This document shows, piece by piece, positions 1 through 53,461 of a stretch of DNA of 53,461 nt. The notes beneath the pieces are model-generated. The model searched no databases, was not told the origin of the DNA, and worked only from the letters and a program-made list of their open reading frames with translations. Each line of letters opens with the position of its first letter. Position 1 is the first letter of the stretch. The stretch covers positions 1-53,461 of the forward strand of contig CACXHF010000315.1 of NCBI GenBank assembly GCA_902767305.1, read 5' to 3'. This DNA is from an uncultured Eubacteriales bacterium. GTDB taxonomy: Bacteria > Bacillota > Clostridia > Christensenellales > Aristaeellaceae. Both the position numbers and the translations under genes were made by a program.

Positions 1-160
1 GGGAAAATAGTAGTGTTTTGGATGAGATTTGGGAAGATCTTGTCATACTCACATGGATTTCCTACCTAAATCACGCGAATGTTGTGTTATACCACTCCGC
101 TTGAACCTGTTTTCAGTATTCCATACATCGCTTTGCCGGATATTGTTTCCCGCACAGGGA

Positions 161-991
161 TCAGAGATCCCAAAGCCAGAGCGGAACAAAGACATGTTCA
201 AACGATATTCCTTCCAGTTCTTTCTCTGCACTGCGGATCAGCAGTCTGAAGTGACTGTCAAAAGAGAATTCTGCGGATACCTCCCCCGATTCCGGATTTG
301 CATCAAGATCAATGGTTCCATCCGTCAGGTGTGTAATCAGGGTACTTGCACCTGCAGCAGAAAGTGTCCTCGTCTCCGGATGATATATTCCCTTCATTAC
401 CCATTCGCGAGTTCTGACGCTGTCTTCCCGAATGGAAACATCCACATCATAATTCGCTTCATGCTGATTCCAGACCATGCTGATTCTGACTCTGTCACTG
501 AGATATTTTCCGCCGAATGAGCCTATTCCTTTAAAGATGAAGCCGGCGTCTGCATCTTCCTTTTCCTCTTTCCAGAGAAGTTCCCCTTCCTCATTCAGAG
601 AAAACACGGCTGCGCCGTCATCATATTCATAAACACTTTCCAGTATGTTCCCATCAGTATCTCCCCGGTTCCAGCTTTTCAGTCCGGTTTCCGGCAGCGA
701 TTTCAGCACTCCTGTACGTTCCTCATATTCCGCCAGATATTCCCAGGACGTCCACTCTAACTCACCAATCATCTGAAAAACGAGAATTTCAACGCAATCC
801 TGGCGGCAGGCAATCTCGATGCGCATGCTGCCCCCATCCGCTATCCAGATTCCGTCATAAGGAAGAACCCCGGGATGCTGCTCCACATACAACTGAACAG
901 AATCCGCTCCAATATCTGAGTCACAGATTCCACAGCATGCAAGAATCAGACAGAGACATAGAAACACGATAAACCGTTTTGACATTTTCAT
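161..991 (-). CDS. hypothetical lipoprotein (signal peptide with a Cys-containing lipobox-like LILAC)
   Basis: 276-aa ORF. The N-terminus MKMSKRFIVFLCLCLILACCG looks like a lipoprotein signal. The two halves are loosely similar. No family was recognised. Confidence 0.55.
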   Translation of the reverse strand: MKMSKRFIVFLCLCLILACCGICDSDIGADSVQLYVEQHPGVLPYDGIWIADGGSMRIEIACRQDCVEILVFQMIGELEWTSWEYLAEYEERTGVLKSLPETGLKSWNRGDTDGNILESVYEYDDGAAVFSLNEEGELLWKEEKEDADAGFIFKGIGSFGGKYLSDRVRISMVWNQHEANYDVDVSIREDSVRTREWVMKGIYHPETRTLSAAGASTLITHLTDGTIDLDANPESGEVSAEFSFDSHFRLLIRSAEKELEGISFEHVFVPLWLWDL

Positions 992-1140
992 CCTTCCATA
1001 GTGACTTCTTTCATTTCTGCCTCTCCCGGCAATCCAATGTAAAGAATCATCCGGGCCAGTTTCCCCTTTCCCCGTCTATACAGAGAAAGGGGCTTCTGTC
1101 CGGATGGATTATCGCGTCGCTGAAAAGTCCAGGGAAAAAC

Positions 1141-1647
1141 TCAGTCCGCCTTTTCTACGTTTTTTTCTATAATTGTGCAGGTCTGGACGTCAATGTCGTA
1201 TTCGTACTCCATCCCGTCGGCAACAAACTCAATCTCATAAATCATGCGTCCATCGTCTTCATCCATTTTCGACTTCTTGATGCGGACATTTTCTGCACTG
1301 AATCCAGCATCTGCCAGAGCAACCTGCATTGCCTCATCATTAGTCAGTTTTTGAACCGCAAAATCACGCTGAAAAACTTCTTTTTCAAACTCATTGATAC
1401 TGCCGGTGGTTGCATCGACATCCATCTCATACTTGGTATTCGCATCAAAAAACTCAATATCATACACAATACGTCCGTCATCCCGGTCGAGATATGCCTT
1501 CAGAAAAGTAGCATTCTCTGCCGTAACACCTGCATATTCCAATGCAGCCTTCTTTGCCTCATCCAGAGAAATTCTGTTTTCTGCCACTGCACTCACCATA
1601 AAAACCGTTGCTAAAATTACCAGAACCGCGATAATTGTTTTTTTCAT
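1141..1647 (-). CDS. PepSY domain-containing secreted or membrane-anchored protein (two PepSY-like repeats)
   Basis: Start set at internal Met25 (MKKTIIAVLVILATVFMVSA), which is preceded by GGAGGAAAAAGGCC. Two repeats of the pattern L..A...AL..AG......(DDGR.VYEIEF) are typical of PepSY. Confidence 0.75.
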   Translation of the reverse strand: MKKTIIAVLVILATVFMVSAVAENRISLDEAKKAALEYAGVTAENATFLKAYLDRDDGRIVYDIEFFDANTKYEMDVDATTGSINEFEKEVFQRDFAVQKLTNDEAMQVALADAGFSAENVRIKKSKMDEDDGRMIYEIEFVADGMEYEYDIDVQTCTIIEKNVEKAD

Positions 1648-2320
1648 GGCCTTTTTCCTCCTCTGTTTTGTTTCTCCGGGCTTTCGTCTTTTGCTCTGTC
1701 CGCCCCGGTTGCGGATCAAAAAGCATATTCAAAGAAACCGGTGAATGCAGTTCCATCTTCGTTTCTGCAAAAAATTACAATAGCGAACCTCTCCGGAATA
1801 TAGCCTCCCAGGAAAGAAATCCTATGCCTTTTAAACTGATTCAGCACCACTTCTGTAAATATATACGTACAGAATTATCCGCCGGCAGAAAGATGAGAAA
1901 AAACAAGAATGCCGTTCCGCAATGAACTGAAGTGGACAGGCACCATGGTTGGCAGTTCTCGGCTTCTCCCGTTGTTGTTCATTCATCCTCTTCCTGAAAC
2001 TGTTACGGCAGCCTAATTACGCGTACATAAATGGAAAAAGAAGCGAACTCAGGCGGTACACTCATTACAAGGCAGTACTCCGTCGGCTAAAATAATATGT
2101 ACCTGTACATCCATCATATCAAAGATCTGAACCCGGACACATGTTTTTTGCATGCACATGATCTCTTTGAAATAACCCAGTTTTTATTTTACCTGTTATG
2201 TAGCAGACTGTCCAGATATTTTTAAAACATCACGGAAATTTAACCATTTTCCAGGCAGCCTTTCTCTTACTGACCGTACAGCCCGGTAATGATCTGCATA
2301 TTGTCTCCGATCTGCAACAA

Positions 2321-2370
2321 AACAAAAACAAGAGACCATTCCCGCGCGAAGAATGGTCTCTGTTGTTTTT
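2321..2370 (-). terminator. rho-independent terminator downstream of the 2404-2940 gene
   Basis: Perfect 11-bp stem agagaccattc (2331-2341) / gaatggtctct (2351-2361) with a 9-nt loop. An A-run lies on one flank and a T-run on the other, giving a U-tract when read on the minus strand. Confidence 0.65.
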
Positions 2371-2403
2371 CAGTTTTCTGTCCCTGGGTATTCCCATAAC
2401 GGG

Positions 2404-2940
2404 TTACTGAAATGTCTTGATAACAGTCATCACAACATCTCCACCGCGGATACCAATCTTTATGGTGTTTGCCAGTCTTTTCAACGTGGATTGTTCATAC
2501 TTATCCCACTCTGTATCTGTGCATTTGATGACGTGATTTGTCAGATCGTCCAGCACGTCATCCGGCAGACTGTCTCCATGGTCGGGTCCCGAAAGCATCG
2601 TAAACTCAAAAATGTTGCGGAGGAATCCCAAGAAGCTTGAGGCTTCCTCATTCTTCCCTGAAGTGGATGAAGAGAGGAACAAGTCACGTTTTTCCCTGTC
2701 CATTTTCGTCTTTGTAGATACATAAAGACAGAATGCATTGCCGCCTGTCTCCATCCAGAAGGATGCTTTTGTTTCACCCGATACACTAGTTACAAGGCTC
2801 AGCATTTCTTCTCCGCACAGTTGCAACTGGAGCGAATTTTTATGATTCAGTTCCTCATAAACAGCAACTTTTCTGATCTCTTTTATAGCCTCTTCAAACC
2901 CATTTCCCGTATTATCGATGTGTATCACATTGGATTTCAT
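2404..2940 (-). CDS. hypothetical protein co-transcribed with a STAS protein; possibly a degenerate GHKL-fold anti-sigma-like partner
   Basis: 178-aa ORF starting 24 nt downstream of the STAS gene stop. Its length and helix/strand pattern recall SpoIIAB/RsbW, but I could not find N-box or G1/G2 ATP-binding motifs. Confidence 0.55.
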   Translation of the reverse strand: MKSNVIHIDNTGNGFEEAIKEIRKVAVYEELNHKNSLQLQLCGEEMLSLVTSVSGETKASFWMETGGNAFCLYVSTKTKMDREKRDLFLSSSTSGKNEEASSFLGFLRNIFEFTMLSGPDHGDSLPDDVLDDLTNHVIKCTDTEWDKYEQSTLKRLANTIKIGIRGGDVVMTVIKTFQ

Positions 2941-2964
2941 GGTGTTTTTCCCCTTTCACGCGTC

Positions 2965-3261
2965 TTATTCGATGGTCAGAATATCCGCAAAACCGGTAAC
3001 ATCAAACACTTCCTGAACCAACTCGCTGACATTCTTGATTTTCATACCGCCCTTTGCAGCCATTGCTTTATGCGCGGTCAGCAATACCCGAAGCCCGGCG
3101 GATGAAATGTACTCAAGTTTCTTAAAATCAAAAATCAGCTCTTTTGCATTTCCAAGATCATTTTTCAGTTCTGCTTCCAATTCCGGGGCGGTCATGGTGT
3201 CAAGGCGTCCTTCCAGAGCAACTTCAAGAACATCACCGTTTATTTTTTTGTTTATCGTCAT
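2965..3261 (-). CDS. STAS-domain anti-sigma-factor antagonist (SpoIIAA/RsbV-like)
   Basis: 98 aa. The pattern L.G.LD..TAPELE......(FDFKKLEYISSAGLRVLL) contains the conserved phosphorylatable Ser context (ISSAGL). Confidence 0.85.
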   Translation of the reverse strand: MTINKKINGDVLEVALEGRLDTMTAPELEAELKNDLGNAKELIFDFKKLEYISSAGLRVLLTAHKAMAAKGGMKIKNVSELVQEVFDVTGFADILTIE

Positions 3262-3566
3262 GCTTTGCCTCCTCAGATAATAATAACTTCGCTGTAGTTC
3301 ATTATATTCAATTTGGGAGCAAAAATAAAGAAGGATATGAAGAATACAGATGGAAAAGCTTCCATTTTTCCGACTGACGGAGTCTGTCTGACCAAGTCAG
3401 TCTGTGTTTTCCCGACAGTAAATTCACGATACAAAATACATTGCCGTATCCGGCAGTTTTTTGCATTCATTTATATACGCTCCAGACACATTCACTGCGT
3501 CTGTCATGTGAAAGTATCTCGATGGCGTCTGCTTTCAACTGGCAGAGAAAATACCTCTTAACACAT

Positions 3567-4655
3567 TTACAGCCCGTTTACACAAACGCGCAGAATGAAT
3601 CCTGCATCATTTGTTTTCGGATCAAAGACCTGTACCCATTCATTGTTTAAGGAAAGTGCTGTCAGCGGATATCCGTCAGGAAGATTGCTGATCACCGGTT
3701 CCATTTCGGACGGTGCCCAGCGGAGGAAAACAATCCCCCCCGTCTGCGGTGCACGGACGGTCACCGCTGCAGGTTGAATTTTGATCATCGTCACATACTG
3801 CTCGGTTGCCGTTCTAACAGGGGATGTATACTGGGCAGTCGACGCCTGAATCGGAACTGCAGATGTCATCGGTGCGGTAAAGGAAATAAATCGGGCATCC
3901 ACATGACCTGTCATATTTCCAAAGGCGATCTCTGCCCAGCCGCTGACAGAACTCATCACATTGACCGGTGTTCCATTTTCCAGACGGGCAATCACGGCAC
4001 CATCTGAAGACGGAAAAGAATAAACATTCACTGCAGCACCATTGCTGCTGATGTAGGCAGGACCGCTGGCTGAACTGACTGCGGGGTAATAGACAGGTTC
4101 AGAGCTGGAGGTTCTGCTGCTGGAAGAAGATTTACGGGGACTTGAGGATGATTTCCGTGCCGGATCATAGTAGGTATTGGTTTCACCTGTAACAGAATTG
4201 TATGTCGTTGTACTTGTGTTGCCTTTTGAATCTACATTCCACTCTGTAAAATCGTTCCCTGAACCCGGTATGTAATAACCGTAACTTGACCCATCTGCTG
4301 TATTATAGGTATTGGAAATCACGCTTCCTTCCGTATCCGTGCTCCAGTCAGTAAAACTTTCCCCTGCAATCGACGTATAGCCGGTTTCCGATCCATCGGC
4401 ATTGGTTGTTTTCGAATAGGTATTTCCATCCTGATCCATCGTCCATTCGGTATAGGCGTTCGTTTCAGTGTCATAATAGGTCCCGGACGCCGTTCCGTCA
4501 CTGTTGGTAATTGTCAGGGTGGTATTCCCCTCATCGTCCGTATTGTAGGTGATGCTGGAACCGTCATCCAGATGTACTTCGCCCTCGTTGCCTTCGGCAT
4601 ATACGCCTGAGCAGACAAGAAAAAGTACCAAGAATATCGTCAAAAATCTGTTCAT
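3567..4655 (-). CDS. secreted repeat protein with a Thr/Ser/Asn/Asp-rich region, a Ser-rich linker and two C-terminal SH3b-like domains
   Basis: Start set at Met23 (MNRFLTIFLVLFLVCSGVYA signal peptide). Recurring T(E/D)W..D..GN motifs are followed by an SSSSPRKSSSSSRTSSS linker. SH3b-like segments follow (VNVYSFPSSDGAVIARLENGTPVNVMSSVSGWAEI and the C-terminal EWVQVFDPKT). Confidence 0.7.
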   Translation of the reverse strand: MNRFLTIFLVLFLVCSGVYAEGNEGEVHLDDGSSITYNTDDEGNTTLTITNSDGTASGTYYDTETNAYTEWTMDQDGNTYSKTTNADGSETGYTSIAGESFTDWSTDTEGSVISNTYNTADGSSYGYYIPGSGNDFTEWNVDSKGNTSTTTYNSVTGETNTYYDPARKSSSSPRKSSSSSRTSSSEPVYYPAVSSASGPAYISSNGAAVNVYSFPSSDGAVIARLENGTPVNVMSSVSGWAEIAFGNMTGHVDARFISFTAPMTSAVPIQASTAQYTSPVRTATEQYVTMIKIQPAAVTVRAPQTGGIVFLRWAPSEMEPVISNLPDGYPLTALSLNNEWVQVFDPKTNDAGFILRVCVNGL

Positions 4656-4727
4656 TGTCTTTCTTTCTTTCTTTATGTATAATTGTTTTCTTTGAAAAGA
4701 TGTAGCATCAGAATACGTCATTTTGAT

Positions 4728-7136
4728 TCAGGGACGAGGTGCCTGTATCCGAATATTGGTCAGGGCACACTGATCGCCTGTCACCGCCACGTAAACCTCT
4801 TTAATTTCTTCCCGGATAAACGTTTCATTACTGATTACAATACCAAGATTCTCTGTTTCTGTACGAATAACATTCCCGTCAACATGGAAATGGACTTCAT
4901 AATCGACTCCCTGCCTGTTGATCTTCTTAAAACTTTCCCATCCGGGAAATGCTTCTGTCTTGTGATCAGGCATTCGATTTTCAGAGTAATCGCCGCTCTT
5001 CCAGCTTTCCCCATCCATCCGGATAAGCGCATATTCATGATACCCTGCCCCATATGCTTTTCGATCCTCTGAATAGAACAAGACAATATACGGGCAATGC
5101 CAGACCAGTCTGGCCGTCGGAAGACTTATCGAGTGAAAGCTCACGGTCAGCCCATCACAGACGGGAATTCCCTCTGTGGCATTTGTCCGGTATCCGTTCA
5201 CCTGCACATTAGGAACATCTCCCGCCGGCTCATCGATATAGCTGATCATTTCCATGATCCGTGGAATATCTCCCTCAGATGCTGCAACTTCATCCTGAGA
5301 GATTATGAGATCCCCCAGTACACAGTGTTCGCCGGTCAGAGCAAGATAGAGGAATCTGGAACTGTCCGGGAGAGCCACAGTCACCTGAATCGTACGGATA
5401 GAACTGCCAATCCGGATCAGTGCATGATCCAAATACCGGACTGCTTCAATTTCATAATTGATTCCCTGTGTATTATTCTCCGTTGTATCGTTCAGCTCTG
5501 TGTCACTCTTATTCAGCTTGATTTCCGTCTGCATCTTCCGTGCTCCTGAGCAGACGGTTCTGCCATCGAAACGGATTTCCCCGTATTCAAAATACACCAT
5601 TTCCCGTTTTTCCGCGTCTTCACTATGAATCCGTTCATCCAGAGAATCAAAAAGGACCATGGAAGGCAGTGCATTTTCCGGAGATTCTCCATCCAGCACC
5701 CAGCTGTGCAGATGAATATGCGTCCTGTACTCAAAGATCCTGATTCCCTCAGAAAAAGCAGAACGATAGTCATCGCAGATCAGCTCGGTATCGCCCGACA
5801 GATCCCGAACTTCCGGTTTTTCCCGCATCAAATAACCGGTATCCTCATCAATCAGTTTCAGCATAATCCGTGCATAAACCGGATCAAACTGTGTTCCTAT
5901 TCCCTTGACAATTTCTTCACGCACGCGCTGCTGGGGAATCGGATCCCGGTAGCTGCGCTTGGATGTCATGGCATCATAGGAATCTGCCACAGCAATCACT
6001 CTGGAAACTTCAGGAATGTCCTCCCCTTTCAGTCCGTCCGGATAGCCTCTTCCATCATACCGTTCATGGTGAAAGTTTGCCCCGATGCTCAGATAAGGAG
6101 ACTGAGTAATATTCGAAAGTATTTTTTTCCCTATGACCGGGTGCTGCCTGATATAGTTATATTCCTCGTTGGTCAGTTTTCCCTCTTTGTTCAGAATAAC
6201 ATCCGGAATGCCAATCTTGCCTACATCATGAAGAAGCGCCGCATAGAAATATTCGTCGCATTCCTTTTCACTCTTTCCTGCATATCTGGCAATCATTTTC
6301 GCATATTTTGCTACCCGGGCTGAATGGCCGTGTGTATATTTATCCTTCGCATCAATCGATCTGGACAGTGCCTGCGCCGTCTGCAGATACAGACGTTCAA
6401 TCTTTTTCTGTTCCTGCTTCAGCATTTCAATCTCATGCTCTGCCGCCCGGTCAACAGTCTCATTCAGATCGATCAGTGCAAATATGAACACAAGCACTGC
6501 CATATTTACCAGTGTAACGTTAGTCAGGGAAATACCGTAGGTAAAATACTGCAGAATAGAGGCCGCAAATGGCAGAATGGTAAACAGAATCAGCGATGTC
6601 CTGATGTTACGTTTCAATTTGCCGCCGTACTTCAGAACAGCAGTAAGCTGCATGACCATCGTGGCAAACGGAGCAATATAACTGAACAGATAGACGGATG
6701 ATCTCTGATAATGATTGGTTGCATCAAATGTATAATAGAGTCCTGTAAACTGAGAAAGAATCACCAGAACTGCTCCGGCAATCAGCAGGATTCGGGCAAC
6801 TTTCAGTCGTCCCGGAACCTTTTCCAGTTTCCCTTCTTTGGTAAGAAGATCAATCAGATAGATGTTAAAGCTGTAAATCATCAGCAGTGTAAGAAAAAAG
6901 ACCAGGAAATTACTGATACGCACTATATAATAACCAAGCGTACTGACATTTCCGCGGAACGTGTACGCAAGCATATCCGAAATCAGCAGTAACATTGCGC
7001 TGAGTTCAATCATCATCAGTGCGGTTTTTCTCGCCGGACCTATTGCCCTTGTAAAGAATACAAATAATGCAATGATTCCGCATATACTGCTCAGCATAAG
7101 CATGATATGTGGCTGAGCCTGTCTGATAAATTCCAT
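4728..7136 (-). CDS. 7-TM HD-GYP domain c-di-GMP phosphodiesterase with a duplicated C-terminal domain of unknown function
   Basis: About seven hydrophobic helices span residues 1-225. The HD motif (ALLHDVGKIG) and the HHERYDGRGYP motif are present. Residues about 451-802 form two related modules of about 165 aa. Confidence 0.9.
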   Translation of the reverse strand: MEFIRQAQPHIMLMLSSICGIIALFVFFTRAIGPARKTALMMIELSAMLLLISDMLAYTFRGNVSTLGYYIVRISNFLVFFLTLLMIYSFNIYLIDLLTKEGKLEKVPGRLKVARILLIAGAVLVILSQFTGLYYTFDATNHYQRSSVYLFSYIAPFATMVMQLTAVLKYGGKLKRNIRTSLILFTILPFAASILQYFTYGISLTNVTLVNMAVLVFIFALIDLNETVDRAAEHEIEMLKQEQKKIERLYLQTAQALSRSIDAKDKYTHGHSARVAKYAKMIARYAGKSEKECDEYFYAALLHDVGKIGIPDVILNKEGKLTNEEYNYIRQHPVIGKKILSNITQSPYLSIGANFHHERYDGRGYPDGLKGEDIPEVSRVIAVADSYDAMTSKRSYRDPIPQQRVREEIVKGIGTQFDPVYARIMLKLIDEDTGYLMREKPEVRDLSGDTELICDDYRSAFSEGIRIFEYRTHIHLHSWVLDGESPENALPSMVLFDSLDERIHSEDAEKREMVYFEYGEIRFDGRTVCSGARKMQTEIKLNKSDTELNDTTENNTQGINYEIEAVRYLDHALIRIGSSIRTIQVTVALPDSSRFLYLALTGEHCVLGDLIISQDEVAASEGDIPRIMEMISYIDEPAGDVPNVQVNGYRTNATEGIPVCDGLTVSFHSISLPTARLVWHCPYIVLFYSEDRKAYGAGYHEYALIRMDGESWKSGDYSENRMPDHKTEAFPGWESFKKINRQGVDYEVHFHVDGNVIRTETENLGIVISNETFIREEIKEVYVAVTGDQCALTNIRIQAPRP

Positions 7137-7233
7137 TCTGGTCTGCTTTCCTAAACTAGTCTCCCGGGTACAAGGTTACCTGAGTTCATCAAAGCCCTCC
7201 GCTGACTTCAGAGGACCTGTTGCGGCATTCAAA

Positions 7234-7452
7234 TCAGGAAAACGTATTATCTGACTTTTTTACCAGTGGTTTATAGGAACCATCCGCCTGCTCCACCAGT
7301 ACGTTCTGTAGCTGTGCTTCCACATTGGCACGATACTCGGCAATATACTGTCTGCGCAGTACTGCCTGTTCCTCCGTTTCTGCCGGAGTCAGTCCAACCG
7401 TTTTTTTCTTTCTTGCCAGTTCATTAATCCTCTGGATTTGCTCGTGATTCAT
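7234..7452 (-). CDS. DUF896/UPF0291 (YnzC-like) small protein
   Basis: Start set at Met25 after AGAGGAG. The sequence MNHEQIQRINELARKKKTVGLTPAETEEQAVLRRQYI matches the characteristic UPF0291 pattern. Confidence 0.7.
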   Translation of the reverse strand: MNHEQIQRINELARKKKTVGLTPAETEEQAVLRRQYIAEYRANVEAQLQNVLVEQADGSYKPLVKKSDNTFS

Positions 7453-7546
7453 GAAATCTCCTCTGTTTTTTTTCGTTCCGTACTCTGCGTGCTGACCAAG
7501 TCGGTCCAAAGCCGGGATTTTCATTCTCCCTCATCGACCGGCCTGT

Positions 7547-8674
7547 CTACAAAGCTCCTCTCTCATAAACCGCTGATACAAATTCCCAGTCCTGATTCAT
7601 TTCCACCAGCACACCGCAGGCTCCTGCCACAATCCGCCCCAGATCCGGTGCACCGATTGAATCTGCCGGTGTGGATGTGGCCATTGGAATCACGCTCTCC
7701 GGCCGGATTCCGGCACGATGAATCATGTTCCTTACTGCCTGATGCAGCAGCAAGGTCGAACCCGCCAGTACACCATTTTCAAGACGGGCTGCACCTTCTG
7801 AAACGATTACCTGCTGTCCTCCAAGCTCATATATTCCATCCGGCAGTCCTGCCGCTTCCATGGAATCAGAAATAAGAATTGTTCCCCGGCTGCCTTTGCA
7901 AAGTGCTGCAATACGAAGGACGTCCGGATGCAGATGAATTCCATCTGCTATGATCTGAACCGCAAGCCGGTCATCTGCCAGTCCAGCTCCTGGAACACCA
8001 GGTTCCCGGTGATGCAGCGGTGTCTGTGCATTGAACAGGTGAGTAATCTGAGACAGACCTGCATCCGCTGCCAGGTGTACCTCCGCCGCTGTTGCAGCCG
8101 AATGAGCCGCACAGGTGACAACCCCCTGTTCATGAAGAGTCTGAATCAACGAAATAGCTCCTGGAAGTTCCGGTGCAAGGGTTACCATACGTACACACGA
8201 AAGATCTCCGGCAAGTTTCCTGTAAGCCTCGGGTGACGGCAGACGGAGGCACTCCGCCCGCTGGGCACCTTTGTACTTTGGCGAAAGAAACGGCGCTTCC
8301 ATATGTGCACCGAGCACCCGGGCACCACAGGGCTCCTGGCATTTCCACACCCGCTCAATTCCGGCCAGTGCTTCATGGGTTTCCTCTGTTCCTGCACTCA
8401 TGGTGGTCGGCACAAATGCCGCCACACCGGTTTCCAGAAGTCCACGGCTCATCTTACGGACATCCTGCTCCCCGCGCATACAGTCTGCGCCGCCGAAGGC
8501 GTGGATATGAATATCCACAAACCCCGGCAGAATATAATGTCCCTCAGCATCCCGGCAGTCCTCACCTGCCTCAGCTCCAGGCGTCCCGATTTCAGAAATA
8601 CGGCCATTCCGGATAGAAAGATCCCTGCAGTGAAAAGCCCCGTCTATAAAGACAACGCCGTTTTTAACGATCAC
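7547..8674 (-). CDS. nagA: N-acetylglucosamine-6-phosphate deacetylase
   Basis: 375 aa. Metal-binding GFVDIHIHAFGG is present, the length is typical, and the gene lies immediately downstream of nagB. Confidence 0.9.
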   Translation of the reverse strand: MIVKNGVVFIDGAFHCRDLSIRNGRISEIGTPGAEAGEDCRDAEGHYILPGFVDIHIHAFGGADCMRGEQDVRKMSRGLLETGVAAFVPTTMSAGTEETHEALAGIERVWKCQEPCGARVLGAHMEAPFLSPKYKGAQRAECLRLPSPEAYRKLAGDLSCVRMVTLAPELPGAISLIQTLHEQGVVTCAAHSAATAAEVHLAADAGLSQITHLFNAQTPLHHREPGVPGAGLADDRLAVQIIADGIHLHPDVLRIAALCKGSRGTILISDSMEAAGLPDGIYELGGQQVIVSEGAARLENGVLAGSTLLLHQAVRNMIHRAGIRPESVIPMATSTPADSIGAPDLGRIVAGACGVLVEMNQDWEFVSAVYERGAL

Positions 8675-8680
8675 TTCCGA

Positions 8681-9400
8681 TCACCCCAGTTTGGAAGCAG
8701 CTGCCTTATCAAGAAGAATCGTGCAGCAGGGATGCAGCTGCAGAACAGATGCCGGAACCTGGGGAGTCACCGGACCACATATCGTTCTATATACCGCGTC
8801 TGCCTTGTCTGCGCCGGTCGCAATCAGCAGAACAGCACGGGCGGACATGATGTTGCCGATTCCCATGGAAATTGCCTTGCGCGGCACCTCATCTGCACTG
8901 CTGAAAAAACGGGCATTTGCCTGGATGGTACTCTCAGTCAGTGTCACCACATGCGTTCCGATCGGGAAACAGTCACAGGGCTCATTAAACCCGATATGAC
9001 CATTGCGTCCGATACCCAGCAGCTGAATATCCACGCCGCCGGCTTCCCGGATTGCCTTATCATACCGTGCGCCATCCTCGTCCGTGCAGCCGTCCGGCAA
9101 ATGGATGTTTTCCTGCTTCATATTGACCTTGCTGAACAGATTCTCGTTCATAAACGCATGATAGCTGACCGGATTTGCATAATCAATGCCGACATACTCG
9201 TCCAGATTGAAGCTCCGTACATTGCTGAAATCCAGGATGCCCGCCTGATACATGGAGACCAGTTTCTCATAGGTCGGGATCGGTGTCGAACCGGTCGCCA
9301 GGCCAAGCACGCAGTCATCCCGTTTCAGAATTTCCGCTGCCATCAGAACAGCACCGGCCTCACAGGCGCTTTTTGCGTCCTCATATACATGAAATACCAT
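8681..9400 (-). CDS. nagB: glucosamine-6-phosphate deaminase
   Basis: 239 aa with the LGLATGSTP and GIGRNGHIGFNEP motifs. A strong GAGGAGGG ribosome-binding site precedes the start. Confidence 0.9.
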   Translation of the reverse strand: MVFHVYEDAKSACEAGAVLMAAEILKRDDCVLGLATGSTPIPTYEKLVSMYQAGILDFSNVRSFNLDEYVGIDYANPVSYHAFMNENLFSKVNMKQENIHLPDGCTDEDGARYDKAIREAGGVDIQLLGIGRNGHIGFNEPCDCFPIGTHVVTLTESTIQANARFFSSADEVPRKAISMGIGNIMSARAVLLIATGADKADAVYRTICGPVTPQVPASVLQLHPCCTILLDKAAASKLG

Positions 9401-9527
9401 TTTGAACCCTCCTCAAATGATTCTATATTTGATTTGCTTGAGATTATACCACATTTGATTCGTTCATCCCAGTCCCGGAATATGTTTCTTTATGGATTCT
9501 TCCCGTCCCGTCTTCATTTTCCCCGGA

Positions 9528-11432
9528 TCATGCAGTAATGGACATTTCGGCATTTCTCGCCATTATCTCCATCTGTGCGCCAATCGTCTGCGCCAGGCTG
9601 GCCGTCAGCCGTGCAGTAAATCCATTTCTGGGATCTGCCAATGCACGGATGATTTCCTCCTCGATTGCCTTTTCCTGTCGTTTAAGTCCGCGGCGCACAG
9701 CTTTCTCCGTCACTGCTGTCCTCAGAAGAAGAGGAATACGCACGGACCTGACGGCCTTTTCAAGCGTCGTTTTTCCAAGAAGGGCCAGCAGAAGTCCTGC
9801 TGAAGCCCCGGTAATCATTCCCACAGGACCCGTTCCAAGAATTGCTACACCGCCGCCACCGCAAAGTGCCGCACCGACCGCTGCCAGAACCACACCCATA
9901 ATTCCGGAGAAAATGTCCATTCCCATGGCGCTTGTCAGGGACAGTCCGACCCTGTCCAGACCGGTTTCCACATGTGCACTGCTCAGGGTCATTTGCTCAG
10001 ACGGAATGCCGCAACGGCAGCAGAGATCCATCAGACGGTCCTGAAGTCGGTCAGTCAGCCGGTCAAGCCAGTCCCGGATTGTCCCTGTAAGTCGTTTACG
10101 AACTTCCTCACCGGAAAAATCCTTCGAGATGCGTTCTTTCAGCACGCTGTCCAGATCATTGATCGTGTCAATCCCTCCGCGCTTCCACAGGCTGACCGTA
10201 TCTACTACGCTTTCCACAGAAGTTTCGTATAATGCCTTCGCTATCGGCTCATACAGTTCATGGACGCTGCTGCTTACCTGTGTATTCAGGTATTCTCCCC
10301 GGGAAAGAGACGCCACCTCCTCGCGGAACACCCGGAGATTTTCATCTACTCTGCCGCAGTAAGCCAGCCCCCGGGCAATGGAACACTCCGGTTCCGGACA
10401 CATGACCAGCAGAGAATCGTGAAACGCTTCGCGGCACTCCTCCTGCAGAAATGCCATACGCGATGCACCGCCGGTCAGAATGACTACCTGAGCCGGTTTT
10501 TCCTGACTGACACGAACAGCTGCTCTGAGTGCATCTCTCAGACATCCGCGAAAGCTTCTTCCGCCTATAGCCGGTATCGGCTCCGAAATCATTTCCTGAA
10601 CCATTTGTGCATCAATCTGCAGTTCAAGGGACAACGTTTCTTTATAACATACTACAACTCGTTTTTTCAGCGGTACTTCTTTCCATTTTTCCTCATCCAG
10701 AAAATACTGTTCCTTGATCCGCCTGGCCTCAAGTTCACAGTAACTATGCCAGGCAGGGCTTTCCTCCATCACTGCACGGAGTGCATCCCTGTCTCTGGAG
10801 CGATCAATGCATTTAGATAGTATCTGTTCATCCAAAAGTCCCCCGCCCAGGTTGGCATCGCCAAACAGCGAAAGACTCTGCTGATGTCCGTCGACAATAT
10901 AGGCAAAGTCCGTCGTACTCGAACCCACATCAATGACCAGAGCACTTTTCTGCATCAAGGCAGGATCTACGCGCAGTCCCCGTGCATGCCTTGCATACAT
11001 GAACGCAGCTCTGGACTCCGGTACAACGCTGACATTCGGAAAACCCGCGGATTCCATCAGGGCAGCATACTGAGACCTCCGTCCCTCACCCCATCCGGCA
11101 GGGCATCCGACAACTGTCGAACTGACCTCGGCCATCAGAGCTGGTTCTGTACGCGTCAGTTCACCGTATACGCCCTGCGCAAACCGGCGAATTTCCATGT
11201 GCGCCTCCGGATCAGTCAGATAACGGGATTTAAAGCGAACCTGTGTATTAACTGATCCCAGGAGAACACTTGCTGCTTCACCGACAACTATTTTTCCGTC
11301 CCGGTCACCAACTGCAGAAAGAATACTGACTTTCCCGCCGATAGGAATAACGCGCGGCTCTATCTTTGATGCCTCGTCCAGAATGGTGACCGCGCTCTCT
11401 CCGTCGCCCAGATCAAACCCGAGTATCTTCAT
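9528..11432 (-). CDS. Hsp70/actin-fold ATPase with a C-terminal helical region and a glycine-rich hydrophobic hairpin
   Basis: Motifs: phosphate-1 ILGFDLGDGES; VVGCPAGW...VVPESRAAFMYA; phosphate-2 VIDVGSSTTDFAYIV; GDANLGGGLLD; adenosine motif VVILTGGASRMAFL. Residues 503-553 are Gly/Ala/Leu-rich (GVVLAAVGAALCGGGGVAILGTGPVGMITGASAGLLLALLG). AGGAGGTGAGCAG precedes the ATG, and the start overlaps the upstream stop as ATGA. Confidence 0.8.
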   Translation of the reverse strand: MKILGFDLGDGESAVTILDEASKIEPRVIPIGGKVSILSAVGDRDGKIVVGEAASVLLGSVNTQVRFKSRYLTDPEAHMEIRRFAQGVYGELTRTEPALMAEVSSTVVGCPAGWGEGRRSQYAALMESAGFPNVSVVPESRAAFMYARHARGLRVDPALMQKSALVIDVGSSTTDFAYIVDGHQQSLSLFGDANLGGGLLDEQILSKCIDRSRDRDALRAVMEESPAWHSYCELEARRIKEQYFLDEEKWKEVPLKKRVVVCYKETLSLELQIDAQMVQEMISEPIPAIGGRSFRGCLRDALRAAVRVSQEKPAQVVILTGGASRMAFLQEECREAFHDSLLVMCPEPECSIARGLAYCGRVDENLRVFREEVASLSRGEYLNTQVSSSVHELYEPIAKALYETSVESVVDTVSLWKRGGIDTINDLDSVLKERISKDFSGEEVRKRLTGTIRDWLDRLTDRLQDRLMDLCCRCGIPSEQMTLSSAHVETGLDRVGLSLTSAMGMDIFSGIMGVVLAAVGAALCGGGGVAILGTGPVGMITGASAGLLLALLGKTTLEKAVRSVRIPLLLRTAVTEKAVRRGLKRQEKAIEEEIIRALADPRNGFTARLTASLAQTIGAQMEIMARNAEMSITA

Positions 11433-12271
11433 CTGCTCACCTCCTGCATCTGAACTGCCGCCACACCGCGCCGGATAATCCGTTCGCTGTTCACAAGTGC
11501 CGGGCGGACAGTCCGGCTCTTCCCTACCGTGGGCAGAAGCTCAAACATGGATGCATTTTCCGACGAATAACGAACCGCCTTTATCCCGATCCGGTGCAGA
11601 GCCTGTTCCGCCTCTGCAGCGTTCTCCACCAGCAGATCCTCCCGTCCGCTTTCCTTTGCCTCCAACAGTGCACTCACAAAATCCAGGAGCGCCTCTTCCT
11701 GTCCGCTCATCTTTCTCACCGTCTGCTCCGTATCGATCACGGCAAGGTCCTGCACGGCAATGTCAACCGCCTCGCAGATGGAGATCATTGTACGGACAAT
11801 GTCCGTCTCAACGTGTACGGTTCCTTCTGCTTTCCAGGTCTGCGTACTGCCGGGTGCCGCGCTGCTCATGCCGATATAGAGAAGCAGTACTGCTATCACG
11901 GCCAGAAGGGTAAAAATCCACCTGCCGCTGATCAGCTCATAAACAGCCAGCACAGCCAGCAACCCGACACCTCCGTACAGTGCAGCCGTTTTTGGTTTCA
12001 TCCGCCCCTCAGTTTCGTTCTCAGGCGCAGCTGCCACCAGCTTTCCCTCCGCACGTACGGCACGCAGAAGCGCTCCGGATTCCTTTGCCACCGCCAGAAC
12101 TGCCTGCTCCCGCTGACGTGTCACCTCATCTGTCTCCTCCTGAGCCAACAGAGCAGCGGTCCGCTCAAAGGCGATCCGGACAGCTGCTGCTGCCTCCTCC
12201 GCCGTCCCGGCCTGTCGTAAAGACTCTTCCAGAGCTGTCTGATTCGCTCTGAAGGCATCTGCTGTTTTCAC
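11429..12271 (-). CDS. two-TM membrane protein with a GrpE-like C-terminal segment (putative partner of the Hsp70-like ATPase)
   Basis: 280 aa. An Ala/Glu-rich helical N-terminus is followed by a hydrophobic hairpin (LYGGVGLLAVLAVYELISGRWIFTLLAVIAVLLLYIG). The C-terminal SRTVRPALV resembles the GrpE GRTIRPAMV signature. AAGAGGTG ribosome-binding site. The function is an inference. Confidence 0.6.
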   Translation of the reverse strand: MKTADAFRANQTALEESLRQAGTAEEAAAAVRIAFERTAALLAQEETDEVTRQREQAVLAVAKESGALLRAVRAEGKLVAAAPENETEGRMKPKTAALYGGVGLLAVLAVYELISGRWIFTLLAVIAVLLLYIGMSSAAPGSTQTWKAEGTVHVETDIVRTMISICEAVDIAVQDLAVIDTEQTVRKMSGQEEALLDFVSALLEAKESGREDLLVENAAEAEQALHRIGIKAVRYSSENASMFELLPTVGKSRTVRPALVNSERIIRRGVAAVQMQEVSR

Positions 12272-12328
12272 TCAATTCACCTCTTTAAAAAACCAGAGGA
12301 ATTCGGCAAGCCGGATTCCTCTGTCTGT

Positions 12329-14341
12329 TTACTGTTGTTCCGGGGCACTGTCTGTTTCACCATCTAAGACCGTGTAATCCTTCTCTGCATCCGGCGTATT
12401 CTCCTCAACGCCTCTGCCTTCCGATTCGGATTCATCGCGGACATGATAAGATGTTTCAACCTGCTGATCCGCTTTCTGCTCCCCTTCAGCCGCAGGCAGC
12501 TGATTGGGCGCAAGAATTGCCATAAACTCTATGCCGGTCAGAGTTTCCTTGTCAAGAAGCACTTTAGCCAGTTCATGCAGCTTTTCCTTATTATCATCCA
12601 GAATCTTATATGCATTCCGATAGCACTTAGCAATGGTGTCCCGAATCTCCGTATCGATTCTGGCAGTGGTCTCATCCGAACAAACCAGCTGCGAATCTCC
12701 GCTCAGGTACTGGCCGCTCTGTGTTTCAAGAGCCATCATGCCGAAAGTATCACTCATTCCAAGACGCGTTATCATCATTCTGGCCAGTTTGGTCGCCTGT
12801 TCAATGTCATTGCTGGCACCACTGGTAATCCGTCCAAAGACCAGAGCCTCTGCCGCACGTCCGCCGCAGAGTGTAGTAATCTTGTCGAGAATCTGCTCCT
12901 TGGTCATGAGCAGACGCTCTTCCTCGTCGACCTGCATGGTGTATCCCAGTGCACCGGAGGTTCTCGGAACAATCGTGATTTTCTCAACCGGAGATGCATT
13001 CTTCAGTTTGGCCGCAACCAGTGCATGACCGATTTCATGATAAGAAACCGTCAGCTTATCGCGCTCCGAAATCACCGCATTCTTTCTCTGGTAGCCGGCA
13101 ATAACCACCTCTATGGATTCCATGAGATCCTTCTGGGAAACCGCGCTGCGTCCGTTCTTGACAGCCGCAATGGCTGCCTCATTCACAATGTTGGCCAGCT
13201 CCGCACCGGAACATCCGCTGGTGGCACGAGCCACCTGATTGTAATCGATATACGTCTCCGTCTTCACCGCACGAGCATGAACCCGGAGAATAGCTTCGCG
13301 TCCAGCCAAATCCGGCAGTTCGACCGGAATACGTCGGTCAAAACGTCCCGGACGCAGCAGCGCCTTATCCAGAATTTCCGGACGGTTCGTAGCTGCCAGG
13401 ATGACAACACCCTTGCCTGCATCAAAGCCGTCCATTTCAGTCAGCAGCTGGTTCAGGGTCTGCTCGCGTTCATCATTACCGGCAAACCCGCTGGCATCTC
13501 TCTTCTTTCCGATTGCATCAATCTCATCGATAAAGACAATACAGGGAGCTTTTTCCCCGGCCTGCTTGAACAGGTCACGGACGCGGGCTGCGCCCATGCC
13601 GACGAACATTTCAACAAACTCTGAACCGGAAATGGAGAAAAACGGAACCTTGGCCTCACCGGCAACGGCCTTGGCCAGCAGGGTTTTACCCGTTCCCGGA
13701 GGGCCTACAAGAAGAGCTCCTTTCGGCAGTCTGGCACCAATGTCGCGGTATTTTTGCGGATTATGCAGAAAATCCACAATTTCCTTAAGCGCCTCCTTGG
13801 CCTCATCCTCGCCGGCCACATCCTCAAACGTCTTGCCTGTCTGTGCCTCAACATAAATCTTGGCATTGGACTTTCCGAATGACATGGCGTTTCCGCCCAG
13901 ACGGTCACCGATCCGCCGGAACATGAACATGCCAATCCCATAGAAAATCACAAGCGGCAGTACCCAGCTGATCAGGAAAGAGAGAATCGGTGACATCTGC
14001 TCCGGAACCACCTGATCAAAGGAAACGCCGGCTGCTGTCAGCCGTTCCACCAGCTTATCATCCGCCGTCACCCGGTTTGTCGTATAATAGGTCACCTTGT
14101 TATTATTTGTAAGGATGATGGACGCCGTCTCAACCGGCGTAAAGGCAATAGACGTATCATCAATCTGAACCGATTTGATTTCACCCTTTTCCAGCATCTG
14201 GATAAACTCCGAATACTGAACCTTCTTTACACTGTAGCGCTCAATCTGCGGGAACAGCAGTGCATTGAGCAGCATCACAACAACCAGTGCAATAATATAA
14301 TATATGATTAAGGGTTTGTTTGGATTCTTTTTTTCGTGCAT
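12329..14341 (-). CDS. ftsH: ATP-dependent zinc metalloprotease FtsH
   Basis: 670 aa with N-terminal TM helices, Walker [19 protein letters not shown], an SRH region and the zinc motif HEIGHAL. Confidence 0.95.
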
Positions 14342-14450
14342 ACATTTCCCTTTCCGAAGGAATACCTTCTTTTCTATATGGGCAGATGTATGATACCCCT
14401 ACAGACGGTAAAAGTCAATCACATCTGACTGAACCGTTCACTTTGAGGAT

Positions 14451-15812
14451 TCAAATGTCAATTATGGCCGGAGACCATTTTCTCGGACAGACAGCATTTT
14501 CTGAACCAGACCGCCAGTCCCAGCGTTGCAGCCAGCAGCATTGCAAAAACAGCAGTCCAGCACCATCGCCAGTTTGCGGCATCTGTACAGTATCCGGATT
14601 TCCATCGCAGATCCGAACTCTTCGCAGAATCAGAGTACTCTCCAGAGACGGTGTCAGTCCTATCAGATACAGATACTCTCCCAGTACCGCACTGCGCGGC
14701 AGAAGAAACATTTCAGACGACGGATAAAAGCCTTTCGACAGGTTAAGCATCCAGTTTTCCGCCGGACACAGCACCAGCACATCGTTGTCATTGGTACTTC
14801 CTATCCACGGCACAGCGTCTGCTACCTCCATGGTGAGCGCCGTTTTCCCGTCAGTCGACAGTTGGCGTATGGACATCTTCAGATCATCTGACACCTGCAG
14901 AACAGCACCGTTTCTGTACAGAAAATAAGCCATGTTTCCATCAGAAGATGCATCTGCAAGATCAACGGAATCTGAACAGATTCCCCCGACGCTGTACAAC
15001 GGTTCCAGCCTGCCGCCCCGGAAAACACACAGCTTTGTATCGCTTCCCAGCGTGCAGAGCATGACCAGTTCACCGCCGGTCTGTGCAGCCATAAGCGGCT
15101 GATAAGGCGAGACATCTGTCTTGCGTTGAATCTCACCCTCCGACGAAAGAAAAATCATTGTCTGATCTTTCAGCAGCACTAGGTAATCCTCTGCAGCACA
15201 CATTCCGGAAATCATGTATGGAAACAAAGCCACTCGACGGCACGTTCCTGCATTCGGATCAATACAGTACAGCCGGCTTTCCTGTTGATTATACCCGATG
15301 TCAAAGCTGTTATTGCCTGCCGCATAGAGTTTTCCCTGAAAAGGCACCAGTGACGCTATGCGTATGTGTGTCAGTTCCCGCATTCCGCCCGGCACAACTG
15401 CCTCCAGCTTTCCAAATGTCCCGTTAAAATCCAGAATACGCGACCCGTTTTTTCCATCCGAAGACTGTATGCTGACCATACATTCACGGCCATTGAATGA
15501 TGTCGGCGCCACTGCCATAATTTCACTGTCTGACCAGGCAAGAATCCGTGCCGCACTCCCCCCGATCATCAATGTGCCAGCCTTATCGCCGAAAAAATGT
15601 CCGCGCACCTGTATTCCCTGCCCGTCACAGAATGCCTGCTGTGGAACAGGCACCGGTTTCTGACTGAGTGCATTCTGAAGGCTGGCAATTCCCCCGCTGA
15701 TACATTTTCCCTGCAATGACGGAACCTGAACCGCTGTCCCGACAATACGCGCTGCCAGCCGGTCTGCACTCTCTTCAGGGAATCTTTTTGCGAGAACAGT
15801 TGCCGTCGTCAT
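14451..15812 (-). CDS. IPT/TIG-like plus beta-propeller-like surface-protein gene, probably decaying (no signal peptide; sorting signal frameshifted)
   Basis: 453-aa ORF. An IPT/TIG-like segment (GIQVRGHFFGDKAGTLMIGGSAARILAWSDSEIMAVAP) is present. The C-terminal MPQTG motif is followed by an out-of-frame TM plus RK tail (see finding). Confidence 0.6.
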   Translation of the reverse strand: MTTATVLAKRFPEESADRLAARIVGTAVQVPSLQGKCISGGIASLQNALSQKPVPVPQQAFCDGQGIQVRGHFFGDKAGTLMIGGSAARILAWSDSEIMAVAPTSFNGRECMVSIQSSDGKNGSRILDFNGTFGKLEAVVPGGMRELTHIRIASLVPFQGKLYAAGNNSFDIGYNQQESRLYCIDPNAGTCRRVALFPYMISGMCAAEDYLVLLKDQTMIFLSSEGEIQRKTDVSPYQPLMAAQTGGELVMLCTLGSDTKLCVFRGGRLEPLYSVGGICSDSVDLADASSDGNMAYFLYRNGAVLQVSDDLKMSIRQLSTDGKTALTMEVADAVPWIGSTNDNDVLVLCPAENWMLNLSKGFYPSSEMFLLPRSAVLGEYLYLIGLTPSLESTLILRRVRICDGNPDTVQMPQTGDGAGLLFLQCCWLQRWDWRSGSENAVCPRKWSPAIIDI

Positions 15813-15837
15813 GCTGTTCTTGCTGCAGCACAGATGT

Positions 15838-16245
15838 TTATTTGGAGTACTGTGTCCAGCAGAACCGGGCGATTTTTCGAATCAGGTCTGCCGGAAATTC
15901 CCGATCATACGGCAGGCGAATCGTTCCCTTGCTCACATCAAAGCCGGCCAGTTCCCCGGCAAATACGGTTGTCGCCTCACCGCCCGGATAAAGACCAATA
16001 TGTTTTTTGAATGCAGCAAAATGAATCAGGTTCCTGCCCTTCCAGTAGGTGGGCATCGACCAGGAGATGCGCTCCTCAGCCTCCGGTATTGCCTCACACA
16101 AGATGGACCTCAGTTCTCTCAGTTTTCCCCGGACTTCCTCCGTCTGTGCATCTATATACTCCTCCACCGTCGTCGGGCGAAGACAGTAATGGTCCTGATC
16201 CTTCCGCGCAAATTCACGGCCGCACGCGGGACATTTCCATGTCAT
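15838..16245 (-). CDS. DUF1801 (YdhG-like) domain protein with an N-terminal CxxC..C zinc-ribbon-like motif
   Basis: Start set at the second Met (MTWKCPACG), 7-8 nt after GGAGGG. The pattern WSMPTYWKGRNLIHFAAFKKHIGLYP is typical of the YdhG-like family. Confidence 0.7.
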   Translation of the reverse strand: MTWKCPACGREFARKDQDHYCLRPTTVEEYIDAQTEEVRGKLRELRSILCEAIPEAEERISWSMPTYWKGRNLIHFAAFKKHIGLYPGGEATTVFAGELAGFDVSKGTIRLPYDREFPADLIRKIARFCWTQYSK

Positions 16246-16429
16246 TCCAAATCCCTCCATATTAAACCTGTGGCTGCCTGCGCGCGCCCTGTTCTCCGCT
16301 CATTGACAGACTGACCCGCGCGGAAAAGCCCCAATCCCCAAGTTATCCAGCATAAAGAAAAAAAGAAACGCCCTCAAACTGATGCCTGAAAGCGTCCCTT
16401 TTCCAGGACAAGTCCCGTTTGTTTATTCC

Positions 16430-17602
16430 TTATTCAGCGTCGGTCAGCGGATTCTCTGCCTCAGTAACAACTTTCTCATCCATCGGAGCAAGATTGTCAT
16501 CAAAATCGAGGCCCTGTACCTCAGCATTGTAATCGACTTCCTCCGTCAGAGCTTCGCGGATGGAAAGGCTGATGCGCTTGTTCTCAGTATCCACCTTGAG
16601 AACCTTCACGCGGACAACCTGACCGACCTGGACAGCATCCTCCACCTTCTGGATACGGCGAAGTGCGCACTGGGAAATATGGACCAGACCGTCAAGGCCA
16701 GGCTCAAGTTCCACAAACGCACCAAAGGTGGTTACGCGGACAACCTTGCCCTCTACGATGGAACCTACCGGATATTTCTCCTCTGCATTGTCCCACGGCT
16801 GCGGGATCAGTTCCTTGAGGGACAGCTGAATGCGCTCCCTCTCCCTGTCGATGCTGACGATTTTCACCTGAATCTCCTGACCCGGGGTTACGACATCGGA
16901 GGGATGCTTGACGCGATGCCAGGCCAGATCCGTTACATGAATGAGGCCGTCCACACCGCCGATATCAACGAACGCACCAAAGTCAGTAAGACGACGGACC
17001 GTACCGGTCACGATCTGACCTTCTTCAATGTTTTCCCATGCTTTCTTCTTCTCATCATTCAGGAAGGCCTTGCGGCTGGCAACAATGCGATGCTTGTTCT
17101 TGTCAACCTCAATGATCTTTACGGTCATTGTCTTGCCAACAAAATCACCAATGTTATCTACATAACGGCGCGCAAGATGGGATGCCGGGATGAACGCACG
17201 AACGCCCATTACATCCGCAATCAGTCCACCGTTAACAGCCTCACGGCCGACAGCTTCCACGCATGCTCCGGCGTCGCACTCAGCAATCAGTTTGTCCCAG
17301 TTCTTGCTGTCAGCAACTCTGCGCTCAGACAGCAGTACGTAACCCTCGCCATCATTCATCTTGATGATCTCAGCGTCAATCTGATCGCCGACCTTGTAAT
17401 CATTTCTTACAAGATCGCTCGTCTTGATGAAACCGTCAGCCTTGCCCGGAATGCTCACGATCACACCGTCGCTCACGACCTGCTCAACGCAGCCGGTCAC
17501 AACCTGCTTGGGGCTGATCTTACTGGTCTTCTCATCCTCTTTGAGCAACGCTTCAAACTCATTTGCGGATTCGGAAACGGGGTTTTTCTCAATGTCGTTC
17601 AT
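16430..17602 (-). CDS. rpsA: 30S ribosomal protein S1 (four S1 domains)
   Basis: 390 aa with four repeats of the G..V.G.V......GAFV...G..GL.H.S pattern. It lies downstream of ispH, as in many Clostridia. Confidence 0.9.
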   Translation of the reverse strand: MNDIEKNPVSESANEFEALLKEDEKTSKISPKQVVTGCVEQVVSDGVIVSIPGKADGFIKTSDLVRNDYKVGDQIDAEIIKMNDGEGYVLLSERRVADSKNWDKLIAECDAGACVEAVGREAVNGGLIADVMGVRAFIPASHLARRYVDNIGDFVGKTMTVKIIEVDKNKHRIVASRKAFLNDEKKKAWENIEEGQIVTGTVRRLTDFGAFVDIGGVDGLIHVTDLAWHRVKHPSDVVTPGQEIQVKIVSIDRERERIQLSLKELIPQPWDNAEEKYPVGSIVEGKVVRVTTFGAFVELEPGLDGLVHISQCALRRIQKVEDAVQVGQVVRVKVLKVDTENKRISLSIREALTEEVDYNAEVQGLDFDDNLAPMDEKVVTEAENPLTDAE

Positions 17603-17686
17603 CAGTTACTACCTCCTAAAGTATCTCAAACGGGCAAGCCCGATTGAATCATATCATTTATGTTAGCGGCTTCAGCCGGTAACAGC

Positions 17687-18526
17687 TCACGGGAAAAGAG
17701 AATTCAGCCGCTCAGCCACCTCGTTCAGCAGCCATTGCGGTGTCGACGCGCCCGCCGTCAGGGCAACTCTGTCCGTCTTCTGAATCGCATCCGTCGGTAT
17801 CTCATCAGCCGTCTCAACCAGATACGATCTCGTACAGCGCTGGCAGCATGTTTCATACAGCTTATTGGTATTGGAACTGTTATGTCCGCCTACCACAATC
17901 ATGACATCTGCCTCAGCCGAAAGTTTTTCAGCCTCTTCCTGTCTCTGGCTCGTTGCTGCACAGATTGTATTCTTCACCGTCAGGTCCGGTATCCTGCACC
18001 GGATCTCCTCCAGTACACTTTCAAATCGTTCCCGCTTGATCGTCGTCTGCGCAACCACCAGAGCCCTCTCGGGGAGATCTGCCTGTCGGACCTGTTCTGG
18101 GTCATTGAAGATGAATACCGTACTCTCCGCCCATCCTGCAATCGCCTTCACTTCGGGATGATCCGCTTCGCCGATGATGATGACAGCGTCACTGTTTCCA
18201 CTGTATTCTCGTACCAGCCGGTGAATCGCAGCAACATGCGGACAGGTGGCATCAATCACCGGAATTCCCCGTTTCCGGGCTTCCTCATAAACTTCCGGTG
18301 CAACACCATGCGAACGAAGAATCAGGGTTTCCCCCTGCTTTACCTGCGCCGGACTGTCAACGGATGCGATACCCGCCTGCCTGAGGCGCTCAACTTCCTG
18401 AGGATTATGAATCAGGGGCCCCAGCGTCACACAGGTAATACCGGCATCAAGACATCTGTACGCTTCCTCTGCCGCCCGCTTAACTCCAAAGCAAAACCCG
18501 GCATGTTTTCCAATTACAAGTTTCAT
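17687..18526 (-). CDS. ispH: 4-hydroxy-3-methylbut-2-enyl diphosphate reductase
   Basis: Start set at Met8 (MKLVIGKHAGFCFGVKRA). The GPLIHNP motif and conserved Cys positions are present, and the length is typical. Confidence 0.9.
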   Translation of the reverse strand: MKLVIGKHAGFCFGVKRAAEEAYRCLDAGITCVTLGPLIHNPQEVERLRQAGIASVDSPAQVKQGETLILRSHGVAPEVYEEARKRGIPVIDATCPHVAAIHRLVREYSGNSDAVIIIGEADHPEVKAIAGWAESTVFIFNDPEQVRQADLPERALVVAQTTIKRERFESVLEEIRCRIPDLTVKNTICAATSQRQEEAEKLSAEADVMIVVGGHNSSNTNKLYETCCQRCTRSYLVETADEIPTDAIQKTDRVALTAGASTPQWLLNEVAERLNSLFP

Positions 18527-18585
18527 CCGTGTCCCGCCTCTGATCATCCATCATACCTATTGAGTTACAGAACTCTCGTCGTGAT

Positions 18586-18614
18586 ATTATGAGGAATTTG
18601 CTTGAAAAAATCAA
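18586..18614 (-). promoter_or_regulatory. candidate sigma-A promoter for ispH-rpsA
   Basis: On the minus strand, TTGATT (18609-18614), a 17-nt spacer, then CATAAT (18586-18591), about 60 nt upstream of the ispH start. Confidence 0.3.
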
Positions 18615-18659
18615 CACTCTTTTTAAAAAAAACGGGATATTTTTTTTGAAAATGTCACT

Positions 18660-19310
18660 TTACTTCTGTTTTTCCGATATTTTTTCCGGTGGAAGCGCCT
18701 TTCCTCCGCTCAAATGGGCAAATGCCCCTTCCATTCTGTGGGTCAGAATATCACATGTTTCCTTGTTCATACGACCTTCACGCAGGTCCTTCATTTCAAT
18801 CGGTTTGCCTACAATCACGCGAAGCGGATGAAAGATCCTGTACGGTCCTTCGATATAAACCGGAAGAATTTCGCAGCCGGACTTGAGTGCCAGCAGAGAC
18901 GCTCCGCCAAGAAGCGGCCCCATATAGCCGGTCTTCGAACGGGTTCCCTCCGGAAAAATGCCCAGTGTGTTCCCCGTTTTGATCACGTTCATTGCTGTGC
19001 GAATCGCCGTCATGTCGATGTTCCCCCTGTCTACCGGAAAGGCATGCAGGTGATAGAAGCACCAGGCAAGGAACTTATTTTTGAACAGTTCCTTCTTGCC
19101 CATAAAATGGATTTCGCGGTCACGGACACAGATACCCAGTGTCAGCGGATCCAGAGCTGACTGATGATTAGCCATCAGAATGACCGGCGTATTTCTGGGG
19201 ATGTTTTCCCGTCCTACAAAACGGACAAAGAAAAACAGTTTTGCAATGATGTAATAGATTGATATAATGACGGTATAGAAGACCGTCCGTTTATTTGTAT
19301 TATTTTCCAT
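18660..19310 (-). CDS. plsC: 1-acyl-sn-glycerol-3-phosphate acyltransferase
   Basis: 216 aa with the HX4D motif (ANHQSALDP) and FPEGTRS. It overlaps the cmk stop. Confidence 0.85.
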   Translation of the reverse strand: MENNTNKRTVFYTVIISIYYIIAKLFFFVRFVGRENIPRNTPVILMANHQSALDPLTLGICVRDREIHFMGKKELFKNKFLAWCFYHLHAFPVDRGNIDMTAIRTAMNVIKTGNTLGIFPEGTRSKTGYMGPLLGGASLLALKSGCEILPVYIEGPYRIFHPLRVIVGKPIEMKDLREGRMNKETCDILTHRMEGAFAHLSGGKALPPEKISEKQK

Positions 19311-19971
19311 AAACCTGCTCCACTATTCTGAGGATTGCTTCCACTGACTCCTCATAATTCAAATGCGTCGTATCCAGCAGTACCGCGTCCTCAGCCTGAC
19401 GAAGCGGATCTGTCTCACGGTTCATATCCTGACGGTCCCGCTCATTTAGTGCCTCCAGAACCTTCTCATAGGCAGTATCGTCACCCGCCTCAAGGTTCTG
19501 CTTATAGCGCCGCCTTGCCCGTTCCTCAGCAGAGGCCGTCAGATAGATTTTTACCGGTGCATTTTTCAGCACGACAGTCCCGATATCCCGTCCGTCAATC
19601 AGCATATCAGTCTCCGACGCCATGCGCTGCTGTGCAGCAACCATCGCCCTGCGAACAGCCGGCCATCTGGAAACGCTGCTCGCAGCAGCTGACACTTCGC
19701 CGGACCGGATCAGATTTGTCACATCCTCTTCACCCAGATATGTATGCTGCTTTCCATCCTGATATCGGACATTGACCGCAACTTCTCCAACCCTTGCCGA
19801 TACCGCCGGTTCATCTGCCGGATCTACACCAAGCCGAAGCATGGCAAGACCAACTGTTCGATACATGGCGCCTGTGTCAAGATGAAGAATTCCCAGGCGT
19901 TCCGCCACCGTATCCGCGATGCTGGATTTACCTGCTCCGACAGGTCCGTCTATTGCTATATTAACGGGCAT
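19300..19971 (-). CDS. cmk: cytidylate kinase
   Basis: IAIDGPVGAGKSS P-loop followed by HLDTGAMYR. Start chosen at Met4 (MPVNIAIDG); the upstream ATG at 19980 is also possible. Confidence 0.9.
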   Translation of the reverse strand: MPVNIAIDGPVGAGKSSIADTVAERLGILHLDTGAMYRTVGLAMLRLGVDPADEPAVSARVGEVAVNVRYQDGKQHTYLGEEDVTNLIRSGEVSAAASSVSRWPAVRRAMVAAQQRMASETDMLIDGRDIGTVVLKNAPVKIYLTASAEERARRRYKQNLEAGDDTAYEKVLEALNERDRQDMNRETDPLRQAEDAVLLDTTHLNYEESVEAILRIVEQVYGK

Positions 19972-20155
19972 TTTTCTCATTCCTTTTTTCTCTTTTTGTG
20001 AATTCGCAGACCGGTATTGAATACTCAGTCAGTGCAGAAGATTATAATATTTTTCACTCCTCTTTACAACCGCATCTTTCTGGTCGTTTTCCGGAACACG
20101 CCTGAACATTTCCCCTGATTCAGACATTTCTGCCATAAAGGAGAATCAAACTGTT

Positions 20156-21865
20156 ATGCATACTCCGCCATTCTGCCCGAAAATACTGCTCCTTCTGGTT
20201 TTACTGACTGTTTCAATTTCTGTCGTCAACGCAGATTCCAACATGCCTTCCAAGCTGCCTGTTTCCGGCATTGCAGACAGCATCCCCGCAATAACCCCGT
20301 TCTCACATTTCCCGGCGAATAGCACTTCGTCCGCTGATTACAGCCTCTTTCCGGCCGGCTTCATACAGATTCCCTCCCTTTCTGCGTGCCTGCTTCGAGA
20401 TCTCGTCTCCGAATGGGCTGCCATGTCCGAACACACGGAAGCAGAGCTTTTCCGGTATCTGGAACCTGTTCTGAACGCTGGGTCTCCTTTCCGCTTTTTT
20501 TCCGGCATACGGGAACTGCTGCTGAGCCGGTCTGCAGAAACCATTCAGGACAGCGAATACCTGGACCAGATCATGGAATTCATTATCCGGCTTTCCCCCT
20601 CAGCAAGAGCCCGTGACATATACGGAAAAATGACATCTCCCCGTACAGAAGACGCTCAGGATACCGATCACTGGTATTACATCCTTTTGCAGGGACCAGT
20701 GTCAGTTACTCTTTCAGATCCTATCAGCGGGGAAAGCACTGCTGAATCCATGAACTCCTCCTTTTCCGGTATTTCAGAAAAGGCGGTTTCTCAAAGTCCT
20801 TTCCTGATTGAATATCTTGGGAACACCTTTGTCCTGACATTTCCGGCAGAATATTCCTGCAGCATTCACTGGCGTGCACATCGAAACGGAACAGTCAGGA
20901 TCTGCTGCCTCGAAACCAATCCGAACAGGATGAACGGATATACCGTTCTCTCCCGGTTTTCACAGCCCGTCACAGCAGATGAAACAGACCTGATTCTTAC
21001 CCGTGATCTGCAGAGCGGCGTATATGGTTCTTCGCCAGAGTCCAAAATGACTTCCCTGCAGATTATCCGGATTCTCGGGCTGAGCACAGGCTTTCTCAGT
21101 TGGAGAGGCGCTCTGATTTTTCTCGGCATACCTGTCGGTTTTCTGATCTGTCTGCCAGTCTGTCTTGTCACCTCTGCAAAAATCCGGCTGAAGAAACGGC
21201 CACCTCTGTCTGTCTGGATACTTCTCTGTCTCTACGGAATTGCTGCACTTGAGTCTGAAATCTCTTACTGGCTGCTCCCGACTCCTCCGTTCTGGCGTCT
21301 GCTGTTCAAGGCGGTCGGTGCACTTAGTCTGCTGTTCCTCTTTTTTCTTCGACGTGGCTCCTGTTCCCATCTCACCAGGTCCTGTTTTCTGCCCCTTATT
21401 CTGGGACTAGCAGCGGATATTGTCATTTCGATCCATTTCATTTCCGGTGTTGCAGGTTTCCTGCTCTTTCACCTCTCCCTGATTCTGCTGTTCCATCGCA
21501 ATGCGAAGATGAACCAACAGAAATGGGCTGGCTGGGCTGTGCTTTCTGCTGTCACGGCTGCATTCATTGTCCTTTTCTTTCTGCAGAAACATGGAGCACC
21601 CGTTCTTGCTGTTGCCGTCTATGCGCCAGTTCTGCTCCTGACTGCCTTCAGCGCAGCCGGCCAGCGTATTCGTCTCCGGTTAAGCACCGCACTCTTTCTG
21701 CTCTCGGACATGCTGCTGGGTCTGTTCATCGTCGTCGGCCGTCACCCTGTCAACCATGCCATGTATATGCTGCTGTTCGTCCTCGCACTCCTGATTCTGG
21801 CACTTGATCAGCCTGAGAACGCAGATCGCCTGACAGCCGTTGAAAACGGCAGGCAGCACACGTAA
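20156..21865 (+). CDS. signal-peptide protein fusing an unknown extracytoplasmic domain of about 300 aa to a C-terminal YhhN-like (lysoplasmalogenase/TMEM86-type) polytopic membrane domain
   Basis: 569 aa. N-terminal signal ILLLLVLLTVSISVVNA. About nine C-terminal TM helices carry YhhN-like features (FLLFHLSLILLFH, FLLSDMLLG). Confidence 0.7.
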   Translation: MHTPPFCPKILLLLVLLTVSISVVNADSNMPSKLPVSGIADSIPAITPFSHFPANSTSSADYSLFPAGFIQIPSLSACLLRDLVSEWAAMSEHTEAELFRYLEPVLNAGSPFRFFSGIRELLLSRSAETIQDSEYLDQIMEFIIRLSPSARARDIYGKMTSPRTEDAQDTDHWYYILLQGPVSVTLSDPISGESTAESMNSSFSGISEKAVSQSPFLIEYLGNTFVLTFPAEYSCSIHWRAHRNGTVRICCLETNPNRMNGYTVLSRFSQPVTADETDLILTRDLQSGVYGSSPESKMTSLQIIRILGLSTGFLSWRGALIFLGIPVGFLICLPVCLVTSAKIRLKKRPPLSVWILLCLYGIAALESEISYWLLPTPPFWRLLFKAVGALSLLFLFFLRRGSCSHLTRSCFLPLILGLAADIVISIHFISGVAGFLLFHLSLILLFHRNAKMNQQKWAGWAVLSAVTAAFIVLFFLQKHGAPVLAVAVYAPVLLLTAFSAAGQRIRLRLSTALFLLSDMLLGLFIVVGRHPVNHAMYMLLFVLALLILALDQPENADRLTAVENGRQHT

Positions 21866-22017
21866 ATTCCCTCAGATACGTCTGCTTTCATAAAAAATCA
21901 GGCAGAACAGCTTTTCTGACTGAAAAGCATTGCTCTGCCCGAATCATTTCACACTGCATATTTTCGGTTTACAGATGACAGTACTCTGGAAAACACAGTT
22001 TCTGCCAAATCAGACCG

Positions 22018-23043
22018 TTAGCGAATCACACGGTTCTTTCCTGTCGTCTTTCCCTCATAAAGCTTTTTATCTGCTGCATCAATCCACTCATCGATGCTCT
22101 GCCCCTGCCTGAACATGGCCATACCTATGGTAATTGTGATATGTAAACGCTGTCCTTCATATTCAAATGGATGTGCCTCGACTGCTGTCCGCATCCGTTC
22201 CAGCTGCACTGTTTCAGTCTCCGACCTCCCGGCCATCAGGAATTCCTCACCGCCCCAGCGGCACACAAATATATTATTTCCGGCATTTCGCAGAATGTCT
22301 GCTGCGCTCTTCAGCACATAATCCCCGCAGTTATGCCCATATATATCATTAATCTGTTTGAATCCGTCCAGATCTGCAATAGCGACCCAATATTGCTCTG
22401 CCTCCGTGCCATTTCCCAAATGCTAGAAAAAATCGGTCATGTAATACCGGTTAGGCAGTCCCGTCAGCTTGTCATGGAACACTTCATTGGAGAGAACCTC
22501 CTGATACCGTGTGGAAACATAAACAAACAGCTGCAGAATCAGAATGGCGATAACAAAGACAATCACAGCCAGAGAAATCTGGAAAAAGTTCGTTACCTCA
22601 ATAGGCAGAATATATGGCGGCTTCCTGTTCACACTGAACAGATAGCCTGCCAGATAAAAAATCAGAGCTGCAGGTGCAATCGTGATGCTCCTCAAATATT
22701 TCAGATTCATGGAGCGCGCAACATACTCAGAATAAAACAGGATCACACAGATGCCGATAAGCGTAATCTGAAAGCCGACGTTAAAACCGACACAGACGAT
22801 TGCAGCAAACATGTGCACACAGATTTCAAAAAAAGTCAGCAGAACAAGCGGACGAAAATATTCTCTGGAAACCAGGTAGAGCATCCAGATATAGAACAGG
22901 ATACTTGCGACGTTAAAGCAGGCCATGGGAAATACACCACATGCCTGAAAGATCACAAACATAAGAACATGAATGGCAAGAAAAATTCCTGAGATAGTAT
23001 ACGCCAGGAGTTTCACCTGCTTCATATTAAGAAACTGATTCAC
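22018..23043 (-). pseudogene. membrane-anchored GGDEF diguanylate cyclase interrupted by one in-frame TAG
   Basis: ORF 22423-23043 encodes about six TM helices and ends ...HDKLTGLPNRYYMTDFF, which is the start of a GGDEF domain. TAG lies at 22423-22425. The same frame continues H-L-GNGTEAEQYWVAIADLDGFKQINDIYGHNCGD...RWGGEEF. Confidence 0.75.
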
Positions 23044-23642
23044 TGAAGTACTCCATTCTCTCTCATTTCATGCACCGCTCCCGGACTTACGTCTGTGTGC
23101 AGCGAGCATCCTATGGGAAAGGCTGTCTGACGATGAAAAAACAAAGCAGAAAAACATTCTGAAAGAAATACGGAAGCAGAATCCGGAAAAGTGCTGCATT
23201 CTCCTGTTCATGGGCAGTCCCTGAAGAACAGATCACGGGTATACACTTTCTCCCTGCTGTCATCAAGGAGCGGATTCATCCGGTTCACAATCGTATCACA
23301 TAACCATTTGAACAACGGTCAAAAAACTTTATCGGATCATAATGGGCGGGAGTCACAATCACTACAACATCTGAATTCCCGTCACATGTCACATACAGGC
23401 GGAATTTTGCCCACGATTCTGGAAATGTCCCTCTATGGTCTCATCCTGCATGAGGATTCCCAGCGGCGGTTCTTCTCAGCTTTTCCCGGCTTCCTTCACC
23501 TCATGCCGTATGGACAGCAAACAGTCAGAGCCAGACCTGCGTATTCGATACCTTCAGCCGCAATTGTCATTGTTTGCCTTCTTTTTCTGTGTCTGGGCTC
23601 AGAACAGATACCGTTGCGTCAGATTCTTCCTGCTCGGCCGGA

Positions 23643-26210
23643 TTATTTAATCCGTTTCTTGTCCGCATCCTCAGAATGCTCCTCAGAACTGTCTGCCCGC
23701 CGCATGGAAAGAATGCATTTGACCTCGCTGAACGGATCCTTCACATAATCCACATCCACGACAAGATTAAGCAAACTGCCGTTTTTATTCAGCATCCGGA
23801 AGTGCTGCGTCATTCCCTGCTGGGTTTCAATACTTTTGAGTGCAATTTTCCAGAGAGCGCTCTCATTATCCGAAATCTGCTGTCGGCCGGTTTTTGCGGC
23901 ATTCAGTTTCTCTTCTATTTCTTTCCCGCTCATGCCTATTACATTTTCAAGGCCATGCGCAACAACCTCAAAGACATATTTGTCCTCTCTGGCAGTCAGA
24001 AAGAGCACCGTCCTTGAGACAAAGCGGGACAGAAGATCCATCTGCCTCTGAAGTTTGACAATATCCGTTACATCCCGTGCCGCACCATAAAAACGCTTTT
24101 TATCTCCGTCCATTCCCAGATAGTAAAAATGGATCAGAAACCGGACCATGGTATCATCCACTTTTCGGAAGGAAAGAACCCCCTGTGATCCGTTCAGGCG
24201 GTCATCCAGTGCTTTTTGCAGCACATCACTGAGTTTATGTACTTCCCCTGCGGGCATGTACTGCTGGATATTGACAAGCCGTCCCGTGAATTTGCCGTCA
24301 TGAACTGCCTGATAAAACTGCTGATTGAAACGGACAATATCCACCTGCTTTCCATCCCAGGCATAGATGGCTGCCGGGCCGATGATCTGATTAAGCATGG
24401 AATCAGAATATACATCCTTATTCAGGAACTCACGAATATGGAATTCTTCATTAAATTTGAATGTGAATCCCTGGAGTTCGATATTCCTGACATCCCGGAT
24501 CAGTTCCTCAAAAGACCACTTGGGCATGGGTTTATAGAAATAGTATCCCTGGATATACCGGCATCCAAGACTCATCAAATATGCACTCTGCTCTGTGGTT
24601 TCCACGCCCTCCACGATAATCGGCATGGACATGGTTTTAGCCATATTCACCACTGACTCAATGATGTGCATACCTTTTTTCATGGTTGCCTCGTCCATAC
24701 GCATGAAAAAGGCATCCAGCTTGATCATGTCCACATTCAGCTCGCGCAGCATGTTAAGTGAAGAAAAGCCGCTTCCAAAGTCATCCATCAGGACCATGAA
24801 CCCCATGTTGCGGAATGTCTGCACAGCATTGCGCACCCGGTCAGAATCCTCCCCATAGGCTGATTCAGTGATTTCCACTTTGATTGCCTCTTTGGGAATG
24901 CCGTACTTTTTCACCAAGCCTTCGAAATAAGCCGGAACATCCATAGTAAAAATATCCACCGGACTGATGTTGACCGAAATAGGAATAACAGGATTTCCTC
25001 TGTCGATTAACTGTTTGCAGAATATGCAGACTTCCTCCCAGATATGCCGGTCCAGATCCGGAACTAATCCATATTTCTCCAGAGTCTGAACAAACACACT
25101 CGGCGGAATCATAGTTCCATCCGTCCGGATCCAGCGTGCCAGCGCCTCTGCACCGACAATTTTCCCATTAACTGCCCGGCACTGAGGCTGCAGATAGAAT
25201 GTTATTTCTCCGTTGGTCAGAGCTTTCTTGAAATCCGAAAGAACTTTATAGTCCACCGCTGTCTGACGAATCAGAGAGTCAGAATAGAATACCACCCGGA
25301 TTCTGTAATCCTTCTTCGCTTCCTGACAGGCCAACATTGCCTCATCGTACAGAGTGTAGATTCCCCGTTCCCCGTTGGAATAGCAGACACCGACAGCAGG
25401 AAGGAATCCGATAGATACCCCCGCATCAGAAAGAACGATCTGCAGACGGCGATACAGCTCGTCTGGTCTGAATCCATCTGCCCTGATGAGCAGGATGAAA
25501 TCATCTCCGCCCATATACGCAGCAATCCCATCATGCATCTTTGCCGTTTCAGACAGTTCCTGTCCGATACCTGAGAGAATCCGGTCACCGAGATCCCGCC
25601 CGTACCATTCATTAAGGAGTTTGAAATGCTGAAGATCAATAGCCACAAGCATCCAGTTGACCTTGGTATCTGCCAGTATTATATTGGCAGCTGAATAAAA
25701 GTCCTTTTCCCTTGGCAGACTGGTCAGCGCATCCAGGTATTCCACTTTCGGATAGGAAACCCGTGTTTTTCCTTCTTCACGATCCTTTCTCGTCTGAATA
25801 TCAAACACATAGCAGTAGATACATCCCTTCGGCACCCCATGCTTTCCGCCACTGATCACGAACTGCTCACACCAACGCCATTCACCATTTGGCCTTTTGG
25901 CACGAAACTCAAAGTTCACTATGCCATTCCTGGCCTTCAGCTGCTCAGGAAGCGTATCCGGATTCATTACATCCAGATAGAGGGACCGTTCATCCGGATG
26001 GACCAGACGGTTTGCAACATAGAGATAAAGCGAGCTGTAGTTGCCTTCCAGATCGGGAATTGTATATTTCTGCTCCACATTGAAGATAAATGTGTATGTA
26101 TCCTTTTCAAGATCTATGGAGATCAGTTCATCAAAAGAAGAAAGCTCAAGGAAATCCACTACCGGAAATTCCGGATGTTCCGCAACAAATCGCGCTATCG
26201 TTTCTGCCAT
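23643..26210 (-). CDS. PAS-like / GGDEF (GGDDF variant) / EAL / PAS-PAS multidomain c-di-GMP turnover protein
   Basis: 855 aa. GGDEF-domain core DLQHFKLLNEWYGRDLGD...MGGDDF. EAL-domain motifs EALARW, EITES, DDFGSGFSSL and EGVET. About 270 aa of PAS-like sequence follows the EAL domain. Confidence 0.9.
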   Translation of the reverse strand: MAETIARFVAEHPEFPVVDFLELSSFDELISIDLEKDTYTFIFNVEQKYTIPDLEGNYSSLYLYVANRLVHPDERSLYLDVMNPDTLPEQLKARNGIVNFEFRAKRPNGEWRWCEQFVISGGKHGVPKGCIYCYVFDIQTRKDREEGKTRVSYPKVEYLDALTSLPREKDFYSAANIILADTKVNWMLVAIDLQHFKLLNEWYGRDLGDRILSGIGQELSETAKMHDGIAAYMGGDDFILLIRADGFRPDELYRRLQIVLSDAGVSIGFLPAVGVCYSNGERGIYTLYDEAMLACQEAKKDYRIRVVFYSDSLIRQTAVDYKVLSDFKKALTNGEITFYLQPQCRAVNGKIVGAEALARWIRTDGTMIPPSVFVQTLEKYGLVPDLDRHIWEEVCIFCKQLIDRGNPVIPISVNISPVDIFTMDVPAYFEGLVKKYGIPKEAIKVEITESAYGEDSDRVRNAVQTFRNMGFMVLMDDFGSGFSSLNMLRELNVDMIKLDAFFMRMDEATMKKGMHIIESVVNMAKTMSMPIIVEGVETTEQSAYLMSLGCRYIQGYYFYKPMPKWSFEELIRDVRNIELQGFTFKFNEEFHIREFLNKDVYSDSMLNQIIGPAAIYAWDGKQVDIVRFNQQFYQAVHDGKFTGRLVNIQQYMPAGEVHKLSDVLQKALDDRLNGSQGVLSFRKVDDTMVRFLIHFYYLGMDGDKKRFYGAARDVTDIVKLQRQMDLLSRFVSRTVLFLTAREDKYVFEVVAHGLENVIGMSGKEIEEKLNAAKTGRQQISDNESALWKIALKSIETQQGMTQHFRMLNKNGSLLNLVVDVDYVKDPFSEVKCILSMRRADSSEEHSEDADKKRIK

Positions 26211-26592
26211 TTGTACTCTGTTCCTTTTCTATATGAATTCCCGGTACGAAGGAAAACTGGAATACCTAAATCCCGAATCCGCACCGGATTGCCACTGTTC
26301 TCAGGCAACCCTGACCACTTCAGCTAAAAAATCAGTAACTGTACGATGTCCTGCCAGGCACATTATTTTCTGTGTATTATAGCACGCAGACGATGCGGAA
26401 GAAAGAGCCGTCCCTGCCAAATAGTGAGCATTTCAGTACCTTTCGATAAGTCTTCCGAATCGGAAGTGAGCCCGTTCTATTATCTTCTTTTCCTTTTAAC
26501 ATGCACTTCTCCTCCACTTCATTTTTCGCTTCTGCGGTGAAGAAAGACTTTTCATCCACTAAATCCGGAAACACTCCCGAATTTTTAATTAT

Positions 26593-26621
26593 TTGCCCCA
26601 CCGTATTCCTTGTGCTATAAT
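26593..26621 (+). promoter_or_regulatory. candidate extended -10 promoter upstream of the 26839 gene and nth
   Basis: TTGCCC (26593-26598), a 17-nt spacer, then TGcTATAAT (26613-26621). Confidence 0.3.
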
Positions 26622-26838
26622 ATTACATATTGTTCCGCTTCTTCTCCCTCTCTTTCCCAAATGGAATTCCTCTCTTCACCTGCAGTTCCCCTGTTGTCCG
26701 ACAACTGCTTCAAATGCACGGTTCAGGTCTGCTGAAAAAAGAAGAGTTCCTGAAATGCTTCAGTCTGTCAGTACTGCTTGCTGAACGGTTTCAGTGTTCC
26801 TGACCAGACTACGATCTCCAGAAAGGAGCAATGATCAA

Positions 26839-27309
26839 ATGTATTCTTTCGATGTCAACAGGCGGAGTCGAAAAGACAGACGCCGGATTCACATCCTCGT
26901 TCTGGCCATATTCATCCTGACCATCCTCCTCACCGGAGTCACGTATACACTGCTGAAATCACGGAATTTTGAGGATACCACCCGTGAAGTTCTCGTCTCA
27001 AGGGCAATTTCCGAGGCAGGCGATGCCCAGACCACTGTATACCGTCTCACGCAATCCAGTGGAACCAGTTCTGCTGCACTTCTGGCCAATGTTCGCCAGC
27101 ACGTCTACTGTCTGCAATGTCTAAATACCCTGGCAGGCAACATTTATGGAGCCGGAACCATTGTTGTCAATCCGGAACTGCTCAGCACCTGCATGGCAAC
27201 GATTGATCTGGCCACCGTCCGCATGCAGGCCGGAAATGTTCTGACCGAACAGTTTACCCTTCTCCGGGATCAGATCAATACCATCGCCACCTCTTTCAAT
27301 CTGAACTGA
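26839..27309 (+). CDS. hypothetical single-pass membrane protein
   Basis: In-frame ATG at 26839, 10 nt after GAAAGGAG. A basic N-terminus is followed by the TM helix ILVLAIFILTILLTGVTYTLL. No family was recognised. Confidence 0.55.
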   Translation: MYSFDVNRRSRKDRRRIHILVLAIFILTILLTGVTYTLLKSRNFEDTTREVLVSRAISEAGDAQTTVYRLTQSSGTSSAALLANVRQHVYCLQCLNTLAGNIYGAGTIVVNPELLSTCMATIDLATVRMQAGNVLTEQFTLLRDQINTIATSFNLN

Positions 27310-27320
27310 AACGCCGGGAG

Positions 27321-27974
27321 ATGCCTATGAGTAACGAGGAACGCATCAAGCAGATCCTTTCTATTCTTGAACAGACATATCCGGACGCACGTCCGGCACT
27401 GAATTTTGACAGTCCGTATCAGCTGCTGACCGCAGTCATCCTCTCTGCGCAGTGCACAGATGTTAAAGTGAACAAGGTCACTCCGGAACTGTTTCTCCAT
27501 TACCCGGATCCTGCTGCTCTCGCTGCTGCCTCCGTCAGTGATGTTGAGGACATCATCCGTACATGTGGCCTTTTCCATACCAAATCCAGAAACCTCATAA
27601 CCATGGCCTCCATCCTCACAAATCAGTATGAAGGCAGTGTTCCTGACAGTCGTGAGGCACTTGAAGCACTTCCCGGGGTAGGCCGGAAAACGGCCAACGT
27701 TGTCCTGTCCTGCGCTTTCGGCAAGGATGCAATCGCAGTGGATACACATGTTTTTCGGGTCAGTAACCGTCTGGGCCTTGCTGATGCCTCAGATGTGCTG
27801 AAAACAGAAGAACAGCTCATGGAACACATACCCAGAAATCAGTGGAGCCGCGCACATCACTGGCTGATCTACCACGGGCGGCGGATATGTCACGCCCGTA
27901 ATCCGGCCTGCACCGACTGTCCGCTGCATGAACTCTGTGAATATGCCAACGGCAATGCAAAGGGAAAGAAGTAA
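27321..27974 (+). CDS. nth: endonuclease III
   Basis: HhH-GPD motif LEALPGVGRKTANVVL, catalytic Lys/Asp context, and the C-terminal 4Fe-4S cluster loop C.ARNPAC..CPL...C. The start may be the second ATG at 27327. Confidence 0.9.
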   Translation: MPMSNEERIKQILSILEQTYPDARPALNFDSPYQLLTAVILSAQCTDVKVNKVTPELFLHYPDPAALAAASVSDVEDIIRTCGLFHTKSRNLITMASILTNQYEGSVPDSREALEALPGVGRKTANVVLSCAFGKDAIAVDTHVFRVSNRLGLADASDVLKTEEQLMEHIPRNQWSRAHHWLIYHGRRICHARNPACTDCPLHELCEYANGNAKGKK

Positions 27975-28092
27975 CGTAAACATTTCATCATATCATCCTG
28001 CATTCCAAAGATCTTATCGCTGCTATCTCTCAAACGTGAGTGTCTGTCTGCAGTGGATGCCCAAACACAGCAAATCAGTCTGAAAAGAGATA

Positions 28093-28557
28093 GTGCCAAT
28101 GCCGGAATGTCACAAATCAGAACCGGAGAAAAGAGAACAGATGAAAGCAGGATATGGAAATTGGGAACGATTCAAAGAAGCGCGAAAGAAAACAGGACTC
28201 ACCCAGAAAGCGCTCGCAGATGCTCTTGGTTTTAATGCTTCCTATTTCAGTCTGATTGAAACCGGACGTCAGCCAGTTTCAAATCCGATCGCTGAAAAAA
28301 TGTAAACTCTGTATGGCATAGATCCCTGGTGGCTGCTTAATGGAAATACACAGAAAGGTGAAAAGAACAGACTGCGGCAGGCCAGAGACGAACTTGGTAT
28401 GAAACAGAAGGATCTGGCCGCAATTCTCGGAATCAGTTCCATGTATCTTGGCATGATGGAGCGAGATGAACAGTCCGTCTCTTTTCCCGTTGCAACAAAA
28501 ATGCAGCTGCTATACAGCTTTAATTCCAATTTGATTCTGTATGGGCTCTCTCCCTGA
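28093..28557 (+). pseudogene. tandem double XRE-family HTH regulator split by an in-frame TAA
   Basis: HTH 1: LTQKALADALGFNASYFSLIETGRQ. TAA lies at 28303-28305. The same frame continues TLYGIDPWWLLNG...LRQARDELGMKQKDLAAILGISSMYLGMMERDEQ to a TGA at 28555-28557. No start codon lies upstream of the first helix of HTH 2. Confidence 0.6.
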
Positions 28558-28604
28558 CGCTTTACCTGAATCCTTGTTTTGCAGCACTGACAGCACATAT
28601 TTGT

Positions 28605-28650
28605 AAAAACAGGACGAAGAACTCTTATGAGTTTCTTCGTCCTGTTTAAT
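28605..28650. terminator. bidirectional rho-independent terminator between the HTH gene and manA
   Basis: 14-bp stem aaacaggacgaaga (28607-28620) / tcttcgtcctgttt (28634-28647). An A-run lies upstream and a T-rich tract downstream. It sits 6 nt from the manA stop. Confidence 0.65.
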
Positions 28651-28655
28651 TAACT

Positions 28656-29624
28656 TTATTTCCGGCCAGGAGCCATCAGGAGTGCATGCAGACCTCCTTC
28701 AAGCGTCAGCTCCGGTGCTGCTGCCGGGATAAATACCGAATCTCCTTTTCGCAGATCCATCGTATGCGTTCCATAGGCAAGCTGTCCGTCACTGAGTGCA
28801 CAGAGAATTCCGAAACGGGTAGTATCCGCCGGACGAACCATATAACCATCCGGAGTGAGTTCAATTTCATCCAGCGTAAAAGCCGGTTCACTGATATACC
28901 GGGTTACTTTTCCGGAATCAGATCTCTCTGTTATGCCTGTAACTGCTTTCATCTGCAAGTCCGGGCAAACCACATCCAGTCCTTTTTCAATATGCAGCTC
29001 CCTGGACTTTCCGGCAGCATCCACCCGGTCCCAATCATAGAAGCGATAGGTCACATCACTGGACTGCTGTATTTCCGCCACTGAGATACCGCCTCCCAGT
29101 GCATGCAGCATTCCTGCAGGAATATAATACACCTCACCTGCATGAACCTTTACCGTATTGAGACAGTTCTGCAGTGTCTGACCCCCGGCAGCGCAGGCAC
29201 TCCGCAGCTGCTCTTTCGTCACACCCGGACGAACTCCGTAAACAATTTCAGCGCCAGGCTCCGCCTTCAGAATAACCCATGCTTCAGTCTTTCCAAGTTT
29301 TCCTCCCTCATGAATTCCGGCATATACATCATCCGGATGCACCTGTACCGAAAGCCGGTCCGCTGCACTGATGAATTTCAGCAGCAGCGGAAACGTGTCC
29401 CCCACCTCGGATCCACGCATTTCTGTCCCGCCGGCAGCCAGCAGCTCCGTCAGTGTTTTTCCCTCCGCATCCCGGCTCTCGAGTCCGGGCAGAACGGATA
29501 TTTCCAGACTCTCTCCGGTGCGCTCATCCGGAATCTGTTTTCCAAAGTCCCGCAGTCCAGTTCCACCCCAGGGAGTTGCCGCGCCATAGCGGAAACTCGG
29601 TGTCATTTTAATCGGTGCAATCAT
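28656..29624 (-). CDS. manA: mannose-6-phosphate isomerase, class I (Firmicutes type)
   Basis: Motifs: ...PWGG....; LLKFI.A...LSVQVHPDD; GKTEAWVIL. Start set at Met4 (MIAPIK), about 11 nt after GAGGAG. Confidence 0.85.
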   Translation of the reverse strand: MIAPIKMTPSFRYGAATPWGGTGLRDFGKQIPDERTGESLEISVLPGLESRDAEGKTLTELLAAGGTEMRGSEVGDTFPLLLKFISAADRLSVQVHPDDVYAGIHEGGKLGKTEAWVILKAEPGAEIVYGVRPGVTKEQLRSACAAGGQTLQNCLNTVKVHAGEVYYIPAGMLHALGGGISVAEIQQSSDVTYRFYDWDRVDAAGKSRELHIEKGLDVVCPDLQMKAVTGITERSDSGKVTRYISEPAFTLDEIELTPDGYMVRPADTTRFGILCALSDGQLAYGTHTMDLRKGDSVFIPAAAPELTLEGGLHALLMAPGRK

Positions 29625-29669
29625 CCCGTTCACTCTCCTCTGTCGCCTGCTCTGACTCTGAAACCAGAA

Positions 29670-31361
29670 TCAGACATGATTAATAATCGCGTTAACCGCT
29701 GCATGCAGTTCTGCCTCATCTGCCTCGGCCGCAGCCATATCTGCCGCGCTGACCGAGAGATAACACTTAAGCTTCGGCTCTGTTCCACTGGGGCGAACGA
29801 CCAAAGACCGGTCCCCCTCAAGACGGAACTTGAGCACATCTGACTTCGGCAGCCCGTCCAGTCCCTTACTGTAGTCAAGCAGTTCCATCACCCGGAAGGA
29901 TCCGATCCGGTCTCCGCACGTTCTGAATGCTGCCATGATTTTCTGCATCCGTTCAAAACCGGCAGAGCCGTCAAACTCATAGGAATGCAGGGTATTGAGA
30001 CAGCGTCCGTATTCCCTGTACAGTTCTTCAAGGCGCTCAAGGAGGCCAATACCTTTTGCTTTGTAATAAGCAAACATTTCGGCGATCATGAATGCACCGT
30101 CCACCGCATCCTTATCGCGCACATAAGAGCCGGTTAAATACCCGTAACTCTCCTCAAAGCCCATAATGTAGGACGACGCCCTGCCCTGCTTTTCCAGCAG
30201 ACCAATCTGCTCACCGATGAACTTGAAGCCGGTCAGAACATTAATGGTCCGTACACCGTAGCGGGCAGCGATCCGCTCCGCCATGTCAATGGTAACAATA
30301 GTCTTGACCATAACCGGATTATCGGGCATGGTTCCGGCAGCCGCACGACGCTGGCAGATATAATCAAGGAGGAGCATGCCGGTCTCATTGCCCGTCAGCA
30401 GCGTATATTTCCCTTCTGCATTCCGCACAGCTATACCAACACGATCACAGTCCGGATCAGTGGCCATGAGCAGGTCAGCCTCGTTCCGCCTGGCGTATTC
30501 CATGCCCAGTGCCATAGCCTCATGGATCTCCGGGTTTGGATACGGGCAGGTCGGAAAATGACCGTCCGGTTTTTCCTGTTCTGCTACGACTGTAATGTTG
30601 GAATAACCGGACTCACGCAGTGTACGCAGAACAGGCATCAGACCTGTTCCATTGAGTGGAGTGTAGATGATAGCTGCACTGCGGTCCGCTGGCGCATCAT
30701 AAAGAACACTCTGATTTTTTACCTCGGCAATAAAGCGTGTCAGAATCTCATCGCCGATTTTTTTAATTCGTCCGTCTCTGAGACCACCTTCAAAATCCAT
30801 GCAGCGAACATCATCAAAAGCATCAATCCGGTCAATTTCCTCCAGAATAGCTCTGGCTGCCTCAGTAGTAATCTGACATCCGTCCGGTCCGTAAACCTTA
30901 TATCCGTTATATTTGGAAGGATTGTGAGATGCAGTCACCATAATGCCGGCCGCACAATCCAGTTCACGCACTGCATAGGACAGGCATGGAGTTGGCATCA
31001 GCTGAGGATAAATCCACACTTCTATACCATTAGCCGCAAAGACTCCGGATGCCACCTGTGAAAACAGCTCCGATTTGATCCGGGAATCATAGCTGACCGC
31101 AATGCGACGCTTTTCCTGCGGAAAATGTGCAATAACATAATTGGCAAGTCCCTGTGAAGCCTTCCTGACAGTATAAATGTTCATCCGGTTAGTGCCGGCT
31201 CCGATGACACCGCGAAGACCGCCAGTTCCGAATTCAAGCTCCCGGTAAAAAGCATCTTCGATGGCTTCCGGATTTCCAGACATCTCCGCCAGTTCAGCCG
31301 TCAGGTCGGAATCATCCTTTGCACATTCACACCATCTCAGGTAATTTTTCTCAATGTCCAT
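29670..31361 (-). CDS. phosphoglucomutase/phosphomannomutase (alpha-D-phosphohexomutase family)
   Basis: GTGGLRG is present, along with the active-site TASHNPSKYNGYKVY, the metal loop DPDCDR, and the C-terminal RPSGTEPKLK. Start set at Met9 after GAGGAGGA. Confidence 0.9.
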   Translation of the reverse strand: MDIEKNYLRWCECAKDDSDLTAELAEMSGNPEAIEDAFYRELEFGTGGLRGVIGAGTNRMNIYTVRKASQGLANYVIAHFPQEKRRIAVSYDSRIKSELFSQVASGVFAANGIEVWIYPQLMPTPCLSYAVRELDCAAGIMVTASHNPSKYNGYKVYGPDGCQITTEAARAILEEIDRIDAFDDVRCMDFEGGLRDGRIKKIGDEILTRFIAEVKNQSVLYDAPADRSAAIIYTPLNGTGLMPVLRTLRESGYSNITVVAEQEKPDGHFPTCPYPNPEIHEAMALGMEYARRNEADLLMATDPDCDRVGIAVRNAEGKYTLLTGNETGMLLLDYICQRRAAAGTMPDNPVMVKTIVTIDMAERIAARYGVRTINVLTGFKFIGEQIGLLEKQGRASSYIMGFEESYGYLTGSYVRDKDAVDGAFMIAEMFAYYKAKGIGLLERLEELYREYGRCLNTLHSYEFDGSAGFERMQKIMAAFRTCGDRIGSFRVMELLDYSKGLDGLPKSDVLKFRLEGDRSLVVRPSGTEPKLKCYLSVSAADMAAAEADEAELHAAVNAIINHV

Positions 31362-31712
31362 CCCTTTTGTCCTCCTCATCCTCATGCCTGATCTCCGGAA
31401 AAGATGATAACAGATTCTGCTATCGTATCAGCGGCGCACCATGTTCGAATTCTCCGCAAAATATCCTGTTCCATGGCACACATTCCTTATGCATTATATC
31501 GAATTCAAGGGGAAGAATCAAGGCGGAGAGACCCGCCGTTATCCCTGTATGATTCCACTCCCTTTAAATTTTTCCTGTTTCCCGGCTTCTGCCTTTCTCC
31601 TGTTCCGTTTTATCTCCTCCGGTTTTTGACTGATCTACAGATTAAACGAAAGAATGCCCTGGAATACCCTCCTGTTTTATACGACAGGTATCTTCCTTTT
31701 TTGAATAATCTG

Positions 31713-31961
31713 TGTTAGAATACTGCCACCTGCTAAGAAGGAAAGAAGTAGGCCTGCCAAACCTCTTGCAGAGAGTACCCGGCTGGTGGAAGGGTACAGA
31801 GGCGCAGACTGAATACATTCCGGAGCATCATCCCGAACGGTTCAGACCAAGTAGGCGATGACGGGTCTGCCCGTTACAGCTGCCTGGAGGGGCTAACGCC
31901 TGAACCAGAGGTGGTACCACGATAAAATCGTCCTCTGTCCCATTTGGGACAGAGTTTTTTT
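31713..31961 (+). promoter_or_regulatory. T-box riboswitch leader (Tyr specifier) with an extended -10 promoter, controlling tyrS
   Basis: TGtTAGAAT at 31713-31721. Stem I carries the AGAGAG and GGTGGAA elements. The specifier-loop context is GAA-TAC-A, with TAC at 31814-31816. The T-box sequence AACCAGAGGTGGTACCACG lies at about 31903-31921. The terminator is ctctgtccc (31933-31941) / gggacagag (31946-31954) followed by T7. Confidence 0.8.
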
Positions 31962-32002
31962 CGTACAGGGCTGCCGGATTGTACAGGAAAGGAAGAAAGA
32001 AC

Positions 32003-33223
32003 ATGCAGATCTATGAAGAATTGCAAAAGCGCGGCCTCATCGCGCAGGTCACTGATGAACCCGAAATACGTGAACTGATCAACAACGGTGGTGCGCGCTT
32101 CTATATCGGATTTGATCCGACAGCAGACTCGCTTCATGTCGGCCACTTTATGGCACTGTGCCTCATGAAGCGTCTGCAGATGGCGGGCAATCGTCCGGTT
32201 GTCCTGCTTGGCGGCGGTACCGGATATATCGGCGACCCGTCCGGCCGGACCGACATGCGCTCCATGATGACCCCCGAAACCATTCAGCACAACTGCGAAT
32301 GCTTCAAGAAGCAGATGGAGCGGTTCATCGAGTTTGGCGACGGAAAAGCCATTATTGTCAACAATGCAGACTGGCTGCTCTCCCTCAACTACATTGAGCT
32401 TTTGCGCGAAGTCGGTGCACATTTTTCCGTCAATAATATGCTTCGCGCCGAGTGTTACAAACAGCGTATGGAACGCGGACTCAGTTTCCTTGAGTTTAAT
32501 TACATGATCATGCAGGCCTATGACTTTCTGCACCTGCATACCACCTATGGCTGCAACATGCAGTTCGGCGGTGATGATCAGTGGTCCAACATGCTGGCAG
32601 GAACTGAACTGATTCGCAAAAAGACAGGCGATGACGCATATGCCATGACCATCACTCTGCTGATGAACAGTGAAGGCAAGAAGATGGGCAAGACCGCCAA
32701 AGGTGCGGTCTGGCTTGACCCCAACAAAACCACTCCTTTCGAATTCTACCAGTACTGGCGCAATGTCAACGATGCAGATGTCATGAAATGCATTCGCATG
32801 CTGACCTTCGTCCCGATTGAGCAGATCGATGAAATGGAGCACTGGGACGACAGCCGGATCAATGAGAAAAAAGATCTGCTGGCCTACGAGCTGACTGCTC
32901 TGGTACATGGCAACGAGGAAGCCGATAAGGCACGCGATGCTTCTCGCGCTCTGTTCTCAGGTGCCGGTGATGATTCCAATATGCCGACCACCATTCTGAG
33001 CGCAGAGGAAGCCGGAAAAGGCATGACCGTAGTTGACCTCATGATGCGCCTCGGTCTGGCCAAGAGTAAAAGTGAAATTCGTCGGCTCGTTGAGCAGGGT
33101 GGTGTAACCATCGACGGGAATCCCGTTGCCTCTTTTGACACACTGGTTCCGGGCGATGATCTTGTCAGAGGCGTCAAGATCCGCAAGGGCAAGAAAGTTT
33201 TCCATAAGGCAGTTATCGGCTGA
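32003..33223 (+). CDS. tyrS: tyrosine--tRNA ligase
   Basis: Start at MQIYEELQKRGL. HIGH-type motif (LHVGHF), KMSKS-type motif (KMGKT) and a C-terminal S4 domain. The T-box leader has a matching UAC codon. Confidence 0.95.
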   Translation: MQIYEELQKRGLIAQVTDEPEIRELINNGGARFYIGFDPTADSLHVGHFMALCLMKRLQMAGNRPVVLLGGGTGYIGDPSGRTDMRSMMTPETIQHNCECFKKQMERFIEFGDGKAIIVNNADWLLSLNYIELLREVGAHFSVNNMLRAECYKQRMERGLSFLEFNYMIMQAYDFLHLHTTYGCNMQFGGDDQWSNMLAGTELIRKKTGDDAYAMTITLLMNSEGKKMGKTAKGAVWLDPNKTTPFEFYQYWRNVNDADVMKCIRMLTFVPIEQIDEMEHWDDSRINEKKDLLAYELTALVHGNEEADKARDASRALFSGAGDDSNMPTTILSAEEAGKGMTVVDLMMRLGLAKSKSEIRRLVEQGGVTIDGNPVASFDTLVPGDDLVRGVKIRKGKKVFHKAVIG

Positions 33224-33230
33224 CACATCA

Positions 33231-33262
33231 GGCGGCACCGTAACTTCGGTGCCGCCTTCATT
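33231..33262 (+). terminator. probable tyrS terminator
   Basis: 10-bp GC-rich stem ggcggcaccg (33231-33240) / cggtgccgcc (33247-33256), 8 nt after the stop. The U-tract is weak (ttcatt). Confidence 0.45.
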
Positions 33263-33482
33263 ATGCCGACCGGATTCCTGCTTTGCCTGAGGAAAGAAAA
33301 AGCATGAAACAGCAGCCGTTTTTCCGGATTTGACTGACATTCCTTCGGTTGTGCTATCTGTCTGCCGGACGTAAAAGAAAAGCTCATCAACTTCACGATG
33401 AGCTTATAGGCTGGTCTGAAAACAGGAAAACTCCAGTGTTCAGGAGGAAATTGCCTCCCATCACCTTTCTTCCGGAAAATGT

Positions 33483-35141
33483 TTATTTTTCGGTATCAAT
33501 GATACGGACATTTTCACGCCCGAACACATCAAAAACTTTTTGCAGATTCTCCTCTGCCTGGCGTTTAGCTTCCTTTCTGGCATCCAGAATTCGCTGATCC
33601 TTCTCCTCAACCGTTCCCTCAAGGGCCGCTTTGAAGGTGCAGGGATGGCCTGCCGCCACACTGAGAGCAGTTGCTACCTGTTCGTTCCGTTCCCTCGAAT
33701 TGAGCATTCCCACATTCAGTCCGCCCGTTTTCGCATTGAACACGACCGTAAACAGGCCATTTTCCTCATGCGCCAGTCGTCCAGGCACCAAAAGTGCATA
33801 CAGCATGGGCATAGACTTGCGGATTTCCTGCATCATTGCCTTGTACACAGCCTCTGCTGTCGGTTCAACTCCCGGGTCCGTGCCGACCGTCTTTTCACTC
33901 ACAGGAGAATCTGTTCCTTCTGCTGCAATCTTCTTCGCCGTCCCTCTCGCCGGACGTACGCTGACTGCAATCTCACCTGCCTGAATTTTCCGCTCCAGTT
34001 CATCCAGACGCTCACGCATCGCCTCCATCTGAAGGCTTTCCTCAGGAAGGCAGGCACGCAAAGCCGCATTTTCCGCTGCAAAACGTGGCTGTGATGACCA
34101 GCGCATATCTGCCTCCGCCTGCAGAAACAGATTCATGATCCGCATCAGACGAAGCTGTGTCGTTTTGCCCGCCTGCTGATAATATGCATCCGCGTCCTCC
34201 TGTGTTACCTCGAGAACCTGCGCACAGGCTTCCCTGCCGCACACAAACGTCATGAGAAGCGCCCGGAAGTGACTGCTGACGTCCTTCTGAAAAACCTGAA
34301 TTTCCTTGCCGCTGCGCATAACAGCATCTATTTTAGCGAGAACGCCTGCACTGTCTCCGGCAATAATCAGATCCGCAAAATCAAATAACGTGCTTCTGTC
34401 AGATGACCCGAGAATCTCCCGGACCAGTGCATCCGAGAGTCCTTCTGTATTTTCAAGCGCATAACCCATGCACATATCTGCGATGGACCAGGCGTCCCGC
34501 ATTCCACCCTCAGCCGCTCGGGCAATTCGTTCCACTGCCGTTTTTTCATAAGGAATGTTCTCTGCCTGGATTGCCTCCTCAAGACGTGCCGCAATTTTCA
34601 CCAGAGGAATTCTCCCGAAATCAAACCGCTGACATCTGGAGAGAATTGTGGCAGGCAGCTTCTGCGGCTCCGTCGTTGCCAGAATAAACTTGGCATGAGC
34701 CGGTGGTTCTTCAAGCGTCTTCAGCAGCGCATTAAATGCCCCCTGAGAGAGCATATGTACCTCGTCAATGATATACACCCGATATCGTCCAACCGCAGGC
34801 GGATACTTCACCTTGTCCCGCAGGTCCCGGATTTCTTCCACGCCATTATTGCTGGCTGCGTCGATTTCAAGCACGTCCAGAGTACTGTCCTCCTGCAGCG
34901 ACTGACAGATGGCACAGTGTCCACAAGGTTCTCCGTCCACTGGCGTCTCACAGTTAATCGCCCTGGCAAACACCTTTGCGGCTGACGTTTTGCCTGTTCC
35001 CCTGGTTCCGCAAAAAAGATAGGCATGCGCGATTCTTCCGCTCATTACCTGACTCTTCAGAGTCTTAATGATCGCTTCCTGTCCAACAAAATCCTGAAAT
35101 TTCGCCGGCCGATATCGTCTGTATAATGCCTGATATGCCAT
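33483..35141 (-). CDS. dnaX: DNA polymerase III subunit gamma/tau
   Basis: Start set at Met63 (MAYQALYRRYRP), after AAGGAG. Motifs: FVGQE; Walker A GTRGTGKTS; zinc module C..C..C; DEVHML; SRC (LSRCQRF). Confidence 0.9.
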   Translation of the reverse strand: MAYQALYRRYRPAKFQDFVGQEAIIKTLKSQVMSGRIAHAYLFCGTRGTGKTSAAKVFARAINCETPVDGEPCGHCAICQSLQEDSTLDVLEIDAASNNGVEEIRDLRDKVKYPPAVGRYRVYIIDEVHMLSQGAFNALLKTLEEPPAHAKFILATTEPQKLPATILSRCQRFDFGRIPLVKIAARLEEAIQAENIPYEKTAVERIARAAEGGMRDAWSIADMCMGYALENTEGLSDALVREILGSSDRSTLFDFADLIIAGDSAGVLAKIDAVMRSGKEIQVFQKDVSSHFRALLMTFVCGREACAQVLEVTQEDADAYYQQAGKTTQLRLMRIMNLFLQAEADMRWSSQPRFAAENAALRACLPEESLQMEAMRERLDELERKIQAGEIAVSVRPARGTAKKIAAEGTDSPVSEKTVGTDPGVEPTAEAVYKAMMQEIRKSMPMLYALLVPGRLAHEENGLFTVVFNAKTGGLNVGMLNSRERNEQVATALSVAAGHPCTFKAALEGTVEEKDQRILDARKEAKRQAEENLQKVFDVFGRENVRIIDTEK

Positions 35142-35457
35142 CTTACTGCAACTCCTTCGACAAACGTCCCCCAGGCTCCGACAAGAATCCGGTATGGACA
35201 TTCCCGGTTCCCGCGCAGATCTGCCGGGGCAACACTTTTTCTCTGTGATTTCATGAAAAGTGCAGTGTCCTCTCCGGCACTGCAGCTCCGAATGATTTCT
35301 GCACCATTCCCTGACGCTCTGCGTCAACCTCTGAATTTATTAAAATGTCATTCCGTTCTATTCAACCTTTTTCCTGCATCACCGGTACGAACCCCTGCCA
35401 GAAACCCGTCCGCACGGGCTGCTCCTGATATGGTAGCATTTGTCCGAGCTGACCCTG

Positions 35458-36318
35458 TTATATATTTTTCGGATTAGTCCTTGCCCGAGGAATGAAAAAG
35501 TCCGGATGCTCACCCAGCCAGGTAGTCTGAGGCATGCATGTAAGCAGGGATAGGTCCTCTTTGCTCAGTTCAAAACTGAACGCTTCAAGATTTGCTCTGA
35601 TGTGTGCATCACTGCTGGCTTTGGGTATCGGCAGAATTCCTTTCTGAATCAAAAAACGAAGATTGATCTGCTGAGGACTGCGGCCATACTTTTCTGCCAG
35701 ACGCATAATAATGGCATTTCCTGCCGTTGCCTGTATTTCTCCCCGTCCAAAAGGACTCCATGCCATGGGAAGAACGTCTTTTTCCTTGCAGAAGGCTACT
35801 GCCGCCTCCTGAGAGTATCCCGGATGGATCTCCAGCTGATCCACCACAGGATGAATTGTACAGTTCTCAAGAATATTTTCAAGATGATGCGGCAGAAAAT
35901 TGGAAAGTCCCAGTTTCCGCACTTTTCCCTTTGCTACAAGTTCCTCAAGAACATGATACACCCGGATATCCCTTTCCTGCCATGCCTCGTTCATCTCTCC
36001 CGTTTCTCTTGGCCAGTGAATCATGTATATGTCCACATAGTCCATCTCAAGCCGGCGAAGGCTGCGGTCAAGCGCTGCAGCAGGATCATCCATCTCGTCA
36101 ATCCACAGTTTGGTTTCAATAATAAATTCTTCCCGGGGCACCCCACTTGCGCGGACTGCCGTTCCGAGAATCCGTTCAGTCTCATACAATGAAGCCGTGT
36201 CAAAAAGACGATATCCCGCATCTATGGCCTGCCGGACCGGTCGGTCAGAGGTTAGCTGATAAGTTCCAAAGCCTATTGCAGGGATCTGTGATCCGTCACA
36301 TAGTGTAAATAGTGTCAT
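35458..36318 (-). CDS. aldo-keto reductase family oxidoreductase
   Basis: Start set at Met51 (MTLFTLCDGSQIPAIGFGTYQL), after GGGAGG. Motifs: DTASLYE; TKLW; IPKASS..HI..N. Confidence 0.85.
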   Translation of the reverse strand: MTLFTLCDGSQIPAIGFGTYQLTSDRPVRQAIDAGYRLFDTASLYETERILGTAVRASGVPREEFIIETKLWIDEMDDPAAALDRSLRRLEMDYVDIYMIHWPRETGEMNEAWQERDIRVYHVLEELVAKGKVRKLGLSNFLPHHLENILENCTIHPVVDQLEIHPGYSQEAAVAFCKEKDVLPMAWSPFGRGEIQATAGNAIIMRLAEKYGRSPQQINLRFLIQKGILPIPKASSDAHIRANLEAFSFELSKEDLSLLTCMPQTTWLGEHPDFFIPRARTNPKNI

Positions 36319-37091
36319 TTTATCCTCCCGTTCCGGGTTTCCCTGATCTAAATTTTCTGTTTCTCCGAAGTCAATGTTCTTGTTTTGAAAAACATCATTT
36401 GATAATAGTAAATCTGTATAGCATCCTGCTTCTCTGAAATCTGTTTTATTGCGAGGTGAGCGTATCACCTGAATATCATACAGAAAAAAATTCTCTGAAT
36501 ATCTTCAGGGGATTTCTAAAGCGGATGCTTCTCTCTGCTGATGAGTATTGAAGACATTCATCCTCTTCGATCTCCCAAGAAGTACCTCTAATTTCGTCAG
36601 TTCTCGTTTTCTGCGCGGTTTTTCCGTTTGATTTCCCAAAGACCCGGTCTGCAGTTTTCCCGGCTTACGTATCATGGATTCCTGCTTTCGATTTTCACCA
36701 ATTCGCTGATCCGTTCTTTTTTATCCTTCCGAAACCATGTGACTGTAATGCTGCAGCTTCCACAACAACAGTTCAACAAAGCGGTAGGTTTGCATCAGGG
36801 CATCATCCCGTTTTTCCCGGGCTGCTTTTTTCAAATCGGCAACTTCATGTTCACACAGACATTCACTGGAAAAGATCCAGAACCACATCGGATCGATAAT
36901 CATAGCCTCCACGATGTAACATATCCGGTTTCACATTGCCCGGAAGACGTTTGTCGCAAGTGTCGTTCAGAATGCAAACATGCCGTTCAAAGCCTGTTTA
37001 AAAAATCCCTTCGAATTAACTCTCTCTTCTGTAACTTTCATGATACCACAACTCAAAACTCTCTTCAACGGATCTTTTCTCTCAAAAATCA

Positions 37092-37116
37092 GCTTTCAAA
37101 GAGCGCTTTCAAAGAG
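37092..37116. repeat. tandem 12-nt direct repeat gctttcaaagag (two copies, 1-nt spacer)
   Basis: Copies lie at 37092-37103 and 37105-37116. Each contains the short palindrome CTTT-c-AAAG. The repeat sits inside a region of about 1 kb with no convincing gene. Confidence 0.5.
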
Positions 37117-37431
37117 CTTCTTGTATAATCTTTTTGCCGAAGAAACAATGACATAGATTAATCTACGTAATCCTGTATATACAGCCACATGCAGATGATC
37201 TCCATCCACGATTCGCCGGACATTTCCGGAGTCATCCTGTTTCTTTCCGTACCTATTCGTTTCAGAAGTATCATATCCTGTCATTCTTCACTTGTATATT
37301 TCCAGTTTACAAAACATATTTTCCTGAGTAGCCAGTATGCTTATAAGGCTATTATAAATGGTCACCCAGAAAAGGTTCAGATCTGAATTCTTTTTCAATC
37401 CGTCCGAATCAATCTCCAATGCACAAAAAAC

Positions 37432-37460
37432 TTGACACTGACAGACACTTCGGGTATAAC
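37432..37460 (+). promoter_or_regulatory. candidate sigma-A promoter of the 37502 gene
   Basis: TTGACA (37432-37437), a 17-nt spacer, then TATAAC (37455-37460). AAAGAGG lies 6 nt before the ATG. Confidence 0.4.
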
Positions 37461-37501
37461 TTTCCTTGAAATTATATAGTTAAAATCCAAAGAGGTGTTC
37501 T

Positions 37502-38794
37502 ATGATCTATGAACCATATCAGCTTGCCTTCTTTGTTCTGATTTACAGTTTTATCGGCTGGGGATTTGAAACGTTGGTTTATTCTTTTTCACAGCGGAAA
37601 CTGATTAACGCTGGTTTTCTGACTATGCCTTTTATCCTGAACTACGGCCTGACCATGTCTGTCCTGGTCAGCATTCTCCCGACCTTCGGAACAAACCTTT
37701 TCTTTCAGTATGTCAATACCCTTATCGTATCCTCCGTCATTGAACGCCTGTGTCTTTGGACAATCCACCGTCTCTGTCCCGGAATATCCTGGGCAAAGCG
37801 CAGCAGTCTGTTTGACGGCCACGTCAAAGGCGTTGTCGGATCTCTCCTGATCGCATTAGGTTATTTCATTGCCTACCATCTGCTTCATGCTCCCGTGCTT
37901 CTGCTTCTCTCTTTTATTCCGTCCCTGCTGATTCAGATTCTGACCATCATTCTCTGGCTGATCATTCTGGCAGACCTGATTCTGGTTGTTACCTCCTGTC
38001 GAAACGGCAAATACAAGGAACTGTATGAACAGTCAAGTCGTGCACGCATGTCTAACCGCCTGCAGCAGCATATCTGGAACCGCATTCAGCGTGCCTATCC
38101 GGGAATCCCCAGTCTCAGTGACAGTGATGATGCCGAATATACCTTTGGAAAAGGACTCAGCTTCGATAAACTGATCTGGGTATTCCTCATCTCGGCGCTT
38201 GTCGGCGACCTGGTAGAATTTCTGTACTGCGGGTTCGTCGATCACCGCTGGATGCACCGCTCCAGTGTCCTTTACGGGCCTTTCAGCTTTGTCTGGGGCA
38301 TCGGTGCAGTCCTGCTGACCATCTCTCTGACACGTCTTGCACGCAAGTCCTATGTCTATGTTTTCTTTGGCGGTTTCTTTATCGGCGGAGTCTATGAATA
38401 TCTTTGCAGTGTTTTTACAGAACTGGTTTTCGGAACTATTTTCTGGACATATTCACATCTTCCACTGAATATCGGCGGCCGTACCAACCTTCTGTTCTGT
38501 TTCTTCTGGGGACTTCTCAGTCTGGTCTGGGTACGGATTATCTATCCTTCCATGTCAAAACTGATTGAAAAAATTCCGCCCGTGACCGGGAAAATTATCA
38601 CCTGGGTACTGGTTGCTGTCATGACTCTCAATGGAGCCCTGACAATGACCGCCCTGATCCGTTATAACCAGCGTCATACCAATCCTGCAGCCCATACAAA
38701 GCTGGAACAGTTTATCGATAATCAATATCCGGATGAACGAATAAAAAATCGCTGGCCCAATATGATCATCGTCCCGAAAGATACTGGCGTCTGA
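37502..38794 (+). CDS. polytopic membrane protein with two copies of the 'putative ABC-transporter type IV' (DUF1113-like) module
   Basis: 430 aa. Module 1: FVLIYSFIGWGFETLVYS...INAGFLTMPFILNYG. Module 2: VFLISALVGDLVEFLYCG...SVLYGPFSFVWGIG. Confidence 0.7.
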   Translation: MIYEPYQLAFFVLIYSFIGWGFETLVYSFSQRKLINAGFLTMPFILNYGLTMSVLVSILPTFGTNLFFQYVNTLIVSSVIERLCLWTIHRLCPGISWAKRSSLFDGHVKGVVGSLLIALGYFIAYHLLHAPVLLLLSFIPSLLIQILTIILWLIILADLILVVTSCRNGKYKELYEQSSRARMSNRLQQHIWNRIQRAYPGIPSLSDSDDAEYTFGKGLSFDKLIWVFLISALVGDLVEFLYCGFVDHRWMHRSSVLYGPFSFVWGIGAVLLTISLTRLARKSYVYVFFGGFFIGGVYEYLCSVFTELVFGTIFWTYSHLPLNIGGRTNLLFCFFWGLLSLVWVRIIYPSMSKLIEKIPPVTGKIITWVLVAVMTLNGALTMTALIRYNQRHTNPAAHTKLEQFIDNQYPDERIKNRWPNMIIVPKDTGV

Positions 38795-38885
38795 CCGACC
38801 GGATTTATCCTGTATTCTTGACAGACAAAATCTCCATCAGTCTTTAATGATTAATCATTTATACTTCCGGAAGGAGATAAACAGA

Positions 38886-39674
38886 ATGATACAGATACGC
38901 GTATGGAATGGGCAGAATATGATACTTGGCGAAGCACAGCATGACGATACTGCCTTTCTCTGCATAGACCGGGTCTGGGAACCGAAAGACCGGATTGAAA
39001 TTGTCACATCTCCCCACAGTTCCCTGATGGTTCGCATGGATGTTTCCCTGCCCGAAGGCGAGGTCTATCTGCCTGATGGAAAAATGACCTGGACGGTTCC
39101 CACGGGGGAACACCGTCTTGCCTATGCTCCAGGCGCTTTCGAAGGCATCCGGCATATCGTTACTGCTCGAATAATGACACCGGGCGAAAGGAATACCTGT
39201 CGGGATCTTGCCCGAAATCCCGCTGATCTTCGAGGAAACACAGATTTTTATCCGCACTGCACCGCAAACGTGGAAACTCGAAATGAATCTGTCTTTGCCG
39301 CCCGCAACGTCGTCGATGGACTTCGCTTCAATTCATCTCATGGCGCCTGGCCATATGAGAGTTGGGGAATTGGTGCACGGACAGACGCCTGGTGCAAAAT
39401 TGACTTCGGACGTGAGGTGATCATCAGCCGGGCTGCTCTTACACTGCGGGCGGATTTCCCGCATGACGCCTACTGGATAAGCGGTCATCTGACAGATTCA
39501 AATGGAGATGACGTTCCCTTTGAACTGCAGAAGACCCCTGAACGTCAGTGGATTGAACTTGGAAACCGGCAGGTACGCTGGCTTCGTCTTGAACGGCTGA
39601 TAAAAAGTGAAGATCCATCCGCCTTTCCATCTCTTCGCGCGCTTGAAGTGATGGGGCACGATATGCCGGAGTAA
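38886..39674 (+). CDS. carbohydrate-binding (discoidin/F5-8 type C-like) domain protein, apparently cytoplasmic
   Basis: Start at MIQIRV, after GGAAGGAG. The C-terminal approximately 130 aa follow a discoidin-like pattern (NVVDG.....W.....W..IDFG....I....L......Y.I.....G.......RWLRLERL). No signal peptide. Confidence 0.55.
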   Translation: MIQIRVWNGQNMILGEAQHDDTAFLCIDRVWEPKDRIEIVTSPHSSLMVRMDVSLPEGEVYLPDGKMTWTVPTGEHRLAYAPGAFEGIRHIVTARIMTPGERNTCRDLARNPADLRGNTDFYPHCTANVETRNESVFAARNVVDGLRFNSSHGAWPYESWGIGARTDAWCKIDFGREVIISRAALTLRADFPHDAYWISGHLTDSNGDDVPFELQKTPERQWIELGNRQVRWLRLERLIKSEDPSAFPSLRALEVMGHDMPE

Positions 39675-39900
39675 TTTGCCTACAAGATAAGCTGATCCCG
39701 GCAGCACTTGTTCTGACAGTGAATATCATCAAGCCAGAATGCCGATTCAAATAAGGAGGCTCCTCATCCCGATTCAGTCCGGCATGTGCCATGGCCAGAT
39801 TATCTCATTGATGAGGAGCTTCATAAATCCGGAATTCTATTTGATGCTTGCCACACATTGTCCATGAACAAATTTCCACATTGTCATTCATCCTTATATA

Positions 39901-39935
39901 AAAAAGGCGGAACTGCACGCAGTTCCGCCTTTTTC
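39901..39935. terminator. bidirectional rho-independent terminator between convergent genes
   Basis: A5, then the stem ggcggaactg (39906-39915), loop cacg, stem cagttccgcc (39920-39929), then T5. Confidence 0.8.
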
Positions 39936-39942
39936 AGATTGC

Positions 39943-40536
39943 TTACAGTCCATTGACGAAGTGACGCATCACATAGCCAACTTGTTCCGTTTCCGGTACC
40001 TGCACTTTGACCCACACACGGTCAACTGCCAGAAGCAGCAGAACCTGGTTTTCATACAGGTACTTTGCTACCGGTTCACTTCTGGACGGGCCGGTCCGCA
40101 TGTTGACAAATCCACCCTTTCGGGCAGGTGAAATAGATACAATCACCGGTTCCGCCAGTTCACGCATCGCAGGATAGTAGGTATGAAGCGGTGTCGTAGC
40201 AAGCGGATAGTAGGTAGATACATAGCGGCTCTGTACAAAACCGGTCAGTCCGTCTACCTCAACCTTATAAAATTTCTTCCATACGCCAACAACCTTAAGC
40301 TCGGTCCCCGGATCCAGTTTTTTAAGAACCCGTGCGCCGAACTGCGGATGTTCCCGCAGATTCAGCCGTGCACCAGCTTTTTTGGTTTTGACATAGCCGG
40401 TAAAGCTCTCAATCTCCTGAACCTCATAATTCAGTTTGGATGTCTTTTTAGCCTCCGCCGCTACAGCTAACCCACTCAGACTGACCATCAGGAGCACCAT
40501 AAGGCAGATCAGTATACGCTTCATCCTGTTCATCAT
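39943..40536 (-). CDS. secreted protein with two SH3b-like domains
   Basis: Signal peptide MKRILICLMVLLMVSLSGLAVAA. SH3b-like segments GARLNLREHPQFGARVLKKLDPGTELKVVGVWKKFYKVEVDGLTGFV and GFVNMRTGPSRSEPVAKYLYENQVLLLLAVDRVWVKVQ. Confidence 0.75.
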   Translation of the reverse strand: MMNRMKRILICLMVLLMVSLSGLAVAAEAKKTSKLNYEVQEIESFTGYVKTKKAGARLNLREHPQFGARVLKKLDPGTELKVVGVWKKFYKVEVDGLTGFVQSRYVSTYYPLATTPLHTYYPAMRELAEPVIVSISPARKGGFVNMRTGPSRSEPVAKYLYENQVLLLLAVDRVWVKVQVPETEQVGYVMRHFVNGL

Positions 40537-40673
40537 CTCCCACTTTTTCTTATCTGTGTCTGCAGGAAATCCCCCCCTGCAAACCTGATATGTTCTTTGT
40601 CTCTATTATAGCATGGGAGCAATTCCCGCTTCAACTGATTTTTTTGCCAGATCGCACGAATAGAAACAGGAAA

Positions 40674-42377
40674 TCAGTAGACTGCATTGAGACCGACAAA
40701 CCTGAACGGCTTCTTTTCCTGTTCAAGCTCAGTCAGAACGATATCCAGTGCCTCTGCTGTATATACTGCAGTATCAGAGAAATGCATAACGATAACTGCT
40801 CCGCTCCGGATGTTCCTCTTGATCTGCCGCGCCAGCGTTTCTGCACTCTCCGCCTTATAGTCACTGGAAGTATAGAACCCGGAAATACTGTGTGTAAATC
40901 CACAGTCAAACACAGCGGTCAGACCTTTTTTGCCGACAGCAAGCGTTGGTGGCCGGAACAGAAGACTCAGAGAAGCCTTTCCGTTGGCATCACGCATATC
41001 ACCTATGACATCCTGCATCGCATTATAGCTGATAACCATGTCATCGCGCAGTTCTTCTGCCTCTTCATCACTCAGCTCCGCATAATTTGTCCCTGTGATT
41101 TCGTTTGAAAGTTTCAGATGTTGATGCGTATGGCAGCCAATGGTATGTCCTGCTTTGGCAATTGCCCGTAAAAGGTTCGGATTATACGGCATGTATTGCG
41201 TACGTACAAAAAATGTCGCTGTCGCATGGTGTTTCTCCAGTACCTGAAGAAGCTGGTCCACTGTTCCATCCGTTCCCCAGTCGTCAAAGGTCAGGAATAC
41301 CATGTTCTCCTCATTGGGAATTAACCCGCGTTTGTCCATTTTCTGGATTTCCGAAAGCTCAAATCCCGGGAGAAACCGGCGGCTGTTGACCCAGTCTATT
41401 CCCACATATCCCTTTGTAATACGCTCCATGATTTCCTGATCGGACAGACCATCAAGATATCCGGGATGAATCCGGTCAAGCACCTCGGACAGAATCCGGT
41501 TTCGGGGCACCGGATAGGTATACCTTTCCGCCACGTCAGCGGCAACCATTGCCGCAGACTGAACCGGATAGACACAGTTGGTTTTAATCAGTGCATTCAG
41601 CAGTTCAGGAAGCAGAAAATCATTATGCTGAATCAGGCCCATCTGAAAGTGAACAATCTCACCTCTCTGGAATTTTCCATCATTGACCGATACAACAAGA
41701 GGAAGAGCATCTTCGACGCTGGTCATGCGGGTAATATTCTGAGAAACAACCTCTTTCATCTGTGAAAGGACTTCAAGTCCACAGGAACCTGCAGCGTTCA
41801 AAAGGACCTGAGAAGCAGCGCCGTATGTTGAGCGTACAAAGATCTGTTCATTTTCTCCAAATTCACTGCGAAGCAGATCGCTGGCCGCCATCAGTTTTTC
41901 TTTGAGAGCACTCACACTGGTATGCGCATCCGGCTGAATGGAGAGTCCAAGATTATGTCCGGCTTTTTTAATTGCATGTACCAGATCACTGCTTTTTTCG
42001 AGTTCATCCAGAGTGACGAAAAAAGTCGCACTGCTGCCCGTATTTCTGAGAACATCCAGCACACCATTGACCTCCGTCACGTTAGTGAGGCCGGAAAACG
42101 TAAAGACAGTGGCACGCCGGGTCGTATAAAACCGTGGCTTCACCTCTGCCCGGATGTACCCGTCAGTCAGCTCTTCGTATTTTTTCACTTCCTGTGTCTG
42201 TACCGTCGGTTCTACTGCCTCGTACGGCCGATACAACTCCTCCGGCATGATCTTCGTTTCCTTCTTCTCCGGAAACTGTATCGGATTCCGGATAAAATAG
42301 AAACCGATTCCGATAAATGCCGTAGTCAGCACCAGCAAAAACACCATCAGAAGAATCTGACGACCTTTTCGATTCAT
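40674..42377 (-). CDS. membrane-anchored protein with two CE4 (NodB) polysaccharide deacetylase domains, the first degenerate and the second canonical
   Basis: N-terminal TM helix ILLMVFLLVLTTAFIGIGFYFI. Domain 1 has FTFSG in place of TFDDG. Domain 2 has LTFDDWG, GHTIGCHTHQH, LFRPP and VIVMHFSD. Confidence 0.85.
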   Translation of the reverse strand: MNRKGRQILLMVFLLVLTTAFIGIGFYFIRNPIQFPEKKETKIMPEELYRPYEAVEPTVQTQEVKKYEELTDGYIRAEVKPRFYTTRRATVFTFSGLTNVTEVNGVLDVLRNTGSSATFFVTLDELEKSSDLVHAIKKAGHNLGLSIQPDAHTSVSALKEKLMAASDLLRSEFGENEQIFVRSTYGAASQVLLNAAGSCGLEVLSQMKEVVSQNITRMTSVEDALPLVVSVNDGKFQRGEIVHFQMGLIQHNDFLLPELLNALIKTNCVYPVQSAAMVAADVAERYTYPVPRNRILSEVLDRIHPGYLDGLSDQEIMERITKGYVGIDWVNSRRFLPGFELSEIQKMDKRGLIPNEENMVFLTFDDWGTDGTVDQLLQVLEKHHATATFFVRTQYMPYNPNLLRAIAKAGHTIGCHTHQHLKLSNEITGTNYAELSDEEAEELRDDMVISYNAMQDVIGDMRDANGKASLSLLFRPPTLAVGKKGLTAVFDCGFTHSISGFYTSSDYKAESAETLARQIKRNIRSGAVIVMHFSDTAVYTAEALDIVLTELEQEKKPFRFVGLNAVY

Positions 42378-42380
42378 AGT

Positions 42381-43397
42381 TTACTCCCTGTCAAGATTAC
42401 CGTACACATTTAATTCAGATACAGGCTCCGTCTTTGCCTGAAGGAACTTTTCAAGTGATTCCGTTTCATTTCCGGAAAGCCGGAACAGATCGAAGTGATG
42501 ATACCCCATTTTTTCCAGATGCTGACGCCATGTCAGCAGGGTCGTTCCATCCGCATACCAGAGGGTCCCTCCGGTTTTACCGGGAATCTCCGCCTTCATC
42601 GCTCCACTGTCAGAATCACGTTCCGGTTTTACACCGTTTTCTGCAAGAAATTCGACAGCATCTTTTTCTCGAAGTGCCCGCACAACTTTCCCTGAGTTCC
42701 AGAGAAATCCACCGGTTGAAAATGCCATACGCACCTTTCCGGGAACACTCTGCCAGTTAGTTCCGACCTCGCTCAGAAAAGGAAGGTCCGCTTTAGGCCC
42801 TGGTCCGCTGTGATAGCCATACAGGTTATAACACATACAGATATACTCCGGTCCCTCCGGCAGTGAACAGTAGATCGGTGCAGTACATTCGAGAACCACC
42901 CGAAGCGCAATGCCGTCCCGGCTGAGAATCGCATGGAGTCGCGTGATAAAGGCAGCAAAGTCCGCCCAAAGCTCCTGATCCTTTTTTAAATTCTCGTAGT
43001 CGATCTCAAGCCCTGCCAGATGACAGGTATCCACCAGCTTGAGAATCTCGTCAATATGCATTCTCTGTGCATTCTCGCCCTTAAGGTGTTTTATCAGAAA
43101 ATCCTTCGATTTCTGGACGATTTTTCCGTCCTCTATCTCGACATCATTAACCAAAGATAAATAGACATTCGGACGCTCAAGTGTCTGAAGCATGTTTTCA
43201 GTCTCCTCAGGCAGAATCACCGTTCCGTTCTGAGAAAAATATGCCTCGAAACAGATCACCTCATCCAGACTGCTCTCAAATCTGGCAGCTTCCTCCAGTG
43301 CGCCATCCGCATCCCAGTAGGTCAGCCACGCACCGTTTTCCATCAGTCCGTCAACAGGAACAAGCAGTAGCAGCAGAAACGTCAGTAGTTTCCTCAT
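42381..43397 (-). CDS. secreted GH18-like glycoside hydrolase
   Basis: Short signal peptide. AGLEIDYENL aligns with the GH18 DGxDxDWE motif: the catalytic Glu and the neighbouring Asp are kept, while the first two Asp are replaced by Ala and Glu. Confidence 0.65.
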   Translation of the reverse strand: MRKLLTFLLLLLVPVDGLMENGAWLTYWDADGALEEAARFESSLDEVICFEAYFSQNGTVILPEETENMLQTLERPNVYLSLVNDVEIEDGKIVQKSKDFLIKHLKGENAQRMHIDEILKLVDTCHLAGLEIDYENLKKDQELWADFAAFITRLHAILSRDGIALRVVLECTAPIYCSLPEGPEYICMCYNLYGYHSGPGPKADLPFLSEVGTNWQSVPGKVRMAFSTGGFLWNSGKVVRALREKDAVEFLAENGVKPERDSDSGAMKAEIPGKTGGTLWYADGTTLLTWRQHLEKMGYHHFDLFRLSGNETESLEKFLQAKTEPVSELNVYGNLDRE

Positions 43398-43410
43398 TCG
43401 TCTCCTCCTG

Positions 43411-45318
43411 TTATTTAAACAGATTTCTGAAAATGCGAATTACACGGTCCACAAAACCGACATTGGTTATCGTTTCCTCCACCGATTCTGCATAGGAGTA
43501 TACCTCAGGTCCGATGGAACTCGAAATCCGCAGATCCCTGAAAACAGCATCATAGACATCATCGGAAAGGTTTGTCTGGCTGAAGCGTTCATTATCCATG
43601 GTCACCTGAGAACCCAGTACCAGCCGTGTTCCTCTGCCTTCTGATACCTTCAGGTGATCGATAATCAGTCGGTCATCCAGCCAAAGACTGATCCGTGACC
43701 CTGAGCACTGAATCCGCAGCTGCCGGTCGTCCTGTTCATCGATATCCAGTTCAGGAATAAACGGCTCTGCGCCTTCTTGAATTGACAGAACACGAAGGGT
43801 ATTCAGATAATCCAGATTTGTCTGTGCCTCTGCCCGGCGTGCCTCATCCTCATCGTAAGCAATGATCGCCTCACAGCAGGCGATTTTCCCTGCCAGTTCG
43901 TTTTCCGGGACAGATTCATACGGACCTCCGTCAAATTCCAGGAGATCCAGTTCAAAAATCGGAGCATCTCCCGACGGATCATAGATATAGAGACAGTTAT
44001 TATGCAGGCATACAGTTACCCCGCCTTCACCGTTTTCATCCGTCTTCATCGAGATGGACTGCTGACCTACCACATTTCCCTGCAGCCGGACGCTCAGTTC
44101 AAAATCAGGCGGCAGCTCCTTGCCAAGAACAATCGTTCCTTTTCCGTAAGGCATGGAAGTCAGAATAATCCGATGATCAGAATATTCTGCAACACCCTCA
44201 AGACGCTCCCAGGCTTTTGCCTGCTCTTCATCTCCAAGACGGAACATGACCTGATGTCCGGTATCGTCCCAGATTCTCATCATCAGATGATTTGCTGAGA
44301 AATACTGTCTGGATTGCAGGCGGGACAGATCATACACTGAGGAATCCATCATATTGAGGCAAGTCCCCTGCCGGTTGAAATTCATGCCGAAGACCTTCTG
44401 CATCATTTCTTCATTCTTGCGGCTTACCAGCGGGTCGTTCCCATATGCCCCGGTATTGGAATGCATCAGAATATAGAGTGAGGGAACAAAGCCGAAATCC
44501 TGATTGTACAGTTCAGCCATTTTTCCATAATCCCATTCGATGCGCTTTTCCATTTCCTCCACCGATTCCTGACGGAGACGATTTTCATCCCGAAGAAAAT
44601 CCATGAGATAATGGTTGTAATCACGCCTCAGATAATGATGCACTTTCAGAAACTCCGCCGTATTCATGTGCCCGAAATAGTTTTCATAGCGGTCAAATAT
44701 GTTAATGTAGCTGAGCCGGTATCCATTGGATCCCATCTCCCAGTAGGAGGAATCCATCAGTTCACGGGCAGACTTGCCCGTTACATACAGATTTTCAGTG
44801 TCGGACAGATTCTCTGCATAGGTACACATGGTGGCTTTGTAATTACACGCTTCAAGGGTTGGCTGAACCCATATGGCGCTGTCATTGATGCCGTCTTCAA
44901 AAATCAGCAGCATCGCTTTTTCCGGCAGATTGGCCCCATTCTTATACGCCCGCAGGATATCCTCCTGGGAGATCGTCTGATAACCGGATGCCTTCAGAGT
45001 CTGCATCTGTTCCTTGAACGCCTGAAGATTGACAATCTTGCCGCCTTCAATAGGCTTTACTACCACTCCATTATATGCAAGAGCTATGAAATGCGTTCCT
45101 GAGGCATGTCCCATGCTATCATATCCCTCTGTAATCAAATCGGAGGGAATCATGGTACTCTCATTTGCCGGCGGCAGGGCACTTGGATTGGATCGTGATT
45201 CTTTATAACTTTTCAGAGATAAAAACACCCATACAACAGCGAAAATCATGACCAGCAATTCAAAAACAGTCCGAATTACTTTCAGTCGGTTTTTTCGCCG
45301 CAGCCATCTGTCATCCAT
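43411..45318 (-). CDS. single-pass membrane protein: variant CE4/PgaB-like deacetylase domain plus a C-terminal beta-sandwich-like domain
   Basis: TM helix VFELLVMIFAVVWVFLSL. LAYNGV aligns with the usual MYH.V, and LLIFEDGINDS with TFDDG. The C-terminal approximately 250 aa were not assigned to a family. The start overlaps the synthase stop (ATGGATGA). Confidence 0.7.
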   Translation of the reverse strand: MDDRWLRRKNRLKVIRTVFELLVMIFAVVWVFLSLKSYKESRSNPSALPPANESTMIPSDLITEGYDSMGHASGTHFIALAYNGVVVKPIEGGKIVNLQAFKEQMQTLKASGYQTISQEDILRAYKNGANLPEKAMLLIFEDGINDSAIWVQPTLEACNYKATMCTYAENLSDTENLYVTGKSARELMDSSYWEMGSNGYRLSYINIFDRYENYFGHMNTAEFLKVHHYLRRDYNHYLMDFLRDENRLRQESVEEMEKRIEWDYGKMAELYNQDFGFVPSLYILMHSNTGAYGNDPLVSRKNEEMMQKVFGMNFNRQGTCLNMMDSSVYDLSRLQSRQYFSANHLMMRIWDDTGHQVMFRLGDEEQAKAWERLEGVAEYSDHRIILTSMPYGKGTIVLGKELPPDFELSVRLQGNVVGQQSISMKTDENGEGGVTVCLHNNCLYIYDPSGDAPIFELDLLEFDGGPYESVPENELAGKIACCEAIIAYDEDEARRAEAQTNLDYLNTLRVLSIQEGAEPFIPELDIDEQDDRQLRIQCSGSRISLWLDDRLIIDHLKVSEGRGTRLVLGSQVTMDNERFSQTNLSDDVYDAVFRDLRISSSIGPEVYSYAESVEETITNVGFVDRVIRIFRNLFK

Positions 45319-47131
45319 TTGCCATCACCCCTGCCTGCGTAGATCCGATCGAACCTTCCCCGGGATCATTCTTCACTGCACGCTTCTTTCCTTTTCCACG
45401 GGTGCCCCAGTCATTGACCCAGAACGTCACCCATGCCCAGGGCATCTGCCAGAGCAGGAAAAACTCATAATACAGACAGAACAGCAGACCATAAATCCAC
45501 AGCGTGCTCTTTTTGAGAATCAGCTGTGCAAAGCACATCATGAGTGACATCATGAGCAGACCAAGCAGGAATGTCGTCGGAAATATCTGATGCACAATCG
45601 GAATATAAACGACATTGTACAGAACAATCACCGGAGCAATCAGCGGAACCAGCAGACCAAGATAGAAGAAAAATGACATGAACGGCTGCTTGCGCCAGAT
45701 GAAGCGCCCCGCCCGCAGTGACTCTCTCAGCCAGGACCGCTTCCAGCGCATCTGCTGACGGAGGAACTGCCGATGACGGTTTGGAACGATGGTCGAACAG
45801 ACGGCCGTATCCTGATAATACGTCCGGTGATGCTCTACCACATAGTTGGTCAGACTCCGGTCATCACCGAATGTCGCTTTCTGCCCAAGGAATTTCTGAT
45901 TAATCCACTTGTCAAACACCTCACGGACAGCGGTGATCCGGTAACAGGAAAGCGGGCCGCTCAGACACATGACGGAATCGAAATAAGCCTCTGCTGCCTT
46001 CATGACACGGAAAGAGATATAATAGCGAACCGCCTGCATTTTAGTCAGGTGATTCGTGTAGATATTAGCCACATCTGTCCGTCCTGCCACACCGGCTGTC
46101 TGGGGATCACGCATGGGCTGCACCAGACAGCGAATGGCGTTAGGCTGCAGGAAACTGTCCGAATCCACAAAGACAATCAGGTCAGTCCGACAGTTCCGGA
46201 TACCGATACCCATGGCCTCACGTTTGCCCTGATTGTACTTCTGAAAAAACACCCGAACCCTGTTTTCAATATCGTACTGCGGACCTTCTTTTCGGAGATC
46301 CTCAACGGTTTTCTTGATTACCTCCGCCGAATTGTCAGAAGAACCGTCATCCACAATAATGAATTCCAGCTTATCCACCGGATAGTCCTGATCCACACAC
46401 TTGAGGATAGTTGTCCGGATCCATTCCTCCTCATTAAAACAGGGAATGACCACGGTTACGCTGGGTGTGAAGTTCGGATCCACGGGTATCGGGCGGTAGA
46501 ACACACCAAACAGATACCTCGTCAGCAGGAACAGTGCCGTCAGGATGCTGTACCCGTAAATCATCGGACTTTTGGCAAACTCCGCAATGCTCTCCACCCG
46601 CATGAACATGATTATTAATGTACACAGAAACAGGAACAGAACAGAAAGGGTAAAGAGCAGGCCGTCGGTTTTCCGACGCTCTTCATAGAGAGGATGGGAA
46701 AACTGGATAGCCAGTTTTTCCCTGTCGCCGATAACCCGCATGATTTTTGCTGATATCTTTTTGTATTTCTTTTCTGTTCCCTCCTGCAGATCCCCTTCCT
46801 GCAGGCGGAAAGTCAGTCGAAGATGCTGTTCTTTTTCAAAAGGAACATTACGTACCTCACGGGGAACTAAGAGCATCATCCCGGTCTGCGAAATATCGAT
46901 CGTGGTTCCGGTAAAGCTGTTCCCGTTATCAAGCAAAACCCGAGTATCGACATGTACATTGAAGCGCTGTCCTGCATAGGTGGCATACTGGGGTCTGGAT
47001 TCATCGTCCGACTTGTTGTCCCGCCGGTCATGATTGCTGCGACGGTTGGACGGATCCGGAACATTGGGCATCAGTCTGCGATCCCCCTGCGCCTCAAGTA
47101 TGCGATCCTCGATAACCTTCTTTTTTTTCAT
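45311..47131 (-). CDS. PilZ-like domain fused to a HasA/NodC/chitin-synthase-like processive family-2 glycosyltransferase (putative c-di-GMP-gated polysaccharide synthase)
   Basis: 606 aa. The N-terminal approximately 150 aa carry an Arg-rich NRRSNHDRRD stretch and DISQTG (the DxSxxG motif). Two TM helices follow, then the GT2 motifs VVIPCFNEE, VDDGSSD, VDSDS, GDDRSLTN and QQMRWKRSW, then about four C-terminal TM helices. Confidence 0.85.
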   Translation of the reverse strand: MKKKKVIEDRILEAQGDRRLMPNVPDPSNRRSNHDRRDNKSDDESRPQYATYAGQRFNVHVDTRVLLDNGNSFTGTTIDISQTGMMLLVPREVRNVPFEKEQHLRLTFRLQEGDLQEGTEKKYKKISAKIMRVIGDREKLAIQFSHPLYEERRKTDGLLFTLSVLFLFLCTLIIMFMRVESIAEFAKSPMIYGYSILTALFLLTRYLFGVFYRPIPVDPNFTPSVTVVIPCFNEEEWIRTTILKCVDQDYPVDKLEFIIVDDGSSDNSAEVIKKTVEDLRKEGPQYDIENRVRVFFQKYNQGKREAMGIGIRNCRTDLIVFVDSDSFLQPNAIRCLVQPMRDPQTAGVAGRTDVANIYTNHLTKMQAVRYYISFRVMKAAEAYFDSVMCLSGPLSCYRITAVREVFDKWINQKFLGQKATFGDDRSLTNYVVEHHRTYYQDTAVCSTIVPNRHRQFLRQQMRWKRSWLRESLRAGRFIWRKQPFMSFFFYLGLLVPLIAPVIVLYNVVYIPIVHQIFPTTFLLGLLMMSLMMCFAQLILKKSTLWIYGLLFCLYYEFFLLWQMPWAWVTFWVNDWGTRGKGKKRAVKNDPGEGSIGSTQAGVMANG

Positions 47132-47145
47132 AGATCTTCCTCTGT

Positions 47146-48705
47146 TTACTCTGGCATATGCATCTGAACAAAGGACAGGAATGTCTCACATCCGGCATCA
47201 TTCAGATGCTTTCCGTAAGTCACTGCATCCAGACAGTACGAAGCGTCCAGTGCACCCGTCTTGTCACGAAGGGGAAATGCGGCGTCCACAAATCCCAGAC
47301 CGTACATTCTCGCCATGGCACATAACATCAGATTCAGTCTGAATCGCTGTTCATTTCCGATACCTGTGTAGCCCTCAAGACGTGGTGGAATACTCATCAC
47401 GATAATTCGGACATCCGGATTCTGCTTGCGAATGCGGTAAATCAGCAGCCGGTAATTTGTCAGATAAGCCTCCCGTTTATATCCCTCAGAGCTTGCAAAT
47501 CCAAGACACAGCCAGACACTGCGGGGTCTCATCTGCTGCAGACGGTCTTCTATAGGTTCTACCCTTCTGAGAAGTGATTCAACCGTCATATTGTTTTCTG
47601 TCAGGAATACAGCATCCGAGAAATATGATGGGTTGACCTGCCGGCGCCACTGTACATAATCACCGACACCAGCCATTACTGAATCTCCAATAAAGACAGC
47701 ACCGTTGAATTCCTCCTGGGCTCCCGCCCGAGTACGGCCAGCTGTCAGCGGCTCTTCTGTTACCGGAAGCTCATCTTTTTTATACGTAAGAAGTGCTTTT
47801 TCATTCTCACTGAGTTCTCTCTTTTTTTCGAGCAACGTAACATGTGAACTCTCAAGGTCCCCAAGACTCACCAGCTTGAAGCCATCGTTCCTCAGCCAGT
47901 CCACCAGCCAGCCAATCATTGTCGGAAGTTCGACAAATTTTTCATCCGTAGATTCCCATTCCCTGCGAATACCGGGGCTTGGGTCAATCGCCGGCCGTTC
48001 GTCGAGCTTATTTCCCTCATCACCAAACTCGTCTTTATCCAGTTCCTGCCCCAGCTTAACTGAAATAATGCTGCCTAAAATTACAGATTCTGTATAAACA
48101 CCGGCGTCGCCTTCATTTTTAAAACTGCGGTGATTCAGGTATACACTGGGTTCTACCGCTTCTTTTATTCCGGCTGCCGTGACAGCACGAAGAACATCGT
48201 CCGTATATACTGTTCCGTTGCAGCGGATATAGGCAGGACGGGTGCCGACGGCATTTTCGATCAGGTTCTGCGTTTTGGTAAACTGCTCCGCATTCTGATA
48301 CGCAGGCAGCCGTTCCAGCTTTTTCGCCCCGCTCATTCCATAATTTCCGATATCAAATCCCATTTCGGCGACTTTCTTAAGAAGATCTCCATGCTCATCC
48401 GCCGTAACCCCCGACACAAAGAAGGTTGTGGGAACACCACGATCCCGCAAAATCTGAGCAATTGCCTCCACAGTGAGATCGTCTGTATATCCCTCAAAGA
48501 TCAGAGCAACGACTTTCTGATCTGTTTCCACTCTGCTCAGGAGTTTGGCAGGCGCAGCATCAATACGCGGCATCGGCGTCGGTGTTACCCGTTTCACCTC
48601 TGTTTCGGGAATATCCTCTGTCTTCCGTGAAAAGGCTGAACAGCCGGAAATCAGAAAGAGGAGACTGAACAGGGACAGAAGTGCCGCAAACAATCTGTTA
48701 CTCAC
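47146..48705 (-). CDS. lipoprotein: degenerate CE4-like domain plus an SGNH/GDSL-type hydrolase or acyl-esterase domain
   Basis: GTG start at 48705, 5 nt after GGAGG, overlapping the upstream stop (GTGAGTAA). Lipobox LLFLISGC. CE4-like VALIFEGYTDD...TTFFVSG...GFDIGNYGMSG lacks the His-His metal ligands. GDS block AVFIGDSVMAG. Confidence 0.7.
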   Translation of the reverse strand: MSNRLFAALLSLFSLLFLISGCSAFSRKTEDIPETEVKRVTPTPMPRIDAAPAKLLSRVETDQKVVALIFEGYTDDLTVEAIAQILRDRGVPTTFFVSGVTADEHGDLLKKVAEMGFDIGNYGMSGAKKLERLPAYQNAEQFTKTQNLIENAVGTRPAYIRCNGTVYTDDVLRAVTAAGIKEAVEPSVYLNHRSFKNEGDAGVYTESVILGSIISVKLGQELDKDEFGDEGNKLDERPAIDPSPGIRREWESTDEKFVELPTMIGWLVDWLRNDGFKLVSLGDLESSHVTLLEKKRELSENEKALLTYKKDELPVTEEPLTAGRTRAGAQEEFNGAVFIGDSVMAGVGDYVQWRRQVNPSYFSDAVFLTENNMTVESLLRRVEPIEDRLQQMRPRSVWLCLGFASSEGYKREAYLTNYRLLIYRIRKQNPDVRIIVMSIPPRLEGYTGIGNEQRFRLNLMLCAMARMYGLGFVDAAFPLRDKTGALDASYCLDAVTYGKHLNDAGCETFLSFVQMHMPE

Positions 48706-49456
48706 TTTTTCCTCCGGAAACATACACAGGATACTCCCCCGGTGACTGCAGCATCCGAAGGGACCCCATGGTCTTGTCCAGCTCATGCTGGAGATTTACG
48801 AAGCGCTCCTCAATCACCTGGCGGAAACCCATGGCATTAAAATAGGCCGCACGGACAGCAGCCGTTGCCTGTGAACGGACATTCTCCGCATCATCCAGCA
48901 TTTTCTGGCTGGTATCCACCGCTTCCTGAACGATTTTCTGTGCCTTCTGATTGGCCTCCCCCACGGGATTTGACTCAATCATCTTTTCAAGCTGCCCGAT
49001 TTCCTTCTTCATGCTGGCAGCGCGCTGTCCGAGCTGTTCCGCCTGGAGCTGAGCAAAAGAGAGCTCTTCCTTCATGTTTTCCTGTTTCCGGCGTGCCTCC
49101 TCCAGCTCAGCCTGCAGACGTCTGTTTTCTGAAAGACATTTTCTGTTTTCCTCACTGGCACCGGCAAGCCGCTTTTCAAGGTTTCGAATCTCTTTTCGAA
49201 GCATCTCGGCATTCATCTGATCAATCCGGTGTACCTCCGCCGCACGTCCAAGCTGTTCTCCAAGGGCTGCTTTTTCCTGTCTTTCCCGTTCCGCCTGCTC
49301 CCGGAACGACTGACTTTCCTGTTCGGCCGCACGCCGTCTTTCTTCCAGTTTCGCCTCCTGAGATTCCATCTCCTGGTCCAGCTCCGAGAGATACCGGTCT
49401 ACCTCAGCTGCCTTGTACCGTCCGAGAAACTTTCTGAATTCTTTATGCTTTTTCAT
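48698..49456 (-). CDS. DivIVA-domain coiled-coil protein
   Basis: Start at MKKHKEF, after GAGG. The N-terminal FRKFLGRYKAAEVDRYLSEL matches the DivIVA signature F....(R)GY...EVD.FL. About 170 aa of heptad-rich Glu/Arg/Gln sequence follow. Confidence 0.7.
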   Translation of the reverse strand: MKKHKEFRKFLGRYKAAEVDRYLSELDQEMESQEAKLEERRRAAEQESQSFREQAERERQEKAALGEQLGRAAEVHRIDQMNAEMLRKEIRNLEKRLAGASEENRKCLSENRRLQAELEEARRKQENMKEELSFAQLQAEQLGQRAASMKKEIGQLEKMIESNPVGEANQKAQKIVQEAVDTSQKMLDDAENVRSQATAAVRAAYFNAMGFRQVIEERFVNLQHELDKTMGSLRMLQSPGEYPVYVSGGKSE

Positions 49457-49464
49457 TGTTAACC

Positions 49465-50478
49465 TCACAGCAGGAAATATTGAAACACGCGGGATTCATA
49501 GACCATAAAAATAAATGAAGCAATCATGGCAATAAAGAGGAATGTATTGATAAGAGAAAGACGTGGAGATCCGTTATCCGTCTTCTCTTCGTCAGGAATG
49601 GAGATCTCCTCCACCACATGCTCGGTTTCCTCAATCGGTCCAGGAGTCCAGAACTGCGTTCTATCCGGATCATAATAGGTATCCGAACTCCGCTTTTCCG
49701 CCGGAGCTGCTGCAGCCCTGACAGGAGTCTGCGGCGGCACAGAGGCCGGCTGACTGACCGGTGCCGCAGAATCTGCAGATGCAGACGTTTCCGTTCTGAC
49801 GGATCCGGCTGCATCCGAAACAGGCTCGAATGGCGTACTGACAGGTGCTGCTTCAGAATCTGCCTGCCTGTCTCTGGCCAGTTTCTCTTTGCTGTCCGCT
49901 GACACAGGCTGCAGTTCTTCCATCAGGTCACGCCTGTCCGGAGAAGCAGGTCTTACAGAATCTACTTCGTCATTCCGAATAAAAACATCCGTATCCGCTC
50001 CAAAGTAATCGCTGTATGAAACGTAATGAGCCCGTTCCTCCCTGCGCCGTCGCTTCCTGGAAACCGTATTGCTCCGATCGGATTCCTCTGAAAGCTGCAA
50101 ACTCCGCACACTCACCTTATCATCGTATGAAGGTTTTTCGTGATTCCGACGGTATCCCTCAGACCTCTGAATCGTGCTTCTTTCCGGAATGCTGTCTATC
50201 AGCATATGACGTTCGGCATATTCCTTCAGCGATTCTGTGCTGTCCCCTGTGATGCTGAAAATCAAGCATGCCTGTGCGCGGATGAAATAGGTCATATTTT
50301 CCGCTGGAGTTTTGTTTTCATACTCCCTGCGAAGAGACGCCAGCACTACATCGGCCAGCATCATCTGTGTATCTGTACTGTCCGTCCATTTGCCGGCTTC
50401 CTCAAGTGCAAGAAGCTGCCACTTTCTGCGAAATTCTACAAAATTCTCATGAATCGCCAGTCCGTTCACATTACTCAT
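49465..50478 (-). CDS. tail-anchored protein: N-terminal domain of about 100 aa, a long disordered Ser/Pro/Ala/Asp-rich linker, and a C-terminal TM helix
   Basis: 337 aa. The only hydrophobic segment is at the extreme C-terminus (LSLINTFLFIAMIASFIFMVY). No family was recognised. Confidence 0.6.
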   Translation of the reverse strand: MSNVNGLAIHENFVEFRRKWQLLALEEAGKWTDSTDTQMMLADVVLASLRREYENKTPAENMTYFIRAQACLIFSITGDSTESLKEYAERHMLIDSIPERSTIQRSEGYRRNHEKPSYDDKVSVRSLQLSEESDRSNTVSRKRRRREERAHYVSYSDYFGADTDVFIRNDEVDSVRPASPDRRDLMEELQPVSADSKEKLARDRQADSEAAPVSTPFEPVSDAAGSVRTETSASADSAAPVSQPASVPPQTPVRAAAAPAEKRSSDTYYDPDRTQFWTPGPIEETEHVVEEISIPDEEKTDNGSPRLSLINTFLFIAMIASFIFMVYESRVFQYFLL

Positions 50479-50495
50479 CGTCTACCTCGTCGGAT

Positions 50496-51818
50496 TCACA
50501 GCCTCCAGAGAATCATATTCTCCATCTGTTCAAAATCATGCCGATCGAACATGCCCTTTACATCAATCAGAACACGGCAGGCGTTGGTACTCCCTTCGTA
50601 AAACGCCAGTACATCCTCTTTTGACAGCATCCTGTACTGATCATGGGAAACAGCCGCAATCAGGCAGTCCACACCGTGCAGACCTGACATATCTGTCAGT
50701 TCCAGCCCATATTCTCTTCGCACTTCTTCAGGATCCGCCATAGGATCGCAAATAATCGGCTTCACATTGTATTCTTTCAGTTCATCAATGATGTCCACTA
50801 CCCGGGTATTCCGGATATCCGGACAGTTTTCCTTGAAGGTGAGTCCCAGAATCACCACTTTGGAATGACTTGGTGCAAGTCCGGCCCGAGACATCTGACG
50901 AATCGTGGCACGTGCTATGAATTTTCCCATTACATCGTTAACTCGTCTTGCGGCCATTACAATCTGATCGGTAAAACGCTGTTTTTCCGCTTCGTAGACC
51001 AGATAGTAAGGATCCACGCCGATACAGTGGCCGCCCACCAGACCAGGACGAAACCCCAATGCGTTCCATTTGGTATTCATTCCATCAACAACCTCATTGG
51101 TATCGATATCAATGAGATCAAAAAGCATCGCCAGCTCATTCATGAACGCAATATTGATATCCCTCTGGCTGTTTTCTACCAGCTTGATTGCCTCTGCCGT
51201 CCGGATGTTGGATACCGGATATGTGCCTGCCTCAATGATCAGATCATATGTAGAGCGGATCACATTCAGGGATTCAGCATCCATTCCAGAGACAATTTTT
51301 CGGATGTTTTCAAGGCGGTGAACACGATCACCGGGATTGATTCGTTCCGGTGAATAGCCTACCTTGAAATCCCGGCCGCAGATAAGTCCCGATGCCTTTT
51401 CCAGAATCGGCACACAGACATGTTCGGTCACACCCGGATAGACTGTTGATTCGAAAACAACGACTGCCCCTTTTCTTAAATGCCGTCCGACAATCTCACT
51501 GGCCGACTCAACCGGCCTCAGATCCGGTTTTTTATCATCAAAAATCGGCGTAGGAACAGCTACAACAAAAAAACCGGCTTCCGAAAGACGGTTCTCATCA
51601 CTGGTAAATTCCACTTTCGTTCTGCGAATTTTCTCGTTTCCCGCTTCCATTGTCGGATCAATTCCGCTTTGATACAACGCAATTTTCCGGGCATTCACAT
51701 CAAATCCGATGACACCCAGATGCTCTGCAAATGCCAATGCCAGCGGCATGCCCACATATCCCATTCCAACTACTGCCAGCTTGCACTCGCCGGAGAGCAG
51801 CTGCTCATATAATCCCAT
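50496..51818 (-). CDS. nucleotide-sugar 6-dehydrogenase of the TviB/WbpO/CapL type (UDP-N-acetyl-aminosugar dehydrogenase)
   Basis: Motifs: Rossmann VVGMGYVGMPLALAF; IGFDVN..KI..L..G.D; YSPERINPGD; catalytic LVGGHCIGVDPYYL. Confidence 0.85.
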   Translation of the reverse strand: MGLYEQLLSGECKLAVVGMGYVGMPLALAFAEHLGVIGFDVNARKIALYQSGIDPTMEAGNEKIRRTKVEFTSDENRLSEAGFFVVAVPTPIFDDKKPDLRPVESASEIVGRHLRKGAVVVFESTVYPGVTEHVCVPILEKASGLICGRDFKVGYSPERINPGDRVHRLENIRKIVSGMDAESLNVIRSTYDLIIEAGTYPVSNIRTAEAIKLVENSQRDINIAFMNELAMLFDLIDIDTNEVVDGMNTKWNALGFRPGLVGGHCIGVDPYYLVYEAEKQRFTDQIVMAARRVNDVMGKFIARATIRQMSRAGLAPSHSKVVILGLTFKENCPDIRNTRVVDIIDELKEYNVKPIICDPMADPEEVRREYGLELTDMSGLHGVDCLIAAVSHDQYRMLSKEDVLAFYEGSTNACRVLIDVKGMFDRHDFEQMENMILWRL

Positions 51819-51936
51819 TTGTCGGGTTCACTCCTTTTGACTGTCCGTCTGATGGACCGGTTATATCTTTCCGTTCTCCCGACTGCCGGCGTCCTGATGA
51901 CATCCGGCCTGTCGAAGCCCGCATCATGATAATTCT

Positions 51937-51965
51937 ATCATAATCCCCCAGATGCTGTTTATCAA
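51937..51965 (-). promoter_or_regulatory. candidate sigma-A promoter of the polysaccharide operon
   Basis: On the minus strand, TTGATA (51960-51965), a 17-nt spacer, then TATGAT (51937-51942), about 115 nt upstream of the dehydrogenase ATG. Confidence 0.35.
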
Positions 51966-52230
51966 TGGTTCAGGGACGAAAAGCCTGAAAATCGGGACAA
52001 ACTCAACAATCATCCCTTTTTTTCGCTGCACCTGCTCTGCACTAACGTTCGCTCTGGCAGGTACTTTCATCTTCTCGATCCTGAGAAATCCCGTTGGATA
52101 TCCTGTATCTGTATAATAATCTCCCGGCGATATCCTTCCCAAATATAACGAAAGCCAAAGTCATTACCGACTTCAGCTTTTCGTATTTGACAGAAAATGT
52201 ACTCTCTTCGGAAGAAACTGAACGTTTCTG

Positions 52231-53247
52231 TCAGAATACCGTCACTTCGCCGCGTAAACTCTTCTCCATTTTAGAACGGATTTCCTGAACAGTCAATCCC
52301 CGGCTGAACAGATAATACAGCTTTGCTACAGCCGCTTCAGTTGTAATATCATATCCGCTGATCGCTCCTGCCTCTTTCAGTGCACTGGATGTTTCATAGG
52401 CACCGAGGGATACCGTTCCATGCGGACACTGGGAACAGACAATGATAATGGTTCCGTTTTCACAGGCTTTACGGATAATGGGCAGCAGTGAATCAGCATG
52501 TCTCGGGATATTTCCCGCGCCAAAGGTTTCAATGACGATTCCTTTCAGTTTTTCTGTCATGATTGAATCAAAGAGTTCAAACTGAATTCCCGGGAAAACC
52601 TTGATTACTCCAATAGGAATGTTCACCAGCCGTTGAAGAGAAAAGCCTTCCTCGCATGGCGGCAGAAGAGCTGCATGATGATAACGGATTTCAATTCCCG
52701 CATCCGCCAGCACAGGATAATTCGGCGATTCAAAAGCAATGAGATCGTCTGCCGAATACTTAATCGCCCGGTTTCCCCGGAGCAGCTTTCCTCCGAAATA
52801 CAGACACACCTCATGAACGAAACTGCCTGCGGCAATCAGCAGTGCCGTGATCAGATTATCCCGTGCGTCATTACGGACTTCACACAGAGGAATCTGCGAT
52901 CCGGTCAGAATCACCGGCTTGTTGTTTTTCCGGAGCATGAATGACAGGGCTGAGGCCGTATAGGCCATCGTGTCCGTTCCGTGCAGTACGACAAACCCAT
53001 CATAAAGATGATACTGACTGGCGATCCGTTCACCGATGGCATTCCATTCAAAGACAGTAATGTTGGAGGAATCCAGAAGCGGGTCCATATCCACCATATC
53101 CCACTCAGGCATGACCGGTGCTGACAGTTCCGGAATCTGCTTAAGAAGCTCGTGAAACGCTTCCCTCTGCGGGGCATACCCATGCTCTGTCCGGATCATT
53201 CCGATGGTACCACCCGTGTTAATCACAAGAATTCGTTTCCTGCTCAT
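52231..53247 (-). CDS. ansA: L-asparaginase, type I
   Basis: 338 aa with VINTGGTIGM (catalytic Thr) and HGTDTMAYTASAL. Confidence 0.9.
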   Translation of the reverse strand: MSRKRILVINTGGTIGMIRTEHGYAPQREAFHELLKQIPELSAPVMPEWDMVDMDPLLDSSNITVFEWNAIGERIASQYHLYDGFVVLHGTDTMAYTASALSFMLRKNNKPVILTGSQIPLCEVRNDARDNLITALLIAAGSFVHEVCLYFGGKLLRGNRAIKYSADDLIAFESPNYPVLADAGIEIRYHHAALLPPCEEGFSLQRLVNIPIGVIKVFPGIQFELFDSIMTEKLKGIVIETFGAGNIPRHADSLLPIIRKACENGTIIIVCSQCPHGTVSLGAYETSSALKEAGAISGYDITTEAAVAKLYYLFSRGLTVQEIRSKMEKSLRGEVTVF

Positions 53248-53333
53248 ACGCTTCCTTTCAATGCGTCACAGGCCGACATTTTGATCGGCCGTGCCGATTT
53301 GCCTCCGAAAAAATCTGCCGGATTCCATGCATT

Positions 53334-53461
53334 TCAGGCATTGTTCGCTTTTTCGAAGAGCATCCGATCATTATCAAATTTTTCATGCGTTGAACTTGAG
53401 TACATTTCAAGCAGCGTATCCGTTGTCATATTCACCCGCTGTTCACCGGAAAGATCAAACA
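53334..53461 (-). CDS. 3' end of an unidentified gene running off the window
   Basis: The frame is open from the window edge and encodes ...FDLSGEQRVNMTTDTLLEMYSSSTHEKFDNDRMLFEKANNA, with a TGA at 53334-53336. It is too short to assign. Confidence 0.3.
   Translation of the reverse strand, partial: FDLSGEQRVNMTTDTLLEMYSSSTHEKFDNDRMLFEKANNA

Follow-up and report, generated by a model that had tools for sequence, protein, structure and literature searches.

The locus described here consists of three consecutive genes on the minus strand of the window, i.e. the whole stretch of 53,461 nucleotides that was analyzed. These are (i) ftsH (12329-14341), coding for a 670-aa protein with a TIGR01241 match at 4e-232, (ii) an open reading frame with a GTG start (11429-12271), encoding a 280-aa two-TM protein of an unannotated family, referred to below as the partner, and (iii) a gene for a 634-aa Hsp70-like protein (9528-11432), recognized as an open reading frame with a match to Pfam HSP70. 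The ftsH gene lies upstream on the same strand, with 57 nt between its stop codon and the partner gene; this spacing, given in a preliminary description of the locus, was verified, as were the ORF sizes. The partner stop codon and the start of the Hsp70-like gene share the sequence ATGA (11429-11432), a 4-nt overlap, and the Shine-Dalgarno sequence of the latter gene, GGAGGTG (11438-11444, minus strand), is placed within the last partner codons. This arrangement indicates that the partner and ATPase genes are translationally coupled. The Shine-Dalgarno sequence of the partner, AAAGAGGTG (12278-12286, minus strand), is located 6 nt ahead of its GTG start. Between this ribosome-binding site and the ftsH stop, the minus strand contains an intrinsic-terminator-like hairpin with a U6 run (12287-12323), for which 12 pairs in two helices and -18 kcal/mol were predicted. 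The hairpin is also kept in three related loci (L001-L003), where the changes are confined to the loop and its surroundings. As judged from protein-level conservation in 41 other loci, both the partner and the Hsp70-like gene are real genes.

The N-terminal part of the 634-aa protein (residues 1-362; 10347-11432, minus strand) corresponds to an Hsp70-type nucleotide-binding domain (NBD). The protein matched PF00012 (Pfam HSP70) with 38.4 bits (cut-off 20.6, E 6e-10), and hhalign aligned its residues 2-339 with residues 3-359 of Escherichia coli DnaK at a probability of 98% (E 1e-13), all four Hsp70 subdomains being colinear. The catalytic set is kept: D7, E139, D168, T173, D175 and G321G322 were paired with DnaK D8, E171, D194, T199, D201 and G341G342, respectively; the alignment of K68 with DnaK K70 was ambiguous. 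The phosphate-1 (GFDLGDGES), phosphate-2 (VIDVGSSTTDFA) and adenosine (ILTGGASRM) motifs line up with those of DnaK, and neither these nucleotide-binding motifs nor the catalytic acidic residues varied among 26 close and 4 distant homologues. Because these residues are conserved, the protein would be expected to bind and hydrolyze ATP. When its AF2 model (of moderate quality, with a pLDDT of 66.5 overall and below 50 in the hairpin described below) was used as a Foldseek query, ranks 1-44 were all occupied by DnaK/Hsp70/Hsc70/BiP-type chains (E 5e-9 to 1e-6, probability 1.0). The protein has 1646 database relatives, and those that bear names are called 'Hsp70 family protein'. The Hsp70/actin-fold NBD with three recognizable motifs, originally read from the letters alone, was thus confirmed, and sequence comparison and modeling together indicate that the protein is a genuine carrier of an Hsp70-type NBD and belongs to the Hsp70 superfamily.

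No substrate-binding domain (SBD) was found in the 634-aa protein, since the Pfam, NCBIfam, PDB and DnaK alignments all stop at residue ~339-362. The NCBIfam equivalog models for DnaK and HscA scored ~30 bits against cut-offs of 620-822 (31 vs 822 for DnaK). Profile searches with the C-terminal 270 residues matched no Pfam or PDB family, and the best match of this module, the colicin A pore domain, was not significant (E 0.21). The SBD is replaced by a helical region (residues 363-502; 9927-10346, minus strand) with AF2 helices at 359-378, 380-389, 391-417, 424-439 and 442-474 and a conserved LCxRCGVP motif inside. It is followed by a glycine-rich hydrophobic hairpin (residues 503-553; 9774-9926, minus strand), which the hydropathy profile shows as a single extended hydrophobic segment (residues 501-553) rich in small-xxx-small motifs and containing a CGGGG turn. 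This turn carries an invariant LCGGxGxA signature, whose residues C524, G525, G526, G528 and A530 do not vary down to 34% identity. The protein ends in a basic helical tail (residues 554-634; 9531-9773, minus strand; AF2 helices 554-633) with 15 K/R vs 9 D/E (net charge +6), and conservation extends to a terminal AEMSI/AEIPI motif. The absence of a DnaK-type SBD and the presence of helical residues, a glycine-rich hairpin and a basic tail in its place, proposed in the preliminary description, were therefore borne out. The stalk/hairpin geometry is to be read as secondary structure only, because the AF2 model is mediocre.

Clustering at 50% identity divides the unannotated family of the partner into 657 clusters, and almost all of its members are colinear and 265-330 aa long. 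Its N-terminal helical domain (residues 1-85; 12017-12271, minus strand) is Ala/Glu-rich (39% Ala+Glu), with AF2 helices at 3-9, 11-20, 24-44 and 49-70 (pLDDT ~80-88) and a conserved D48...R52 junction (alignments A1 and A3). A Kyte-Doolittle scan and AF2 helices 93-115 and 118-137 place a transmembrane hairpin with the turn SGR at residues ~96-138 (11858-11986, minus strand). The C-terminal domain (residues ~150-280; 11432-11824, minus strand), predicted to be cytoplasmic, is the candidate GrpE-like region and includes a T-x-RPAL motif; in the AF2 model it comprises helices 157-207 and 218-227 and five short strands within 230-274 (pLDDT 79-87 over residues 220-270). Both soluble domains are predicted to lie on one side of the membrane. 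Residues D170, F243, P247, T254, P257 and G269 were invariant in 43 members. The features initially ascribed to the partner, i.e. an Ala/Glu-rich N-terminus, a TM hairpin and the C-terminal sequence SRTVRPALV, were all found. A J-domain hidden in the N-terminus was also considered and rejected (hhalign probability of 0.1% against the DnaJ J-domain), and the 25 Pfam families listed for the 43 partner members do not include DnaJ. The J-domain pattern (HPD) is missing from the entire 53-kb window, in agreement with the earlier remark that no J-domain gene is nearby; a J-protein may still be encoded at another place in the genome.

The partner and the Hsp70-like gene were found to be adjacent in 35 of 36 related Christensenellales-like loci (L014 being the one without an adjacent partner) and in all four distant loci, where a PF00012 protein of 629-679 aa is encoded directly downstream of the partner. 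The 4-nt ATGA overlap is repeated in 24 related loci, and the pair is co-conserved down to ~20% identity for the partner and 34% for the ATPase. The proposed tight coupling of the two-TM partner to the ATPase is upheld by this overlap and conserved adjacency. Joint inheritance of the two genes extends across Christensenellales, Oscillospiraceae and other Clostridia, groups that dominate gut and rumen communities. A promoter consensus, TTGACA-N16-18-TA[CT]AAT, precedes the partner gene in 25 of the 41 loci. Neither the window nor the 41 loci contained a CIRCE operator when up to 3 mismatches were allowed, and HrcA/CIRCE heat-shock control of the pair was rejected on this basis. The small ORFs that precede the partner gene in L039, L041 and L042 were dismissed as a third conserved component, being of low complexity and unconserved. 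The annotated neighbors of the pair include ftsH, nagB, nagA, dacB, ytfJ and genes for a DUF896 protein, an HD-GYP protein, a pseudouridine synthase and glycosyltransferases; its genomic context is thus a housekeeping one, with a stable syntenic position. A phage or plasmid origin was rejected, since IMG/VR contained no relatives of the ATPase and a tblastn search of PLSDB with the ATPase C-terminal module returned nothing.

The preliminary description had likened the partner C-terminus to the beta domain of GrpE. Profile-profile comparison and predicted secondary structure are compatible with this likeness, which was not recovered by Pfam, HMM, PDB profile or Foldseek searches. Against an alignment of 55 GrpE sequences, hhalign gave a probability of 56.5% for the whole partner (P 1.1e-4) and 65% for its C-terminal slice (P 6e-5), and the partner followed E. 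coli GrpE colinearly over residues 45-197 of the latter. Against a score of 37.4, the reversed alignment reached 17.7 and 60 block shuffles 23.9 +/- 4.3 (maximum 35.9), and unrelated profile pairs gave probabilities of at most 4%. The signal rises with alignment diversity, from 6.7% with A1 to 56% with A3. In the partner, the predicted series of a long helix, a short helix and a small beta domain is consistent with GrpE; to align the two, ~16 residues of the GrpE beta domain must be deleted, and ~15 C-terminal residues are surplus. PF01025 (GrpE) was found in 0 of 20 and 0 of 43 partner members, even at E<=10, and an NCBIfam search found nothing. A GrpE HMM run against 214 partners and a partner HMM run against 85 GrpEs performed no better than reversed-sequence controls. 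PDB profile searches yielded no GrpE, designed helical bundles being the top matches for the C-terminal slice, and GrpE was not in the Foldseek top 50 obtained with the whole partner model (best E 0.2, nothing significant). Membership of GrpE at the sequence level was rejected on these negative Pfam, NCBIfam, HMM-versus-sequence and PDB profile results. The partner may nevertheless derive from GrpE, a likeness that is unproven.

These negative sequence-level and fold-level tests, the generic helical bundles that head the PDB matches of the C-terminal profile, and an aligned beta domain that is unlike GrpE in length and strand order would all suit a different role for the partner, namely that of an obligate membrane cofactor (anchor, assembly factor or regulator) which is neither derived from GrpE nor a nucleotide-exchange factor, its RT-x-RPA-L-V motif having arisen by convergence. 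We consider this somewhat unlikely, given a profile-profile signal that exceeds every control and is colinear across ~110 columns, the matching order of predicted secondary-structure elements, and an Hsp70 NBD neighbor in the grpE -> dnaK order, which raises the prior for GrpE. A further reading concerns the upstream gene: the pair might cooperate with FtsH in membrane-protein quality control, with membrane substrates being passed on by the ATPase to this protease. An ftsH gene does lie directly upstream on the same strand in the window and in five close relatives, and read-through from ftsH may account for transcription of the pair, because no promoter is visible between them. However, only 6 of 37 related loci, all in the closest clade, have ftsH upstream, and it is absent from this position in the other 31 and in all four distant loci; in L005, a sixth close relative, a LuxR-type gene intervenes between ftsH and the pair; the conserved terminator hairpin separates them; and most species provide the pair with a promoter of its own. 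A survey of the ftsH/two-TM protein/Hsp70-like gene order thus showed that the pair is kept and the ftsH placement is confined to the closest clade. The functional link to FtsH put forward initially is not supported, since the linkage is clade-restricted, a terminator intervenes and other loci carry a dedicated promoter. The adjacency is a local accident and not a conserved feature, and cooperation with FtsH appears very unlikely.

It could also be asked whether the head is an actin-like polymerizing or scaffolding ATPase (like FtsA, MreB or PilM) that is held at the membrane and has the partner for its receptor there. Many homologues have precomputed Pfam MreB_Mbl matches, weak Actin and PRTRC_D (ParM-like) matches occur, and one Mbl model appeared at Foldseek rank 45. 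In the Pfam, NCBIfam, PDB sequence, hhalign and Foldseek comparisons, however, Hsp70 always ranked first, and the colinearity of the four Hsp70 subdomains also speaks against an actin-like head, which we regard as even less probable than cooperation with FtsH. Least probable of all, in our opinion, is a role of the two genes in conflict or phage defense, related either to the GTPase-centered systems in which HSP70 and GrpE accompany an SBD-less HSP70, or to the dynamin-type defense of LeoABC. There is a precedent in firmicutes and actinobacteria, whose GAP1-N2 GTPase systems carry HSP70, GrpE and an NBD-only HSP70 (Kaur et al. 2020, PMC7159879), and the PADLOC LeoBC profile (positions 385-536) weakly matched ATPase residues 429-605 in 4 of 5 diverse members (E 2.5e-4 to 3.8e-4). 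Against this, no other PADLOC match was obtained, no conflict-type GTPase, tubulin, FNIII protein or effector is linked to the pair among the annotated genes of the window and the four distant loci, the position amid housekeeping genes is stable, and neither the ATPase in IMG/VR nor its C-terminal module in plasmids has relatives. The sole GTPase among these annotated genes is encoded by an Era-type gene (KH_2 + MMR_HSR1) in L041.

Literature searches found no characterized homologue of the pair, and the preliminary description had named none. The pair resembles DnaK-GrpE in its NBD fold with aligned catalytic residues, in the cofactor gene placed directly upstream of the ATPase gene (the grpE-dnaK order), and in the moderate profile-profile match of the partner C-terminal region to GrpE, including the R-x-x-RPA-x-V strand. 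In contrast to DnaK-GrpE, it has no SBD, lid, nearby J-protein or CIRCE/HrcA operator, transmembrane hairpins are present in the ATPase and the partner alike, an additional helical domain forms the partner N-terminus, and the partner fails the GrpE tests by Pfam, HMM and Foldseek. The systems of Kaur et al. (2020) are built on GTPases, FNIII/DnaJ/TPR proteins and effectors, none of which is linked to the pair, whereas the latter occupies a syntenic housekeeping context and both its proteins are membrane-inserted according to prediction; this comparison is one of gene content, context and predicted topology. A specialized bacterial Hsp70 thought to be active at the plasma membrane is HscC, with the tail-anchored J-proteins DjlB and DjlC (Mayer 2021, PMC8215388). 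The HscC lobe-I deletion corresponds to DnaK residues 76-101, and the pair ATPase family has a ~26-residue gap at the same site. However, HscC is soluble, possesses an SBD, relies on membrane J-proteins for its recruitment and is believed to work without GrpE, while the pair ATPase lacks an SBD and is itself predicted to be inserted in the membrane.

BDLP1, LeoBC and mitofusins share a layout of NTPase head, helices, glycine-rich membrane-inserting hairpin and C-terminal helices (PMC4159319). The overall layout of the ATPase matches that of these bacterial dynamin-like proteins and mitofusins, and the weak LeoBC match to its C-terminal module recurs, but its head is an Hsp70 ATPase and not a GTPase. 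No Dynamin_N or GTPase domain was matched in the 634-aa protein by Pfam or NCBIfam, and the PDB profile search with its C-terminal module retrieved no dynamin-like protein. The resemblance is one of architecture and is unproven.

With moderate confidence, we propose that the pair is a self-contained, chromosomal and vertically inherited Clostridia module, in which a constitutive, membrane-embedded Hsp70-type ATPase works with a dedicated cofactor, possibly a diverged GrpE. Both hairpins would be placed in the cytoplasmic membrane, with all soluble domains in the cytoplasm, and the ATPase and partner would form a complex at the membrane. The partner C-terminal domain may bind the NBD lobes and govern ADP/ATP exchange, and nucleotide-driven lobe movements would be relayed to the helical stalk and hairpin instead of a peptide-binding domain. 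The output, which we infer entirely, might be exerted on the membrane itself (its shape, repair or packing) or on membrane-embedded clients. Promoter consensus and CIRCE absence suggest that the pair is expressed constitutively, without heat-shock control. The ftsH adjacency probably arose by a rearrangement in one sublineage, where the pair would rely on read-through of the ftsH terminator. A bolder version of this model, which we think distinctly unlikely, would make the pair a hitherto unrecognized class of nucleotide-driven membrane-remodeling machine, with an Hsp70 head on a dynamin/mitofusin-like stalk-hairpin-stalk, cycled by a membrane-anchored exchange factor derived from GrpE; to the prokaryotic Hsp70 kinds DnaK, HscA and HscC it would add a fourth, acting on lipid bilayers and not on polypeptides.

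The prokaryotic Hsp70 types treated in the standard review, DnaK, HscA and HscC, are all soluble and all have a peptide-binding domain (PMC8215388), and in a 2025 review of GrpE-like factors we found no mention of a transmembrane, membrane-anchored or membrane-bound form (PMC12987570). The pair differs in three respects: an ATPase without a client-binding domain, the predicted membrane insertion of both proteins, and co-inheritance across Clostridia. The analysis also removes a misleading cue, as the ftsH neighborhood is not a conserved feature of the pair. Should the partner lack exchange-factor activity, it still represents a large unannotated family with what appears to be a clear binding partner. 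Should it prove to be a genuine exchange factor, the family would show that peptide binding is not the only process the Hsp70 nucleotide cycle can power, and the pair would offer a defined two-protein system for testing this notion.

The pair is encoded on the minus strand, downstream of ftsH (12329-14341, minus; 670 aa; TIGR01241, E 4e-232). The partner ORF (11429-12271, minus; 280 aa, GTG start) lies 57 nt from ftsH and shares an ATGA overlap with the Hsp70-like ORF (9528-11432, minus; 634 aa), whose start is preceded at 5 nt by the Shine-Dalgarno sequence GGAGGTG. The ORF sizes, the overlap, the 57-nt gap, the hydrophobic stretches of both proteins and the basic tail were all recovered as given in the preliminary description. 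The 453-aa ORF upstream of ftsH (14451-15812, minus) gave only a faint IPT/TIG match, and is 55% identical in the related loci L001 and L002.

The remainder of the window is ordinary chromosome, with ispH, an S1 protein gene, dnaX, pgm, genes for c-di-GMP enzymes and an exopolysaccharide locus. The cluster of c-di-GMP-related genes (4728-7136, 23643-26210 and 40674-48786, all minus) encodes a membrane protein of HD-GYP type (HD_5, 802 aa) as well as a PAS-GGDEF-EAL protein, and includes an operon for a PilZ-domain family-2 glycosyltransferase (chitin/cellulose-synthase-like) with two polysaccharide deacetylases; the operon is probably a c-di-GMP-controlled exopolysaccharide system. Two ORFs of this operon lack Pfam matches: 43411-45318 (minus, 635 aa) at E<=1e-5 and 42381-43397 (minus, 338 aa) at E<=1e-3.

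The proposed Hsp70-type nucleotide-binding domain (NBD) was borne out by several comparisons. The 634-aa protein passes the Pfam HSP70 model, scoring 38.4 bits (cut-off 20.6) over residues 95-362, a PDB sequence search matched DnaK NBDs over residues 3-332, and the family profile aligned with residues 3-359 of Escherichia coli DnaK (98% probability, E 1e-13). In this alignment (ATPase/DnaK) D7 is paired with D8, E139 with E171, D168 with D194, T173 with T199, D175 with D201 and G321-G322 with G341-G342. The DnaK-aligned catalytic set shows no substitution in 26 homologues of 61-88% identity, nor in four of 34-41%. A gap of ∼26 residues falls at a lobe-I segment which, according to a review of bacterial Hsp70s, is also missing from HscC and many non-proteobacterial DnaKs (PMC8215388). 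The AF2 model was moderately confident (pLDDT 66.5, with the hairpin below 50), and its Foldseek ranks 1-44 were all DnaK, Hsc70, BiP or mortalin chains (E 5e-9 to 1e-6). Beyond residue ∼362 no alignment to Hsp70 models was obtained, in agreement with the suggested lack of a DnaK-type substrate-binding domain (SBD), and the DnaK and HscA equivalog models scored only ∼30 bits against cut-offs of 620-822. The protein is therefore placed in the Hsp70 superfamily, outside DnaK, HscA and HscC.

Hydropathy analysis of this protein revealed a single long hydrophobic stretch at residues 501-553, with the turn CGGGG, and the tail is basic (15 K/R, 9 D/E). Profile searches with the C-terminal 270 residues retrieved neither a Pfam family nor a relative in the PDB. 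Residues ∼429-553 (9774-10146, minus), with an extension to residue 605, weakly matched the PADLOC LeoBC profile (positions 385-536) in four of five diverse family members (E 2.5e-4 to 3.8e-4); no dynamin-like protein was retrieved with this region in the PDB search. The corresponding part of LeoB is described as a domain that binds membranes and is situated between the middle domain and the GED (PMC4159319). We treat the resemblance as a lead, not a finding. Four cysteines of the ATPase (C110, C333, C471 and C524) are retained without exception in homologues down to 34% identity; one lies in the NBD motif VGCPAGW, one in LCxR just ahead of the hairpin and one at the hairpin tip, LCGGxG. Their conservation raises the possibility of a redox, metal or lipidation site.

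The distribution of the pair was analyzed in two sets of loci. The close set comprised 37 species-representative genomes with an ATPase 59-89% identical to that of the window, from uncultured Clostridia or Christensenellales of guts and rumens. The distant set was obtained by tracing four partners, 20-25% identical to the one in the window, to their contigs; its ATPase clusters include Candidatus Limiplasma, 'Clostridiales bacterium' and Sarcina sp. The partner lies directly upstream of the ATPase gene in 35 of the 36 close genomes with upstream sequence. At all four distant loci it is immediately followed by a PF00012 protein of 629-679 aa that keeps the full ATPase architecture, including the LCGGxGxA hairpin turn. 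The 4-nt gene overlap was found in 24 loci.

The ftsH-pair order, from which a possible membrane-stress or membrane-remodelling module was suggested earlier, was not conserved in this survey. The ftsH gene is upstream of the pair in only six of the 37 close genomes (directly in L001-L004 and L037; with an intervening LuxR-type gene in L005) and in none of the distant loci. The conserved unit is the partner and ATPase pair, not ftsH. A pseudouridine synthase gene is a commoner neighbour, divergent in ∼22 of the 37 close genomes and co-directional in three of the four distant loci, while nagB and nagA lie downstream of the pair in Christensenellales-like loci. In the one exceptional close genome, L014 (JAFUTW010000045.1, 5157-7905), the Hsp70-like gene (66% identical) and its consensus promoter are kept, and a cytidylyltransferase-like ORF stands in place of the partner; no other related locus lacks the pair. 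In three distant loci (L039, 5490-5969; L041, 5721-5978; L042, 5743-5967) the partner is directly preceded by a small low-complexity ORF (74-159 aa) rich in Lys, Ala, Ser and Gly. Two of the three start with MxxKKGIxGF, and the window has no such ORF.

The partner gave no match in Pfam, NCBIfam, PADLOC or PDB. Exhaustive profile searching at a threshold of E<=1e-3 retrieved 657 clusters (50% identity), of which 389 had E<=1e-10; their sources are Christensenellaceae, Oscillospiraceae, Eubacteriales and other Bacillota. The members are nearly all 265-330 aa long and colinear over their full length, and carry only the annotation 'hypothetical protein'. Among 43 diverse partners, D170, F243, P247, T254, P257 and G269 are invariant, and the C-terminal consensus is GIExVxY..E....FDxLP......TxRPAL..DGxLLxRGxA. 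Hydropathy placed a hydrophobic stretch at ∼96-138, with the turn SGR. The AF2 model (pLDDT 73.8) has four N-terminal helices followed by two membrane helices; residues 157-207 then form a helix of 51 residues and residues 218-227 a short one, ahead of a small beta domain at 230-274.

The proposed GrpE likeness of the partner gave a moderate signal in profile-profile alignment and was not recovered by the other searches. The 43-member alignment was compared, using hhalign, with 55 non-redundant GrpE sequences, drawn from 80 metagenome loci and from E. coli, Geobacillus and human GrpEL1, giving a probability of 56.5% (P 1.1e-4, score 37.4), with partner residues 153-264 colinear with GrpE 45-197. 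The strand IKAV was placed opposite VEVI of GrpE, and RTVRPALV opposite RTIRAAMV; the C-terminal slice alone reached 65% (P 6e-5). The reversed GrpE alignment scored 17.7, none of 60 block-shuffled alignments reached 37.4 (23.9 ± 4.3, maximum 35.9), and unrelated profile pairs gave <=4% probability. Less diverse partner alignments gave 6.7% and 1.8%, a fall that would be expected of a real but remote relationship. On the other side, PF01025 had no match among the 43 members, HMM-versus-sequence searches run in either direction did not rise above reversed-sequence controls, the C-terminal profile searched against the whole PDB returned designed helical bundles and no GrpE, and GrpE was missing from the top 50 Foldseek hits of the whole model. 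The alignment also needs a deletion of ∼16 residues within the beta domain. We consider GrpE ancestry of the partner about an even chance; its membership of GrpE is not established.

The closest published analogue is the GAP1-N2 GTPase conflict systems with HSP70, GrpE and an SBD-less HSP70; unlike the pair, these are GTPase-centred, and the passages describing them do not mention membrane insertion (PMC7159879). The genes linked to the pair include no conflict-type GTPase, tubulin or effector, no ATPase relative was found in IMG/VR, and the ATPase C-terminal module has no relative in plasmids. The pair is not mobile, and is not an obvious defence system. HscC with tail-anchored DjlB/DjlC is a membrane-directed Hsp70, but HscC is soluble and retains its SBD (PMC8215388), whereas the ATPase of the pair has a hairpin and no SBD. 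Term searches returned no passage on a membrane-inserted Hsp70 in that 2021 review, nor on a membrane-inserted GrpE-like form in a 2025 review of GrpE-like factors (PMC12987570).

Two arrangements of expression signals precede the pair. In the window, the spacer after ftsH contains a hairpin (12287-12323, minus; 12 predicted pairs, -18 kcal/mol), then GUUUUUU and finally the partner ribosome-binding site; the hairpin is kept in L001-L003, with changes confined to the loop and its surroundings. The distance from the hairpin to the ribosome-binding site is too short for a promoter, so the pair in the ftsH clade is presumably expressed by terminator read-through. Expression of the pair may depend on read-through alone, or the hairpin may act as an attenuator under regulation. 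At 25 of 41 loci the partner is preceded, at a distance of 40-110 nt, by a consensus promoter TTGACA-N16-18-TA[CT]AAT embedded in the perfect palindrome GTCAATTGAC, itself within the highly conserved CGGTCAATTGACAAAG-N-GGTACAAT of L007-L036 (e.g., L012 at ∼5053 and L023 at ∼5082). The palindrome provides overlapping -35 hexamers to back-to-back promoters of the pair and of the divergent pseudouridine synthase gene, and could also be an operator. The CIRCE operator was found neither in the window nor in the 41 loci, which, together with the promoter type, suggests constitutive expression and not heat-shock control. No terminator could be detected downstream of the Hsp70-like gene; nagB is preceded by an extended -10 promoter of its own (TGGTATAAT; 9441-9453, minus), ∼40 nt upstream of its start, and nagB-nagA is therefore probably transcribed independently of the Hsp70-like gene.

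The active site of the ATPase is thus intact and of Hsp70 type, the SBD is lacking, both proteins carry hairpin anchors and their genes are tightly coupled. The ATPase and its partner would assemble as a complex in the membrane, where the cytoplasmic C-terminal domain of the partner may control nucleotide exchange. The helical stalk and hairpin would receive the motions of the NBD lobes, and work could thereby be done on the membrane itself or on membrane-embedded clients.

Follow-up and report, generated by a model that had tools for sequence, protein, structure and literature searches.

The described systems closest to the locus analyzed here are built around GT2 glycosyltransferases. Hyaluronan (GlcA-GlcNAc) capsule loci center on the synthase HasA, and on pXO1 galU and a UDP-glucose dehydrogenase gene adjoin hasA, both of which are absent from the operon described below. 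Systems of the pga/ica type make PNAG (beta-1,6-GlcNAc), and an operon survey has classed some Clostridial loci as 'PNAG' (PMC7112194). NodC yields short chito-oligosaccharides that are deacetylated by NodB. A Clostridial PilZ-GT2 synthase, RiGT2, carries both canonical PilZ motifs and requires its PilZ domain, yet it did not bind c-di-GMP in vitro or respond to it (PMC10374906).

The window, the whole stretch of 53,461 nt analyzed from an uncultured Eubacteriales bacterium, contains a run of eight consecutive minus-strand genes (40674-51818, from the list of open reading frames with translations), which very likely constitute a synthase-dependent system for a HexNAc polymer. In order of transcription, the features are:

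51937..51965, minus strand, promoter-like site, sigma-70-like (TTGATA-17-TATGAT), from a consensus scan only, ~118 nt ahead of the start codon (ATG) of g1
50496..51818, minus strand, g1, TviB/WbpO-type NAD-dependent UDP-N-acetyl-hexosamine 6-dehydrogenase, 440 aa (profiles, structure matches)
49465..50478, minus strand, g2, tail-anchored protein, 337 aa (alignment of 12 syntenic homologues)
48698..49468, minus strand, g3, DivIVA-like coiled-coil protein, 256 aa (profile and alignment)
47146..48705, minus strand, g4, lipoprotein with a degenerate CE4 domain and a C-terminal SGNH/GDSL domain (profiles, motif conservation)
45311..47131, minus strand, g5, membrane-integrated PilZ-GT2 synthase, 606 aa
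43411..45318, minus strand, g6, type-II membrane protein, PgaB-like and CBM66-like, 635 aa, overlapping g5
42381..43397, minus strand, g7, secreted GH18-like hydrolase, 338 aa (family profile)
40674..42377, minus strand, g8, membrane-anchored protein with two CE4 domains, 567 aa (profile, motif alignment)

The tight packing asserted in a preliminary description of this DNA is borne out by the reading frames and their spacing. All eight genes are separated by 3-17 nt or overlap at start and stop codons, with gaps of 17 nt (g1/g2), 14 nt (g4/g5), 13 nt (g6/g7), and 3 nt (g7/g8), a 4-nt overlap of g2 and g3, a g3 stop codon (48698-48700) overlapped by the g4 GTG start at 48705, and the g5/g6 overlap ATGGATGA (45311-45318), where g5 ends in NG-stop and g6 starts with MDD; g6 is translationally coupled to g5. 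The genes form a real operon, and their spacing suggests that they are co-transcribed. A terminator-like hairpin (52180-52151) marks the end of the upstream asparaginase gene, and the operon had been given an end coordinate of 51965 because the promoter-like site reaches there. An Rfam scan of 51700-52300 retrieved zero families, c-di-GMP riboswitches included, and the g1 leader thus has no riboswitch.

On sequence and model comparisons, g5 is a membrane-integrated processive GT2 enzyme of the hyaluronan-synthase/chitin-synthase/NodC group with a HAS-like transmembrane architecture. The N terminus is an arm rich in Arg (DRR at 17-19, R31, DRR at 35-37), after which come a PilZ barrel at residues 55-151 (nt 46679-46969) and a pair of transmembrane helices. 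The GT2 core occupies residues 223-465 (nt 45737-46465) and carries the motifs VDDG, VDSDS, GDDR, and QQMRW; interface and transmembrane helices and the WGTR gating-loop motif (575-578) follow it. Pfam scores were 38.9 bits for PilZ (cut-off 22.5), 106 bits for Glycos_transf_2, and 86 bits for Chitin_synth_2, and comparison with Chlorella virus HAS gave E = 1e-35. Foldseek with the AF2 model (pLDDT 81.5) ranked Xenopus HAS1 (E = 7e-21) and Chlorella virus HAS above BcsA and Chs1. Identities from tblastn were 39.6% to HasA, 32-35% to NodC, 25.6% to PssC, and 23-25% to PgaC/IcaA; core identities were 39% to HasA, 33% to NodC, 25% to PgaC and PssC, and 15% to BcsA. A neighbor-joining tree of GT2 cores (266 core columns, few references, no support values) recovered the g5 family as monophyletic and sister to HasA+NodC. 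Identities, tree, and structure matches place the synthase with HasA/NodC, as originally suggested, and not with BcsA, PgaC, or PssC.

Because NodC is the top NCBIfam model on g5 (185 bits) and the combination of GT2 and CE4 recalls the NodC-NodB pairing, g5 might instead be thought to produce short NodC-like chito-oligosaccharide signals, subsequently deacetylated as by NodB, and no long polymer. However, the NodC score falls far under that model's 550-bit cut-off, and NodC has neither the WGTR gating loop nor the longer bundle of C-terminal helices that g5 shares with channel-forming HAS. The partner proteins are all extracytoplasmic, whereas NodB is cytoplasmic, and a dedicated endo-type GH18 and lectin-like domains suit a polymer; signal production is exceedingly improbable.

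The extracytoplasmic partners begin with g6. Its transmembrane helix (3-43) precedes a PgaB/IcaB-like CE4 fold and a CBM66-like beta-sandwich, a lectin fold into which a helical segment is inserted, and the protein ends in a further helix. The g6 family profile matched the PgaB N-domain (E = 2e-12), and Foldseek with the AF2 model (pLDDT 89) returned PgaB, PplD, and IcaB (TM 0.78-0.82) as well as CBM66 (TM 0.71). In the CE4 fold, neither the His-His metal ligands nor the catalytic His is present, and FEDG occupies the FDDG position; PgaB residues H55/D114/D115/H184/H189 align with N/E141/D142/D209/N213 of g6. Because four of these five catalytic or metal residues are missing, any role assigned to g6 is a guess. 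The same loss of the PgaB metal site speaks against a Gram-positive pga/ica variant making PNAG, a reading that can draw on the PgaB-like N-domain, a PgaC_IcaA model score of 116 bits on g5, and the survey cited above. That score is far under the 422-bit cut-off, PgaC/IcaA identity is only 23-25%, the g5 family branches with HasA/NodC, PgaD, IcaD, and IcaC are absent from the locus, and its hydrolase is a GH18 enzyme, not the PgaB C-domain type. We regard a PNAG system as highly improbable.

A profile search with the single g7 sequence gave no match; the family profile retrieved GH18 structures, namely YdhD 3cz8 (E = 3e-17), a probable chitinase, and YaaH/SleL. The family conserves DG(I/L)E(I/L)DYE, MCYNLYG, and GPKA, and its D-x-E catalytic pair (D133 and E135) is invariant. 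Homologues of g7 are lipoproteins in most other lineages, and a Paenibacillus homologue is annotated by PGAP as 'glycosyl hydrolase family 18 protein'. In g8, Polysacc_deac_1 matched two stretches (102 bits). The N-terminal CE4 domain is degenerate (TFSG, no HxxxH), as it is throughout the homologues, which contain 2-4 CE4 domains in other lineages. Canonical motifs are found in the C-terminal domain (TFDD 363-366, HTHQH 416-420, RPP 475-477), in which D365, D366, H416, H420, R475, and P477 are retained in all 77 aligned sequences, window and homologues together, and which is predicted to be an active de-N-acetylase. Catalytic motifs are kept in only this one of the window's four CE4-like domains, and the other three are degenerate, which weakens the deacetylation proposed from the sequence. 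Partial de-N-acetylation of the polymer is likely.

Three further genes lie between the dehydrogenase and the synthase. In g2, the N-domain (~110 aa) is helical and conserved, the linker is rich in Pro and Ala and variable, and the protein also carries a DTFYDPxRTxFWTPG motif and ends in a transmembrane helix; it has no match in Pfam, NCBIfam, or PDB and occurs only in Christensenellales-like and related Clostridia MAGs. In g3, an N-terminal F..(F/W)..Y...EVD..L motif is accompanied by a conserved C-terminal AAxRAAYYNAxQFRQ block; g3 itself scores 18.2 bits against DivIVA, under the 28-bit cut-off, and 8 of 17 family members match DivIVA (best E = 1.1e-7). The g4 reading frame spans 47146-48786, with a probable GTG start at 48705 that yields a clean lipoprotein signal, MSNRLFAALLSLFSLLFLISGC, with the lipobox LISGC. 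Polysacc_deac_1 (63 bits) and Lipase_GDSL_2 (45 bits) were matched; the CE4 domain is catalytically degenerate (IFEG where TFDD is expected, no HxxxH), and the SGNH motifs GDS... and G.HL.D are well represented among 27 homologues (G 27/27, D 25/27, S 21/27, H 27/27). Nearly all domain calls of the preliminary description were thus verified by profile, family-profile, and structure comparisons.

Neighborhoods were counted over 80 related loci, with denominators of 66 or 47 for those with enough sequence. A g6 homologue lies directly downstream of the synthase in 66/66 loci, a g7 homologue comes next in 65/66, and a g8-type CE4 gene is present in 46/47; a gene-order search found the complete g1-g8 order in six further genomes. 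The fixed g5-g6-g7 order, the near-constant CE4 partner, and the recurrence of the full order place this arrangement beyond chance. Conservation centers on four core genes, those for the multi-CE4 deacetylase, the PilZ-synthase, the PgaB-like/CBM66-like membrane protein, and GH18. This core occurs in no fewer than 545 species, gut and soil Bacillota from the Clostridia, Bacilli, and Negativicutes, including non-sporulating lactobacilli and Selenomonas. The eight-gene unit initially described is present here and recurs in relatives, but only Christensenellales-like and related Clostridia MAGs have it in full order; the unit conserved in evolution has four genes.

Gating by c-di-GMP had also been proposed, and here the PilZ score above the Pfam threshold stands, as does (D/N)xSxxG, which together with R56 is kept in an alignment of 81 g5-family sequences. 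The Arg-rich arm is invariant across classes, and this conservation argues for a retained ligand site. Gating is weakened by a noncanonical RxxxR, in which the second Arg alone is kept and the first is Y/F/K (YAGQR in the window). A family-profile search with the g5 PilZ matched no solved PilZ structure. GGDEF/EAL genes lie near 9/80 loci, roughly chance level, and a PAS-GGDDF-EAL protein encoded in the same genome indicates that c-di-GMP turnover genes are present. The lack of a c-di-GMP riboswitch ahead of the operon and the behavior of RiGT2 also count against gating. Gating of g5 is plausible, with about an even chance that c-di-GMP is the PilZ ligand. The same chemistry could instead serve a glycan made constitutively for the cell envelope or the division site (a secondary wall polymer or a structure at the septum or pole) and not a biofilm matrix switched by c-di-GMP; the PilZ-like module would then be structural or autoinhibitory and would have lost c-di-GMP binding. 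The altered RxxxR, the missing match to solved PilZ domains, the unenriched GGDEF/EAL neighbors, and RiGT2, with a PilZ needed yet non-binding, fit such a glycan, as do the DivIVA-like gene and tail-anchored partner within the operon in this lineage and the nearest GH18/CE4 relatives, which are enzymes of peptidoglycan or the spore cortex (YdhD, YaaH/SleL, PdaB/PdaA). Weighing against it are the conserved (D/N)xSxxG, R56, and Arg-rich arm, the turnover genes of the organism, and the non-sporulating lactobacilli and Selenomonas, whose possession of the system means that it is not a sporulation device. We consider an envelope glycan unlikely.

All three UDPG_MGDP_dh domains were matched in g1, which scores 445 bits against the TviB model (cut-off 592) versus 104-153 bits against UDP-glucose dehydrogenase models, and the nearest solved structures are UDP-ManNAc/NDP-GalNAcA dehydrogenases. 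A g1-type dehydrogenase lies within 10 kb of the core in 22/47 loci, at several different positions, and is linked to the core on a Paenibacillus megaplasmid. In L002, one of the two closest relatives (synthase 92% identical), g1 is replaced by unrelated genes. As the dehydrogenase is missing there and in about half of the loci, the uronic-acid component is optional and g1 is a variable accessory gene of the system. The suggested N-acetyl-uronic acid is weakened accordingly, and it is possible, if somewhat doubtful, that this organism's polymer contains GlcNAcA.

In the mechanism that we favor for an extracellular N-acetyl-hexosamine polymer, which as a whole is probable, g5 would polymerize UDP-GlcNAc and thread the chain through its own channel, with the N-terminal PilZ module immediately ahead of TM1 as the likely on/off switch. 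Where g1 is present, as here, g5 would probably also use g1-made UDP-GlcNAcA, by analogy with the hasA/hasB pairing. The emerging chain would be received and held by g6 on the outer face of the membrane, a part comparable to that of BcsB or the PgaB C-domain, g8 would remove some N-acetyl groups, and g7 would trim or release chains. The dead CE4 and SGNH domains of g4 would bind the polymer and perhaps modify O-acyl groups, and g2 and g3 would be lineage-specific cytoplasmic-face factors that may direct the machinery to curved parts of the membrane. We infer the identity, linkage, and length of the polymer from family membership only, and its function likewise.

Among known systems, a true hyaluronan capsule locus (a has operon carrying additional genes) has in its favor that HasA is the closest characterized relative of g5 (39.6%), that GDDR, QQxRW, and WGTR are common to the g5 clade and HasA, that solved HAS are the best structural matches, and that JGI names some homologues 'hyaluronan synthase'. 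However, the linked enzyme is a TviB-type dehydrogenase and not a UDP-glucose 6-dehydrogenase, the operon has no hasB or hasC equivalent, has loci have no place for CE4, GH18, and PgaB-like partners, and the g5 family forms a separate clade, not one inside HasA. Hyaluronan is therefore a very improbable product. NCBIfam and Pfam hold no family specific to g5, g6, or g7, and a literature search for the locus found no description of the system. Since the core recurs in hundreds of species yet no study of it was found, the locus probably makes an unstudied N-acetyl-sugar surface polymer, and the early view that its gene set differs from pss, yda, pel, ica/pga, and has is upheld, with a synthase that occupies a GT2 clade of its own.

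Eight minus-strand genes, designated g1 to g8 in transcription order, form an unbroken run at 40674–51818 (ORF table). The intergenic junctions from g1 to g8 measure 17, −4, −8, 14, −8, 13, and 3 nt, a spacing that suggests co-transcription. The genes and the elements flanking them are as follows.

Genes of the putative exopolysaccharide operon and flanking features
51965–51937, minus strand: promoter-like site TTGATA-17-TATGAT upstream of g1
52180–52151: terminator-like hairpin 3′ of the upstream asparaginase gene, framing the 5′ end of the operon
50496–51818, minus strand: g1, TviB-like dehydrogenase, 440 aa
49465–50478, minus strand: g2, tail-anchored protein, 337 aa
48698–49468, minus strand: g3, DivIVA-like protein, 256 aa
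47146–48705, minus strand: g4, CE4 and SGNH lipoprotein, 519 aa counted from GTG (longest ORF to 48786)
45311–47131, minus strand: g5, PilZ-GT2 synthase, 606 aa
43411–45318, minus strand: g6, PgaB-like/CBM66-like membrane protein, 635 aa
42381–43397, minus strand: g7, GH18-like protein, 338 aa
40674–42377, minus strand: g8, membrane protein with two CE4 domains, 567 aa
39943–40536, minus strand: gene for a secreted protein with two bacterial SH3 domains, directly downstream of g8

Both gene overlaps named in the preliminary description are present: the GTG start of g4 at 48705 overlaps the g3 stop and gives a textbook lipoprotein signal, MSNRLFAALLSLFSLLFLISGC, while at 45311–45318 the sequence ATGGATGA joins the g5 stop with the g6 start. 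Because g5 and g6 overlap, there is no room between them for a small PgaD/IcaD-like gene, and none was found there. The SH3 gene was considered as a ninth operon member and rejected: an extended −10 promoter-like site (40634–40605) of its own precedes it, and it is syntenic in no related locus. A search of the region 5′ of g1 (51700–52300) for a leader RNA or c-di-GMP riboswitch returned none at Rfam gathering thresholds and none with E ≤ 5. Elsewhere in the window, a T-box leader (31726–31938, plus strand, 113 bits, above the gathering score) lies directly 5′ of the tyrosyl-tRNA synthetase gene at 31979–33223, and the G+C content passes from 0.44–0.47 (positions 1–8000) to 0.54 (~8–14 kb) and back towards 0.50.

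A pattern scan in which each GTDB species was represented by one genome retrieved relatives of g5 in at least 545 species; the best 80 loci were examined. These derive from Christensenellales, Oscillospiraceae, and Lachnospiraceae; from Clostridium (butyricum, sartagoforme, aciditolerans, subterminale, nigeriense), Tissierella, and Vallitalea; from Lactobacillus equicursoris and Absicoccus; and from Selenomonas and Megamonas. A Paenibacillus megaplasmid carries the system too. Cultured, tractable carriers include Clostridium butyricum, C. sartagoforme, Lactobacillus equicursoris, Selenomonas ruminantium, Megamonas, and Paenibacillus cellulositrophicus; among the matches listed, those closest to the window come from two MAGs, one of a Christensenella sp. 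and one of a Clostridia member from roe-deer gut (92% identity).

The eight window proteins were mapped onto all of the best 80 loci, with frequencies counted over 66 or 47 of them. Gene g6 directly follows g5 at 66 of 66 loci, g7 is present at 65 of 66, and a g8-type CE4 protein at 46 of 47. The remaining genes are variable, with g1 within 10 kb at 22 of 47 loci, g4 at 22 of 47, g3 at 14 of 47, and g2 at 4 of 47 by BLAST and more by synteny. Given that the core partners are near-constant and g1, g4, and g2–g3 are not, the evolutionarily meaningful unit is the four-gene core, most commonly ordered g8-g5-g6-g7 with a CE4 protein of 850–1100 aa that contains two to four CE4 domains; g1, g4, and g2–g3 are, as judged from gene content, lineage-specific additions. 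The complete g1–g8 order proposed initially was found again in six further genomes, each of them a Clostridia/Christensenellales-like MAG from the gut, and the part that is widely kept is the core. One Bacillota MAG (locus L049, 7351–21761) encodes two tandem cores, g8-g5-g6-g7-g8-g5-g6-g7, with synthases 52–53% identical to that of the window. A sporulation-specific function, considered since the nearest relatives are PdaB, PdaA, YdhD, and YaaH, was rejected on the grounds that the core also occurs in non-sporulating Lactobacillus, Absicoccus, and Selenomonas.

The product of g5 combines a PilZ domain (PF07238; 38.9 bits at residues 55–151, gathering score 22.5) with a GT2 core, as first described. 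The core matches Chitin_synth_2 with 86 bits, and the best curated model is NodC (TIGR04242; 185.5 bits), far under its 550-bit equivalog cut-off. Likewise, the scores against the PgaC/IcaA model TIGR03937 (116 bits, cut-off 422) and the CelA model (39.6 bits, cut-off 699) do not reach their thresholds. The best solved relatives are the Chlorella virus and Xenopus hyaluronan synthases (E ~1e-35; phmmer to Cv-HAS, E = 1e-35). Sequence identities (annotated plasmids) are 39.6% to HasA of Bacillus anthracis pXO1, 32–35% to NodC, 23–25% to PgaC/IcaA, and 25.6% to Listeria PssC, with a core identity to BcsA of 15%. In a neighbor-joining tree of 266 core columns, which is indicative only given its few references and lack of support values, the g5 family (members ≥62% identical to the window sequence) is monophyletic and sister to HasA plus NodC, well apart from PgaC/IcaA, PssC, and BcsA. 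The DxD, GDDR, QxxRW, and C-terminal WGTR gating-loop motifs of HasA are present and invariant in the g5 family; GDDR, QQxRW, and WGTR are common to g5 and HasA, and NodC is without WGTR. An AF2 model (pLDDT 81.5) places two transmembrane helices directly after the PilZ barrel, followed by the GT domain, interface helices, and a C-terminal three-to-four-helix bundle. Foldseek with this model ranked hyaluronan synthases on top (8smp/8smn/7sp7; E = 7e-21), then BcsA and chitin synthase. The tree, identities, and structural search agree in assigning the synthase to the HasA/NodC/chitin synthase group and not to BcsA, as initially proposed, and since the g5 family forms its own clade beside HasA and NodC, its core nests in no characterized EPS synthase family whose loci have this gene content. 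The HAS-like fold and helix bundle indicate that g5 is probably polymerase and translocon in one.

Two further features bear on a possible response of the PilZ domain to c-di-GMP.

47018–47104, minus strand: Arg-rich arm of g5 (residues 10–38), conserved across the 81 synthases examined
23643–26210, minus strand: PAS-GGDEF-EAL protein, 855 aa, with a GGDEF motif that reads GGDDF and an EAL domain scoring 200 bits

The second PilZ motif, (D/N)xSxxG, is represented by DISQTG at residues 79–84; its Ser and Gly are kept in 81 sequences, and its first position is Asp or Asn in those inspected. The RxxxR motif is not canonical: the window sequence reads YAGQR, in which the second Arg (R56) alone is invariant, and the first position is Tyr, Phe, Lys, or Gln across the family (Tyr/Phe in this lineage, often Lys in clostridia). 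The proposed PilZ domain is thus supported by its score and by (D/N)xSxxG but not by a canonical RxxxR. The Arg-rich arm, which a variable linker connects to the barrel on its N-terminal side, follows the pattern D..L....DRR(L/I)...VPD....R....(D)RR, also written DRR-x11-R-x4-DRR, with moderate AF2 confidence at residues 11–30 (pLDDT ~78–83); a ligand-binding or autoinhibitory function particular to this family is possible. A search with residues 1–150 against 1.84 billion representatives retrieved 75 clusters, all but one of which (P0282, residues 112–251) begin their match in the first ~35 residues of the protein; the arm–PilZ module appears to be specific to the g5 synthase family. A profile of this module found no PilZ among solved structures.

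The window-encoded PAS-GGDEF-EAL protein is likely a c-di-GMP phosphodiesterase with a strong EAL domain and a GGDDF domain that is probably inactive, and its presence shows that the source organism uses c-di-GMP. Of the 80 loci, 9 have GGDEF/EAL genes nearby, a frequency that is roughly that of chance and is therefore not counted as evidence. PilZ motifs are themselves insufficient proof of c-di-GMP binding, as Romboutsia RiGT2 carries both canonical motifs and showed no c-di-GMP binding or response in vitro, while its activity required the PilZ domain (PMC10374906). Control of g5 by c-di-GMP accordingly stands, from these sequence features, at about even odds.

Although g6 yields no Pfam domain, its sequence and family profile match the N-terminal deacetylase domain of PgaB. 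The AF2 model (pLDDT 89) comprises a long N-terminal transmembrane helix, a barrel, a β-sandwich, and a terminal helix; by Foldseek, the barrel is PgaB/IcaB/PplD-like (TM-score 0.78–0.82) and the sandwich CBM66-like (0.71). PgaB residues H55, D114, D115, H184, and H189 align with Asn/Phe, E141, D142, D209, and N213 of g6, so that the canonical metal site is gone. For g7, the single sequence gives no match, Pfam included, whereas a 21-sequence family profile matches GH18 structures (YdhD, 3cz8, E = 3e-17; a probable chitinase; YaaH/SleL), its strongest further matches being other GH18 chitinase and YaaH/SleL entries. The catalytic D-x-E lies in DG(I/L)E(I/L)DYE, with D133 and E135 invariant and E131 nearly so, and PGAP annotates the Paenibacillus homologue as GH18. 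The GH18-like assignment made at the outset consequently holds. In g8, an N-terminal transmembrane helix is followed by two CE4 domains, the first degenerate and the second canonical with TFDD, HTHQH, and RPP, whose D-D, H..H, and R.P residues are kept in 77 of 77 aligned sequences. The CE4 motif set is incomplete in g4, g6, and the N-domain of g8; the CE4 domain assignments originally described stand, with the catalytic motifs confined to the C-terminal domain of g8.

Among the accessory genes, g4 bears the signal, motif loss, and SGNH features expected of the lipoprotein described initially: its CE4 domain has IFEG in place of TFDD and no HxxxH, and its SGNH domain retains GDS and the His block. 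The g3 product scores 18.2 bits against DivIVA (PF05103; gathering score 28 bits), with 8 of 17 syntenic homologues matching this model (best E = 1.1e-7) and the family keeping the DivIVA-type N-terminal motif F..Y...EVD..L. For g2, searches of Pfam, NCBIfam, and the PDB, a 12-sequence profile included, gave low-complexity matches only. Its twelve syntenic homologues have in common a helical domain at the N-terminus and a transmembrane helix at the C-terminus, with a variable Pro/Ala-rich linker and then a DTFYDPxRTxFWTPG motif between them; a likeness of the N-domain to sigma-70 region 2 is an impression only and is not claimed.

The g1 protein contains all three UDP-glucose/GDP-mannose dehydrogenase domains and passes the subfamily model TIGR03026 (375 bits, cut-off 190). 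TviB/WbpO (NF011729) is its best model by far at 445 bits, yet under the 592-bit equivalog cut-off, compared with 206–212 bits for UDP-ManNAc dehydrogenase models and 104–153 bits for the TuaD and AglM UDP-glucose dehydrogenase models. Among solved structures, N-acetyl-hexosaminuronic acid dehydrogenases lie nearest to it, and g1 is a predicted UDP-HexNAc 6-dehydrogenase. As the operon is without an epimerase, oxidation of UDP-GlcNAc to UDP-GlcNAcA would be the simplest reaction on the predicted substrate. Linkage of g1 to the core recurs in many lineages with varying position (upstream, downstream, or divergent), including an unannotated reading frame beside the synthase on the Paenibacillus plasmid, and this recurrence argues for a functional tie like that of hasA and hasB. 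On the other hand, g1 is missing within 10 kb in about half of loci, and one of the two closest relatives, Christensenella sp. UBA4263 (locus L002, 3638–6313; synthase 92% identical), lacks the dehydrogenase gene; there the interval from the asparaginase gene to g2 is occupied by genes for an AAA-ATPase-like protein (531 aa, opposite strand) and a PAP2-family phosphatase. At most, then, GlcNAcA is an optional component. The N-acetyl-uronic acid suggested in the preliminary description draws support from the dehydrogenase linkage and is opposed by its restriction to 22 of 47 loci and its absence from L002; its presence in the polymer of the source organism is conceivable but somewhat doubtful. 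Some 10 kb from the operon, phosphoglucomutase/phosphomannomutase and type-I phosphomannose-isomerase-like genes (28656–31385, minus strand) are possible sugar-precursor genes.

In the proposed mechanism, g5 would polymerize UDP-GlcNAc, possibly together with UDP-GlcNAcA from g1, and translocate the chain via its own channel. Translational coupling would ensure that g6 is made in fixed stoichiometric proximity to g5. At the outer face, g6 would present a groove-bearing, catalytically disabled PgaB-like barrel and a lectin-like sandwich, in a role like that of BcsB or the PgaB C-domain, while the C-terminal CE4 domain of g8 would partially de-N-acetylate the polymer. The GH18 mechanism needs an N-acetyl group at the cleavage site, and g7 would trim or release chains, as dedicated hydrolases of other synthase-dependent systems do. 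These polymerization, g6, g8, and g7 steps are proposed from family membership and conserved catalytic residues. In g4, polymer binding by the inactive CE4 domain is probable, and the SGNH domain may attach O-acyl groups or take them off; g2 and g3 would act on the cytoplasmic face, where the DivIVA relationship alone suggests a localization role. We infer the roles of g6, g4, g2, and g3. In a more far-reaching reading, the four-gene core would be an unrecognized exopolysaccharide system of gut and soil Bacillota, with a HAS-like synthase switched by c-di-GMP via a noncanonical bipartite module of Arg-rich arm and PilZ barrel; where the TviB-like dehydrogenase is present (about half of lineages, including that of the window), the product would be a hyaluronan-like GlcNAc/GlcNAcA copolymer that CE4 activity converts to a zwitterionic (GlcN+/GlcNAcA−) surface glycan. 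This combined reading is improbable in its entirety.

Neither NCBIfam (June 2026) nor Pfam has a model dedicated to g5, g6, or g7, and public names are generic ("glycosyltransferase", "hypothetical protein", "glycoside hydrolase") or an automatic "hyaluronan synthase". Full-text literature searches (PilZ with HAS/chitin synthase, GlcNAcA polymers, HAS+CE4+GH18 clusters) found no description of the system; as most subscription journals lie outside their coverage, this silence is no proof of novelty. The list of synthase-dependent exopolysaccharide systems is short (cellulose, PNAG, alginate, Pel, Pss, hyaluronan, mixed-linkage glucan, and NGR), and each is important for biofilm, host interaction, or phage sensitivity. 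Two PilZ surveys name glycosyltransferase fusions in the BcsA sense only, and the Bundalovic-Torma operon survey reports Clostridial PNAG-like loci and a dual PgaB in Lachnoclostridium without resolving the window system (PMC7112194). We regard the latter as a widespread, uncharacterized synthase-dependent exopolysaccharide system, whose carriers include many gut Christensenellales, Oscillospiraceae, and Lachnospiraceae. If real, it would offer a bacterial hyaluronan/chitin synthase relative with a built-in regulatory domain, useful for gating studies; a candidate matrix or capsule polymer of abundant gut anaerobes, a group with largely uncharacterized surface glycans; and possibly a way to new materials resembling glycosaminoglycans or chitosan.

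The closest characterized core (39% identity) is that of class I HAS, found in the has operons of Streptococcus and Bacillus pXO1 (hasA-hasB-hasC) and in Chlorella virus and vertebrate HAS. The likeness extends to the GDDR, QQxRW, and WGTR motifs, fold, helix bundle, and pairing of the synthase with a UDP-sugar 6-dehydrogenase. The window synthase differs from HasA in its N-terminal PilZ domain and its separate, non-nested clade, and the dehydrogenase is TviB-type (UDP-HexNAc) and optional, whereas hasB encodes a UDP-glucose dehydrogenase. Obligatory extracytoplasmic partners like g6, GH18, and CE4 are not known from has loci. With Bcs (BcsA-PilZ, BcsB, BcsZ; Clostridial CcsA/CcsZ), the system shares a PilZ-fused processive GT2, a dedicated glycoside hydrolase, and a membrane-anchored extracytoplasmic partner encoded directly 3′ of the synthase gene. 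However, the PilZ domain of g5 precedes TM1 and lacks the canonical RxxxR, while that of BcsA is C-terminal, and the GT cores are 15% identical; g6 is CE4-like plus CBM66-like and not BcsB, the hydrolase is GH18 and not GH8/GH5, and the predicted substrate is HexNAc and not glucose. PNAG systems (pgaABCD/icaADBC) offer the same GlcNAc polymer logic, extracellular partial de-N-acetylation, and the PgaB/IcaB fold of g6, but their synthases are 23–25% identical to g5 and of another clade, g6 is without the metal and catalytic histidines, and the window system has GH18 and no PgaD, IcaD, IcaC, or PgaA.

The fungal chitin/chitosan toolkit (chitin synthase, CE4 deacetylase, GH18), together with NodC/NodB, employs the same three enzyme families on β-linked GlcNAc; the window system is instead bacterial, operon-encoded, and PilZ-fused, and NodC, against whose model g5 scores far under the cut-off, has neither WGTR nor a channel. 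Listeria pssA-E, Bacillus subtilis ydaJ-N, and Lactobacillus acidophilus gts are Firmicute synthase-dependent loci with c-di-GMP control thought or shown, in which the receptors are the separate proteins PssE, YdaK, and PdeB (PMC4125290, PMC6123363). PssC of Listeria is 25% identical to g5, with PssD being BcsB-like and PssB a DUF2334 protein, and the L. acidophilus gts operon was rejected as a known equivalent, since it differs in being Pss-like and in having its EAL receptor as a separate protein. Curated-model scores, clade placement, and partner sets bear out the preliminary impression of a gene set outside the known EPS loci: the window system is predicted to work like the Bcs, Pga, and Has machines but belongs to none of them.
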